This document shows, in pieces, positions 1 through 45,593 of a stretch of 45,593 bases of DNA. Under the pieces are notes generated by a model. That model saw nothing but the letters and a program-made list of their open reading frames with translations, had not been told where the DNA came from and did no database searches. Within the stretch, counting starts at the first letter, position 1. Each line of letters begins with the position of its first letter. A program made the translations under genes and the position numbers. This stretch comes from a virus (Duplodnaviria; Caudoviricetes): the IMG/VR virus record IMGVR_UViG_3300043580_000111, positions 1-45,593 of that record; one strand, given 5' to 3'.

Positions 1-706
1 CAACCCCCTCGCCGGCCTGCCGGAGTATCGCAACACGCTGGCCAGGATGTTGGAGACGGTGAACATCGCCGACATCTCGTCCTACTTCAAAGCCCTGCCG
101 CCCGACTTCGCCCCGCCGCCACAACCACCCCCGCCGCCCAATACCGACCTCATCCTCGCCGACGTGCAGAACAAGAAGACCAACGCCGACATCGAGAACA
201 CCCGGGCGGACCAGCAGACCAAACGCGCCTCTCTCCTCCTCGAGGACGATCGCGAGCGGGACAAATCCGCCCTCGATGCCTGGGTGAAGGCGTGGGTGGC
301 GGGGGCGGCGTCCGGCATGGTCGTCCCCTCTCTCGACGAGTTCAAAGCGGCCATGAAGTCCAACGCCCCGGCGGTTGGACTGCTGTCGGACCTCCCGCCG
401 CCCACCAGCCCCCAACCCCCGGCGGTTGGCGCGCCTCAACAGCAACAGAAGCCGCCTCAAGGCCCCCAGGGCATGCCGATGATGCCCCCTGGTCCTCCCC
501 GGCCGCCCATGATGCCCAACCCCCCTCAACGCCCCATGGCCCCGCCCCCAGGCCCCATCAACCCGGAAGCCGCCAACACCATTCGTCAGTCCCTGGCGAC
601 GGGCCGCTTACCGACAGCGTATGGACAACTGACCCAGCGGGCCTCCGCCTTTCCGCTCAACGGCCCCGGCGGACCGCCTTTACCATCGCCAGGAGGCAAC
701 CCATGA
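1..706 (+). CDS. Portal protein, C-terminal part (5'-truncated, allele A)
   Basis: Near-identical to the C-terminus of the complete portal ORF at 39040-41778 (LETVNIADISSYFKALPPDF..., Pro-rich tail). Confidence 0.9.
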   Translation, partial: NPLAGLPEYRNTLARMLETVNIADISSYFKALPPDFAPPPQPPPPPNTDLILADVQNKKTNADIENTRADQQTKRASLLLEDDRERDKSALDAWVKAWVAGAASGMVVPSLDEFKAAMKSNAPAVGLLSDLPPPTSPQPPAVGAPQQQQKPPQGPQGMPMMPPGPPRPPMMPNPPQRPMAPPPGPINPEAANTIRQSLATGRLPTAYGQLTQRASAFPLNGPGGPPLPSPGGNP

Positions 707-864
707 ACCTCGTCCTCCTCATCATCATCCTGCTGCTGCTCTTCGGCGGCCTCGGCGGCGGGTATTACGCCCACAACATCTACGGCGGCTGGTATGGCCC
801 CGGTATTGGCATCGGCGCGATTCTGCTGATCATCCTGTTGTTCGTTTTACTGCGCGGTTACTGA
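703..864 (+). CDS. Small two-TM membrane protein, DUF3309-like (53 aa)
   Basis: ATG 703 overlaps the portal stop (ATGA), with AGGAGG upstream; MNLVLLIIILLLLFGG...GWYGPGIGIGAILLIILLFVLLRGY resembles DUF3309; near-identical copy at 42610. Confidence 0.75.
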   Translation: MNLVLLIIILLLLFGGLGGGYYAHNIYGGWYGPGIGIGAILLIILLFVLLRGY

Positions 865-866
865 TC

Positions 867-1124
867 ATGGCCGGTATGAAGCCCCCGCGCGGTCTCCTTT
901 CCCCCGTCGTCGATGACGCGGACTGGGAGGAGCGAATGGATGCGAAACGCCCCTACGCCGGGAATACTGATCAGGACATGATCGCTTATCCACCCGGTTA
1001 TCCCGGTTACGGGATGCCGGAAGCACTGGAGGAGAATCTGCCTCAGATGCCGGGATATCCCGTGGAGGGCACGCTTCCGGTCAGTCTCCGAAAGGCCCTC
1101 CGCACCCTCGGGGCCAGAAGATGA
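867..1124 (+). CDS. Hypothetical protein, homolog of 42347-42613
   Basis: Tight operon spacing; shares GLL and YPVEG(T/A)LPV motifs with the allele B protein. Confidence 0.7.
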   Translation: MAGMKPPRGLLSPVVDDADWEERMDAKRPYAGNTDQDMIAYPPGYPGYGMPEALEENLPQMPGYPVEGTLPVSLRKALRTLGARR

Positions 1125-1378
1125 CACTCTCCGCCGAGCGCCTCATCCAGTGCGAGGCGGCGAAACGCTTCATCGCCGATCCGCACTTCAACGCCCTGCT
1201 GGACCGTATCGCCGAGGACGCGACCCGTAACGCGATATTCCTCGAGGACGCCTCCAACCGCGAGGCCAGCCGTCAGTTGATCCTGGCGATCAAACGGGTC
1301 TGGGAGGAACTCCAGGCCGACGCCGAGGCCCCCGAGGCCGACGCGGCGGCGACCCTTCATTCCCAGAGCATGGAGTAA
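1121..1378 (+). CDS. Conserved small phage protein downstream of portal
   Basis: ATGA overlap; protein conserved in allele B (42775-43032) with synonymous changes. Confidence 0.8.
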   Translation: MTLSAERLIQCEAAKRFIADPHFNALLDRIAEDATRNAIFLEDASNREASRQLILAIKRVWEELQADAEAPEADAAATLHSQSME

Positions 1379-1381
1379 GCC

Positions 1382-2458
1382 ATGGCCTCTCTGCTGCTTC
1401 CCGACGACGACCCCTCGGCCCCCGCCCCGCTGCTCCAGTTGCCCGACGAGCGGCCGCCGTCCCTCCAGCCGGACCCGCGCGCCGATGCCCTTGGCCAGAC
1501 CTACCGGGACATCACCGACTACATGGCCCAACAGCACCAAAAGGGGGTCGATGAAGGTTACTGGGCCGGCGGCGGCCTGCTGGAAGGTGGCCATCCCACA
1601 TTGAAGGCGTTCAACAGCGCGGTAGACTCCTATGCCCAGGGACTACAGGCGGGGACACTGAAAGGCCCTGGACCCTTCACGACGTATCAAGGCTCACCGC
1701 ACAAATTCGCGCCGACGCCGAAGAACCCACTGGGTGAGTTCTCCAACACCAAAATTGGCTCCGGCACGGGCGGACAGTCCGAGGGGATGGGTCATTACAC
1801 CGCCGAGAACGAGGCGGTGGCGCAACATTATCGTAAACTGCTGGCTGGTCCTCGCGCCGATTACGTCGGTGAAATCGCGCCGGAGTTCAAAGCCGTCCTG
1901 AAGGCCGAGGATTACCTTGGCTTCGACACGCCAGGGCAGGCCATCACCGCGATGCGGACACATCCCGACTGGGCGACCCGTTGGGACCCCGTGAACCCAG
2001 GCGCCCTCAAGGCGGGCCTGGAGGCCCATGACGCGGCGAAGTATGCCGGCCAGGGGCACATGTATGAAGTGAAGATAAACGCTGATCCCGACCACTATTT
2101 GTCATGGGATACGCCGCTCGGTCGTCAGTCCGATACTGTCATTGATGCGTTCAAACGGAACTTCAATATTCCTTCCGAGGCGTCCTTGCCTCCAAAACTC
2201 GCGGATATGACGGGAAAAGAAATATACCGGGCGATGGAAAGAAGTGTCGGTAAAGAACAGGCGGCGAAAGTCATGCAAGAGAAGTATGGCCTCCCTGGCG
2301 TGAAATACCTCGATGCTTCTTCCCGCGCTCAGGGCGAAGGCACGGAAAACTACGTCACCTTTGATCCCGCTAAAATGGAAATCATCAGACGCTACGGCCT
2401 CGCCGGCCTGATGCTGGGCGGCGGCGGTCTCCTCTCACCCGACAAACAAGAGCAATAA
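1382..2458 (+). CDS. Putative virion-associated protein with an ADP-ribosyltransferase-like (polyvalent-protein type) domain, allele A
   Basis: Motifs TYQGSPHKF...KIGSGTGGQSEGMGHYTAENEAVAQHY...GHMYEVKI...LPGVKYLD...NYVTFDP match the YHGSPH/GxGxYxAE/NYVxFD pattern of ART-like domains in phage polyvalent proteins. Confidence 0.6.
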   Translation: MASLLLPDDDPSAPAPLLQLPDERPPSLQPDPRADALGQTYRDITDYMAQQHQKGVDEGYWAGGGLLEGGHPTLKAFNSAVDSYAQGLQAGTLKGPGPFTTYQGSPHKFAPTPKNPLGEFSNTKIGSGTGGQSEGMGHYTAENEAVAQHYRKLLAGPRADYVGEIAPEFKAVLKAEDYLGFDTPGQAITAMRTHPDWATRWDPVNPGALKAGLEAHDAAKYAGQGHMYEVKINADPDHYLSWDTPLGRQSDTVIDAFKRNFNIPSEASLPPKLADMTGKEIYRAMERSVGKEQAAKVMQEKYGLPGVKYLDASSRAQGEGTENYVTFDPAKMEIIRRYGLAGLMLGGGGLLSPDKQEQ

Positions 2459-2460
2459 CC

Positions 2461-3633
2461 ATGTCCGAATCAACTTCCACCCCCTCCGCCCCCGCCCCTT
2501 CTTCCACGCCCGCCTCCGCGCCAGCCCCCAACGCTGCCCCAACAGCCCCTTCCTCCGATCCCGGCGTATCGCCGCCGGCGAATGACCGCCCGCCGATCTC
2601 CGTCTCCGAGGCGGCACGCCTGCTGTCGCGCCAGCGGCGCGAAGGCGCGCCCCCTCCGCCGCCAGCCACGGCCCCCGAGAGGCGTCCACCGGCGGCGGAA
2701 CTGGCGAAAACACCACCTCCGGCGGTCCCGACGCCCCAAACCACGCCAACACCGGCCCCCTCGCCACTCAGCGCGATGGAAAAGGCCCTTGGCGTGCCTC
2801 CAACGGCCCCTCCATCGCAAGAGTCCACACCTCAGACCCCTCCAGCCTCCGTTGACGGCCCGTTACCTGGTGAAATCGAGATCGAGGGCCGTAAATTGCG
2901 GACCATGGCGGAGTTGCGGAAGTACGCCGCCGATAAATCGGCTGATTACACCGTTAAATCGCAGGAACTGGCGACGGAAAGGCAGGCACTGGCGGCCGAA
3001 CGCCAGCAGATGCGGGCTCAGCAACAGGCGTTGGCCGAAGTCCTTCCTCATATCCAGCCGGAACTGCTGCGCCTTCAGGAAATGGTCCAGAATCCGCCCC
3101 AGCCGCCTGATCCATCCCTGATCGAGACCAATCAGCAGCAGTATCTGCGCGAGCGCGCCCAGTATGAGCACGCCCTGGCCGAGCAGCAGCGGCTGTTCAG
3201 TCTCAATAACCTCCAGAGCGCCGCTCAGCAGCGGGCGCTGGAGCAGCAGGTCGCCGTCGCCAATGAGCAACTGGCGAAGGAACTGCCGTTCTGGGCCGAC
3301 CCCCAGCAGCGGCTGGAGGCGCAGCAGCAGATCGTCGAATGGGCGACATCCAAGGGTGGTTTCAGTCGTGACGAACTACGTGGTCTGTCATCACCACATC
3401 ATCTCAAGACCATGATGAAGGCGGCGATGTTCGATCGCTGGGTGGAGGGCGCGAAAACCTCCGCGCCGCCGTCATCCTCTGTCCCCGCGCGTGGCGTGGC
3501 CCCGCCGCCCGCGCCCTCGGAGCGCATCGCCGCCGCCACCGAGGCGTTCCAGGCCCGCCCCGATGCCCGTAGTGGCGCGGCCCTGATCGCGGCGCGCCGG
3601 GCGGCGATGAATGGTAATGGCTCCGCGCGTTAA
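2461..3633 (+). CDS. Capsid scaffolding protein
   Basis: Directly upstream of the major capsid gene; Pro-rich N-terminus, ADYTVKSQELA motif and Q/E-rich coiled coil typical of podovirus scaffolds. Confidence 0.8.
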   Translation: MSESTSTPSAPAPSSTPASAPAPNAAPTAPSSDPGVSPPANDRPPISVSEAARLLSRQRREGAPPPPPATAPERRPPAAELAKTPPPAVPTPQTTPTPAPSPLSAMEKALGVPPTAPPSQESTPQTPPASVDGPLPGEIEIEGRKLRTMAELRKYAADKSADYTVKSQELATERQALAAERQQMRAQQQALAEVLPHIQPELLRLQEMVQNPPQPPDPSLIETNQQQYLRERAQYEHALAEQQRLFSLNNLQSAAQQRALEQQVAVANEQLAKELPFWADPQQRLEAQQQIVEWATSKGGFSRDELRGLSSPHHLKTMMKAAMFDRWVEGAKTSAPPSSSVPARGVAPPPAPSERIAAATEAFQARPDARSGAALIAARRAAMNGNGSAR

Positions 3634-3636
3634 CCC

Positions 3637-3666
3637 TGGACAACCCGTCCATCTCGTCTCAATAAT
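3637..3666 (+). promoter_or_regulatory. Possible sigma70-type promoter for the capsid gene
   Basis: TGGACA-N18-AATAAT right after the scaffold stop; imperfect match. Confidence 0.3.
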
Positions 3667-3670
3667 CCGC

Positions 3671-3868
3671 CGTCGCTCAATGGAGTGCGAAAGCACCCAC
3701 CGGAGAGTGGGCCGTGCCGTCGTCAGAGGCCCTTCCCGCCCCGTGGAGTGAGCGATCACCCACCACGCCAGGCGTGTCGAGACCAACGCGAAACCAACCT
3801 CTCATCATCGGTTTCACCGCGCGAGCGGCTCCACGTGGAGCGTCGCGCCAGCGTTGGAGACATGCGAC
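3671..3868 (+). ncRNA. Candidate structured leader RNA upstream of the major capsid gene
   Basis: tcgctca/tgagcga closing stem, gtgc-GAAA-gcac tetraloop hairpin, gaaacc/ggtttc stem and perfect palindrome gctccacgtggagc within a 235-nt intergenic gap. Confidence 0.35.
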
Positions 3869-4852
3869 ATGGCCTTAGGAACAATGGGCGCTGCGCCTGC
3901 GAACACGTATTTAGAGCCGGCCGCCATTGGGGTGAAGGAAGATCTCCGCGACGTGATCTTCCAGATCGATCCCGACGAGACACCTCTGGTCTCGGCGATC
4001 CCCAGTGTGGAAGCGAAACAAATCCTCACCGAGTGGGTCGTCCAGGAACTTGGGGTCGTGGCCGATAACGCCCAGCCCGAGGGCTTCACCGCCAGTATGC
4101 AGGCGGTCACCAAGCCCGTCCGCATGAACAACATCGCCCAGATCCTCGTCCGCACGGTGGGCGTGTCCAACACGCTGCGCTCGGTCGATATGGTCGGCGG
4201 CGAGGACGAATATGACAGGCAGCTGATCCTGCGCGGGATGGAAGTGAAGCGCGATCTCGAGTTCGCCATCACGTCGCCGCTGGTCCGCACCATCACCGAT
4301 CCGCGTCACATGAGTGGTCTGCCCTGTTATTGCGCCAACGGCTCCAGAGGCACTGGCGCGGGTGTGATGCCGGTCGGCGATGGGTCCAACGCGGGCACGC
4401 CGGGCACCAAGCGCGACCTCACGCTGGCGATGCTCGACGCCGCCGTGCAGCAGGCGTGGCAGGCCGGCGGCAAGCCGACGCTCGGCATCATGTCCGGTAA
4501 CATCAAGGCGTATTTCGCTACCCTCAGCCAGGGTGGCACGGGCAACGCGGTGGTGGCGCAAAACATACAAAATGTTACGTCATCGCAAGAAGTAACCATC
4601 ATGGGCGCGGTCGATGTCTATCGCACCAACTTCGGAACGATCCAGCTGGCGCCTGATCGTTTCTGTCCCGCCAACCAGATCCTGCTGGTCTCCACCGACT
4701 ACGTGGAACTGGCGCCACTACCTGGACGCGATGTCATAGAGCTTGATTTCGCCAAGACCGGAGACAACACCCAGGGCGCCGTTTTGTTCGAGGGATCTCT
4801 TCGTCCGACCGCGCCAAAAGCGCACGCCTGGATCGCGGATCTCAACCAGTAA
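3869..4852 (+). CDS. Major capsid protein (DUF5309/SU10-like, HK97 fold)
   Basis: GVKEDLRDVIFQIDPDETPL, EW..QEL, RDLEFA, VDVYRTNFG and AKTGD motifs; about 327 aa; GGAG upstream of ATG 3869 (alternative ATG 3884). Confidence 0.88.
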   Translation: MALGTMGAAPANTYLEPAAIGVKEDLRDVIFQIDPDETPLVSAIPSVEAKQILTEWVVQELGVVADNAQPEGFTASMQAVTKPVRMNNIAQILVRTVGVSNTLRSVDMVGGEDEYDRQLILRGMEVKRDLEFAITSPLVRTITDPRHMSGLPCYCANGSRGTGAGVMPVGDGSNAGTPGTKRDLTLAMLDAAVQQAWQAGGKPTLGIMSGNIKAYFATLSQGGTGNAVVAQNIQNVTSSQEVTIMGAVDVYRTNFGTIQLAPDRFCPANQILLVSTDYVELAPLPGRDVIELDFAKTGDNTQGAVLFEGSLRPTAPKAHAWIADLNQ

Positions 4853-5160
4853 TGAGCGCCCTTCTCTACGAGAGCTTTGACCCTGTCACGCTCCGCCACA
4901 CCGAGGTGGAGCGGGAGGACGGCGGGCTGTTGTTCGTCCACAGCCAGGATACCAAAGCGATCACCGAGAGCGCCAAGACGATCGCCGCGAACTTCGACCC
5001 CCACGTCAGGCGCGATACCGTCCACGTCGCCCGCATCCCGCTGGTGATCTGGAACCGCCTGAAGAAACTGGGGATTACCAGTGATGAGAAGGCGCTGAAC
5101 GCCTGGTTGAACGACCCGGACAACAGCGTCTTCCGAACCGATGATCGGAGCACCCTCTGA
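4852..5160 (+). CDS. Conserved hypothetical phage protein after capsid
   Basis: TAATG coupling; HVARIP...WLNDPDNSVFRT motif often seen after capsid genes of this type. Confidence 0.75.
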   Translation: MSALLYESFDPVTLRHTEVEREDGGLLFVHSQDTKAITESAKTIAANFDPHVRRDTVHVARIPLVIWNRLKKLGITSDEKALNAWLNDPDNSVFRTDDRSTL

Positions 5161-5161
5161 A

Positions 5162-5779
5162 ATGGCCAGCGGAACCTCGACCACCACACCACCCCCGGCG
5201 CCGATGCGGCGCACACCGGGGATCGGCCCTGACGCCGCCACCACTCCCAACATGAACCGCGGCAGCATCATGCCGCCCGGCAGCACGGCGGGCGTCGGCA
5301 CGGTGCCGCTCGCGGGCATCGGGATGCTGCCCGGCACCGAGGACGGCATGACCGAGATCAAACCCCTCGGCCCGTTGAAACCCGTCCTGGTCGATGGCTT
5401 CGACCGCTCCCTCCTGGGCAAGCTCTACCCTGATGCCGATGACCCGGTGGCCGCCGCGATGGCGGCGGCGGAGGAGCGGATCCGGGTGGGGACGATCGCC
5501 GAGGAGTCTCTCCACCAGCCTTTCCACACCGCCGATGGCGTCCAGGCGCCAGGCAATCCGGTGTTCGATCCGACCCCGCCCGCGGACGCGACCGCGCGTG
5601 GCGCGGGTCAACATCGCCCGGCCCCCGGCGAGAACGACCCGCCGGTCTCGCGCGAGGGCGTCACTCACCAGGCGGGCGTGCATCCCGCCCCGCAGCAGTC
5701 CACCTCGACCACGCCACCACGCGGCCAGCACGACGATGACGACGACAAGAAGCACGACAAGAAGAACGACAAGAAGTAG
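5162..5779 (+). CDS. Pro-rich, probably disordered hypothetical protein
   Basis: Fills the gap between neighbours exactly; charged tail DDDDDKKHDKKNDKK. Confidence 0.65.
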   Translation: MASGTSTTTPPPAPMRRTPGIGPDAATTPNMNRGSIMPPGSTAGVGTVPLAGIGMLPGTEDGMTEIKPLGPLKPVLVDGFDRSLLGKLYPDADDPVAAAMAAAEERIRVGTIAEESLHQPFHTADGVQAPGNPVFDPTPPADATARGAGQHRPAPGENDPPVSREGVTHQAGVHPAPQQSTSTTPPRGQHDDDDDKKHDKKNDKK

Positions 5780-6448
5780 GTGGCTTCTTATCAGCAACTC
5801 ATCGACGATGTTCAGAACTGGCTGAATCGAAGAGATTTGGCCAGCCTGATCCCTGGCTGGGTGCTGATGGTCGAAACGGAAATCGCCGAGACCTTGCGGG
5901 CGCGCTGCATGGTCACCTTCGGTGAGCAGGACATCGACGCCGCCGAGATCACGCTTCCCGATGACTTCGCCCAGATGGAATCGATCAGGGACGCCACCTC
6001 GGGCGAGCTGCTGAAGCTGAAAGACGAGTGGAGCGGTCACTGGGTGGGGCGACAGTCCAGCGCCTGGCAAGAGGGCGCGGTCGTAGGGGCTGTTGGACAG
6101 GTCTGCACCGCGTATCGGCTGAAGGGGAACTGCATCGAATTCCTGCCTCACCCGATCATCCCCAATCCGCCTGACCCGACGCATCTTTGGCAGCAGGTCA
6201 TCATGGGCTGGTACGCGAAGCCAAAGCACCTGGATCTGCCGTCCGACACCAACACGGTCCTGGAAGCCCTCTACGGCGTCTACCTGTTCGGTCTTTGTAA
6301 GTATGGCGCCATGTTCGAACTGGACGACGATCGCGCGGCCCAGGCGGATGCTCAATTCCAGCAGGTGGTGACGCGGGCCAACCTCTGGAAACAACAATCG
6401 GACTACGGTGGAGCCCCGCTTAGGTCTGAACTGGTATCGTTTGGATGA
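5780..6448 (+). CDS. Head-tail adaptor protein
   Basis: SYQQLIDDVQNWLNRRDL..IPGWVLMVETEI...LPDDF...VYLFGL pattern of podovirus adaptors; fitting position. Confidence 0.75.
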   Translation: MASYQQLIDDVQNWLNRRDLASLIPGWVLMVETEIAETLRARCMVTFGEQDIDAAEITLPDDFAQMESIRDATSGELLKLKDEWSGHWVGRQSSAWQEGAVVGAVGQVCTAYRLKGNCIEFLPHPIIPNPPDPTHLWQQVIMGWYAKPKHLDLPSDTNTVLEALYGVYLFGLCKYGAMFELDDDRAAQADAQFQQVVTRANLWKQQSDYGGAPLRSELVSFG

Positions 6449-7854
6449 GCTTCGTCGTTCATCGCGTCTCTAAAAGCGCCGCGCGTTACACCGACGCGGG
6501 GGGTAGGGAGAAATGCGGCTACTGCCGCTTCTTTATCGCCCCTCGCACCTGCGGCAAGGTCATCGGCCCGGTCAGTCCCCAGGGTTGGTGCAAGTATTTC
6601 AGCCGTCAGGTAGCTCAACAATACAGCGGCGCCGGCATCACGGGCGGCGGCGGCCCCCCTGGCGCCACGCTGTCGCTCGATTTCATGTCATCCGGCAACA
6701 TGCCGCCCGGCATCACGTTCACCCGCGCGAGCAGCGCGACATACACCGACGCCTCCGGCGTGATCCAGACGGCGGCGGCCAATCAGCCTCGCTGGGATTA
6801 CGCGGGCGGATCGTTACGTGGGCTGCTGATCGAGGAAGCGCGGACGAACCTGATCGTCAGCAGCGTGGACTTTAGCGGGTTCGGTTGGTCTTTGGTCGCG
6901 GCGACGATCGCGGCGGGGCAAGCGGGCGCACCGGACGGCACATCGACGTTTACCCGTCTGATCGAGACCTCGGCCAATTCCGTGCATTACGTCGGCATTC
7001 CCATAGCGACCCTCGCGGCATCCACGCTTTACACGTTGTCGGTTTACGCGAAAGCGCAGCAGAGTCGTTATTTACAACTGGCGGTCAGAGACGGCGGCGG
7101 CACGAATGGTGCGTTCGCGACGTTCGACGTGCTGGGTGGAACGATCACGGGGCCGCTCACCGCCATCGCCGGCGGCGTGATCGGCACGGCGAGTATCCAA
7201 CCTGTCGGCAACGGTGTGTTTCGTTGTTCCATGGCGACAACGGTCGGGGCGCTGACGACGGGTAGTGTGCTGCTGCTGCTTTCCAATACGCCCACTCCGG
7301 CGTTCGCGCCCGGCTACGTCGGCAACGCCTCGAACGGGTTGCAGATATGGGGGGCGCAACTCGAGCAGGGGTCGGTCGTTTCGACCTACACCCCAACGGG
7401 TGGAACGGCCGCGACGCGAGCGGCCGAGGTCTGCTATCTGCCCATCGGGCCGTGGTATAATTCCGCTGCTTATTCGCTGTTCGCCGAGTGCGTGGCGGGG
7501 GCCAACATCAACAGCATGATCGCCGGTATTGGCGACGCCACGCCCGCCAACGGCTTTTACATGATCGGCAATGGCGCGCTGCGGTTCGGTGTCGGTCTGG
7601 CCGCCAGTCCCGCCATGACGCCCGGAGCGGTCAGCAAGATTTGCGGCACTGTCACGCCGGCGCAGGTGCGTTGCTGCATCAACGGCGCGGCGATCGGCAC
7701 GGCGGGCAGCGCGGCGGCACAGACAACGGCGACGCGCCTGTCCATTGGGGGTTCGCCATGGGCGGGCGATGCTCAGATTAACGCGCACCTGCGCCGCATC
7801 GGATTTTGGACGCGCGTGTTGTCCGACACTGAAATTCAGCAGGTGACGACATGA
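6445..7854 (+). CDS. Virion head-spike/fibre protein with an N-terminal HiPIP-like 4-Cys domain and lectin (LamG/ConA-like) domains
   Basis: Residues 10-52 KSAARYTD...CGYCRFF...TCGKVIGPVSPQGWCKYF; Gly linker; TFTRASSATY...PRWDY...GLLIEEARTNL fibre motif; QIWGAQLEQG; C-terminal HLRRIGFWTRVLSDTEIQ typical of LamG-like ends. Confidence 0.8.
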   Translation: MSFVVHRVSKSAARYTDAGGREKCGYCRFFIAPRTCGKVIGPVSPQGWCKYFSRQVAQQYSGAGITGGGGPPGATLSLDFMSSGNMPPGITFTRASSATYTDASGVIQTAAANQPRWDYAGGSLRGLLIEEARTNLIVSSVDFSGFGWSLVAATIAAGQAGAPDGTSTFTRLIETSANSVHYVGIPIATLAASTLYTLSVYAKAQQSRYLQLAVRDGGGTNGAFATFDVLGGTITGPLTAIAGGVIGTASIQPVGNGVFRCSMATTVGALTTGSVLLLLSNTPTPAFAPGYVGNASNGLQIWGAQLEQGSVVSTYTPTGGTAATRAAEVCYLPIGPWYNSAAYSLFAECVAGANINSMIAGIGDATPANGFYMIGNGALRFGVGLAASPAMTPGAVSKICGTVTPAQVRCCINGAAIGTAGSAAAQTTATRLSIGGSPWAGDAQINAHLRRIGFWTRVLSDTEIQQVTT

Positions 7855-7859
7855 CCGGA

Positions 7860-8411
7860 TCATTCTTGGCGATGAAAGGGGCTAAACTCTCCGTGGATGC
7901 GGGTCGAGGCTTCGCGATAGGCGGCGTGGGCTTCCTCAGCGGTATCGAATGTGCCGAGAAAACGTTTTCCCCCCGCGTGATCTCGGATCATCGCAATAAA
8001 CCGCCGGTTGCGGCTTTTGGTTACGCCAACAAGACCGGAAACTCCGACTTTCTTAATCATATTCCTGTTGTTCTGGAGCATGGTTACCGACCGTATATTT
8101 TCCAACGTGTTGTTCGTTCTGTCGCGATCTTTGTGGTCGATCCATTCAGGATCGATCCCATGGTGCATTTTGTAAATAATGCGGGAGACATAAAAACGGC
8201 GGTTTTGAAGGCATACCTGCCAGTAGCCTTTTACAGTCAACCGTCCAGCAATGTGACCCGCCCACTTCCCGTTCCACGACATGAAATTTTGGAGGCTTGT
8301 GAAGTGCTCGCGCGGCCGACGACGCCAGCGAAGTTCGCCGGTAGCGGATTCATATTCAAAGCACTGGTGGAGATACTCCGCCGATGGCAGGGTAATCAAA
8401 GCCTTGGGCAT
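7860..8411 (-). CDS. HNH endonuclease with C-terminal AP2 DNA-binding domain (putative homing endonuclease)
   Basis: IDHKDRDRTNNTLENIR HNH motif; SGLVGV...FLGTFDTAEEAHAAY AP2 motif; lower GC; antisense within the structural operon. Confidence 0.9.
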   Translation of the reverse strand: MPKALITLPSAEYLHQCFEYESATGELRWRRRPREHFTSLQNFMSWNGKWAGHIAGRLTVKGYWQVCLQNRRFYVSRIIYKMHHGIDPEWIDHKDRDRTNNTLENIRSVTMLQNNRNMIKKVGVSGLVGVTKSRNRRFIAMIRDHAGGKRFLGTFDTAEEAHAAYREASTRIHGEFSPFHRQE

Positions 8412-8435
8412 GGGTCATATCCTTGCTTTTGGTCA

Positions 8436-8470
8436 GGATGCGTGAGGGCGTTCGCAGCGCCCTCCGCACC
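8436..8470. other. Stem-loop upstream of the HNH-AP2 gene
   Basis: tgcg(t)gagggcg-ttcgcag-cgccctccgca inverted repeat. Confidence 0.5.
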
Positions 8471-8486
8471 CGCTGGAGTGTAGCAC

Positions 8487-9698
8487 ATGCCTCCAGGTTA
8501 TCCATGGCAGATCGGCGACCCGCTGTTCGCCGCCGATCTCAACGCCGCCATCGCCGGTGCGGGTCATGGCGGTCTTAATGTCCGGGATTATGGCGCCGTG
8601 GGCGATGGTGTCGCCAATGACACGTTGGCGTTCAACAACGCGGTCGGCGCCGCCTACGACACGAAATCCAACCTCGTGGTCATTCCGTCCGGTTTATACC
8701 GGATCGACCCGCTCATTGTGTCCCCCGGCGTGGTGATCAAGGGCATGGTGCCGGGGCCACTGGACCCGCCGATCGGCGGACCGTCGTTTCTGACCCAACC
8801 GATCGGCGCGACGCTGCTGGTCAATTCACACAGTGCGCCGCTCATACAGTTGAACACCAGCAACGGTCTGTTCGATGTCATGATCTACGACCCGTCGCAG
8901 GTGGCGCCAACGGCGACGGCGCCGATCGTGACGCCTCCAATGGTGCTCATGCAATCACCCAGCCGGATGAGCGGCGTGACGCTGATCAACGCTTATGTCG
9001 GCGTCAAGGTGAACAGCGGACGTTGTATCGTCGAGAATTGTTACATTGGTGCATATAAAACCTGCGTTGATGTCGATCAGGCTCAGGACGTGACGTATTT
9101 CAACAACGTCTGGTGCAGCATCTTCTATGAGACCGCGTTCGGAATATTTCCTTTCTCCAATATGGACAACTGGGTTCAGAACAATGGTGGCGTCGCGTTT
9201 AAGTTTGGTCGCGCCGACGCGGTGTTCATGACGAATTGCGGTTGCTTCCTCAAATGGGCGGGTTTGTATTGCGCCGATGGCGCGGTGGACAGTTTGCCGA
9301 GTTACGGGTTGAGCGTGAATTTCGACGCCGATCTCGTTGTTTATGGCGCGGTGATTTATTCGACCAACGCCGCCGTTGGGTGGCAGTTGCTCAACTTCCA
9401 GGCCCTGCCGACCGGTGGCAGTTCTACTGTCGCCGCGACGCCGCTGTTCATGCCGACAGGCGGATCGTCGCCGCCGATCGTGCACTGGTCGGGCGGCACG
9501 GTAGGTCTGGGCGTGCCGAATAACTGGACGGTCTCGCAACAGCCTGTCGTCAACGCGGGACAACTCTCGGTGCGCGGCGTCAGCCAGCTGCCCGACCGGA
9601 TGCTGTCCGGGGTTGTTTTATCGAACCTCCCCACGAGCTCCGCCGGTCTTGTGGCGGGACAGGTATGGCGCAACGGCACCGTGTTGAACGTCATATGA
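8487..9698 (+). CDS. Tailspike/depolymerase, pectate-lyase-3-type beta-helix
   Basis: LNVRDYGAVGDGVANDTLAF...IPSGLY motif; LPTSSAGLVAGQVWRNG C-terminal fibre motif. Confidence 0.85.
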   Translation: MPPGYPWQIGDPLFAADLNAAIAGAGHGGLNVRDYGAVGDGVANDTLAFNNAVGAAYDTKSNLVVIPSGLYRIDPLIVSPGVVIKGMVPGPLDPPIGGPSFLTQPIGATLLVNSHSAPLIQLNTSNGLFDVMIYDPSQVAPTATAPIVTPPMVLMQSPSRMSGVTLINAYVGVKVNSGRCIVENCYIGAYKTCVDVDQAQDVTYFNNVWCSIFYETAFGIFPFSNMDNWVQNNGGVAFKFGRADAVFMTNCGCFLKWAGLYCADGAVDSLPSYGLSVNFDADLVVYGAVIYSTNAAVGWQLLNFQALPTGGSSTVAATPLFMPTGGSSPPIVHWSGGTVGLGVPNNWTVSQQPVVNAGQLSVRGVSQLPDRMLSGVVLSNLPTSSAGLVAGQVWRNGTVLNVI

Positions 9699-10210
9699 AC
9701 GCCTTCGCGGCCCTCGCCATCGGCGGCGTTGAGGTCACCTCCCCTGGCTACGCCCGGCGGCCCACGACGCTCGCTTACGCCGTCGATGGCGCCACGCTGT
9801 GCAACCTCGCCTCCATCCAGTGGCCCGCCGCCAAGGCCTCCTGGGGCGTCATCGACACGGTGCTACTTTACGACGCCGCGACATCAGGCGCCCTCATCGC
9901 CACATTGCCGACCATCACGCCGATCGAGATCCGCCAGTACGACATCGCCCGCATACCCGCTTCCGGCATCGCCATGGCCCTGGCGCTGACCAGCCGGCCC
10001 TACGGGATGGGCAAGTATGGTACCGGCCCCTACGGCGCCGGCGACTGGGTGTGGAAGCCGGTGGTGGCGGTCACCCCGTTCGACACGATCATCCTCAACA
10101 GCGGCGTGTTCGGCCCCCACGGCTACGGCCGCGTCATCGGCGTGCCGCTGGAGCGGGCGTTCGACCAGGTTCATGTCTGTTCACCCGGCGTTTGGGCAAA
10201 GGCGGCATAA
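9695..10210 (+). CDS. Tail-associated structural protein
   Basis: ATGA overlap; GYAR...IQWPAA.ASWG.I...LYDAATSG motif of phage tail proteins; YGMGKYGTGPYG repeat. Confidence 0.7.
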   Translation: MNAFAALAIGGVEVTSPGYARRPTTLAYAVDGATLCNLASIQWPAAKASWGVIDTVLLYDAATSGALIATLPTITPIEIRQYDIARIPASGIAMALALTSRPYGMGKYGTGPYGAGDWVWKPVVAVTPFDTIILNSGVFGPHGYGRVIGVPLERAFDQVHVCSPGVWAKAA

Positions 10211-11592
10211 TGGCCACGACCACACCCGTCCTCGGTCTCTTCAAGCCGGTCATCGGCGCGGACGATGACGACTGGGGAGCGTTCTGGAACAGCAACGCCG
10301 ACACGCTCGACGCCGCTTTGGTGGGTGGCGGGCCGTTCCTGCCGCTGACGGGCGGGACGGTGGACCACGCCAACGCCACCAACGGTTTGTTCGCCGGTAT
10401 CGCCACCATCGACATGCGACAGGGTTATGTCGGCGGCGTCGAACATCGCACGTGGGTCGGTGTCTCCGATAACGGCATGATGACTTATTATGATGGGGCG
10501 TCGCTTAGTGCGTTCTACGCTGTTCCTGGCTTTCCGCTCGCCGCCGTGGCCGCCGTTCGGACATCGGATCAATCCGGCGCGGGAACGGCGAACATCGGGT
10601 TCGCTTCTTACGCGGTAACGGATGGCGCGTCCGCCAGCCACGGTTCCTCGTGGAGTTTCTACGGATCGAACAGGAGAATGGCGGGTGCCGGCACGACCAT
10701 CGGCATGGAGTTGTCGATGGGTAATCTCGCGCCGACGGTCGAACTGAACCCGCATTTGACCGGCGCCCCCGGCAGCACGATAGGTCTGTGGCTGTCGAGC
10801 GGAGCGGAAGCATACGAAGCGGGGTTGACGGTTTATCCCGGCAGTTCCGCGCTCAATGTCGTCAGCAACGGCTCGACCTGGGGCAAGGGTCTGGTGTTTG
10901 GCGCCAACGCGCTCACCCCGGCGCCGGGAACCGGCGTGATGAAGGCAATCCAGCTACCAGAGAAGGGCGAGATCCAGTGGGTGTTTAACGCGGCCGGGGC
11001 GCGAGGCGGGTTTATTCGCAGCGACGCTACCGCGACGAGCCTGGGGATATTGTTTCACTCCGGTGACTTCACCATCGTTAACGACGCCGAGACCGTCCGT
11101 TTACTTGAGGTAACCACGAGCGGAGCCAGTGTCACCGGCACGTTTACCGCGTCGGGCAACGGTCTGTTTCAGAGCGGTTTTCAGGTCTATGGCGCGGCGT
11201 TGTTCTCCAGCGCCGCGCAGGCGCAAGGCGGGCTTTCGTTCCCCACCGCACCCGCCAGTGCAACCGATTTAAGTAAGCACCTGGACCTCGCTTTCGGCAC
11301 GCACGGGATGAACGTTTATAATGGTGTGCTGAATTTCAATGTCGGCGCCAGTTATTACTTCCAGTTTTTGGTCGGCGGGACCGCCGCCGTCTATGTTGAT
11401 GCGAATGCCCTGACCGCCGCCAAGGCACTACAGGTCACCCCTGGCGGCCCGACATGGACAACCGGCAGTGCGGTTCCATCCAGCACACAACCAGTCGGTT
11501 CGATCTATTCACGCGTGTCCACCTGGGCGGCGGGTGCGACGCTTTATGTCAGTAAAGGCGCGGGCGCATGGACGCCGGTGGCTGGCGTATGA
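10210..11592 (+). CDS. Tail fibre protein
   Basis: TAATG coupling; N-terminal TPVLGLFKPVIGADDDDWGAFWNSNADTLD anchor; FLPLTGGT motif; PVGSIYSR...LYV C-terminus. Confidence 0.8.
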   Translation: MATTTPVLGLFKPVIGADDDDWGAFWNSNADTLDAALVGGGPFLPLTGGTVDHANATNGLFAGIATIDMRQGYVGGVEHRTWVGVSDNGMMTYYDGASLSAFYAVPGFPLAAVAAVRTSDQSGAGTANIGFASYAVTDGASASHGSSWSFYGSNRRMAGAGTTIGMELSMGNLAPTVELNPHLTGAPGSTIGLWLSSGAEAYEAGLTVYPGSSALNVVSNGSTWGKGLVFGANALTPAPGTGVMKAIQLPEKGEIQWVFNAAGARGGFIRSDATATSLGILFHSGDFTIVNDAETVRLLEVTTSGASVTGTFTASGNGLFQSGFQVYGAALFSSAAQAQGGLSFPTAPASATDLSKHLDLAFGTHGMNVYNGVLNFNVGASYYFQFLVGGTAAVYVDANALTAAKALQVTPGGPTWTTGSAVPSSTQPVGSIYSRVSTWAAGATLYVSKGAGAWTPVAGV

Positions 11593-11825
11593 GCGGGTCA
11601 GGCGCGGAGCCACCAGGCATCAGAAGGCCAAACACGATGCAACCCACAGACCGCATCAGCATCACCCTCGACGCCCAGACGTGGGAAACCGTGCTGCGTG
11701 TCATCGCGCAGGCGCCCGTCGCTTACGCGGTCACCGCGCCGTTGATCGCCGCCATCCAGCAACAATGCTCGCAGCCTCAGCAACCGCCGCTGGCCCTCGT
11801 GCCACGCGAAGAAGCAGGAGAATAA
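11589..11825 (+). CDS. Small protein, possible fibre chaperone
   Basis: ATGA overlap with the fibre stop (alternative ATG 11637); short helical protein. Confidence 0.55.
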   Translation: MSGSGAEPPGIRRPNTMQPTDRISITLDAQTWETVLRVIAQAPVAYAVTAPLIAAIQQQCSQPQQPPLALVPREEAGE

Positions 11826-11828
11826 GCC

Positions 11829-12143
11829 ATGCCATCGACAGCCGGCAGCATGACCCAGACACCGACCGGAAACCCGCAATGGCGCAATTGCAACGGCGTC
11901 AACGTGCAGGGCTTCCAGGCCCCGGTCGCGCCGCAGACCAACCGTCCCCACACCGGCACTTCCTACGGCACCTACAGGGACTGGGTGCTCAGAATGGGCT
12001 ACAACCGCACCAAGGGCATCGCGGGATGGCGGGTCATGCTGCCGACCGGCGCGGGGTGGTATGTCGCGGTGACCGATGACAGCTCCGACGCGCCGACCGG
12101 GGTGACCAACACCGCGAACAATCCACCGGCGGGAGTTAAATAA
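11829..12143 (+). CDS. Hypothetical protein
   Basis: AGGAG RBS; TAATG coupling to the next gene. Confidence 0.65.
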   Translation: MPSTAGSMTQTPTGNPQWRNCNGVNVQGFQAPVAPQTNRPHTGTSYGTYRDWVLRMGYNRTKGIAGWRVMLPTGAGWYVAVTDDSSDAPTGVTNTANNPPAGVK

Positions 12144-13219
12144 TGGCCGACGCCTACACCCCGAAACTCGCGCTGATCCAGCCGGAGGTTGGCGCATCTC
12201 GTGACACCTGGGGAACAAAATGGAATCAGAACGCCGACATCCTCGACCAGTTCGTCAGCCAGTTTTGTCAGGTCGGGATCATCGCTGATTTCGCCGGCCC
12301 GACCGCGCCATCCGGCTGGCTCATTTGCGACGGCCGTAACGTATCAAGAACGACATACAGTAAACTGTTCGCGGTCATCGGCGTCTACTGGGGTAGCGGC
12401 GATGGCTCCACGACGTTCCGCCTGCCCAACACGGCGGGCCGTTCGCTGCTCGGTCCCGGCACGGTGACGGACCAGGGCGGCCTCGCCTACACATTCGGCT
12501 TCACCCAGATGCAGGGCTTCGTCTACAGCCCGATCACGCAGACGAACCTGCCCGCCTATAATCTCGTGACCGACAGCCAGGGCAGCCACAATCATACCGC
12601 CGCGACAGCGGGCGGCGGCGCGCATGGGCATACAATGGATCAGCAGGGCGTCCATACCCATGGCAACTTCACCGCCAACAACAACGTCGATCACACCCAT
12701 TCCGGCATCACTGATGCGCAAGGCGTCCATACGCACGGTTATATCCAAACCCAACACAATCCCGGTGAGTGGGTGGCCGGGTCGTCAGCCGCTCAGATCA
12801 CCATCACCGCTCAGCAGACCGACCCGGCGGGTAGCCACACGCACAATGTTTCGGTCGGCGGCGCCAGCACGGCGCATTCACATCAGATTTACGCGGACGG
12901 CACGCACTACCATAACGTCAACTCCGCCCCCAATCACACGCACCCGATCTACGATGACGGCGTCCACCAGCACAACGTCAACCTCGGCGGCGGCGGCGTG
13001 CCGCTCAATGTGCTGAACCCGTTCCTGGTCGTGACGAAGATCATCTACGCCGGCCAGGAAGCGGCCATCGTCACCGCCGCCGACATCACACCGGCCGCGA
13101 CATCGACCGACACCCACGCCGAGATCGAGAACCTGCGTGAGGAGATCGCCGCGCTACGGGCCTTGTTCGAGACACCGCGCGCCAGGATGCTGTCGGCGCC
13201 GTCACGCGGCCCGCATTAA
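12143..13219 (+). CDS. Tail fibre with tail-collar domain and His-rich (HxH) needle
   Basis: VGIIADFAG..APSGWLICDG..VSRTTYSKLFAVIG...GDGSTTFRLP collar motif; ten HxH motifs; NPFLVVTKII closing strand. Confidence 0.9.
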   Translation: MADAYTPKLALIQPEVGASRDTWGTKWNQNADILDQFVSQFCQVGIIADFAGPTAPSGWLICDGRNVSRTTYSKLFAVIGVYWGSGDGSTTFRLPNTAGRSLLGPGTVTDQGGLAYTFGFTQMQGFVYSPITQTNLPAYNLVTDSQGSHNHTAATAGGGAHGHTMDQQGVHTHGNFTANNNVDHTHSGITDAQGVHTHGYIQTQHNPGEWVAGSSAAQITITAQQTDPAGSHTHNVSVGGASTAHSHQIYADGTHYHNVNSAPNHTHPIYDDGVHQHNVNLGGGGVPLNVLNPFLVVTKIIYAGQEAAIVTAADITPAATSTDTHAEIENLREEIAALRALFETPRARMLSAPSRGPH

Positions 13220-14767
13220 ATGCCCCGCGTCGCCCAGGCCCCTCCCCCAGGCGTGTTCCGCAACGCGACGCCGGAAGCGACGCCGGGAAAATGGTATGAC
13301 GCCAACATGGTCCGCTTCCGGGGCGGGCAGCTGCAGCCGATCGGCGGCAACGTCGCCCTGGTCAACGCCGTCTTCCCCGACCTCCCGCGCGACATGCTGA
13401 CATGGCACGACAACGCGGGCGTGCGCTGGGCCGTCGCCGGGACGGACAGCAAACTGTTCGCCTATCGCTTCGATACCCAGGCGCTGCACGATATCACCCC
13501 CGCCGGTGTCGGCCCGCTCGATCCGCCTGGCACGTCCACCACCGGCTACGGCCGCGGGGACTACGGCGAGGAGACCTACGGCACGACGCGAACCTCGTCC
13601 GATGTCGGCCCCTCCGATATCGCCGCGACGATGGGCGATCGTTGGTCGATGGATACGTTCGGCGAGGATCTGCTGGTCGTGCCAACCCAGGACGGCCAGC
13701 TGTATCGTTGGACCCCCCTCACGCCAACGGTGCTGCCCATCATCGTGGCGGGCGCGCCCGATCAGAACAGGGGTGTGATCGTCACCGACCAGCGCCATGT
13801 CGTGCTGCTCGCCGCCGGCGGCGATCCACGCCGCGTCGCGTGGTCGGATCAGGAAGATCCCAACACCTGGGCGCCCGATGTCACCAACCTCGCCGGTGAT
13901 AAGATGCTGGTCACCCAGAGTTACGCGATGACGGCGGTGAAGGTCTCGGACGGCATCCTGATCTTCACCGCCAACGACGCGCACAAGATGGTCTACGTCG
14001 GCGCGCCCTATGCTTACGGCATCAGCCAGATCGCCACCGGCTGCGGGCCGATATCGCTTCGCGCCGTGGTCGGCATCGGTTCGTTTCATGCCTGGCCCGG
14101 CACGCAGACCTTCTGGTCCTATCAGGGAAATGTCCAACCGCTGCCGTGCCCGGTGCAGGACTGGTTCTACAGTCTCGTCAATCGAGACATGGCCGGTCGT
14201 GTTTTCGGTAGTCCCAATCCCGCCTTCACCGAACTCTGGTGGGACTGGCCGGATGAGGGGTCGCTCAATACCAACCGTTATATCGCGCTCAATTTCGCCG
14301 ACCCGGCGCATCCATGGACCATCGGCGTGCGCGAGCGCACGGCGGCGGACCCGAGCGGGACGATGGACTACCCGGTTCTCGGCGGCCCGCTGGGCGCCGG
14401 GGGCGGTCTCTACCTGCATGAGTATGGCTGGACCGAAAACGGCATCCCCCGCGCGCCCCTCGGCCTGATCTACGCCGAGAGCGGCGACATCGTCGCCGGC
14501 GAGGGGGATAAGAGATTCCACGTTAAACAGCTCGTCTTCGACGCCGACGGCCCGCCGGATGTCCTGGGCTATCGTTTCTTCCCGCGCGAGCAGCCGCACG
14601 ATGTCGAGAGCGAATACGACACCGGCCTCTACACCGTCATCCACGGCGGCCTGATGGACATGCGTTTCTCCGGCCGCTCTGTTCGCATGAGGATGGAGGC
14701 GACAGCGGACGGCCCCTGGGCCGTGGGCCGCCCGAGGCTGGAGATGAAAGGTGGAGGCAGGCGCTGA
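13220..14767 (+). CDS. Tail nozzle / packaged-DNA stabilisation protein (P22 gp10-like)
   Basis: W.DANMVRFRGG, WSMDTFGEDLL, VAWSDQED and GCG.I motifs; size and position fit. Confidence 0.75.
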   Translation: MPRVAQAPPPGVFRNATPEATPGKWYDANMVRFRGGQLQPIGGNVALVNAVFPDLPRDMLTWHDNAGVRWAVAGTDSKLFAYRFDTQALHDITPAGVGPLDPPGTSTTGYGRGDYGEETYGTTRTSSDVGPSDIAATMGDRWSMDTFGEDLLVVPTQDGQLYRWTPLTPTVLPIIVAGAPDQNRGVIVTDQRHVVLLAAGGDPRRVAWSDQEDPNTWAPDVTNLAGDKMLVTQSYAMTAVKVSDGILIFTANDAHKMVYVGAPYAYGISQIATGCGPISLRAVVGIGSFHAWPGTQTFWSYQGNVQPLPCPVQDWFYSLVNRDMAGRVFGSPNPAFTELWWDWPDEGSLNTNRYIALNFADPAHPWTIGVRERTAADPSGTMDYPVLGGPLGAGGGLYLHEYGWTENGIPRAPLGLIYAESGDIVAGEGDKRFHVKQLVFDADGPPDVLGYRFFPREQPHDVESEYDTGLYTVIHGGLMDMRFSGRSVRMRMEATADGPWAVGRPRLEMKGGGRR

Positions 14768-14997
14768 TGAGTGTCCGCCCCGTCTCCCGCCCGCCCGCGC
14801 CGTTCACCGTCCCCGAGGGCGGCGACCTTGACCAGCGGCTGGCGGCGATCGCCACTGAGTTAAATCGGAAAGCCAATGCCGGCCTGGCGGGGCCGGCCTA
14901 CCGTTTCATCGGCCTGATTTCGCCAGATGGAAGCACATGGCGCATAACCGTCAGCGATACCGGAACAATACTGACAGAACAGGTTCCCAGGATATGA
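14767..14997 (+). CDS. Small tail protein (paralog 1)
   Basis: TGATG coupling; LISPDGSTWRITVSDTG motif. Confidence 0.7.
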   Translation: MSVRPVSRPPAPFTVPEGGDLDQRLAAIATELNRKANAGLAGPAYRFIGLISPDGSTWRITVSDTGTILTEQVPRI

Positions 14998-15179
14998 CAC
15001 TCCCAAAACGATCCACCCCGGAGCCGTTCGCTCTCGCGCATCCCCCGGTCATTCCCGCCCCGCCCCCAGACCCCATTCCAACCTTCGACGCGGTCAACAT
15101 CCGCGCCAGCGACGGCAGCGTGTGGCGCATCCGGGTCACGCCGATGGGGTCGATGCTGCTGGACCGTATCGTTACCTGA
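14994..15179 (+). CDS. Small tail protein (paralog 2)
   Basis: ATGA coupling; IRASDGSVWRIRVTPMG motif similar to the previous gene. Confidence 0.65.
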   Translation: MTLPKRSTPEPFALAHPPVIPAPPPDPIPTFDAVNIRASDGSVWRIRVTPMGSMLLDRIVT

Positions 15180-15560
15180 GTGTTGTCATCCGAGGAAAAG
15201 CGGTCGCGACTACAAAAGGCCCTCGATTACGGGGGCAACACGCACACGCTCGCCGACGTGATCGACCTCGTTCGTAAAGGTGACGCCCAGTTCTGGGAAA
15301 GCGGTGATGGGACGATCGTCACTGAAATCCACTCGTATCCTCGGTTGAAGGCAATCTCCTTCTGGTTGATGAGCGGAACGATCCCCGACTGCATGGCGCT
15401 GGAAGATGACATCCTCACCTGGGCCAAAGCCGAGGGCTGCACGATGGCGATATCCACCGGACGGAAAGGGTGGCTGTATCACGCCCGCAAGACCGGCTGG
15501 CGCGCACGCCCGCATATGTTTCCGGTCTATAAATCGCTGACGGAGGAAACCGTGCCGTGA
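15180..15560 (+). CDS. Phage protein, probable acyl-CoA N-acyltransferase (GNAT-like) fold
   Basis: IVTEI..YPRLK...WAKAEGC....GRKGW pattern; usual position before ejection proteins. Confidence 0.6.
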   Translation: MLSSEEKRSRLQKALDYGGNTHTLADVIDLVRKGDAQFWESGDGTIVTEIHSYPRLKAISFWLMSGTIPDCMALEDDILTWAKAEGCTMAISTGRKGWLYHARKTGWRARPHMFPVYKSLTEETVP

Positions 15561-16717
15561 GCAAATCCAAGCCACAGACCACATCGGCGGTAACCGATAC
15601 CTCGCAGCACATTCCCGACTGGTTGAGCGACGCCGGTCGCGAAGCCGTTGATCGTTCCGTCGCTCTCAGTAACCGCGCCTACACCCCTTACACGGGCGAG
15701 ATGGTCGCGCCGCAATCGGCGGACACGCTTCAGTCGTATCAGGCCGTCCGCGACATGCAGGGCCAGGGCGCGCCGGCCTTCCAACAGTCCCTCGGGGCCT
15801 ACGGTAACCTCGTGGGGCAGGCGGCCCCGGTCACCGCCGGAGGCGTGAACGACAACACCAACGCCCTCTACGGCAACTTCAACCAGAACGTGATGAACCC
15901 GGCCCAGGGGCTGCTCGGGTCATACCTCAACGGTGGTCCCGCCACCGCCGCCCAGGTCGGTCAGAACGCCTCCACCCTGATGTCGCCTTACGCCCAGAAC
16001 GTCATCGACCCGACGCTGGCCGCCGGCGAGCAGGCGCGCGAGATCGCGCGCCAGAAGATCGCGGGCAACGCCGCCAACGCGGGCGCCTTCGGTGGCTCCC
16101 GCCAGGGTGTCGCCGAGGGTGTTTCCGACGCCCAGACACTACTCGGAACGCAACAGCAGATCGGTCAGATGCTGAACACCGGCTGGGGCCAGGCGCTCAA
16201 CTCCGGCACCCAGTTGGGCCTCCAGGCGGGCCAGCAGGGCTACGGCGCGGCCACCGGGCTCGCCAACCTCGGCGCCACCGGATACGCGGGCGCGCAACAG
16301 GCGGGGCAAGGCATCGCCAACACCAACCTGAACGCGGGCCTCACCGCCGCCGGAGCACTGCCCAACGTCGCCACGGCGCAGCAGGGCTACGGACAGAAAG
16401 ACGCCTCGTTGCTGCAAACCATCGGCGCCGATCAACAGAACTATCAGCAACGCCTCGACAACGCCGCCTATGGCCAGTTCATGGATCAGCAAAACTACCC
16501 GATCCAGAACCTCGATCTGCTGTTGGGCGCGGTGGGCGGCATTCCGTATTCGACGACGGGACAAGGCTACAGCACGAACACGCAGAACCTGACCAAGAAC
16601 GTGGGCGCGGGTATCGCGGGCGGCGCGCTCTCCGGCGCCGCGACAGGCGCCGCTTTTGGCCCATGGGGCGCGGCGGCTGGCGCCGTGGGCGGCGGCATTC
16701 TGGGGGCGCTCAACTGA
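15557..16717 (+). CDS. DNA ejection/pilot protein
   Basis: G/A/Q-rich; AGAFGGSRQGVAEG motif; C-terminal Gly-zipper GAAFGPWGAAAGAVGGGILG. Confidence 0.75.
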   Translation: MSKSKPQTTSAVTDTSQHIPDWLSDAGREAVDRSVALSNRAYTPYTGEMVAPQSADTLQSYQAVRDMQGQGAPAFQQSLGAYGNLVGQAAPVTAGGVNDNTNALYGNFNQNVMNPAQGLLGSYLNGGPATAAQVGQNASTLMSPYAQNVIDPTLAAGEQAREIARQKIAGNAANAGAFGGSRQGVAEGVSDAQTLLGTQQQIGQMLNTGWGQALNSGTQLGLQAGQQGYGAATGLANLGATGYAGAQQAGQGIANTNLNAGLTAAGALPNVATAQQGYGQKDASLLQTIGADQQNYQQRLDNAAYGQFMDQQNYPIQNLDLLLGAVGGIPYSTTGQGYSTNTQNLTKNVGAGIAGGALSGAATGAAFGPWGAAAGAVGGGILGALN

Positions 16718-17145
16718 TGTCCGGTAGCACCTCACCAGGATGGTTCGAGCCCGGCGGGTTCTTCTCCAGCAGCGGCAACGGTCTGTTCTCGTCGAGCGGA
16801 ACGACGCCAACCGCCGCCAACCCGAACGCCATCGTCCCTGGCTACGCCGCCGACAACTATACGCCGCTGGCAGGCGGGGCGGGGAGTAGCGGCGATCTCG
16901 TCAAAGCCCTTCAGGGGCTAAGCAAGGGCTTCGCGGACAGTCAAAAGCCCGCCGACAAAGGTCTTCCTGGCGCCGCCATCCCACAGATCGCGCCCACCGG
17001 CTCGCCCATGCGGCGCGTGGCGATCGATCAACTGGTGCAGATCCTGAACAAACGGCGCGACGATCTCCTCGCCGGGGCGATGAAGCCGGGCGGGCAGGCG
17101 GAGCCGTACAGCGCTCCACATTCCATTGGCCTTTTGGGGTTCTGA
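16717..17145 (+). CDS. Small internal virion/ejection protein
   Basis: TGATG coupling; lies between ejection genes. Confidence 0.6.
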   Translation: MSGSTSPGWFEPGGFFSSSGNGLFSSSGTTPTAANPNAIVPGYAADNYTPLAGGAGSSGDLVKALQGLSKGFADSQKPADKGLPGAAIPQIAPTGSPMRRVAIDQLVQILNKRRDDLLAGAMKPGGQAEPYSAPHSIGLLGF

Positions 17146-17148
17146 TCG

Positions 17149-19494
17149 ATGGCGGAAGAAACCACATCCACCGCGTCCGACCAGCAACTCAGCCAGATCA
17201 TCAACCAACTGCTGGCGGGCAGGACGGCGCAACCCGCCGTTGATCCCAACACCGGCCCCTCCTCGCGCGAGGGGCGCGGTATCCTGTCGCTCCTCGGCGA
17301 GGGCCTCGGCGGCGGCAGTCAGTATGGGACGACAGCCGAACGCGAACAGGGCGGCCTCGGCGCCCTCGGGGCGCTGGGTTCGCGGATGCTTCAGGCGTCC
17401 GACTGGTCGGTCATGCCGCACTCTTTCGGATCGATCCTCGGGCAGGGTCTGGACGCGGCGCGCGGCAATCTCGGCCACACCCAGGCGGTCTCGGCGGCAC
17501 AGCATTACGCCGCGCAACAGCTGGCCCATGAGCAGCAGCAGGACCAGATCGCGCGGCTGAAGGAGGCGCTGCCGTATCTGCAACTGCAAGAGGATCAGCG
17601 CGCGGCGGCGCGGCAACGGGAGTTGCTGAAGCCGGGTTCGACCAACACCAACATCGGCGCGGCTGGTAATGGTCCGCCTGATCCTGGCTCCCCGGCCGGG
17701 CAGGTCGCGACACGCACGGCGGCGTTCTGGTCTGCTCAGGGCTATTCACCGGAACAGGTCGCCGGGATCATGGCCGGTGGCCCAGGCGCGGAGAGCAGTT
17801 TCAATCCCGGCGCCAAAGGCGATGGCGGCGATTCGCACGGACTCTACCAGCACCAGGGGCCGCGCTGGGCGGAGATGGTCAAACGCTACGGTCCCAATCC
17901 GACCGAGGCGCAGCAGCATGAGTTCGCCGCCTGGGAGATATCTCCACAAGGCACGCACGCCGCTGTTGGCGCCGCGCTGAAGCAGGCGAAGACGCCGCAA
18001 GAGGCGGCGGCGATATGGACCAAGGGGTTCGAGAGACCGAAGAACGCCGACGATCAGGCGGCGGCGAGGGCGTCGGTCGCCGGAAGGTATGTTGGTTACG
18101 GACAGGCGCCCGCCAAGGCAGGCGCGCCCGCGGCAACGCCAGCCGCGCCGGGGCAGGCCACCATGCCACCGCCGGAGCCGCCCCTGCTGGCCGGCACGGC
18201 CCAGACGGCGGGCGATGTCGGAGCGCCAACCGGAACCGTCATCCCACCCTCGCCACCCGGCAGCGACGCCACCGTGGCCGAGATCGAGGCGGGCCGGGCG
18301 TCTTCCCCGGCGCGGACCGGGGCGTCTCAGCCAGGAACGGTCGTCACCGCCCAGGCGGGCGGGCAGCAGCCCTCCGCCACGCAACTACCGCCAATTCCGA
18401 TCGCCGGGGGCGTCGTTGTCGCGCACCCTGGTTCTTTTTCCGAGTTCCGCGCGCGGGAGTTCGTCCCGCCACCCCAGACCGAGGATTTCAATCCAAACCT
18501 GACACCGGCGCAGCAGAGGGCCTTCGCCAGCGAAGCCGCCGCGATCGAGAAAAGAGCCGAATCCATCGCGGCCGGGAGGGTCATCAGTCCAAAAGAGGTA
18601 GCGGATATCAGGGCCGCGCGGGAGGAAATCAAAGCCAAGGTCGAACTGGCGGCGCAGGAGAAGGCGCAGAAGGCGGCCGTCGCGCGCTCGGCCTACGACA
18701 AGGAACAGGACGGCCGCATCCAGACCCGTTACGAGAAAGAACTAGATAAATACGGAGCGGCGGCGGCGGCGCAGCAGGCGCAGACCCATGAAATGCAGAA
18801 GATCGAGAAGACCGCCGAGCAGACACGCCTGACCAATAAAGAACAGGTGCAAAACGGCGCGGCCCAGGATCTTCAGAAAGACCTGAACAAAGAGAGCATG
18901 GCGGCGCGAGATCGCATCACCGCCCTGGATGCCGCGCTGGAACTCTCCCGTAACGTGAAAGACCCGACGCTGCTCGCCAGCAGGTCGATTGGCGGCGTCC
19001 CGATGGTTGATGCTCTTAAGGTCATAGGTATGGGAAGCGAGGCGTTCCAGAGCAGGCTCGGCGCCATCCAGGAACTCCGCTCGGGTCTCGCCGCCGTGAC
19101 CAAAGCCCTGCGGCAGGGGGTGCAACTCGGCACCGCGTCGGATGCCGACCTGCGTTTCATCACGTCCATGGGGGCGAGCGAGATGCAGGATGATTCCACC
19201 CGAGAGGCGATCCTGACCAATCTGATCGGCCAGCAGCACCGGAAGATGAAATACGGAACGGAGGTCTCCAAGCTACTGGCCAAGGGCATGAACATCGGCG
19301 ACGCCATGGATGAGGCGGAAAAGCGCGTGCCGGAAGTCACGCCGACGATGCCCGCGCGCCTGGAGAACGCACCGGACAAAGATCCGGAAACCATGAAATG
19401 GTTTAGAGATAATGTCCCGCCCAACACGATCTGGCGCTCGGAAGACGGCACGCGCCACATCAGACACGCGCCTGGATGGAAGCCGCCGCAATGA
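17149..19494 (+). CDS. Internal virion protein with phage-tail lysozyme domain
   Basis: GYSPEQVAGIM...ESSFNP...GLYQHQGPRW...AAAIWTKGFERP is a Phage_lysozyme2-type motif set, flanked by coiled coils. Confidence 0.85.
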   Translation: MAEETTSTASDQQLSQIINQLLAGRTAQPAVDPNTGPSSREGRGILSLLGEGLGGGSQYGTTAEREQGGLGALGALGSRMLQASDWSVMPHSFGSILGQGLDAARGNLGHTQAVSAAQHYAAQQLAHEQQQDQIARLKEALPYLQLQEDQRAAARQRELLKPGSTNTNIGAAGNGPPDPGSPAGQVATRTAAFWSAQGYSPEQVAGIMAGGPGAESSFNPGAKGDGGDSHGLYQHQGPRWAEMVKRYGPNPTEAQQHEFAAWEISPQGTHAAVGAALKQAKTPQEAAAIWTKGFERPKNADDQAAARASVAGRYVGYGQAPAKAGAPAATPAAPGQATMPPPEPPLLAGTAQTAGDVGAPTGTVIPPSPPGSDATVAEIEAGRASSPARTGASQPGTVVTAQAGGQQPSATQLPPIPIAGGVVVAHPGSFSEFRAREFVPPPQTEDFNPNLTPAQQRAFASEAAAIEKRAESIAAGRVISPKEVADIRAAREEIKAKVELAAQEKAQKAAVARSAYDKEQDGRIQTRYEKELDKYGAAAAAQQAQTHEMQKIEKTAEQTRLTNKEQVQNGAAQDLQKDLNKESMAARDRITALDAALELSRNVKDPTLLASRSIGGVPMVDALKVIGMGSEAFQSRLGAIQELRSGLAAVTKALRQGVQLGTASDADLRFITSMGASEMQDDSTREAILTNLIGQQHRKMKYGTEVSKLLAKGMNIGDAMDEAEKRVPEVTPTMPARLENAPDKDPETMKWFRDNVPPNTIWRSEDGTRHIRHAPGWKPPQ

Positions 19495-19509
19495 CCAGGA
19501 GGACGCGTT

Positions 19510-21180
19510 ATGGCGGGTGAGCCCCAGGATATCGAGGAAGACCCACGCGCCCACTCTTCGACACCGGCGGGGCAAACCCCCCAGGCACCGGAAGCGGAGG
19601 TAGATCCGCGCCGCCTCAGTACATCCACGGTGAAAGCCGCCAGCCCATTGAAGGTGCCTTACAAGAACGGGGAACCCCAGCCGTGGAACGTGGACGAAGA
19701 CGCCTGGGGCAATCGTATCCCAGACCCGGTCCCGCCAGGAGCCATCGGCCGGATCAAGGACGCGGCGGTCGAAGGGTTCAAACAGACAGAACCCATCCAA
19801 ACACCGTATCTGCGCGAACTGTTCAACAAGGGACCGCTCGGTCGCTACATCTATAACCCCGCCCTGGACACGCTTGGCGGCGCGCTTGGTGTGTTGAGCG
19901 GCGCGGGACGCGGGGTTCAACAAGGCGCCAAGGAAATTGGTGATACGATCGATCCACGCCTTGGGCGGGATCTCGCCATGGGAGCCCAGGTCGTCGGCGC
20001 GCTGGCTCCGCAACTGGCGGGACCCCGCGCGGGCATGAAGCCAGACTTCACCCCCTCGACCCGACCGTCCACCGTCATGGAACGCATGGCGCCGCGACCG
20101 ATCGAAGGGCAGACCAGTCTCGGCCGGGCGATCGACCTGCTGCGTCACGACACGGGGTGGGGGAAGCCGGAGACGCCCGGCTACCTGCCACCAGGGGTCA
20201 ACCCCAACCAACCAGGGTTCATGCCGCCTGGGGCGGCGCTGCCGGTCACCGGGCCGCACCCCGCGGGCGTGCCTGATACGTTGCTTGGTAAGGCCCTGGA
20301 GCAACAGCGCCCGGCGCCAACCCCAACACCAGGGCCGTCGCTGGCGCCGCCGGAGGCGCTCGGGCCAGTGGAATATGCGAAGCAGATCTCTTCCGGTTAC
20401 TTCGATATCGCGCACAGAAACAACGCGACCTATTCGCCTGAATACATGAACAAGGCATTCGATGTCGCCAAGGTCGTTCCAGGGCAGACAGAACATGGAA
20501 TAGTAACGGGCGGCCCGACCGCCGTGACTTCCCTACTTGAACGGTGGCAGGGTCTGCGGGACAAGCCCGCGACCCTTCAGGGCGCGACGGAGATGGATCG
20601 CAGCATCGCCGATCTGATCACTCAGGAATACGGCCCGAGAGGGATTTCCGGCGTTGGGAAACAACTCCAGGAGATCCAACGCAACCTGCGAGACCACTTC
20701 GAGAACCCAGGCGCGGGGGACGTGACCGGCGGCACCGCTGGTATCGAGGCGATGGCGCCCGCCCGCCAGGCGTGGTCCCAGGCACTCAAGATGGACGACA
20801 TCGTCCGGATGCAGGAGCGCGCCGACAGGACACAGAATCCGACGCAGTCCATCAAAACCCAGGCGAACACGCTGCTTTCCAGCCGCACTAAATCCCGCGG
20901 CTGGTCTCCCGAGGAAAAAGCCGCACTGGAGCACATGGCTGACCGAGGCAAGGTCGGGGACGCGATATACGGACTTGGTAGCCGCCTCATGTCCAAGGCC
21001 GGCGCCGCCGCTGGTGCGGCGATAGGCGGGCTCCCTGGGATGGCTGTCGGATACACCCTGGGAGAGGGCGGGTCAGCCCTCGCCAGAGGGGCGGTCAATC
21101 GAAGGGCGGCGGGACGGATTCAGCAAATGCTGGACACACTAAAACAGGGCCTCCCCCCGCCGCCCCCTGGCGCGCCGTGA
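19510..21180 (+). CDS. Internal virion/DNA transfer protein
   Basis: Last gene of the structural operon; GGAGG RBS; C-terminal Gly/Ala hydrophobic segment. Confidence 0.7.
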   Translation: MAGEPQDIEEDPRAHSSTPAGQTPQAPEAEVDPRRLSTSTVKAASPLKVPYKNGEPQPWNVDEDAWGNRIPDPVPPGAIGRIKDAAVEGFKQTEPIQTPYLRELFNKGPLGRYIYNPALDTLGGALGVLSGAGRGVQQGAKEIGDTIDPRLGRDLAMGAQVVGALAPQLAGPRAGMKPDFTPSTRPSTVMERMAPRPIEGQTSLGRAIDLLRHDTGWGKPETPGYLPPGVNPNQPGFMPPGAALPVTGPHPAGVPDTLLGKALEQQRPAPTPTPGPSLAPPEALGPVEYAKQISSGYFDIAHRNNATYSPEYMNKAFDVAKVVPGQTEHGIVTGGPTAVTSLLERWQGLRDKPATLQGATEMDRSIADLITQEYGPRGISGVGKQLQEIQRNLRDHFENPGAGDVTGGTAGIEAMAPARQAWSQALKMDDIVRMQERADRTQNPTQSIKTQANTLLSSRTKSRGWSPEEKAALEHMADRGKVGDAIYGLGSRLMSKAGAAAGAAIGGLPGMAVGYTLGEGGSALARGAVNRRAAGRIQQMLDTLKQGLPPPPPGAP

Positions 21181-21330
21181 TCCATGAGTGAAATACACCA
21201 GTGACCCGATCGCCAGTAACGGCAACCACACCCACCAGTACAAGATCCCCAGGAGCGCGATCCAGAATACGATATCGGGAAACAACCAGATGAACAGGAT
21301 CGCGACACAGACCCAGGCGAGCGCGATCAT
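21139..21330 (-). CDS. Small Trp-rich membrane protein (63 aa)
   Basis: MIALAWVCVAILFIWLFPDIVFWIALLGILYWWVWLPLLAIGSLVYF; ATG overlaps the upstream stop (ATGA). Confidence 0.55.
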   Translation of the reverse strand: MIALAWVCVAILFIWLFPDIVFWIALLGILYWWVWLPLLAIGSLVYFTHGSRRARGRRGEALF

Positions 21331-21467
21331 AACGTCGCCACCACCCACAGGAACACACCGACCACGCCAGCCACGGCGGTGGCGTCGGTGATCCAGCCCC
21401 AGGCGCCGCTCCAGAGCCGGGAGCGGCTGCGTCTGAAATGCCAGTGCCAGGCGAGGGAGTGGTTCAT
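21327..21467 (-). CDS. Small Trp-rich membrane protein (46 aa, not in the ORF track)
   Basis: MNHSLAWHWHFRRSRSRLWSGAWGWITDATAVAGVVGVFLWVVATL; ATGA overlaps on both sides. Confidence 0.55.
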   Translation of the reverse strand: MNHSLAWHWHFRRSRSRLWSGAWGWITDATAVAGVVGVFLWVVATL

Positions 21468-21664
21468 GCTCCCACCTCGCTGTTGAGCGCCTTCACGATC
21501 GCGGTGGCGGAACTGAACGTCGCTCCGCGCGCCAGGATCTCATCGGTGCAACCGGATTCGTGGCGGAGAATATCGTAGCGGCTGTCTTCGCTTTTGCCCG
21601 CCGTCCTGATGAGGCTGTAGAGGATCGTCATTTCTGTCGCTTGCATCTTGTTCAACCTTTTCAC
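21464..21664 (-). CDS. Hypothetical protein
   Basis: In the - strand operon; stop overlaps the next ATG; start uncertain (GTG 21664 or ATG 21646). Confidence 0.55.
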   Translation of the reverse strand: MKRLNKMQATEMTILYSLIRTAGKSEDSRYDILRHESGCTDEILARGATFSSATAIVKALNSEVGA

Positions 21665-21680
21665 TTGTTAATAAACCGGA

Positions 21681-21723
21681 GCCAGGGTCAGGGTCGCCGA
21701 GACGAAAGCGCCCCGACCCCGGC
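21681..21723 (-). terminator. Strong stem-loop after the PEP-CTERM gene
   Basis: On the - strand gccggggtcgggg...ccctgaccctggc forms a 13-bp stem with two G-U pairs, followed by tccggtttatt. Confidence 0.5.
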
Positions 21724-21749
21724 GAGTGCCGCGCGAAGGAGGAAACCGT

Positions 21750-22517
21750 TCAGGCGGCGCTCTGGCCCTCACTACCACGACGGCGGCGCTTCACCATGCC
21801 GAGTCCAAGCAGCCCCGTACCAAGCACCGCCAGAGAGGCGGGCTCCGGCACGTCAGCTGTCACCGAGGGGACCAGGAAGAAGCTCTCAGCGCCGTCGCTG
21901 GCGTTCGACCATCTCGCGTAAAACTCGATCTGGCTGTTGGGCGACAGGTCGTTGCGGTCGATGTTGAAGCCGCTCAACACATAGTCAGGGAAGCCGGTGC
22001 CGTTGTTGTTCGTCGGCAGCGGCGTTCCGTTCGCTGGGTTGTAATCGGCGAGGATCGTCTTGTTGACGACATCGAGCACGACGAAGCGTTGCAGCACTTC
22101 AGGACCGGCGCCCGTGGCCGTGTTCACGTCGATCCCGACATTCAGTTGCCCATTCAAATCGAGCTGTGAGATCAAGAACGCACGCAGGAACGAGACAAGA
22201 TACGGCGTGCCTTGCACGTCGTTGTCGAGGTTCGCTCCGACCGTGGCCGATGAGAAGTCGCTGAACGCGACCTGGCTACCGCCCTGTTTGTAGTTGTTGT
22301 AACCGAAGCCCGCCGGCTGTTGGGGTTGCTGCGTGCCACAGATCAAACAAGGCGTGTTCAACGGCTGGTTGCCGGGAGGCGGGACCGCGATCAGCGACAG
22401 CGCCGAGGTGTTGGCATTGGCGGTGTAGCCCAGCGTAGAGATGATGTCAGCGCGAGCCGTTGGCTGGAAAAACATCGCCCCGGTGACGATGGCCGTGGTC
22501 ATCAATAAGCGTTTCAT
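21750..22517 (-). CDS. PEP-CTERM sorting-domain protein with signal peptide
   Basis: N-terminal MKRLLMTTAIVTGAMFFQPTARA signal peptide; C-terminal VPEPASLAVLGTGLLGLGMVKRRRR; AAGGA RBS. Confidence 0.93.
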   Translation of the reverse strand: MKRLLMTTAIVTGAMFFQPTARADIISTLGYTANANTSALSLIAVPPPGNQPLNTPCLICGTQQPQQPAGFGYNNYKQGGSQVAFSDFSSATVGANLDNDVQGTPYLVSFLRAFLISQLDLNGQLNVGIDVNTATGAGPEVLQRFVVLDVVNKTILADYNPANGTPLPTNNNGTGFPDYVLSGFNIDRNDLSPNSQIEFYARWSNASDGAESFFLVPSVTADVPEPASLAVLGTGLLGLGMVKRRRRGSEGQSAA

Positions 22518-22546
22518 CGTGAGTTTCCTTTTGTTGACGTGGAAGT

Positions 22547-23701
22547 TTAGTTCGACCACCGGTCGCCTTTAACGATACCTAAAACGGTGGTGCTGGTCAG
22601 TTCGGTATTCAGAACGGCGAGGGTCTTCGACAAGGTAGCCAGTTTGACATGGATCGCCGCCCAGACCTTGAAGTCGGCGAGAACGTCGGCATGGTACTGG
22701 TCCAGTGGCGAGAGGGTCGGAGGCGGCGGTGGTAGCTCTGTTGGTGGCGGTGTGGGTATCGATGGCGGCGGTGCTGCCGGTGGTGCTGGCGGGGACGGCG
22801 GTGGTTGTTGTCCAAGGAATTGTATCGATGCCAGATCCAAAGCGGGGCGTGCCGCCAGAACCGTGCCGCCCGACATCAACCCAAATACCGTGTTACCAGA
22901 AAACCCAACAGGATAACCGCCAGGGTTAAGTAAGAGATAACCTCCACCACTATCGTTAACAATCGTATTGTCTCTGATCGACACGGTTCTTCCGGCATTG
23001 CTCGCCCCTTCCTCGCCGTAAGCGAGTATGGCCGGGTTTTGCGTCGCGGCGCCCTGCTCAATGATGTTGCCCGCTATCGTGGCGTCGCCGCCGTTCGGCA
23101 GATCGATGCTGTACGACGAGGAAGAATCATTATCGAAAATCCGGTTGCCGGTGATGACGTTATTCACGGCGCGGGACTTGATTTCATGCCCGACGCTGGT
23201 GTCGTGGACATAGCTGTTGGTAAGCGTGAAAGTCGCGATCTGGCCGATGTAGAGCCCGTGCGTATGGCCGTTGCCGCCGACGCCATTGAACGCGATCTCG
23301 GAGTTGTCGATGCTGATCGACCCGGAGGCGTCGGCGGCCCCCAGCAGCCCGTCCTGGTTGTCGTGCAGGTAGACGTTATCGAGCGTCAGGCTCCCGCCCT
23401 GGTATCGCACCGCCGCGCCGTTGGCATCCGGCACGGTGACGCCGGAGATGTCGAAGCCGCTGATGGTGACGTTGCCCTGCTCGGTGATCATCGCCTTGCC
23501 GTCCGGCGGTTGCCAGCCATTGGCGGTGGTCAGCTTCACCCAGCCGCCCACGGCGACGAGGTTCAGGTCGTGGGTGATCGACAGCCACGTGTTGGTCCAG
23601 GCGCCGGCCTGGACTTCGATGGTATCGCCGGATGTGGAGGCGTCGATCGCCGCCTGGATCGAGCCGCCCGCCGCCACGTTGATGATCATCGGTCCCGCCA
23701 T
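22547..23701 (-). CDS. Right-handed parallel beta-helix protein (polysaccharide lyase-like) with a Pro-rich linker
   Basis: SIQAAIDA...GDTIEV, NGAAVRY, HDNQDGLL, HTHGLYIG, GHEIKSRA and YSIDLPNGG motifs with Asn ladders. Confidence 0.8.
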   Translation of the reverse strand: MAGPMIINVAAGGSIQAAIDASTSGDTIEVQAGAWTNTWLSITHDLNLVAVGGWVKLTTANGWQPPDGKAMITEQGNVTISGFDISGVTVPDANGAAVRYQGGSLTLDNVYLHDNQDGLLGAADASGSISIDNSEIAFNGVGGNGHTHGLYIGQIATFTLTNSYVHDTSVGHEIKSRAVNNVITGNRIFDNDSSSSYSIDLPNGGDATIAGNIIEQGAATQNPAILAYGEEGASNAGRTVSIRDNTIVNDSGGGYLLLNPGGYPVGFSGNTVFGLMSGGTVLAARPALDLASIQFLGQQPPPSPPAPPAAPPPSIPTPPPTELPPPPPTLSPLDQYHADVLADFKVWAAIHVKLATLSKTLAVLNTELTSTTVLGIVKGDRWSN

Positions 23702-23850
23702 TTCGTAAGATCGTCAACCGCCACCTTGTCAGGAGACAGCGACGCCGTCACGGCTTCGCGGAGTTGTTCGTTCTGCCGCGTCAGATCGGCGACCTCCCGC
23801 TCCAGCTCCTCGATCTGGCGGCGCAGGTCGTTGATGAGATCGGGGACCAT
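23686..23850 (-). CDS. Small coiled-coil protein
   Basis: TGATG coupling to the polymerase stop; heptad pattern LRRQIEELEREVADLTRQNEQL. Confidence 0.6.
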   Translation of the reverse strand: MVPDLINDLRRQIEELEREVADLTRQNEQLREAVTASLSPDKVAVDDLTKWRDR

Positions 23851-25892
23851 CACGATTTCATGTAGCGAGGGCCGCGCGATCCTTCGGCCCTCAAAGGAAA
23901 ACCCTCGGCCCAGTCGGGCAGCTCCGACATGATGGCGCACATGGAGTCCACGGACCCAAACCCCACCGGAGGCTCGCAGACGACCTCGTCATGGATGAGC
24001 GTGAGCGGGCGGTAGCCCTCCTGTTCCAGGCGCAGCGCGGCGTGGACGAGGAGGTCGCGGCACAAACCCTGTACGGCGTTCTCGGTCAGCCGGCCCCCAT
24101 ACGTTTGTTGCCTCTCCCATTTCTTGTTCAGACTGTTGACCGCCATATATGAAACGCAATCGTTGCCGAAACGACCTGTCTCGATCAGGGGCTGGGAATA
24201 CCAGATGTATCTCCCCGAAGGCAGGCGCATCCGCAGCCACTTGCGATCCATGCGAAACCGAATGCGCCCGCCACAAATGGCGGTGGACTGACCAGGGTGA
24301 CGCACGGCGTCGATCGCCGCCTGGTTCATGTCCTCCCACAGGCGGGGTATTTGTTTGTAAGTCCCGCGATACACGCCCACGGCGCGTTCCGCCTCTTCCG
24401 GGGCGAGGAGAACACTCGCCTGCGCGATGCAGGTCTCGCGGAACTTATGCCAACCCATTTGATAGCCGCAGCCAAGCACCAGGGTCTTGCCGACGAAACG
24501 GGCGCGGCTGTCCTTGGTCACGGTCACGGGGTCGATGCCATAAACCCTGGCGCCGATCTCCTCGTAGACTTTCCGCTTCGCGCGGAACGCCTCGACCAGA
24601 TCATTCTGGCCGCTCAGCCACGCCACGCCCACCGCCTCGACCGAGGCGAAGTCGCCCGCCGCGATCTCGTGGCCGGGGGCGGGGATGATCGCGCCGCGCA
24701 GCATCTTCGAGACGACATCGAGCGGCGGGCCAGCGATGGCGTCCACCATCGCCGCGCCGTGGTCGAGCAGTTCGCGGTGGCCCTCCCAGTCATGCACGAC
24801 ATCCCTGGGGAAATTCTGCACCTGCAACCCCTGGCTGATGTATCTGCCAGTTGATGCGCCGTGATAGCCGAGCAGACCCCTCACGCGGCCATCGGCACTG
24901 GAGCGGTCACTGATGGCCGCCAGCTTCCTGACGCTGATCTTGCCGGCTTCCAGGCGGCACCGGAGGACGCTCTTTTCGAGCAGTCCCACGCGGGGATCGG
25001 CGATCAAACGCTGAACATCCCGCCGCCGTAGATCGGGGATCACCTCTTCTTCCGGTTCAACCTCTTCCAGATCATCGAGTAGTTCACCCTCGCGGGCGAG
25101 ATCAGGCGGCGGCGAGAGATCGACGCCGCGCTTCATCAGCCACATCTTGAGCGCGCCAACATTGGACGCGGTTTTGACGATGCCGACCGTGAGGAGATTC
25201 ATGTCGTGATTGAGGAGGGCGACGGTCTCCTCGGCGACGATCGACGCCGCCTCGACGAAGCCCAAATCAAATCTCACCCCCCTGTCGTTCATGCTTTCCG
25301 TCAGATCCCACACGTCGAGTTCCGGCTGGGGCAGAGCGGCGGTGGAGCGTTGGACCTGGCGCTCCACTTTCACATCGGTCGAGCAATAGTCGCTCAACCG
25401 GGCCATGCGGGCCTCATCTTCCCACCACGCCAGTGACCCATCCGAGGTTCTTCTCGGTTTGCACATCTGGAGCATGAGGCGCCAGCCGTCGCCATCCTTC
25501 TTGATCGGCAAGCCCAACGCCATTCCCGCCCCGTCGAGGCTGGCCGGCAGGGCCTGGGCGCGGGCGCGGGCCATGGTGCAAATCCATCTGTCGATCGCGA
25601 CCAGTGGCCAACCGTGGCGCGGGCGCAGGACGCCTTCGATCAACAGCCGCTCGAACTGGGCGTTATGGGCGACGACCTCGCGCGTGGGGTCTTCCAGGTG
25701 TTTGAGGTATTTCGGGAGGAGTTCTTGCCCCGGGCGCCACTCCCACGGCTCTTCCATGCCGATGGCGAGGCGGGCGACGGTAACGGAGGTGGAGGGATGA
25801 GCGGCGTAGACGTAGACGCCGGTCTTCCTGAGATCGACGGTCGATCGGGTTTCGAGATCGAGGAAGAGAAGCTGATCAATGTCAGTAGTCAT
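23850..25892 (-). CDS. DNA polymerase, family A (APSE-like), with 3'-5' exonuclease
   Basis: LDLETRS and AHNAQFER exonuclease motifs; motif A DFASVE, motif B KTLVLGCGY, motif C IHDEV; YGGRLTENAVQ. Confidence 0.95.
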   Translation of the reverse strand: MTTDIDQLLFLDLETRSTVDLRKTGVYVYAAHPSTSVTVARLAIGMEEPWEWRPGQELLPKYLKHLEDPTREVVAHNAQFERLLIEGVLRPRHGWPLVAIDRWICTMARARAQALPASLDGAGMALGLPIKKDGDGWRLMLQMCKPRRTSDGSLAWWEDEARMARLSDYCSTDVKVERQVQRSTAALPQPELDVWDLTESMNDRGVRFDLGFVEAASIVAEETVALLNHDMNLLTVGIVKTASNVGALKMWLMKRGVDLSPPPDLAREGELLDDLEEVEPEEEVIPDLRRRDVQRLIADPRVGLLEKSVLRCRLEAGKISVRKLAAISDRSSADGRVRGLLGYHGASTGRYISQGLQVQNFPRDVVHDWEGHRELLDHGAAMVDAIAGPPLDVVSKMLRGAIIPAPGHEIAAGDFASVEAVGVAWLSGQNDLVEAFRAKRKVYEEIGARVYGIDPVTVTKDSRARFVGKTLVLGCGYQMGWHKFRETCIAQASVLLAPEEAERAVGVYRGTYKQIPRLWEDMNQAAIDAVRHPGQSTAICGGRIRFRMDRKWLRMRLPSGRYIWYSQPLIETGRFGNDCVSYMAVNSLNKKWERQQTYGGRLTENAVQGLCRDLLVHAALRLEQEGYRPLTLIHDEVVCEPPVGFGSVDSMCAIMSELPDWAEGFPLRAEGSRGPRYMKS

Positions 25893-26124
25893 CGTTTTCC
25901 CACCTGATATCGACGTAATCATAATCCTGGATCGACTGGTTATCTTCGTTCAGCAGATGGAACGCGTGATCCCAGGTGTTTATCGCGTGCTCATCGAACC
26001 ACGCGCCCAGCGCGTTCATGCAGTTCTTTTCATTACGATAGAAGGACCACCCGGAAAGACCATCCTGGGCGATGTGAATACGCTTTCGGCAGTCGTGGCA
26101 GACCAGGTAGTAATTGACGCTCAT
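25882..26124 (-). CDS. Hypothetical protein (CxxC)
   Basis: YYLVCHDCRK; lies between SSB and polymerase; GGGGGTGAG upstream. Confidence 0.6.
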   Translation of the reverse strand: MSVNYYLVCHDCRKRIHIAQDGLSGWSFYRNEKNCMNALGAWFDEHAINTWDHAFHLLNEDNQSIQDYDYVDIRWENDDY

Positions 26125-26144
26125 ATCTCACCCCCGGGAAGACG

Positions 26145-26166
26145 CCCGCGCCCGGAAGGGCGCGGG
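26145..26166. terminator. Perfect 9-bp GC hairpin after the SSB gene
   Basis: cccgcgccc-ggaa-gggcgcggg; no clear U-tract, so may be an mRNA stabiliser. Confidence 0.5.
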
Positions 26167-26177
26167 TTACAGGACTG

Positions 26178-26723
26178 TTAGAACTCGTCTTCCATCTCTT
26201 CGACGACCTGATCGAAATCCTGCGCCGCCGACGTGCGGCCGAAAGCGCCGTCGTGCTTCAGCAACTGGACGTTGCCGAGACCCAAACTGACCCCGACCCC
26301 AATGTTGTTATAGACGAACGGTCGCACGCTGATGTTGGCCCAGCGCCCGGCGTAAACCGCGCGTGGATCAGTGACGGGTTCAAGCGAGGCATCGACGATG
26401 GCGGGCTTGTCCTTGGAGCTGACGGAGACGAAGTGCCAGCCCTTCTCGTATCCCGCCATGTGTTCTTTCTCTTCGGCGCGACGGACGACGCTCTCGGGGC
26501 GGCGGGCATTGGCCGGCCATTTCTTCTGGTCCTTGCCCCACACCTCCACGCACAGATCGTTGAGCGCCTTCAGCAGCGGCGCCACGTCGAAGGTGGGCGG
26601 CAGCAACAAGGTGCAGGTATATTTCTCATCGCCGCCATTGAACGAGCTCGGTTCGATCAACGAAGGAAAGCTGAGGCGGCCAGGGCCGAGGCGGATGGTT
26701 GATACAACTGGTTTCTGTGCCAT
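26178..26723 (-). CDS. ssDNA-binding protein, DUF2815 (T7 gp2.5/Enc34-like)
   Basis: RLSFPSL, KY, VYAG.WAN and GVSLGLGNVQ..K.DG.FG motifs; acidic tail ending in F. Confidence 0.9.
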   Translation of the reverse strand: MAQKPVVSTIRLGPGRLSFPSLIEPSSFNGGDEKYTCTLLLPPTFDVAPLLKALNDLCVEVWGKDQKKWPANARRPESVVRRAEEKEHMAGYEKGWHFVSVSSKDKPAIVDASLEPVTDPRAVYAGRWANISVRPFVYNNIGVGVSLGLGNVQLLKHDGAFGRTSAAQDFDQVVEEMEDEF

Positions 26724-26729
26724 TTTAAC

Positions 26730-27914
26730 TTATTCCTCTGTGTTAACTATTTCAAACTCGATGCGCGGAGCAACCGCCGCGCGCGGATCGGACGCCGGAG
26801 CCAACGTGGTTCCGGGATCTGATAGTGTGACCAGCTCATTCCACTGAGCCGGCTTCTTCAACTTCTTCGCCTTCAGGATCTTCTCCGCCTGGGTCGGGCT
26901 TTGGAGCTTATGAGCGAATGCATCAGGGCCGAGAGCCTCCGTCATGACGAAAGTCGCCACGTCCTCATCGGCCCATACCCTCTTGCCGCGCTTATCGACC
27001 AACTTCCACCCTGGAATCTCCTCGCCTTTGTCGGCTATCGATTTGGCGTAAGCGCGAACGGCGGCGAGCCATTCGTCGATGATCTCCGCGCCTTCGAGAA
27101 TTCCCCCTAAACGCTCGCGGGATATCTTGGCGGGGTCCGGCAGGAACGTGACGGCGTCCTCGACTTCCACCACTTCGAATTCCAGTCCGATAGAGGCGAT
27201 GGCCTTCGCCCGCAGCGCCGGGCAGTCACCGGCGGCGCGGCAGAAGCGGCAGTGATCGCCCGCGATCCTTGGCGCGAGCGGGTCCGTCACCGCTTCCGCG
27301 ATCTCAAGGAGGTCGGCGGCGAAATCATGGATCTCCGCCGTCGTCATGATGGTCCTCTGGGGCGGCCCGAGGGCCGGCTGGACGACCACCAACTCGATCT
27401 GGGTGATCTCATGGGCAAGCCCGGTGGGCAGGCTGTGCAGGGCGCCGAGGCCGTAGCCGCCCAACTGGAGATTGACCCTCCCATCGGCACGGCGGACGGA
27501 GACGGGGACACCCCGGCCGGTCTTGAAGTCAGCGACGTAGAGGACCGGCGGGGCGATGATCACCGCGTCGGCGGTGCCCCAGTAAAGCTCCGAGAGGGCG
27601 GAGAGTTCGAACGCCTGCTCCAGCAATAATTCACCACCGAGGCGATCATGCGCCGCCTGGACTTCGATCTGATAGGCGAGGATCATCTCCGCGCCCTCCG
27701 GGTCTTCAGGCAGAGCGTCGAGAGGATTCAATCCTTCGCTGATACACGCCGGCGCCAGCGCATGGAGATCGGTTCCGCGTTTGGCGTAGACGGAGGTGGG
27801 GTTTAGCCTGCCTTCCTCGGCCCGCATCGACCCAGGACACATGAAGCGGCGTTCAAGGGCGGACATTCCGAGGGGCGAGTGGCCCCGCTCCGAGGGGAGT
27901 CGGGTATCGTTCAC
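26730..27914 (-). CDS. DUF2800 Cas4-like PD-(D/E)xK nuclease
   Basis: HS.LG.SA..R..CPGS, GTDLH, WGTAD, VADFKTG, NLQL..Y and HCRFC....CP motifs; GTG overlaps the upstream TGA. Confidence 0.9.
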   Translation of the reverse strand: MNDTRLPSERGHSPLGMSALERRFMCPGSMRAEEGRLNPTSVYAKRGTDLHALAPACISEGLNPLDALPEDPEGAEMILAYQIEVQAAHDRLGGELLLEQAFELSALSELYWGTADAVIIAPPVLYVADFKTGRGVPVSVRRADGRVNLQLGGYGLGALHSLPTGLAHEITQIELVVVQPALGPPQRTIMTTAEIHDFAADLLEIAEAVTDPLAPRIAGDHCRFCRAAGDCPALRAKAIASIGLEFEVVEVEDAVTFLPDPAKISRERLGGILEGAEIIDEWLAAVRAYAKSIADKGEEIPGWKLVDKRGKRVWADEDVATFVMTEALGPDAFAHKLQSPTQAEKILKAKKLKKPAQWNELVTLSDPGTTLAPASDPRAAVAPRIEFEIVNTEE

Positions 27915-28408
27915 GCCCCATACTCCGCGAGAACCTTCTGGGCTTCCTCGGCGATGACAGGCCAGGTCGAGGGGTCGCACTCGGACAAACGCCGACTGCC
28001 ACCATAGGCCTCCAGGATGTTGGTGATCGCCTTGACCTTGAGCGGATGCACCGCGCCGACCTTGGACAGCAGAGAGCGCATGGCGGGCTCGTCGAGGGGT
28101 TCGGGCGGAGGCGGCGGGGCCAGGGGCGTGGCGTTAATGGGCGCTTCGGCGCCATTGGTCTTCGCCCTGGAGCGTGTTGGTTTTGGTGGCAAAGGGGGAG
28201 GTTCCACCGGAATAATCTCCGGCTCCGGCGCGGGCGGCGGTGGTGGCGCGTCCGATGGCAGGTCAGCCGTGGCTTCCATCAGCTGTTCATCCGACAGAGC
28301 CTTACTGAGCGTGGGGTATCTGATGACCCCGCCGTGACGGCGATGCTGAAGAACCAGGAACAGCTCCTCTTCGGTCAGGTCGATCGAACAATTAACAGTG
28401 ATGCTCAT
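27911..28408 (-). CDS. Hypothetical protein of the APSE-type replication module
   Basis: Pro-rich linker plus short helical C-domain, in the position usually found upstream of DUF2800. Confidence 0.65.
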   Translation of the reverse strand: MSITVNCSIDLTEEELFLVLQHRRHGGVIRYPTLSKALSDEQLMEATADLPSDAPPPPPAPEPEIIPVEPPPLPPKPTRSRAKTNGAEAPINATPLAPPPPPEPLDEPAMRSLLSKVGAVHPLKVKAITNILEAYGGSRRLSECDPSTWPVIAEEAQKVLAEYGA

Positions 28409-29742
28409 GAGGTCTCTTCCAAAAGTTGAGTGACGATCCGCCGCTTGCGGCGGACGATGTCGGCGACGCGGGCGTCGATGGAGTCCGCGACGGTCAGGAT
28501 GGATATCCGCACGGGGCGGGCCTGGCCGGCGCGATACAGGCGCGCGACGGCCTGATCGATCGAGGCGCTGGTCCAGTCGGTCTCCAGGAAGATGGCGCGG
28601 CGGGCGCTCTGGAGGTTGAGACCGAACCCGGCCACCCTGACGGAGGCCACGAGGACTTTGACGACGCCCGCGTTGAACCCGGCGACGGCGCCCTCGCGAA
28701 GAGTATGGGCGGTTTCGCCCATCAGGAGGCGGGCGCCGAGAGACTGGCAGGCATCATTGATGGCCTGGAGGGCCGCGACGTGGACGCCGAAGAGGACGAT
28801 CCTGTCCGCGCCGCCCTCGATCTCACTCTTGATGAGATCGACCGCCGCCCTGCTCTTGGCCAGGGCGAGGACGCGGCGGGTGCTGGCGAGCGGCAACAAC
28901 ATCGCGTTGAGCCGCTGCCACCCCGCCTCGTCGCTACCTTCCAGCTGGGTCAGGACAACATTCAGCTCATTCCGTTGTTGCTCTGTCATCGTGGCCTCGA
29001 TCGCGCGGCGATCGGCGGGACTGATCTCGACGGGCAAGGTGTCCACGGTCAGCGGCGGCAGGTCGGTCACATCGGACAGTTTCACGCGGCTGGCGCATTT
29101 CGAGAGGATGGCGCGGAGCTCTTCAGTATTACGGGCACCGACGATGATCGGGCCAAATGTCTTTTGGACAGTGACGCAAAAGTGGTTGAGAAACTGCTGT
29201 TTCTGTACCTTGCCGGGGATAAGGTTGGGGAAAAGGCGGGACAGATGTGGATGTAATTCGTCAGGGCTATTGAGCACGGGCGTCCCCGTCGCGATCCAGA
29301 CCCGGCTGGAACGAGTATAAAGAGCCCCTTTCGAGTAAATAGTGGCGCCGTAGAAGGCTCTTGTTCTCGCCGCGGCGCCGTGGCCGAGAGCATGACCCTC
29401 GTCGCAGACGATGCTCTCCCAGTAAAGACGGAATAACTGTTTCCAGATCTCGACCCTTCGCATCAGGTCGTAACTGACAATCACGATATCGGCGGTGTCA
29501 TCGACGATCGATTTGCCGGAGGTGATCCGCTGGACGCGGACGCCAAGACGCCAGGCGGCGATGTCGGCCAGGGTCTGCGGGATCAGGACGGCGTGGGTGA
29601 TCCACAGTTGCCGCCCGCCCACGGTCGCGCCGGCGCGAATGAGCGCGGCGGTTTTTCCAACGCCAGGCTCCCATAATAGGAGGAAATGCCCTTTGGCCAT
29701 ATCGGGTATGACGGCCGCCTGGTGCTTCCAAAGTTTCACCAC
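28405..29742 (-). CDS. SNF2-like superfamily 2 helicase
   Basis: EPGVGKT, CDEGH, ATGTP, GLNLQ and QAVARLYRAGQ motifs. Confidence 0.92.
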   Translation of the reverse strand: MVKLWKHQAAVIPDMAKGHFLLLWEPGVGKTAALIRAGATVGGRQLWITHAVLIPQTLADIAAWRLGVRVQRITSGKSIVDDTADIVIVSYDLMRRVEIWKQLFRLYWESIVCDEGHALGHGAAARTRAFYGATIYSKGALYTRSSRVWIATGTPVLNSPDELHPHLSRLFPNLIPGKVQKQQFLNHFCVTVQKTFGPIIVGARNTEELRAILSKCASRVKLSDVTDLPPLTVDTLPVEISPADRRAIEATMTEQQRNELNVVLTQLEGSDEAGWQRLNAMLLPLASTRRVLALAKSRAAVDLIKSEIEGGADRIVLFGVHVAALQAINDACQSLGARLLMGETAHTLREGAVAGFNAGVVKVLVASVRVAGFGLNLQSARRAIFLETDWTSASIDQAVARLYRAGQARPVRISILTVADSIDARVADIVRRKRRIVTQLLEETS

Positions 29743-30269
29743 CAGGGCTCCTCATTCGTAACGGCTTTCCAGGTCAGGCCGCTCAAAGCACGCCCGACCG
29801 TGCTCGCCGCCACCCCGTGACTCTGGGCTATTCTATAGTTGGGCTCTCCGCCCCCGGCGCGACGTCTGATATCTCTGATCACCTCGGGCGTCAGTTTGGC
29901 CAGGTGGCTATCAACGCCTTTACACATACGACCTTTGTTGACAGCGTCTCTCGTGTTCTCGGCGGGCGTTCCCAGAAACAAATGATCGGGTCGGACACAT
30001 GTCGGTACATCGCAACTGTGACATACGCTCTTGCCTCTGGGGACGGGACCATGAGCCCATGTCCACGCCAAACGATGAACCCTTACCTGTCGCGCGGGGG
30101 CCGTTTCAGATTTAGGAAGCCAGAAAACACCGTATCCGTATCTGTCAGGCTGCGTGCATCCTTTCCAAATCCAGCAGCCTTCGCTTTTCTCGACGTAACT
30201 CCAGAACCGCTCCTGGACGACGTCCAGAGGGAGCACTGGCCTCACCCAATTACCGCTCCCGATCACCAT
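29736..30269 (-). CDS. HNH endonuclease
   Basis: FWSYV...CWIWKG, HRLAW, VCHSCDVPTCVRPDHLFLGT..EN..D motifs; C-terminal HTH. Confidence 0.92.
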   Translation of the reverse strand: MVIGSGNWVRPVLPLDVVQERFWSYVEKSEGCWIWKGCTQPDRYGYGVFWLPKSETAPARQVRVHRLAWTWAHGPVPRGKSVCHSCDVPTCVRPDHLFLGTPAENTRDAVNKGRMCKGVDSHLAKLTPEVIRDIRRRAGGGEPNYRIAQSHGVAASTVGRALSGLTWKAVTNEEPWW

Positions 30270-30487
30270 GATTCATCCTCGACAGGCTCGGGCGCCCGCT
30301 CCGGCGCGGGCAGTCCCGACGCGAGGATTCCGACTATTACAGAGCGTAATATGAGGATACGCCCACTCAGGCGAATAGCCGGGAGTTCGCCACGCGCCAC
30401 CTGCCCGTAGATAGTGCGGGAGGGCACGCCCAGGACGCGAGCAGCCTCCGCGACTGAATAGGTATGAGAAGGTAGCGTGTTGTTCAT
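30263..30487 (-). CDS. Excisionase-like helix-turn-helix protein
   Basis: YSVAEAARVLGVPSRTIY...GELPAIRLSGRILI. Confidence 0.8.
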   Translation of the reverse strand: MNNTLPSHTYSVAEAARVLGVPSRTIYGQVARGELPAIRLSGRILILRSVIVGILASGLPAPERAPEPVEDESW

Positions 30488-30534
30488 GTGAAGCGTATTA
30501 ACAGGTAGCGTATGTGGCAACAAGGGGAAAAGTG

Positions 30535-30768
30535 ATGCGGTTCACCAAGGAAAACACGCCAGAGGCGAACGACGATGACATTCGGAAGATGAACGAACGC
30601 TATTATATCGTCGCCGATAGCGTGCGCCCTGGCGGATTCGAGCCGTCTTTCCTGGAGAAACTGGCCGAGGTCGTAAGGGAGGAAGTCATGGTGCAGCGGC
30701 GGCTGCGGGAGGCGTTCCAGACGTATCAAAACAAAGACAAGGAAAAAGATGGCGAAGGAGGCAAATAG
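30535..30768 (+). CDS. Hypothetical protein
   Basis: AAGGGG RBS; divergent from the HTH gene. Confidence 0.55.
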   Translation: MRFTKENTPEANDDDIRKMNERYYIVADSVRPGGFEPSFLEKLAEVVREEVMVQRRLREAFQTYQNKDKEKDGEGGK

Positions 30769-30770
30769 GG

Positions 30771-30801
30771 TTGACCTATGGTCGTGAGAGGTTCATATAG
30801 G
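30771..30801 (+). promoter_or_regulatory. Putative early promoter (copy 1)
   Basis: TTGACC-N17-CATATA(GG); same architecture recurs at 36258-36288 on the - strand. Confidence 0.6.
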
Positions 30802-30825
30802 GGACATCAACAAGGAGACGCCAAC

Positions 30826-31002
30826 ATGACCGATGCGATGAAGACCGCGATCCTCACCGCCTTCGCCACCGCCGACACGCACCTCATCGCGGCTGCTTTT
30901 GGCCTCGAGCGCGCGGAAGTCGAACGGGTGCTCTGGGAGGACGCCAAAAACAACCGCCCGATCCGTTGGACGAAAAAGGAGATCGCGGCCTGGAGCGCCT
31001 GA
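30826..31002 (+). CDS. Small hypothetical protein
   Basis: AAGGAG RBS before ATG 30826. Confidence 0.6.
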   Translation: MTDAMKTAILTAFATADTHLIAAAFGLERAEVERVLWEDAKNNRPIRWTKKEIAAWSA

Positions 31003-31085
31003 AGGCGAAGAAAAACCGGCGGCGTGGGGGGCGCCGCCGGAAGTGGGGGTGTGACGAATAACGAGTGGAAAAGGAATGTAAGCAG

Positions 31086-31346
31086 ATGAAAACGAGCAAC
31101 GCAACATTGATGGATAAATGCCGCGAATGCGGCGGTGGTGGACTGCGCGGGGACGGTCACCCCAATGACCCATGGGCGAAAACGTGGGAGTGCCGCGAAT
31201 GTGAAGGGACCGGCGAGGTCGTGGCGTCTTGCGAATGCTGCCAACGTGACGCGGTGGAAGTGTTCGATGGGCTGATGCTCTGCTCCGTATGCGCGGAAGA
31301 ACAGCGGTTGGATTACGCGGTGGAAGCAGCGGAGTATCGGTCGTGA
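31086..31346 (+). CDS. Small Zn-finger protein (DnaJ-type CxxCxGxG repeats)
   Basis: CRECGGGG, CRECEGTG, CECC and CSVC motifs. Confidence 0.7.
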   Translation: MKTSNATLMDKCRECGGGGLRGDGHPNDPWAKTWECRECEGTGEVVASCECCQRDAVEVFDGLMLCSVCAEEQRLDYAVEAAEYRS

Positions 31347-31516
31347 GTGGAAAACTGACGGCCTGGGACATCCGGATCATGTTGCTTGAGCTGGATCTCG
31401 CCGAGAAATACCGCGAGCTGCCGGAGACGCACGGGAAAAGCATCAGGGCGATACGCGACATGCTGCTGCGCGCCGCCGTCGGGGATGTCGAAATGGAGAC
31501 GGAGGAAAAGCCATGA
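31343..31516 (+). CDS. Small hypothetical protein
   Basis: GTGA and ATGA overlaps on both sides. Confidence 0.5.
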   Translation: MSGKLTAWDIRIMLLELDLAEKYRELPETHGKSIRAIRDMLLRAAVGDVEMETEEKP

Positions 31517-31797
31517 GCGAGACGATGCGGGGGATCGTGGAGGATGACCGCGCGCGACGTCTGGGAGCGGCGCTGACGGCGTTGCGGTGGACCTCGGGGG
31601 ATCTGGCGGAGGTGCTTGGCATCGGCGTCAGCACCGCGCGCAGGTGGCGGGAAGGGCTGTATCCCGTGCCGGACGCGGTGATGACGTGGATCGAAGGGCT
31701 CGCGGGCGCGGTAGCGGCGGCGGGGCCGCCGCCGGTGCGGGTGAAGATCGGCCATCGGCCGTCGAAGGAAATGGACGAATGGGCTGAATGGGGGTGA
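31513..31797 (+). CDS. XRE-like HTH DNA-binding protein
   Basis: LRWTSGDLAEVLGIGVSTARRWREG..PVP. Confidence 0.7.
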   Translation: MSETMRGIVEDDRARRLGAALTALRWTSGDLAEVLGIGVSTARRWREGLYPVPDAVMTWIEGLAGAVAAAGPPPVRVKIGHRPSKEMDEWAEWG

Positions 31798-31832
31798 GCG
31801 CATACTACACGAAGAAACCGAGGGGGTGAACG

Positions 31833-34307
31833 ATGGCTGACGACAAGGACAAAACACGAGGGTTGAACCTACGGGATATCCCCGGCCTGAGCGCGATGCT
31901 GGCCGTCGATCGGTGGTGCATCTGGTACTGGCGGGTGCTGATCCGAAAGGACGGGACACGGGGGCGGACCAAGGTTCCCGTCATCCCCGGAACGGGCATC
32001 GGCGTTCGCGTCAACGATCTGGAAGGCATGGCCGGTTACGATCGGGCGGCGTCAGCGGTGGAGGTCGAGGACGCCGCCGGCGTCGGCTGGCGGATGGAGG
32101 GAGACATCGGGCTGGTGGCGCTGGATCTCGATCACTGTCGTGATCCGAAGACCGGACGGGTGGACGGATGGGCGCTGGCGCTCCTTACAGCCGCGCCGGG
32201 GGCGTATCGGGAGATCACGCCCAGCGGAACGGGGTTGCGGGTCCTGGGACGCCTGGGAGGGCTCCCAGAGGCGTTCCAGGGCAAGTTACGGGTGAAGGCA
32301 TGGGCGGACGGGCTGGAGGGGCCTGACAGCGCCGAGGAGCGCGCCTGGTGGGGGAAGGGGATCAAGGCCGGCGCCGCGATCGAGATCTTCCATGCCTGCG
32401 CCCGGTTCCTGACAGTGACCGGATGGGACCCGGTCGGGGATTGCACGGTCGAGATAACGCCCGTCGTGGAATGGCTGATGGAGCGAGCCGAGAAGGGGCG
32501 GACCATCGAAGGGCGCGCGGAGCGGAGCGAGGACGAAGGGCTCTCCCTGCGCGGGCACATCGAAGACGTGATCGCGGCCCTCGGGGTTATCCCGAACGAG
32601 GATGTGGGGTGGGATGACTGGTCGAAGACCGGGATGGCCGTATGGGGCGCCACGGGCGGAAGCGAGGACGGATACGAGGCGTTCAGGGAGTGGAGCGCGA
32701 AGAGCGGCAAGCACGACGACGCGGCCTGCCGCGAGCGGTGGGATCACTGGATGCGCTCGCCGCCTGGTCGGCTCGGTATCGGGACGCTGCTGTATGAGGC
32801 CAACAAGGCCGATCCGGCGTGGGTGAAGCCGTCGAGGAAGGCGCGGGGGGAGTCGGAAGCCTCGGTGATCCAGGGTGGTGGTAAGAAGAAAAAACCAGTC
32901 GCCGCCGGGTCGATCGTCACCGAGGGGAAAGTAGCGGACATCTTCACGGCCGCTCACGTGGAGCAGCTGCGCTTCGATCATACGCGCGGAAAATGGTTTC
33001 TGTGGAATGGCGCGCGGTGGAAGCGGGAAGAGACGAAGCTGGCCTATCGATGGGCGCATGAAAAGGCGCGGCGCGCGGCGTGGGGGCATGCGCCGAAGAC
33101 CGTGGAGCAGGCCGGGAAAGCATCGTTCGCGGGTGGCGTGGAGCGGCTGGCGCAGGCACGGGGGGCGTTCGCGGTCACGCATGAGATATGGGACGCGGAC
33201 CCATGGCTACTGGGCACGCCCGATGGCGTCATTGATCTTCGAACCGGAGTCATGCGAGGGGCGCGGCCCGAGGACTACATCACGCGATCGACGGCGGTCG
33301 CGCCCGCCGTGGGCGAGGATTGTCCCCTCTGGCTGAAGTTCCTGGAGGAAGCGACCGGCGGCGACGCCGGAATGATCGGATTCCTCCAGAGATGGTTCGG
33401 CTACTGCCTCACCGGAATCACGCATGAGCACGCCCTGGTGTTCATCCACGGTGACGGAGGGAACGGCAAAAGCGTCGTTATGAACACCGTCTTTGGGATC
33501 ATGGGCGGCTACGCGACGAACGCCGCCATGGATACGTTTGTCGTGACACGCGGAGACAAGCACACGACGGATCTCGCCATGTTGGACGGGGCGCGGATGG
33601 TCATGGCGTCCGAGGTGGAGGAGGGGCAGACCTGGGCCGAAGCGCGGATCAAGGCCATCACGGGCGGCGATTCGATAACCGCCCGCTTCATGCGGCAGGA
33701 TAATTTCACGTTCGTCCCTCGCTTCAAGCTGACGATCAGCGGCAATCACAAACCAGCACTGAAAGGCGTTGATAACTCCACCCGCCGCCGGTTCAATATC
33801 GTGCCTTTCGATAAGCGGCCCGCCATGCCCGATGTGGAACTGCCTGAAAAGCTGAAAGCGGAATGGCCGGGGATTCTGCGATGGATGGTCAACGGGTGCC
33901 TGGAATGGCGGCGAAACGGGCTCGGAGCGCCGGAGGCGGTGACCATCGCCACCAATGATTATTTTGAGTCGCAGGATGTTTTCGGGCGGTGGATCGAAGA
34001 CCGATGCAATCTTGGATGGGGAATGGATGACACACCCGCCGCGTTGCTGAGCAGCTTCGAAGACTGGTGCCGGGTCAACAGGGAAGAGATGACGGACAGT
34101 CGCCGCCTGAGGGGAATGTTGGAGAAAATACAAGGGGTTCACTACAAGAAAACAAATGGGCTGCGGCTTGTCCACGGGATCGAACTGAAAGAGACGACGG
34201 TGGCCAAAGAGAAAAAAGCGAAGGAAGAAGCAGCGAAAAAAGCCGCCGCCGGGAATGGTGGCGCGCCCAAAGCCGATCCCGAAGAAGAAGCCCCCGGAGA
34301 GTTTTGA
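31833..34307 (+). CDS. Primase-helicase (prim-pol N-terminus, PriCT-2, D5-type SF3 helicase)
   Basis: LDLDHC and EITPSGTGLR; W..TGMA...EAFREWS..S.K; GDGGNGKS Walker A; IKAITGGD.I.ARF; GNHKP; RRFNIVPF. Confidence 0.93.
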   Translation: MADDKDKTRGLNLRDIPGLSAMLAVDRWCIWYWRVLIRKDGTRGRTKVPVIPGTGIGVRVNDLEGMAGYDRAASAVEVEDAAGVGWRMEGDIGLVALDLDHCRDPKTGRVDGWALALLTAAPGAYREITPSGTGLRVLGRLGGLPEAFQGKLRVKAWADGLEGPDSAEERAWWGKGIKAGAAIEIFHACARFLTVTGWDPVGDCTVEITPVVEWLMERAEKGRTIEGRAERSEDEGLSLRGHIEDVIAALGVIPNEDVGWDDWSKTGMAVWGATGGSEDGYEAFREWSAKSGKHDDAACRERWDHWMRSPPGRLGIGTLLYEANKADPAWVKPSRKARGESEASVIQGGGKKKKPVAAGSIVTEGKVADIFTAAHVEQLRFDHTRGKWFLWNGARWKREETKLAYRWAHEKARRAAWGHAPKTVEQAGKASFAGGVERLAQARGAFAVTHEIWDADPWLLGTPDGVIDLRTGVMRGARPEDYITRSTAVAPAVGEDCPLWLKFLEEATGGDAGMIGFLQRWFGYCLTGITHEHALVFIHGDGGNGKSVVMNTVFGIMGGYATNAAMDTFVVTRGDKHTTDLAMLDGARMVMASEVEEGQTWAEARIKAITGGDSITARFMRQDNFTFVPRFKLTISGNHKPALKGVDNSTRRRFNIVPFDKRPAMPDVELPEKLKAEWPGILRWMVNGCLEWRRNGLGAPEAVTIATNDYFESQDVFGRWIEDRCNLGWGMDDTPAALLSSFEDWCRVNREEMTDSRRLRGMLEKIQGVHYKKTNGLRLVHGIELKETTVAKEKKAKEEAAKKAAAGNGGAPKADPEEEAPGEF

Positions 34308-34327
34308 CTTTAGATAAACAAAAGGGT

Positions 34328-34433
34328 CCAGGGCAGGGTAGGGCAGAGTAATAACGATTGACCGCATACACGCGCGTGCACGCATATACGTGTAGGGCGA
34401 GTTACGTTATTGGCCCGCCCTACCCTGCCCTGG
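34328..34433. repeat. Long inverted repeat (candidate replication origin)
   Basis: Perfect 17-bp arms ccagggcagggtagggc / gccctaccctgccctgg, with inner pairs aataacg/cgttatt and tacacg/cgtgta. Confidence 0.8.
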
Positions 34434-34460
34434 TTGATATTTGATAATAAGGAATATGTG

Positions 34461-34742
34461 ATGAGTAACGGGAAATGGGGTGATCCAGGCGTGCCTAAGG
34501 CCGGATGGGAATGTGTTGGTGTAGAGGATCTGGAAGAGCCGAGCGTCATTTGCGAGATGTGCGAGGTCCAGGAAATCCGATACGTCCATTCGATGGAACA
34601 TCGGGATTATCCCGATACGCTACGATGCGGCTGCATCTGCGCCGGGAACATGGAACAGGATGTCGCGGCGGCGCGCGTTCGCGACGCGGGCATGCGAAAA
34701 CGGGCGGCGCGGCCCGCGCCTCCCGACCCGGAGTGGTGGTGA
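34461..34742 (+). CDS. Small Cys/His Zn-binding protein
   Basis: GVPKAGW.C, CEMC..EIRYVH and CGCICA motifs; AAGGA RBS. Confidence 0.7.
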   Translation: MSNGKWGDPGVPKAGWECVGVEDLEEPSVICEMCEVQEIRYVHSMEHRDYPDTLRCGCICAGNMEQDVAAARVRDAGMRKRAARPAPPDPEWW

Positions 34743-35191
34743 CCCTTATCCTCGGGATCGACCCCGGCATGAATGGCGCGGCCGCGCTGATACGAGTGGA
34801 GGCTGGCAAACCTCCCGGCGCCGTTATCGCGCCTTTGTCCGATCGGTGGTTTCTGTTGGCCACACGCGATGTCAGGCTGGTTGTCGTCGAAGCCCAACAC
34901 GCGAGCCCCCAGATGGGCACACGCTCGGCCTTCGCCCTGGGGCGGGCATACGGGGCCGTACGGGGCGTGCTGGCGACGCTGCCGGGACTGAGGGTGGAAT
35001 ATGTCCAGCCGGCGGTCTGGAGGGGCTCCTACGGGCTCTCGGGCGGCGCGGCTGGCAAAGCGGCCGGCGTCGCCATGGCCAGGGATGTTCTGAACGACCC
35101 TGAACGGCCCCTGACGCATGACGAAGCCGATGCCGTGTTGCTGGCATGGTGGGGCTGGCGGAACGTGGTCAATCGCCCGGTAACGGATTAG
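34739..35191 (+). CDS. RuvC-like Holliday junction resolvase
   Basis: ILGIDPG, VVVE, SAF.LG..YG, P..W and DEADA motifs; GTGA overlap. Confidence 0.88.
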   Translation: MTLILGIDPGMNGAAALIRVEAGKPPGAVIAPLSDRWFLLATRDVRLVVVEAQHASPQMGTRSAFALGRAYGAVRGVLATLPGLRVEYVQPAVWRGSYGLSGGAAGKAAGVAMARDVLNDPERPLTHDEADAVLLAWWGWRNVVNRPVTD

Positions 35192-35438
35192 CGGCGAGCG
35201 TTTCACGAGCCCTCGCATAACGGGCCAGAGCTTTCCGGTAACCCTCGCGCGCCGTGTCGCGCTGACAACGCAATGCCTCGTTTTCCCGGTCATACGTTCC
35301 GGCTGGCGCATATCCCCGCTTCATCGCGCGACGGTTCAGGGTGATTTGATGCGTCGCGTCCTCGGCCGCGCGGGCGTGGCGCGCCATGGCGGCGAGTGCT
35401 GATGCACTCGCCCGCGTGGCGCGAATAATGGCGTTCAT
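35169..35438 (-). CDS. Hypothetical protein
   Basis: ATGA overlap with the upstream gene. Confidence 0.5.
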   Translation of the reverse strand: MNAIIRATRASASALAAMARHARAAEDATHQITLNRRAMKRGYAPAGTYDRENEALRCQRDTAREGYRKALARYARARETLAANPLPGD

Positions 35439-36208
35439 GCCGCCACCCCGTTTTTCTTGAACACGACGCCCGCGCGACGCTTCACGGCGCGCGCCTGAGT
35501 GGAATGGTTCGGGATGACGATGTTTCGCTTCCCCTTGCCTTTGATCCCCGAGCACAGCTGGCAATCCTGACACTGAAGGAGCTTGCCGGCTTCCTCCGAC
35601 GCGGGACACAGCGCTTCGGTCTTTTCCCTGGTCCAGCCAACGGCGGGGGCGACGCGGAATGTACGCCAGCCAGCCGCCTGGGCTTCGGCCGCTTCCTCGA
35701 GCGTATCAACTGACGCCATCACGTACGCCTTTAACCAGGCGAAGCGGGCATCGCGCCATTGGTGGGTATAGCCGGTGCGGCCGGCGCTCTCGCTCAGCAT
35801 CGACACCCAAACCGACTCTGGCACGGCGGCTGGATCACCATACGTTCCCAGACGGATCAATTTGCCATCGAACGCTTCGGCGAGATCTTCAATCGCACAC
35901 GTCTCATAATGGCCGCGAGCGTGTGATTTATGGACAATGGTCACGCCTTGCCCAAGGTTCACATAACACTCGCGTGAGCCTTCGATCCGCATGCCTTCGT
36001 CATCGCGCAGACCCCGGTGCTTACAGTCGCCGCAAATCGCCTTGTCGGCGCCGGTGCGGGAAGCTTCAACGGGATGCATATCGTCGCGGAGGATATAGGT
36101 TTGGAGTAATTCAGCTCCGGTCTTCCTGTTTGACGAGCCGGAGAAGCCGGTGACGATCATGACGATCGGTGATCCGTCCAACATCGATGGTCCCTGATAG
36201 ACGAGCAT
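35435..36208 (-). CDS. Uncharacterised Cys-rich phage protein, possibly Fe-S binding
   Basis: SNRKTG, ICGDC...CYV, IRLGTYGDP, GYTHQW, ASVD and CPA...CQDCQLC; 8 Cys; has its own promoter. Confidence 0.7.
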   Translation of the reverse strand: MLVYQGPSMLDGSPIVMIVTGFSGSSNRKTGAELLQTYILRDDMHPVEASRTGADKAICGDCKHRGLRDDEGMRIEGSRECYVNLGQGVTIVHKSHARGHYETCAIEDLAEAFDGKLIRLGTYGDPAAVPESVWVSMLSESAGRTGYTHQWRDARFAWLKAYVMASVDTLEEAAEAQAAGWRTFRVAPAVGWTREKTEALCPASEEAGKLLQCQDCQLCSGIKGKGKRNIVIPNHSTQARAVKRRAGVVFKKNGVAA

Positions 36209-36209
36209 G

Positions 36210-36251
36210 ACTGGTTGTCCTGTTTGACTGTTTGAACTGGTTAACTGGTTG
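36210..36251 (-). repeat. Five imperfect heptamer repeats (AACCAGT/AAACAGT) in the 5' UTR
   Basis: - strand reads caaccagttaaccagttcaaacagtcaaacaggacaaccagtcATG. Confidence 0.7.
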
Positions 36252-36257
36252 ATCCAA

Positions 36258-36288
36258 CCTATATGGACCCGTTGCGTTCATAGCGCAA
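36258..36288 (-). promoter_or_regulatory. Putative early promoter (copy 2)
   Basis: TTGCGC-tatg...ggtc-CATATAGG with a 17-nt spacer. Confidence 0.6.
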
Positions 36289-36377
36289 GGGGTATTTTGG
36301 GGTCGGACGAAGATAGTTGGCGACGCGGGTCTTCTGTGGTATCGGGATACTCAGTATAAATAAAGAGACAGAGTCCT

Positions 36378-36755
36378 GTGTCTGCTTCTGGTAACAATCC
36401 TGAACAGAAACGGCGAGTTCCGCCGAAAGCATGGAAGCCCGGACAGTCTGGCAATCCTTCTGGCCGTCCCAAGGTCTACAAGGATATTCAGGAGCTGGCG
36501 AAGGTTCATACGCCGGCGGCGATCGCCGCGCTTGTGCTGTCGCTACAGGACGAACGGACGCGTGTGCCGGCCGCTGTCGCCTTGCTGGATCGTGGCTGGG
36601 GCAAGCCGTCGCAGTCGCTCGACATCAACAGCAATTCAACCATTGAGCTGCACTTAGTGGCGGCTCGAGCAATCAGCGCAACCCTCATTGAACAGCAATC
36701 AACGCCAGCAATCGAAACGATCGAGTCCACATCTACAGACATTCCAACGGAATGA
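36378..36755 (+). CDS. Terminase small subunit (DUF5681-type N-terminus)
   Basis: WKPGQSGNPSGRPK and LLDRGWGKP motifs; upstream of terL. Confidence 0.8.
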   Translation: MSASGNNPEQKRRVPPKAWKPGQSGNPSGRPKVYKDIQELAKVHTPAAIAALVLSLQDERTRVPAAVALLDRGWGKPSQSLDINSNSTIELHLVAARAISATLIEQQSTPAIETIESTSTDIPTE

Positions 36756-37062
36756 TAGTGTAATGACACATCAACCAATCATGGAGTGTGTCACCAATCG
36801 TCCGTTTGAACAGGTGGCCGATGACAATCATCAAGCCACAGTCAACATGATCGCGCGATCGGGCGTGTGTGCGCGTGCGCGCGCCCAGGCGCGCGGGCGG
36901 GTGCCCGCCCCCCTGCCCGCGCGTGTGGCGATGGCACTGGCACCCCCTTCAAAATTGTCATGGACTTTTCCCAAAACACGTTACGATATCAAATTGTTGG
37001 CTCTTCCAAAATTCCCCAGAGGATTTCTGAAACATCATTACGGTTTTGAAACACTTAGTGCA

Positions 37063-37287
37063 TTGATATTCATATCGGGAGTGGAATTTATAGAACTACA
37101 TGGCCCAGACGGGCAACGGGCGTTCCTGAATCCGAAGGCGATCAGTAGTTTGCGAGAGCCCATTGATATGGATTTAAAACGTTTTACCAGAAGTGTCCAT
37201 TGTGTCGTGGTAACAACGAACGGAAAGTTTATCGCGGTCGTCGAGACCTGTACTTATATTCGTGACACGCTCGGGGTTAAACCATGA
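37063..37287 (+). CDS. Small hypothetical protein (start uncertain)
   Basis: FIELHGPDGQRAFLNPKAISSLREP...; stop overlaps the terL ATG (ATGA). Confidence 0.5.
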   Translation: MIFISGVEFIELHGPDGQRAFLNPKAISSLREPIDMDLKRFTRSVHCVVVTTNGKFIAVVETCTYIRDTLGVKP

Positions 37288-38720
37288 GCGCGGAGCCTCT
37301 TACTCAACAATTCGCCACCAACCCGTTCCACGCGGCGATTGAAAAGTATGCCCGCGCGCCGATCGCCTTCGTGCGGGATATTCTGGGTGTGGAACCAGAC
37401 CCATGGCAGCTGGAGGCACTCCGCGCGGTGGCGCGCGGGCATACCCGTCTGGCCATTCGCTCGGGGCATGGCGTCGGCAAGACCTGCTTCGCCGCGTGGC
37501 TGTGTGTATGGTTCATCTGCACCCGCGCGCCGTTCAAGGTCGCCATAACCGCGCCGTCGTCCTCCCAGTTGTTCGACGCGCTATGGCCCGAGTTCATCAA
37601 ATGGCTGAACATTCTTCCTTCTGGCTGGCGCGATCTGTGGGATATTCGCTCCGATCGCGTCACGCTAAAGGCCGATCAGGAATGTTTCGTCACCGCGAGA
37701 ACCTCCCGCCCCGATACGCCAGAGGCGATGGCGGGCCTGCACTCAGCGCATATTCTTCTCATCGCCGACGAGGCCAGCGGTATCCCCGAATCGGTCTTCG
37801 AGGCCGCCTCGGGCTCGATGTCATCACATGGCGCGATAACGCTCCTCATCGGTAACGCCACACGTTCAACCGGCTTCTTCTACCGCGCCCACATGATGGA
37901 GCGGGACCGGTGGTACACCCAGAAGGTCTCCTCGGCCTCTTCCAAACGGGTCACCTCGGAGTTCGTCGAGGAGATCGCCAATCGCTACGGCATGGACTCG
38001 AATGCTTTCCGCGTCCGCGTCCTCGGCGAGTTCCCCCTCGCCGACGACAACACCTTGATCGGCGCCGACCTCGTCGACAGCGCCATGCTCCGGGACATCG
38101 AGATCGACCCTCTCGCCATCGAGATCTGGGGTGTCGATGTCGCCCGATTCGGCACCGACGCCTCCGTTCTCGTGAAACGCAAAGGCCGGGTCGTGACCGA
38201 AATGCCGCGCGCCTGGCATGGCCTGGATACCATGCAACTGGCCGGCGCCATCAAGGCGGAGTGGGACATCCAGAGCCCCACCGCCCGTCCCTCTCTTATA
38301 TGTATCGACGTGATCGGCATCGGGTCCGGCGTCGTCGATCGTCTGCACGAGCAAAACCTGCCCATTCTCGGCGTCAATGTCTCCGAAACGGCCTCAACCA
38401 CCGGTAGATACGCACGCCTACGAGACGAGTTATGGGTGCGCTGCAAGGAGTGGCTTGGCAACCGCAACGTGCGTTTGCCGCGCCATGATCGCCTCCGCGA
38501 CGACCTCCTCATGCCGCGTTATTCCTTCCTCTCGGATGGCCGCCTCCAGGTCGAGAGCAAGCAAAGCATGCGTTCTCGCGGTCTCCCCAGCTGCGATCAC
38601 GCCGATGCGCTCAACCTTACGTTCTGCGAGCAGGGGCTGGGTGTCGGGTCCGGCATGACCTCCGGTCTGTTCGACAAAACCCCCATGCACATGAGCCTGG
38701 CCGATGGAGACCTGGTATGA
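37284..38720 (+). CDS. Terminase large subunit
   Basis: SGHGVGKT Walker A, IADEASG Walker B, IGNA, VRVLGEFP, GVDVARFGTD nuclease motif, DHADAL. Confidence 0.96.
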   Translation: MSAEPLTQQFATNPFHAAIEKYARAPIAFVRDILGVEPDPWQLEALRAVARGHTRLAIRSGHGVGKTCFAAWLCVWFICTRAPFKVAITAPSSSQLFDALWPEFIKWLNILPSGWRDLWDIRSDRVTLKADQECFVTARTSRPDTPEAMAGLHSAHILLIADEASGIPESVFEAASGSMSSHGAITLLIGNATRSTGFFYRAHMMERDRWYTQKVSSASSKRVTSEFVEEIANRYGMDSNAFRVRVLGEFPLADDNTLIGADLVDSAMLRDIEIDPLAIEIWGVDVARFGTDASVLVKRKGRVVTEMPRAWHGLDTMQLAGAIKAEWDIQSPTARPSLICIDVIGIGSGVVDRLHEQNLPILGVNVSETASTTGRYARLRDELWVRCKEWLGNRNVRLPRHDRLRDDLLMPRYSFLSDGRLQVESKQSMRSRGLPSCDHADALNLTFCEQGLGVGSGMTSGLFDKTPMHMSLADGDLV

Positions 38721-39043
38721 CAAAAGCGGAAGAGAACTCCCTGACGAATCCAGGCCATATCGCCTTCTGCGAGGGTCTGGCGCGGCGCTACATCAAGGAT
38801 GTGGCGGATGCCCTCGCCGACGGGATCATCGCGGAAATGAAGTTATCATTCCTGACGGTCAGGGCCGGGGCGATCGATCGCCTTGAGCGCCTTGAGACCC
38901 TGGAGCGGGCCGTCGAGACGTTGCGTGGCGACTTCGCGGCGTTTCGGGCCGATGTGGAGAAAGCCCTCGCGGGAGAGCCGCTCGATCCCGAATCTCTCTT
39001 GTGGCTCCGGCTGCGCGACATCGCGGACAGGACAGCACCATGA
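38717..39043 (+). CDS. Hypothetical protein
   Basis: ATGA overlaps with terL and with the portal. Confidence 0.65.
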   Translation: MTKAEENSLTNPGHIAFCEGLARRYIKDVADALADGIIAEMKLSFLTVRAGAIDRLERLETLERAVETLRGDFAAFRADVEKALAGEPLDPESLLWLRLRDIADRTAP

Positions 39044-41778
39044 GCGCCTCCCTCGCCCCTCCCCCGCCGCCCTCACTGTCCCAGGGCCTTCTCGCCCCCC
39101 AACAGATCGCCAACACCAACGGCCCCACGCCCCTGCCCAATATCCCCAACCTGATTCCCCATGGGATGCGGCCCACGCCTCTGTCCGCCTCCCCCTCCGA
39201 GCAGATGCTGGCGTTCCTCCTGCCGCCCTCCCACGACGACGATCCGCCAGACGGCGACCAGTCTCTCCCTTCCGGCCTCCGTAAATACGCCGCCGGCCTG
39301 CGCCCCACCCTCAAACCAACAGCCTCACCCTGGTCCCAGGAGATCGTCTTCGAGCGTCTCGGTAAGACGGATGTGGAAATCAACGCCGTCGCCCGTTTCT
39401 ATTACAAAACCGCCCAGAACTATGACGCGTATCTGTCCCGCGAGCGGGTCACCGCCTCCAATTACTACGCCGGTCTGCCCGATGGGCCGCTGGAAGATGG
39501 CCGCTCCAAGCTGACGATGACCGTCGTGCGCGACACCATCCGCCAGACGCTGCCCTCTCTCCTGCGTATCTTCACCGGCGTGGAAGATCCGGTCTCCTTC
39601 CAGCCCCTCTCCTCGGACCATAACGTCACTGCCCAGAACGACCAGCTCGCGACATCCCTCGCCAGACAGGCGACGGACTACGCGCGCTGGGCGCTGTTCA
39701 CCGCCAACCCCGGCTGGACCATCCTCCACGACGCGCTGCTCGACGCCCTGACCCGCAAGGCGGGCTGGGTGCGGTGGCACTGGGGGTCCTCGAAGCACAC
39801 CCGCACCGAGGTCGCCGCCGGTCTCCTTCTCCCTCAACTTCAGATGCTCCTCTCCGAGCCAGGCATCGAGGCGTCCCGCATCGTCAGACGCCCGATGACG
39901 CCGGCGGAATCCCAGGCTCTCGCCAAAACCCCCGAAGGCCGGATGTATCTCCAACAAGGCGCGCCCGCTGAATACTGGAGCGCCACGATCACCCGGAGCG
40001 CCACCCAGGCATGGCCCCAGGTCTCTCACGTCCTCACCGAGAGCGTCTGGATCGACCCCTCCGCCGCGTCCGTCGAAACCACCCCGGCTCTCTTCATCGT
40101 CCAGGACTCGACCGTCAGCGATCTGATCGAGGCGGGCCTTCCCGAGGACAAGATCCTCGCCAACATCGCCTCGGGACGTGGCTCCGCCGGGCGGCAACGG
40201 ACGGAACTGATCGCGCGGTCCAACGCCCAGGGCCACAACATCGCCGGCGCCCCGCCCAACGATAAGTCTCAGTCGATCGTGCGCCACGCCGAGGGTTGGA
40301 TCAGGTGCGACGCCGATGGCGACAACGTCTCGGAACTGCTGCACGTCCATCTCCTCGGATCATCCCAGAACCTCGTCATGTGGGAGCGAGCGGACGAGAT
40401 CCCGCTCGCCTGCTTCACACCTTACAGAGAGCCAGGCAGGGTCATCGGTCAGAGCCAGGCCGACATGGTCATGGACCTGCAACGAGTCGAATCCCGCGTC
40501 ATGCGCGGCGTGCTCGATTCACTCGGCCAAAGCATGTTCCCCCGCACGACCGTCGTCGTGGGTCAGGCCAATCTCGCCGACACCCGCCAGACCGCGATCG
40601 GCTCGATCATTCGCGTCGCCCAGCAAGGCGCCGTCCAGGAGCTGACCAAGCCGTTCATGGGGAAAGAAGCCCTGCCCATAATGGCCGTCCTCGAAACGAT
40701 CCGCGAGTCCCGCACTGGCATCACGCGGGCCTCGTCGGGTCTGACCGTCGATGAGCTGCAATCAACCGCCCCGATCGCCGTGTCCCAGCAGTCCTCCGCC
40801 GCCCAGGACCGCCTCGACATGGTGGCCCGCACCTTGGCCGAGACCGGTCTCGCTCCGCTCTACAAGGGCCTCCTGAAGATGCTGGCGCGCCAGCAGGACC
40901 GTCCCAACGTCATTCGTATCCGTCAACAATGGATACCCATCGACCCGCGCGCGCTCGCCACCCAGTGGGAGACGGCGGTCAATGTCGGCGGCAAGGGCAT
41001 GCCCCAGGAGCGTCTCACCATGCTCAGCGCCATCGCCCAGAAGCAGGAGCAACTGATCCAGCAAGGCGGGCTCGCCAATCCCCTCGTCGGCCTGCCGGAG
41101 TATCGCAACACCCTCGCCCGCATGCTGGAGACGGTGAACATCGCCGATATCAGCTCCTACTTCAAAGCCCTGCCGCCCGACTTCGCCCCTCCTCCCGCCC
41201 CGCCGCCGCCGCCCAATACCGACCTCATCCTCGCCGACGTGCAGAACAAGAAGACCAACGCCGACATCGAGAACACCCGGGCGGACCAGCAGACCAAACG
41301 CGCCTCTCTCCTCCTCGAAGACGACCGCGAGCGAGACAAATCCGCCCTCGATGCCTGGGTGAAGGCGTGGGTGGCGGGCGCGACATCCAACATCGTCGTC
41401 CCCTCTCTCGACGAGTTCAAACAAGCCATGAAGTCCAACGCCCCGGCGGTCGGACTACTGTCGGATCTGCCGCCTCCCACCAGCCCCCAACCCCCGGCGG
41501 TTGGCGCGCCCCAACCCAAACCCCCTCAAGGCCCCCAGGGCATGCCGATGATGCCTCCAGGGCCACCCAGGCCGCCCATGATGCCCCAGCCCGCCGCGCA
41601 TCCTGTCGCCCCGCCCCCAGGCCCCATCAACCCGGAAGCCGCCAACACCATTCGTCAGTCCCTGGCGACGGGCCGGATGCCGACCGCTTACGGCCAGCTG
41701 ACCCAACGGGCTTCCGCCTTCCCGCTCAATGGCCCTGGTGGCCCAGCCCTCCCCAACCCAGGAGGTCCGAATGGATAA
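39040..41778 (+). CDS. Portal protein (allele B, complete) with long Pro-rich N- and C-terminal extensions
   Basis: Follows terL; NYYAG, VRDTI..LPSLLRIF, DAL..KAG, GQS.AD.V.DLQ, ESRTG and ARTLAETG motifs. Confidence 0.92.
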   Translation: MSASLAPPPPPSLSQGLLAPQQIANTNGPTPLPNIPNLIPHGMRPTPLSASPSEQMLAFLLPPSHDDDPPDGDQSLPSGLRKYAAGLRPTLKPTASPWSQEIVFERLGKTDVEINAVARFYYKTAQNYDAYLSRERVTASNYYAGLPDGPLEDGRSKLTMTVVRDTIRQTLPSLLRIFTGVEDPVSFQPLSSDHNVTAQNDQLATSLARQATDYARWALFTANPGWTILHDALLDALTRKAGWVRWHWGSSKHTRTEVAAGLLLPQLQMLLSEPGIEASRIVRRPMTPAESQALAKTPEGRMYLQQGAPAEYWSATITRSATQAWPQVSHVLTESVWIDPSAASVETTPALFIVQDSTVSDLIEAGLPEDKILANIASGRGSAGRQRTELIARSNAQGHNIAGAPPNDKSQSIVRHAEGWIRCDADGDNVSELLHVHLLGSSQNLVMWERADEIPLACFTPYREPGRVIGQSQADMVMDLQRVESRVMRGVLDSLGQSMFPRTTVVVGQANLADTRQTAIGSIIRVAQQGAVQELTKPFMGKEALPIMAVLETIRESRTGITRASSGLTVDELQSTAPIAVSQQSSAAQDRLDMVARTLAETGLAPLYKGLLKMLARQQDRPNVIRIRQQWIPIDPRALATQWETAVNVGGKGMPQERLTMLSAIAQKQEQLIQQGGLANPLVGLPEYRNTLARMLETVNIADISSYFKALPPDFAPPPAPPPPPNTDLILADVQNKKTNADIENTRADQQTKRASLLLEDDRERDKSALDAWVKAWVAGATSNIVVPSLDEFKQAMKSNAPAVGLLSDLPPPTSPQPPAVGAPQPKPPQGPQGMPMMPPGPPRPPMMPQPAAHPVAPPPGPINPEAANTIRQSLATGRMPTAYGQLTQRASAFPLNGPGGPALPNPGGPNG

Positions 41779-41953
41779 TCTTCCACTTCCGACCGTGAGA
41801 CAGTGGCAACGGGATTGCCGCGAGGCCTCCCAAGACCAGGCCACGCCGAAATGCCCGGGTTGCGGCCGCCGCCTCGGCGTCCGCGAAGCGATGTTCAACG
41901 AGAGCGGCACAGATCAATGGATGTGCGACAATGCCTGCTGCGACGGACAGTGA
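41771..41953 (+). CDS. Small Zn-finger protein (allele B only)
   Basis: GGAGG RBS; CPGC...MCDNACC. Confidence 0.6.
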   Translation: MDNLPLPTVRQWQRDCREASQDQATPKCPGCGRRLGVREAMFNESGTDQWMCDNACCDGQ

Positions 41954-42165
41954 GCAATCCTGAAACGAGCACCCGCGAGGACTTTTACAACTTCATGCGC
42001 CTTCGCACGTCCACCCGTCACGGCATCGCGGAGCGGTTCGGGCTGGATCTGCGCGAGGATAAAAACGAGAGCGACTTCGATCGATGCAAGGGCTGGTTGA
42101 TGGAAGCCAGGGCGCTCGGCAGGTTGGAGGATCTCTTAGCCGTCGCGAGGGATGCGAAGCCGTGA
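41950..42165 (+). CDS. Small helical protein resembling a GTPase-associated adaptor domain (allele B only)
   Basis: FYNFMRL..STRHGIAERFGL...SDFDR..WLMEARALGRLEDL; GTGA couplings on both sides. Confidence 0.5.
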   Translation: MSNPETSTREDFYNFMRLRTSTRHGIAERFGLDLREDKNESDFDRCKGWLMEARALGRLEDLLAVARDAKP

Positions 42166-42350
42166 CAACAGACAAATCCCCAGACCCAACGAGCCGGCGG
42201 CCTCTCGTCATCGAGGTGCTGCTGGATGGCGAAGTCATCGCCACGGGAACGTGCCCGCCGGAAATACGCGACCTGTCCGCGTCGATCGGGATGCCTTTGG
42301 TGCCGGCGATGCTCCGGCGGATCGCCGATAAGTGGGAGGCCGCCCAGTGA
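42162..42350 (+). CDS. Small hypothetical protein (allele B only)
   Basis: GTGA couplings on both sides. Confidence 0.55.
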   Translation: MTTDKSPDPTSRRPLVIEVLLDGEVIATGTCPPEIRDLSASIGMPLVPAMLRRIADKWEAAQ

Positions 42351-42613
42351 TCAAACCGGGAAAAGGGCTGCTTGGATCAGCCGTGGATGAAGACGATCCC
42401 TGGGCGGATCGCGTCGATCGTCTCCAGCGCGGCGTGGGCGATACCGATTCCACCATCGACGCGCTGAAACCATCCGACCCAAACATCGATCGCGCCATGG
42501 AGACAGACGATGCCGCCCGTCTCAATCAGGCGCCCAACTACCCGGTGGAAGGCGCGCTGCCGGTGAAACTGTTGCGCGCCATCCAGGCGCTACGCGCGGG
42601 AGGTCTGCTATGA
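42347..42613 (+). CDS. Hypothetical protein, homolog of 867-1124
   Basis: KPGKGLL...W.DR...YPVEGALPV. Confidence 0.7.
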   Translation: MIKPGKGLLGSAVDEDDPWADRVDRLQRGVGDTDSTIDALKPSDPNIDRAMETDDAARLNQAPNYPVEGALPVKLLRAIQALRAGGLL

Positions 42614-42771
42614 ACCTCGTCCTCCTCATCATCATCTTGCTGCTGCTCTTCGGCGGCCTCGGCGGCGGGTATTACGCCCACAATATCTACGGCGGCTGGT
42701 ACGGCCCTGGTGTCGGCATCGGCGCGATCCTGTTGATCATCCTGCTGTTCATCCTGCTGCGCGGTTACTGA
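42610..42771 (+). CDS. DUF3309-like small membrane protein (allele B)
   Basis: Near-identical to 703-864. Confidence 0.75.
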   Translation: MNLVLLIIILLLLFGGLGGGYYAHNIYGGWYGPGVGIGAILLIILLFILLRGY

Positions 42772-42774
42772 ACA

Positions 42775-43032
42775 GTGCCGCTCAGCGCCGAACGCCTCAT
42801 CCAGTGCGAGGCGGCGAAACGCTTCATCGCCGATCCGCACTTCAACGCCCTGCTGGACCGCATGGCCAACGAGGCGACCAAAAACGCGGTCTTCCTCGAG
42901 GACGCCTCCAATCGCGAGGCCGCCCGTCAACTGGTCCTGGCGCTGCGCCGGATCTGGCAAGAGCTGGAAGCCGACGCCGAGGCCCCCGAGGCGGAAGCGG
43001 CGACGACCCTGCATTCCCAGAGCATGGAGTAG
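42775..43032 (+). CDS. Conserved small phage protein (allele B)
   Basis: Homolog of 1121-1378. Confidence 0.8.
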   Translation: MPLSAERLIQCEAAKRFIADPHFNALLDRMANEATKNAVFLEDASNREAARQLVLALRRIWQELEADAEAPEAEAATTLHSQSME

Positions 43033-43035
43033 CCC

Positions 43036-44154
43036 ATGGCGTCTTTACTTGACGAGGTATTGGGTCAGGCGGGCGGGGATACGGCTCCTCTCCTCCAACT
43101 TCCCGATGAACGCCCGCCGTTCCTCCAGCCGGATCCGCGCGCCGATGCCCTCGGCCAGACATTCCAGGCCATCGTGGATTATGAGAAGCGGAAACATCAG
43201 GAGGGCGTCGATGCCGGTAACTGGGAGGGCGGCTGGCCATGGGAAGGCGGCCATCCGACGTGGAAAGCCGCGCGGGAGGGTGTGGACGCATACGCCCAGG
43301 GGATGCAGGCGGGGACATTGAAAGGCCCAGGGCCTTTCACGACGTATCAGGGCTCGCCGCACCTCTTCGAGCCGACCCCAAAAAACCCGCTGGGTGAGTT
43401 CTCCAACACCAAAATCGGCTCCGGCACGGGCGGGCAGTCGGAGGGGATGGGCCATTACACCGCCGAGAATGAAGCGGTGGCGCAACATTATCGTAAACTA
43501 CTGGCCGGTCCCCGCGCCGATTACGCCGGCGAGATTTCGCCGGAGTTCAGCGCGGTCCTGAAAGCCGAGGATTACCTTGGTTTCGATACCCCAGGGCAGG
43601 CCATCAACGCGATGCGGACACATCCCGACTGGGCGACCCGTTGGGACCCCGTGAACCCAGGAGCCCTCAAGGCGGGTCTGGAGGCCCATGACGCCGTGAA
43701 GTATGCCGGCCAGGGCCATATGTATGAGGTGAAGATAAACGCTGATCCCGACAGGTATCTGAACTGGGACAAGCCTCTTTCTCAACAACATCCCGATATT
43801 CAGGCGTTCGTCGGTAAGCTCGCTGGTGGCTCGCCCAGGCTGGCCAAGCATATGGATGAGGTGCGGCGCGGCATCTACCCGGAGCCGACAGGCAAGGAAT
43901 TGTATAACGCCGTCCAGTGGGAGGCGCGCGCCGCCGGTGCTGAAGAGGCAAAAACAGCCGCCGCCGAGATGCTTCGTGAAGCGGGTATTCCCGGCGTTCG
44001 TTACCTCGACGCATCTTCCCGTACCAAGGGGGAAGGCACGCACAACTACGTCACCTTCGATCCCGCCAAAATGGAGATCATCCGACGTTACGGTCTCGCC
44101 GGCCTGATGCTGGGCGGCGGCGGTCTCCTCTCACCCAACAAGCAAGAGCAATAG
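43036..44154 (+). CDS. ART-like putative virion protein, allele B
   Basis: Same motifs as 1382-2458, with a diverged N-terminus and a replaced internal segment. Confidence 0.6.
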   Translation: MASLLDEVLGQAGGDTAPLLQLPDERPPFLQPDPRADALGQTFQAIVDYEKRKHQEGVDAGNWEGGWPWEGGHPTWKAAREGVDAYAQGMQAGTLKGPGPFTTYQGSPHLFEPTPKNPLGEFSNTKIGSGTGGQSEGMGHYTAENEAVAQHYRKLLAGPRADYAGEISPEFSAVLKAEDYLGFDTPGQAINAMRTHPDWATRWDPVNPGALKAGLEAHDAVKYAGQGHMYEVKINADPDRYLNWDKPLSQQHPDIQAFVGKLAGGSPRLAKHMDEVRRGIYPEPTGKELYNAVQWEARAAGAEEAKTAAAEMLREAGIPGVRYLDASSRTKGEGTHNYVTFDPAKMEIIRRYGLAGLMLGGGGLLSPNKQEQ

Positions 44155-44156
44155 TC

Positions 44157-44843
44157 ATGGCCTCTCTGCTGCTTCCCGATGACCAGGACACGCCCACGCC
44201 ATCATCGGGCCTGCTGGGCGCCGTGATCGACCAGGCTCCGTCCGCGTCCCCGGCCTATAAACCCCCGGCGATTCATTCTTATTACCCAAACAATGATTAC
44301 GTGAAACGCGGCTGGGCGCCGGAACAGTATCCGGTGGAAGCACTGGACGCGCTCGCCCAGGCCGAGGCGCGCGCCGTGAAGACCGGAGTTTTGCCGCCCC
44401 AACTCGCGAAATACTTCATGCCGAACCAACTGGTCGAAAACCGCCCGGAAGACTTCGGCATCGTGGCTCCTCCGTCGGTCGAAGCCGGACAACCTGATCC
44501 TTACGCGGATCATGCCCGGAAGATGGGGCTCAGCCTTACGACCGTTCAAACGCCGTATGGGGACATCAGGAGGTATCCTGATTATCGAATTAGTTCCTTC
44601 GACGATCCCACGAGGGTTCAGTCGTTACCCATGCAGGCCAGGATGACCGCCATGTTTCTCGCGGCGAAGCCGGGTGCGACAGCGGAGGACAAGATCAAGG
44701 CGTGGAATGGCGCGGGGCCGGGGGCGGATAATCATCTGATGAAGGTTCGCGCGATGAATGACGCGCTCACGGCGATCCCCGGAAATAAACCTTTACTGGA
44801 CGCCTATCGGGCGCTGGTGAAGAAATACTCGATGGAACAATAA
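44157..44843 (+). CDS. Extra 'MASLL'-leader protein, possibly lysozyme/transglycosylase-like (allele B only)
   Basis: Starts MASLLLPDD like 1382; LVENR.EDFGI and IKAWNGAG..A..H..KV resemble lysozyme-superfamily motifs. Confidence 0.55.
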   Translation: MASLLLPDDQDTPTPSSGLLGAVIDQAPSASPAYKPPAIHSYYPNNDYVKRGWAPEQYPVEALDALAQAEARAVKTGVLPPQLAKYFMPNQLVENRPEDFGIVAPPSVEAGQPDPYADHARKMGLSLTTVQTPYGDIRRYPDYRISSFDDPTRVQSLPMQARMTAMFLAAKPGATAEDKIKAWNGAGPGADNHLMKVRAMNDALTAIPGNKPLLDAYRALVKKYSMEQ

Positions 44844-44845
44844 CC

Positions 44846-45593
44846 ATGTCCGAATCCACTTCCACCCCCTCCGCCCCAGCCCCTTCGTCCACACCGGCCG
44901 CCACGCCCGCACCAGCCCCAACAACCCCCTCAACCGATTCCGGTGTATCGCCGCCGGCGAATGACCGCCCGCCGATCTCCGTCTCCGAGGCGGCGCGTCT
45001 GTTGTCGCGCCAGCGGCGTGAAGGCGCACCCCCTCCGCCACCGACGGTAACTACCCCCGACAGGCGTCCACCGGCGGCGGAACTGGCGAAAGCAGCCCCA
45101 CCTACTCCTCCAACACCGCCAACACCGGCCCCCTCGCCACTCAGCGCGATGGAAAAGGCCCTCGGCGTGCCTCCAACGGCTCCGCCATCGCAAGAGTCCA
45201 CCCTCCAGACCCCTCCGTCCCCCACCGATGGCCTGTTACCCGGCGAAATCGAGATCGAGGGCCGTAAACTGCGGACCATGGCGGAGCTGCGGAAGTACGC
45301 CGCCGATAAATCGGCTGATTACACCGTTAAATCGCAGGAACTGGCGACGGAAAGGCAGGCGCTGGCGGCCGAACGCCAGCAGATGCGGGCTCAGCAGCAG
45401 GCGCTGGCTGAAGTCCTTCCCCATATCCAGCCGGAGCTGCTGCGCCTTCAGGAAATGGTCCAGAATCCGCCTCAACCGCCTGATCCCTCCCTGATCGAGA
45501 CCAATCAGCAGCAGTATCTGCGCGAGCGCGCCCAGTATGAGCACGCCCTGGCCGAGCAGCAGCGGCTGTTCAGTCTCAATAACCTCCAGAGCG
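44846..45593 (+). CDS. Scaffolding protein, allele B (3'-truncated)
   Basis: atgtccgaatccacttcc... is homologous to 2461; runs off the window end. Confidence 0.85.
   Translation, partial: MSESTSTPSAPAPSSTPAATPAPAPTTPSTDSGVSPPANDRPPISVSEAARLLSRQRREGAPPPPPTVTTPDRRPPAAELAKAAPPTPPTPPTPAPSPLSAMEKALGVPPTAPPSQESTLQTPPSPTDGLLPGEIEIEGRKLRTMAELRKYAADKSADYTVKSQELATERQALAAERQQMRAQQQALAEVLPHIQPELLRLQEMVQNPPQPPDPSLIETNQQQYLRERAQYEHALAEQQRLFSLNNLQS

Follow-up and report, generated by a model that had tools for sequence, protein, structure and literature searches.

The HiPIPs, or high-potential iron-sulfur proteins, are known as exported electron carriers of bacteria, and the small subunits of the glycyl-radical enzymes are HiPIP-like [4Fe-4S] proteins of the cytoplasm whose role is structural or regulatory. 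The lambda gpL family is said to represent an Fe-S-bearing tail hub protein. The HiPIP that is most relevant here is PioC of Rhodopseudomonas palustris TIE-1 (PDB 6xyv), which is reported to bind its cluster through Cys22/25/34/47 and to connect an outer-membrane iron oxidase with the reaction centre; HiPIPs are described as cycling at +50 to +500 mV (PMC7462912). Iron-sulfur clusters have also been reported in virions, in the hub proteins of RcGTA and R4C (PMC7296036, PMC10276861) and in the giant-virus protein GciS (PMC12499515). In the hub, which is an essential baseplate protein of siphophages, two stretches that are apart in the sequence make up the Fe-S domain, and this domain is not reported as HiPIP-like in the available text of the RcGTA and R4C papers.

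The best-described relative of the fibre is Rcc01080, the head spike fibre of RcGTA (PDB 6tb9; NF048003; PHROG 5939). Rcc01080 is described as a single flexible chain, of which N-terminal residues 2-10 are held on the capsid and the remainder binds capsule (PMC7296036, PMC10218006); a short Leu-Gly repeat anchors it in a base protein that forms a pentamer (PMC7296036). A literature search covering listings, the starts of abstracts and few subscription papers found no paper on phage HiPIPs or on a HiPIP-fibre fusion, and the available main text of a survey of polyvalent proteins contains no mention of HiPIP, iron-sulfur or Fe-S (PMC5512222). Both parts of the protein described below are of known kinds; the union of a HiPIP-like domain with a predicted outward-facing fibre appears to be undescribed.

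The fusion gene and its reading frame

The window, which is the whole 45,593-nucleotide stretch analysed, is a 45.6-kb virus record with a podophage-like genome; its capsid, portal and adaptor genes are of SU10 type, and it also has fibre genes and encodes a terminase and a family A polymerase. The first-pass annotation had described a domain at residues 10-52 containing Cys24/27/36/49 and an upstream Tyr (residue 15 in the translation), joined in frame by a Gly linker to a lectin-like fibre body and coupled to the head-tail adaptor gene. Translation confirms these elements, all in one 469-aa frame (Table 1), and the ATG of the fusion gene overlaps the stop of the adaptor gene at 5780-6448. 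The pattern C24-x2-C27-x8-C36-x12-C49 is real and not a chance occurrence, given the match of residues 9-53 to PioC. Rather than a classical tail fibre, the body combines a relative of the Rcc01080 head spike fibre with a LamG lectin. The gene stands among fibre genes, and in all 29 tabulated loci an adaptor gene lies upstream of it, either directly or behind an insert.

Table 1. Features of the HiPIP-fibre locus, with positions in the window.
Feature	Position	Strand	Evidence
Gene of the 469-aa fusion protein (HiPIP-like domain, Gly/Pro linker and a lectin body of head-spike-fibre type)	6445..7854	+	Translation, family and structure matches; uninterrupted in contigs from three studies
HiPIP-like four-Cys domain, residues 9-53 (Cys24, 27, 36, 49; Tyr15; Trp48)	6469..6603	+	PioC E 1.7e-7; Iro model E 7.9e-10, below cut-off; pLDDT 87; 1isu Z 7.2
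Gly/Pro-rich linker, residues 62-73	6628..6663	+	Sequence; variable across relatives
Residues 87-365, with homology to the RcGTA head spike fibre Rcc01080; predicted carbohydrate-binding beta-sandwich	6703..7539	+	6tb9 E 8.2e-37; NF048003; model
NF048003 (RcGTA-type head spike fibre) domain, residues 128-327 of the fusion protein	within 6703..7539	+	136 bits against a cut-off of 36
C-terminal concanavalin A / LamG-like domain, match residues 381-465	7585..7839	+	PF13385 E 1.4e-8, above cut-off; fold matches LamG, CBM40
SU10-type head-tail adaptor gene; candidate docking partner	5780..6448	+	PF24175 E 2.8e-17
SU10-type major capsid protein; alternative candidate docking partner	3854..4852	+	PF17236 E 2.1e-65

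Domain queries fetched 128 viral loci, which comprise 63 distinct DNA copies; 62 of the 63 are fused in frame, and the remaining copy is cut by the end of its contig. No insertion or deletion is listed in four sequencing runs, and given the near-universal fusion among the distinct copies, a frameshift or an assembly artefact is rejected. One contig, from a run that is possibly the source sample, matches 5845-7900 without difference or gap, and contigs of two other studies cover 6548/6549-6739 exactly, including the end of the domain, the linker and the start of the body. A single contig of a further run joins across 6610-6748, skipping that interval, at a lowered likeness of 88, and most likely derives from a relative whose linker differs. 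Recent capture from a host by chance is not supported, since the GC3 of the domain (0.76) equals that of its neighbours (0.75-0.78) and the fusion is common to phages whose capsids are 60-100% identical.

The N-terminal domain

The four cysteines, Tyr15 and Trp48 are invariant in 36/36 full-length proteins aligned, and at the aromatic positions that HiPIPs keep, Tyr is retained in 91, Phe in 70 and Trp in 89 of 91 aligned rows. The best solved match of the domain is PioC, with which it shares the spacing of the cluster ligands, and its likeness to PioC and to the short HiPIPs (1isu, 3h31) extends from the Cys x2, x8, x12 pattern to the preceding Tyr, the terminal Trp-Cys and the predicted fold. 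With a profile built from 91 relatives, 13 PDB sequences match at an E value up to 1, and 12 of them are PioC or other HiPIPs (best E 1.1e-16); no chain from Rhodopila, the type named in the first-pass annotation, is present among the structure-sequence matches of the domain or of this profile.

From the alignment of these relatives the isolated domain was modelled with a mean pLDDT of 87, a confidence that depended on the inclusion of bacterial HiPIPs; in the full-length model, residues 1-68 are unfolded, with pLDDT under 50. In a fold search of 48,161 chains, every one of the 7 that reach a Z of 5 is a HiPIP, with 1isu as the best match (rmsd 1.2 over 48 residues), although Z values under 8 can reflect a common arrangement. 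The next 4 chains are glycyl-radical-enzyme subunits, which are HiPIP-like [4Fe-4S] proteins as well. The small subunit of benzylsuccinate synthase (PDB 4pkf) is a weak fold match (Z 3.5) with 9% identity, and it belongs to a metabolic enzyme complex with no phage link. With Foldseek, all 16 rows shown for the domain model are HiPIPs (best E 2.9e-3), but the E values of all PDB matches of this small model lie above 0.001, and the Atlas's own model of the domain aligns to a HiPIP cluster with a TM of 0.82.

The first-pass annotation had proposed checking the assignment by fold prediction and with the HiPIP HMM. The fold agrees, as the model matches HiPIPs best, whereas the Pfam HIPIP model (PF01355) scores 13.5 bits against a gathering cut-off of 22. 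The Iro model (NF041615, an equivalog) likewise gives 38.9 bits for the domain and 32.7 bits for the full protein against a whole-protein cut-off of 100, and the domain is detected neither by Pfam at E 0.01 nor by PHROGs. Thus, unlike PioC and the short HiPIPs, the phage domain lies below the Pfam and NCBIfam cut-offs; it also sits on a 400-aa lectin body and is strongly basic (net charge of residues 1-55, +8). The reported lack of a Tat signal is borne out by an in-house twin-arginine rule, for which 0/84 fused proteins are positive; the same rule passes 22/24 Tat-labelled HiPIPs, although a pattern much like it had served to label these controls. No hydrophobic stretch precedes the domain, which begins at residue 9, and this sets it apart from the Tat-exported, periplasmic HiPIPs. 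By predicted fold and ligands the domain is HiPIP-like, yet by export it is not a member of the HiPIPs. Its sequence and model suggest that it likely binds a [4Fe-4S] cluster.

The fibre body and its N-terminal slot

In addition to the match to Rcc01080, a shorter part of the body matches baseplate proteins of phages E217 and Pa193. Because this type of module is used on both heads and tails, placement on the head or the neck cannot be told from sequence. As aligned, the HiPIP-like domain occupies the slot of the N-terminal anchor of Rcc01080, and in both proteins this slot is followed by lectin-like beta-sandwich domains. However, where Rcc01080 has its Leu-Gly repeat, the fusion protein has no such repeat and instead has what is predicted to be a folded four-Cys domain, and a LamG domain has been added. 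For the window ORFs scanned, no family corresponding to the base pentamer that holds Rcc01080 in RcGTA was reported. The RcGTA and R4C hub proteins resemble the fusion protein in having a four-Cys Fe-S site in a virion structural protein, both predicted in the case of the fusion, but the fusion has a compact HiPIP-type domain on an accessory podophage fibre, and no gpL/hub tail-tip family or chain is among the matches listed for the fusion protein or its model.

When proteins were selected by their body (the best 120 of 1,904), 15 carried the HiPIP-like domain, and the rest had other N-termini or were cut short. The other N-termini include short stubs, Gly-rich repeats, beta repeats, and a twin-arginine-like signal followed by a two-Cys peptide; 10 of the 120 pass the in-house twin-arginine rule. 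A twin-arginine-like N-terminus joined to the body is found in 44 of the 71 loci examined, in other soil phages, and membership of the body family is therefore no proof of a location in the virion. The variety of N-termini supports a description of the slot as a swappable address module on one lectin body. In one locus (L150), the same stem is found on a gp80-type fibre N-terminus, and among relatives the body varies in length from one to two lectin units.

Distribution and selection within the clade

A search with residues 1-60 returned 36 proteins among 38 candidates of similar length, and all 36 carry the body. Loci were also fetched with the capsid gene, to avoid selecting on the domain, giving 68 loci, near-copies included, of which 15 end too early. 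Among the 53 informative loci, the domain is present in 34 (33 with a body match, one cut off) and absent in 19; 18 of the latter also lack the body, and the other has a weak LamG match. A locus without the fusion gene despite a 99.7% identical capsid (L169) indicates that the gene is accessory. In many non-carriers, the adaptor is followed by a gp80-like fibre gene.

Pairwise identities over 39 distinct loci give Spearman coefficients for the domain of 0.56 with the capsid, 0.59 with the adaptor and 0.12 with the body, and in 48 pairs whose capsids share at least 97% identity the domain keeps a median of 95%, compared with 90% for the adaptor and 30% for a fixed body window; the pairs are non-independent, and the alignment of the body window is rough. 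Gene linkage would yield such correlations too, since the recombination lies behind the linker. The domain is under purifying selection, with a mean pS of 0.38 against a mean pN of 0.056 among 12 close relatives.

Several residues distinguish the domain in this clade. Arg28 is present in 32/32 fibre-clade representatives, compared with about 30% of 47 stand-alone and 24 Tat forms, and Arg38, Pro42 and Ser53 are kept at 81-94% among the same 32. The net charge of the fibre-clade domains is +3 to +7 in 32/32, with a mean of 4.7 against 0.5 in stand-alone and 1.8 in Tat forms. On the basis of these residues, the fibre-clade domain has a predicted basic patch that is conserved and its own. Few columns of the adaptor, the capsid and a 102-aa protein separate carriers from non-carriers, and these are confounded by kinship.

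HiPIP-like modules in other phages

A profile search of 1.84 billion representatives gave 963 matches. The best 150, together with the results of the residue 1-60 search and with labels corrected by hand, amount to 163 distinct domains: 68 fibre fusions, 53 short signal-less proteins, 27 Tat-bearing proteins, 12 other fusions and 3 Tat-like fragments. Among the other fusions are portals of the HI1409 type and a head-maturation protease that also has a NUDIX domain, and a viral structure library contains the HiPIP-like fold in S-SRM01, protease, XkdF, ClpP/SppA, ParB and other proteins. One of these, S-SRM01 gp061 (A0A879R316), has already been automatically named for the fold in UniProt. A profile of the stand-alone form found 33 viral loci, comprising 24 short ORFs, 5 occurrences in a minor-head-like protein of roughly 925 aa, 3 fibre fusions and 1 fusion of 243 aa. 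The free proteins are 55-90 aa long, and a terminase or portal is close by in 8 of the 21 stand-alone loci scanned (87 of 131 ORFs covered). Matches in cultured phages are confined to three records (S-SRM01 twice and one uncultured jumbo phage), and both phages have stand-alone-type ORFs. The HiPIP-like domain is therefore a widespread phage module, signal-less, that occurs both alone and fused. The first-pass annotation knew of no described case, which still holds for the fibre fusion in the literature searched, but the domain itself is not unique to it.

In a 77-row tree, the 22 Tat forms make up one side of a branch (support 95) that separates them from all signal-less forms. A fibre clade and a fibre-plus-Tat clade (p 0.94 for the latter) are both compatible with an AU test; the domain trees rest on 46-47 columns, their branches are mostly unresolved, and they give no direction of origin. 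The nearest Atlas clusters of the domain are 90-100% viral. The signal-less modules of other phages (S-SRM01 gp061 and the portal, prohead-protease, ClpP/SppA and XkdF fusions) have the same fold and no export signal and are nearest to the fibre version in both tree and Atlas. They are, however, free mini-proteins or parts of head-assembly or enzyme proteins, whereas the fibre version is found on a predicted outward-facing lectin fibre and has the basic patch.

Possible roles of the domain

Three roles had been offered for the domain at first, namely a structural anchor, a redox or oxygen sensor and a mimic of host proteins; the anchor is the likeliest of the three, and host mimicry finds little support in the tree or the viral Atlas clusters. 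The reading preferred here, which we hold tentatively and would place just short of probable, is that the domain binds a [4Fe-4S] cluster and serves as a rigid anchor that fixes an accessory lectin fibre to the particle. The host Fe-S assembly machinery would load the cluster in the cytoplasm, as suggested by the lack of a detectable export signal, and the small domain would fold around it. Once folded, the strongly basic domain could dock on a conserved virion protein, either the neighbouring adaptor or the capsid; adaptors are reported to dock fibres in many podophages (PMC13730344). The flexible linker would then allow the exchangeable lectin domains to reach host surface polysaccharide, and this contact may be a first, reversible attachment like that of Rcc01080 on RcGTA. 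The cluster would be mainly structural, and any redox role secondary.

An anchor is consistent with the location of the domain in the slot that anchors Rcc01080 to the capsid, with the swappability of that slot across body-selected proteins, with a domain identity that tracks the core virion genes and not its own body, with the clade-specific basic surface and with purifying selection. An Fe-S cluster within the anchor is supported by the agreement of fold, ligands and kept aromatic residues with the [4Fe-4S] HiPIPs, and by the precedent of the RcGTA and R4C hub proteins. The anchor is weakened by the occurrence of the same domain free or on portals, proteases and enzymes, where it resembles cargo with a function of its own, by the lack of an adaptor or capsid feature that clearly separates carriers from non-carriers, and by the unfolded N-terminus of the full-length model. 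The signal-peptide versions of the body weaken the assumption that the protein is part of the virion.

If the domain is such an anchor, a HiPIP fold made in the cytoplasm as a virion part would extend phage Fe-S use beyond the gpL/hub family, and fibre assembly in a widespread soil phage clade would be tied to the host Fe-S supply, with iron on particle surfaces. The domain, at 55 residues, is easy to express, which makes the function of phage HiPIP modules directly testable, and a single lectin body with several interchangeable N-terminal address modules offers a natural comparison.

Alternatively, the domain could be a redox-active [4Fe-4S] 3+/2+ centre on the virion, acting as a sacrificial oxidant sink or as a redox/pH switch controlling the release of the fibre or adsorption where soil oxygen changes, with any anchoring incidental. 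The recurrence of the stand-alone gene near terminase or portal genes and the fusions to HI1409-type portals, head-maturation protease, ClpP/SppA and XkdF suggest a function common across positions, and both the retained aromatic shell and the potentials at which HiPIPs cycle would suit this role. However, a Pfam scan of 58 translations revealed neither a redox partner nor a gene for Fe-S assembly, the clade-specific residues form a predicted basic patch suited to docking, and the gene is absent from over a third of the informative relatives, which makes a redox centre unlikely, if worth serious consideration. A bolder form, in which soil podophages display the HiPIP-type [4Fe-4S] centre outside the particle at the root of the lectin fibre, and its oxidation state controls fibre docking or release and so tunes adsorption to soil redox, is distinctly doubtful; phage HiPIP modules would then form a large, undescribed family, with this domain as its outward-facing member.

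It is also conceivable, but rather unlikely, that the protein is not a virion component and is instead a soluble lectin, made late and set free at lysis, that acts as a decoy, binds biofilm or capsule, or helps progeny; it would then be the cytoplasmic counterpart of the signal-peptide versions. Those versions are common on the same body, and in the sampled loci their genes lie between terminase and portal or follow the head genes of a different group of phages, in some cases preceded by a small gene that is signal-peptide-like. On the signal-like bodies themselves NCBIfam found no Tat-signal model, and one of two controls gave weak Tat-substrate matches only. The HiPIP-fibre proteins, by contrast, uniformly fail the twin-arginine rule, their gene overlaps the adaptor stop among fibre genes, and the best-studied homologues (Rcc01080 and the baseplate proteins of E217 and Pa193) are virion parts.

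A HiPIP-derived fold that binds zinc, or forms disulfides after lysis, and serves as a plain structural anchor is improbable. Four-Cys sites are reported often to take Zn or Fe-S interchangeably, with assignment from sequence being unreliable (PMC12499515), and the Pfam HIPIP score lies below its cut-off; nonetheless, the spacing is identical to that of PioC, the HiPIP aromatic positions are conserved, and the best fold matches are all HiPIPs, followed by the glycyl-radical-enzyme subunits. Finally, despite the role of PioC at the outer membrane and a published proposal that fibre iron aids infection (10.1101/674382), a host mimic or iron bait (a 'Ferrojan horse') binding a host outer-membrane electron conduit or iron receptor at adsorption is very improbable, as receptor-binding parts vary with host, yet no part of the protein varies less than the domain, which groups with phage forms that lack a signal and not with Tat HiPIPs (with the AU result given above) and lies at the end that is virion-proximal in Rcc01080.

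Occurrence and host

Half or more of the sampled words are present in 6 of the 21 listed sequencing runs, and all 6 are soil metagenomes, from three studies; no RNA run is among the 21. In cultured phages, the best capsid match is 39.5%. A scan of GTDB genomes, which finds close relatives only, gave a single 9-residue match among 45 candidate stretches that was taken as spurious. Weak hints of a host are provided by a PEP-CTERM gene in the genome and by a beta-helix gene, for which the best of 8 plasmid records is from Roseomonas, at 48.5%.

Fibre genes and their N-terminal modules

The short N-terminal modules of three other fibre genes in the window reappear in relatives on unrelated bodies, and this reuse shows anchor-and-body shuffling to be general in the window's phage clade.

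In viral loci L228-L273, L280 and L286, and in proteins P0188, P0190, P0198, P0202, P0206, P0212 and P0226, the lectin body of the fusion protein follows a different N-terminus, made up of a twin-arginine-like signal with a two-Cys peptide. These genes lie in late regions of a different soil phage group, are sometimes preceded by a small signal-peptide-like gene (phrog_22789), and possibly encode exported fibre-type proteins. A second type of signal-like, two-Cys N-terminus is found on the lectin bodies of L262, L263, L295 and L297, which are located within or beside SU10-like structural modules.

HiPIP-like modules on other phage proteins

HiPIP-like domains are not confined to fibres. In L084-L088, one is contained in a minor-head-like protein of ~925 aa (phrog_4660), encoded downstream of a nozzle-like gene. 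Synechococcus phage S-SRM01 gp061 (L055:5977-6180) is a stand-alone HiPIP-like protein of 67 aa, with a short N-terminal leader that we take to resemble the T4 capsid-targeting sequence. In P0090, P0096 and P0162, the module is fused to a recurring, uncharacterised domain of 110-160 aa that has no match in PHROG.

Other genes of the window

The Pro-rich ORF is present in 15 of 28 loci carrying the HiPIP-like domain vs 1 of 19 non-carrier loci, a bias that may reflect kinship. The right-handed beta-helix gene is found too in phages with signal-bearing lectin bodies.

Additional genes of the window
Feature	Position	Strand	Remarks
Pro-rich ORF	5141-5779		212 aa; no family match
HNH endonuclease	7860-8411	-	directly 3' of fusion gene, inserted in opposite orientation
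Other fibre genes	8487-9698, 10216-11592, 12143-13219		short N-terminal modules
PEP-CTERM protein	21753-22559	-	replication arm; cell-surface-type
Right-handed beta-helix protein	22550-23701	-	replication arm; cell-surface-type
HNH endonuclease, second	29736-30269	-	

Ends of the record

Positions 1-3220 and 41076-45593 contain the same genes, from the portal end to the scaffold. Because these copies are only 83-92% identical, the record probably combines two related phages in one sequence, or comes from a recombinant, rather than having a clean terminal repeat. In a parallel to these unlike ends, two differing versions of the fusion gene (L006 and L008) are found on one IMG/VR contig.
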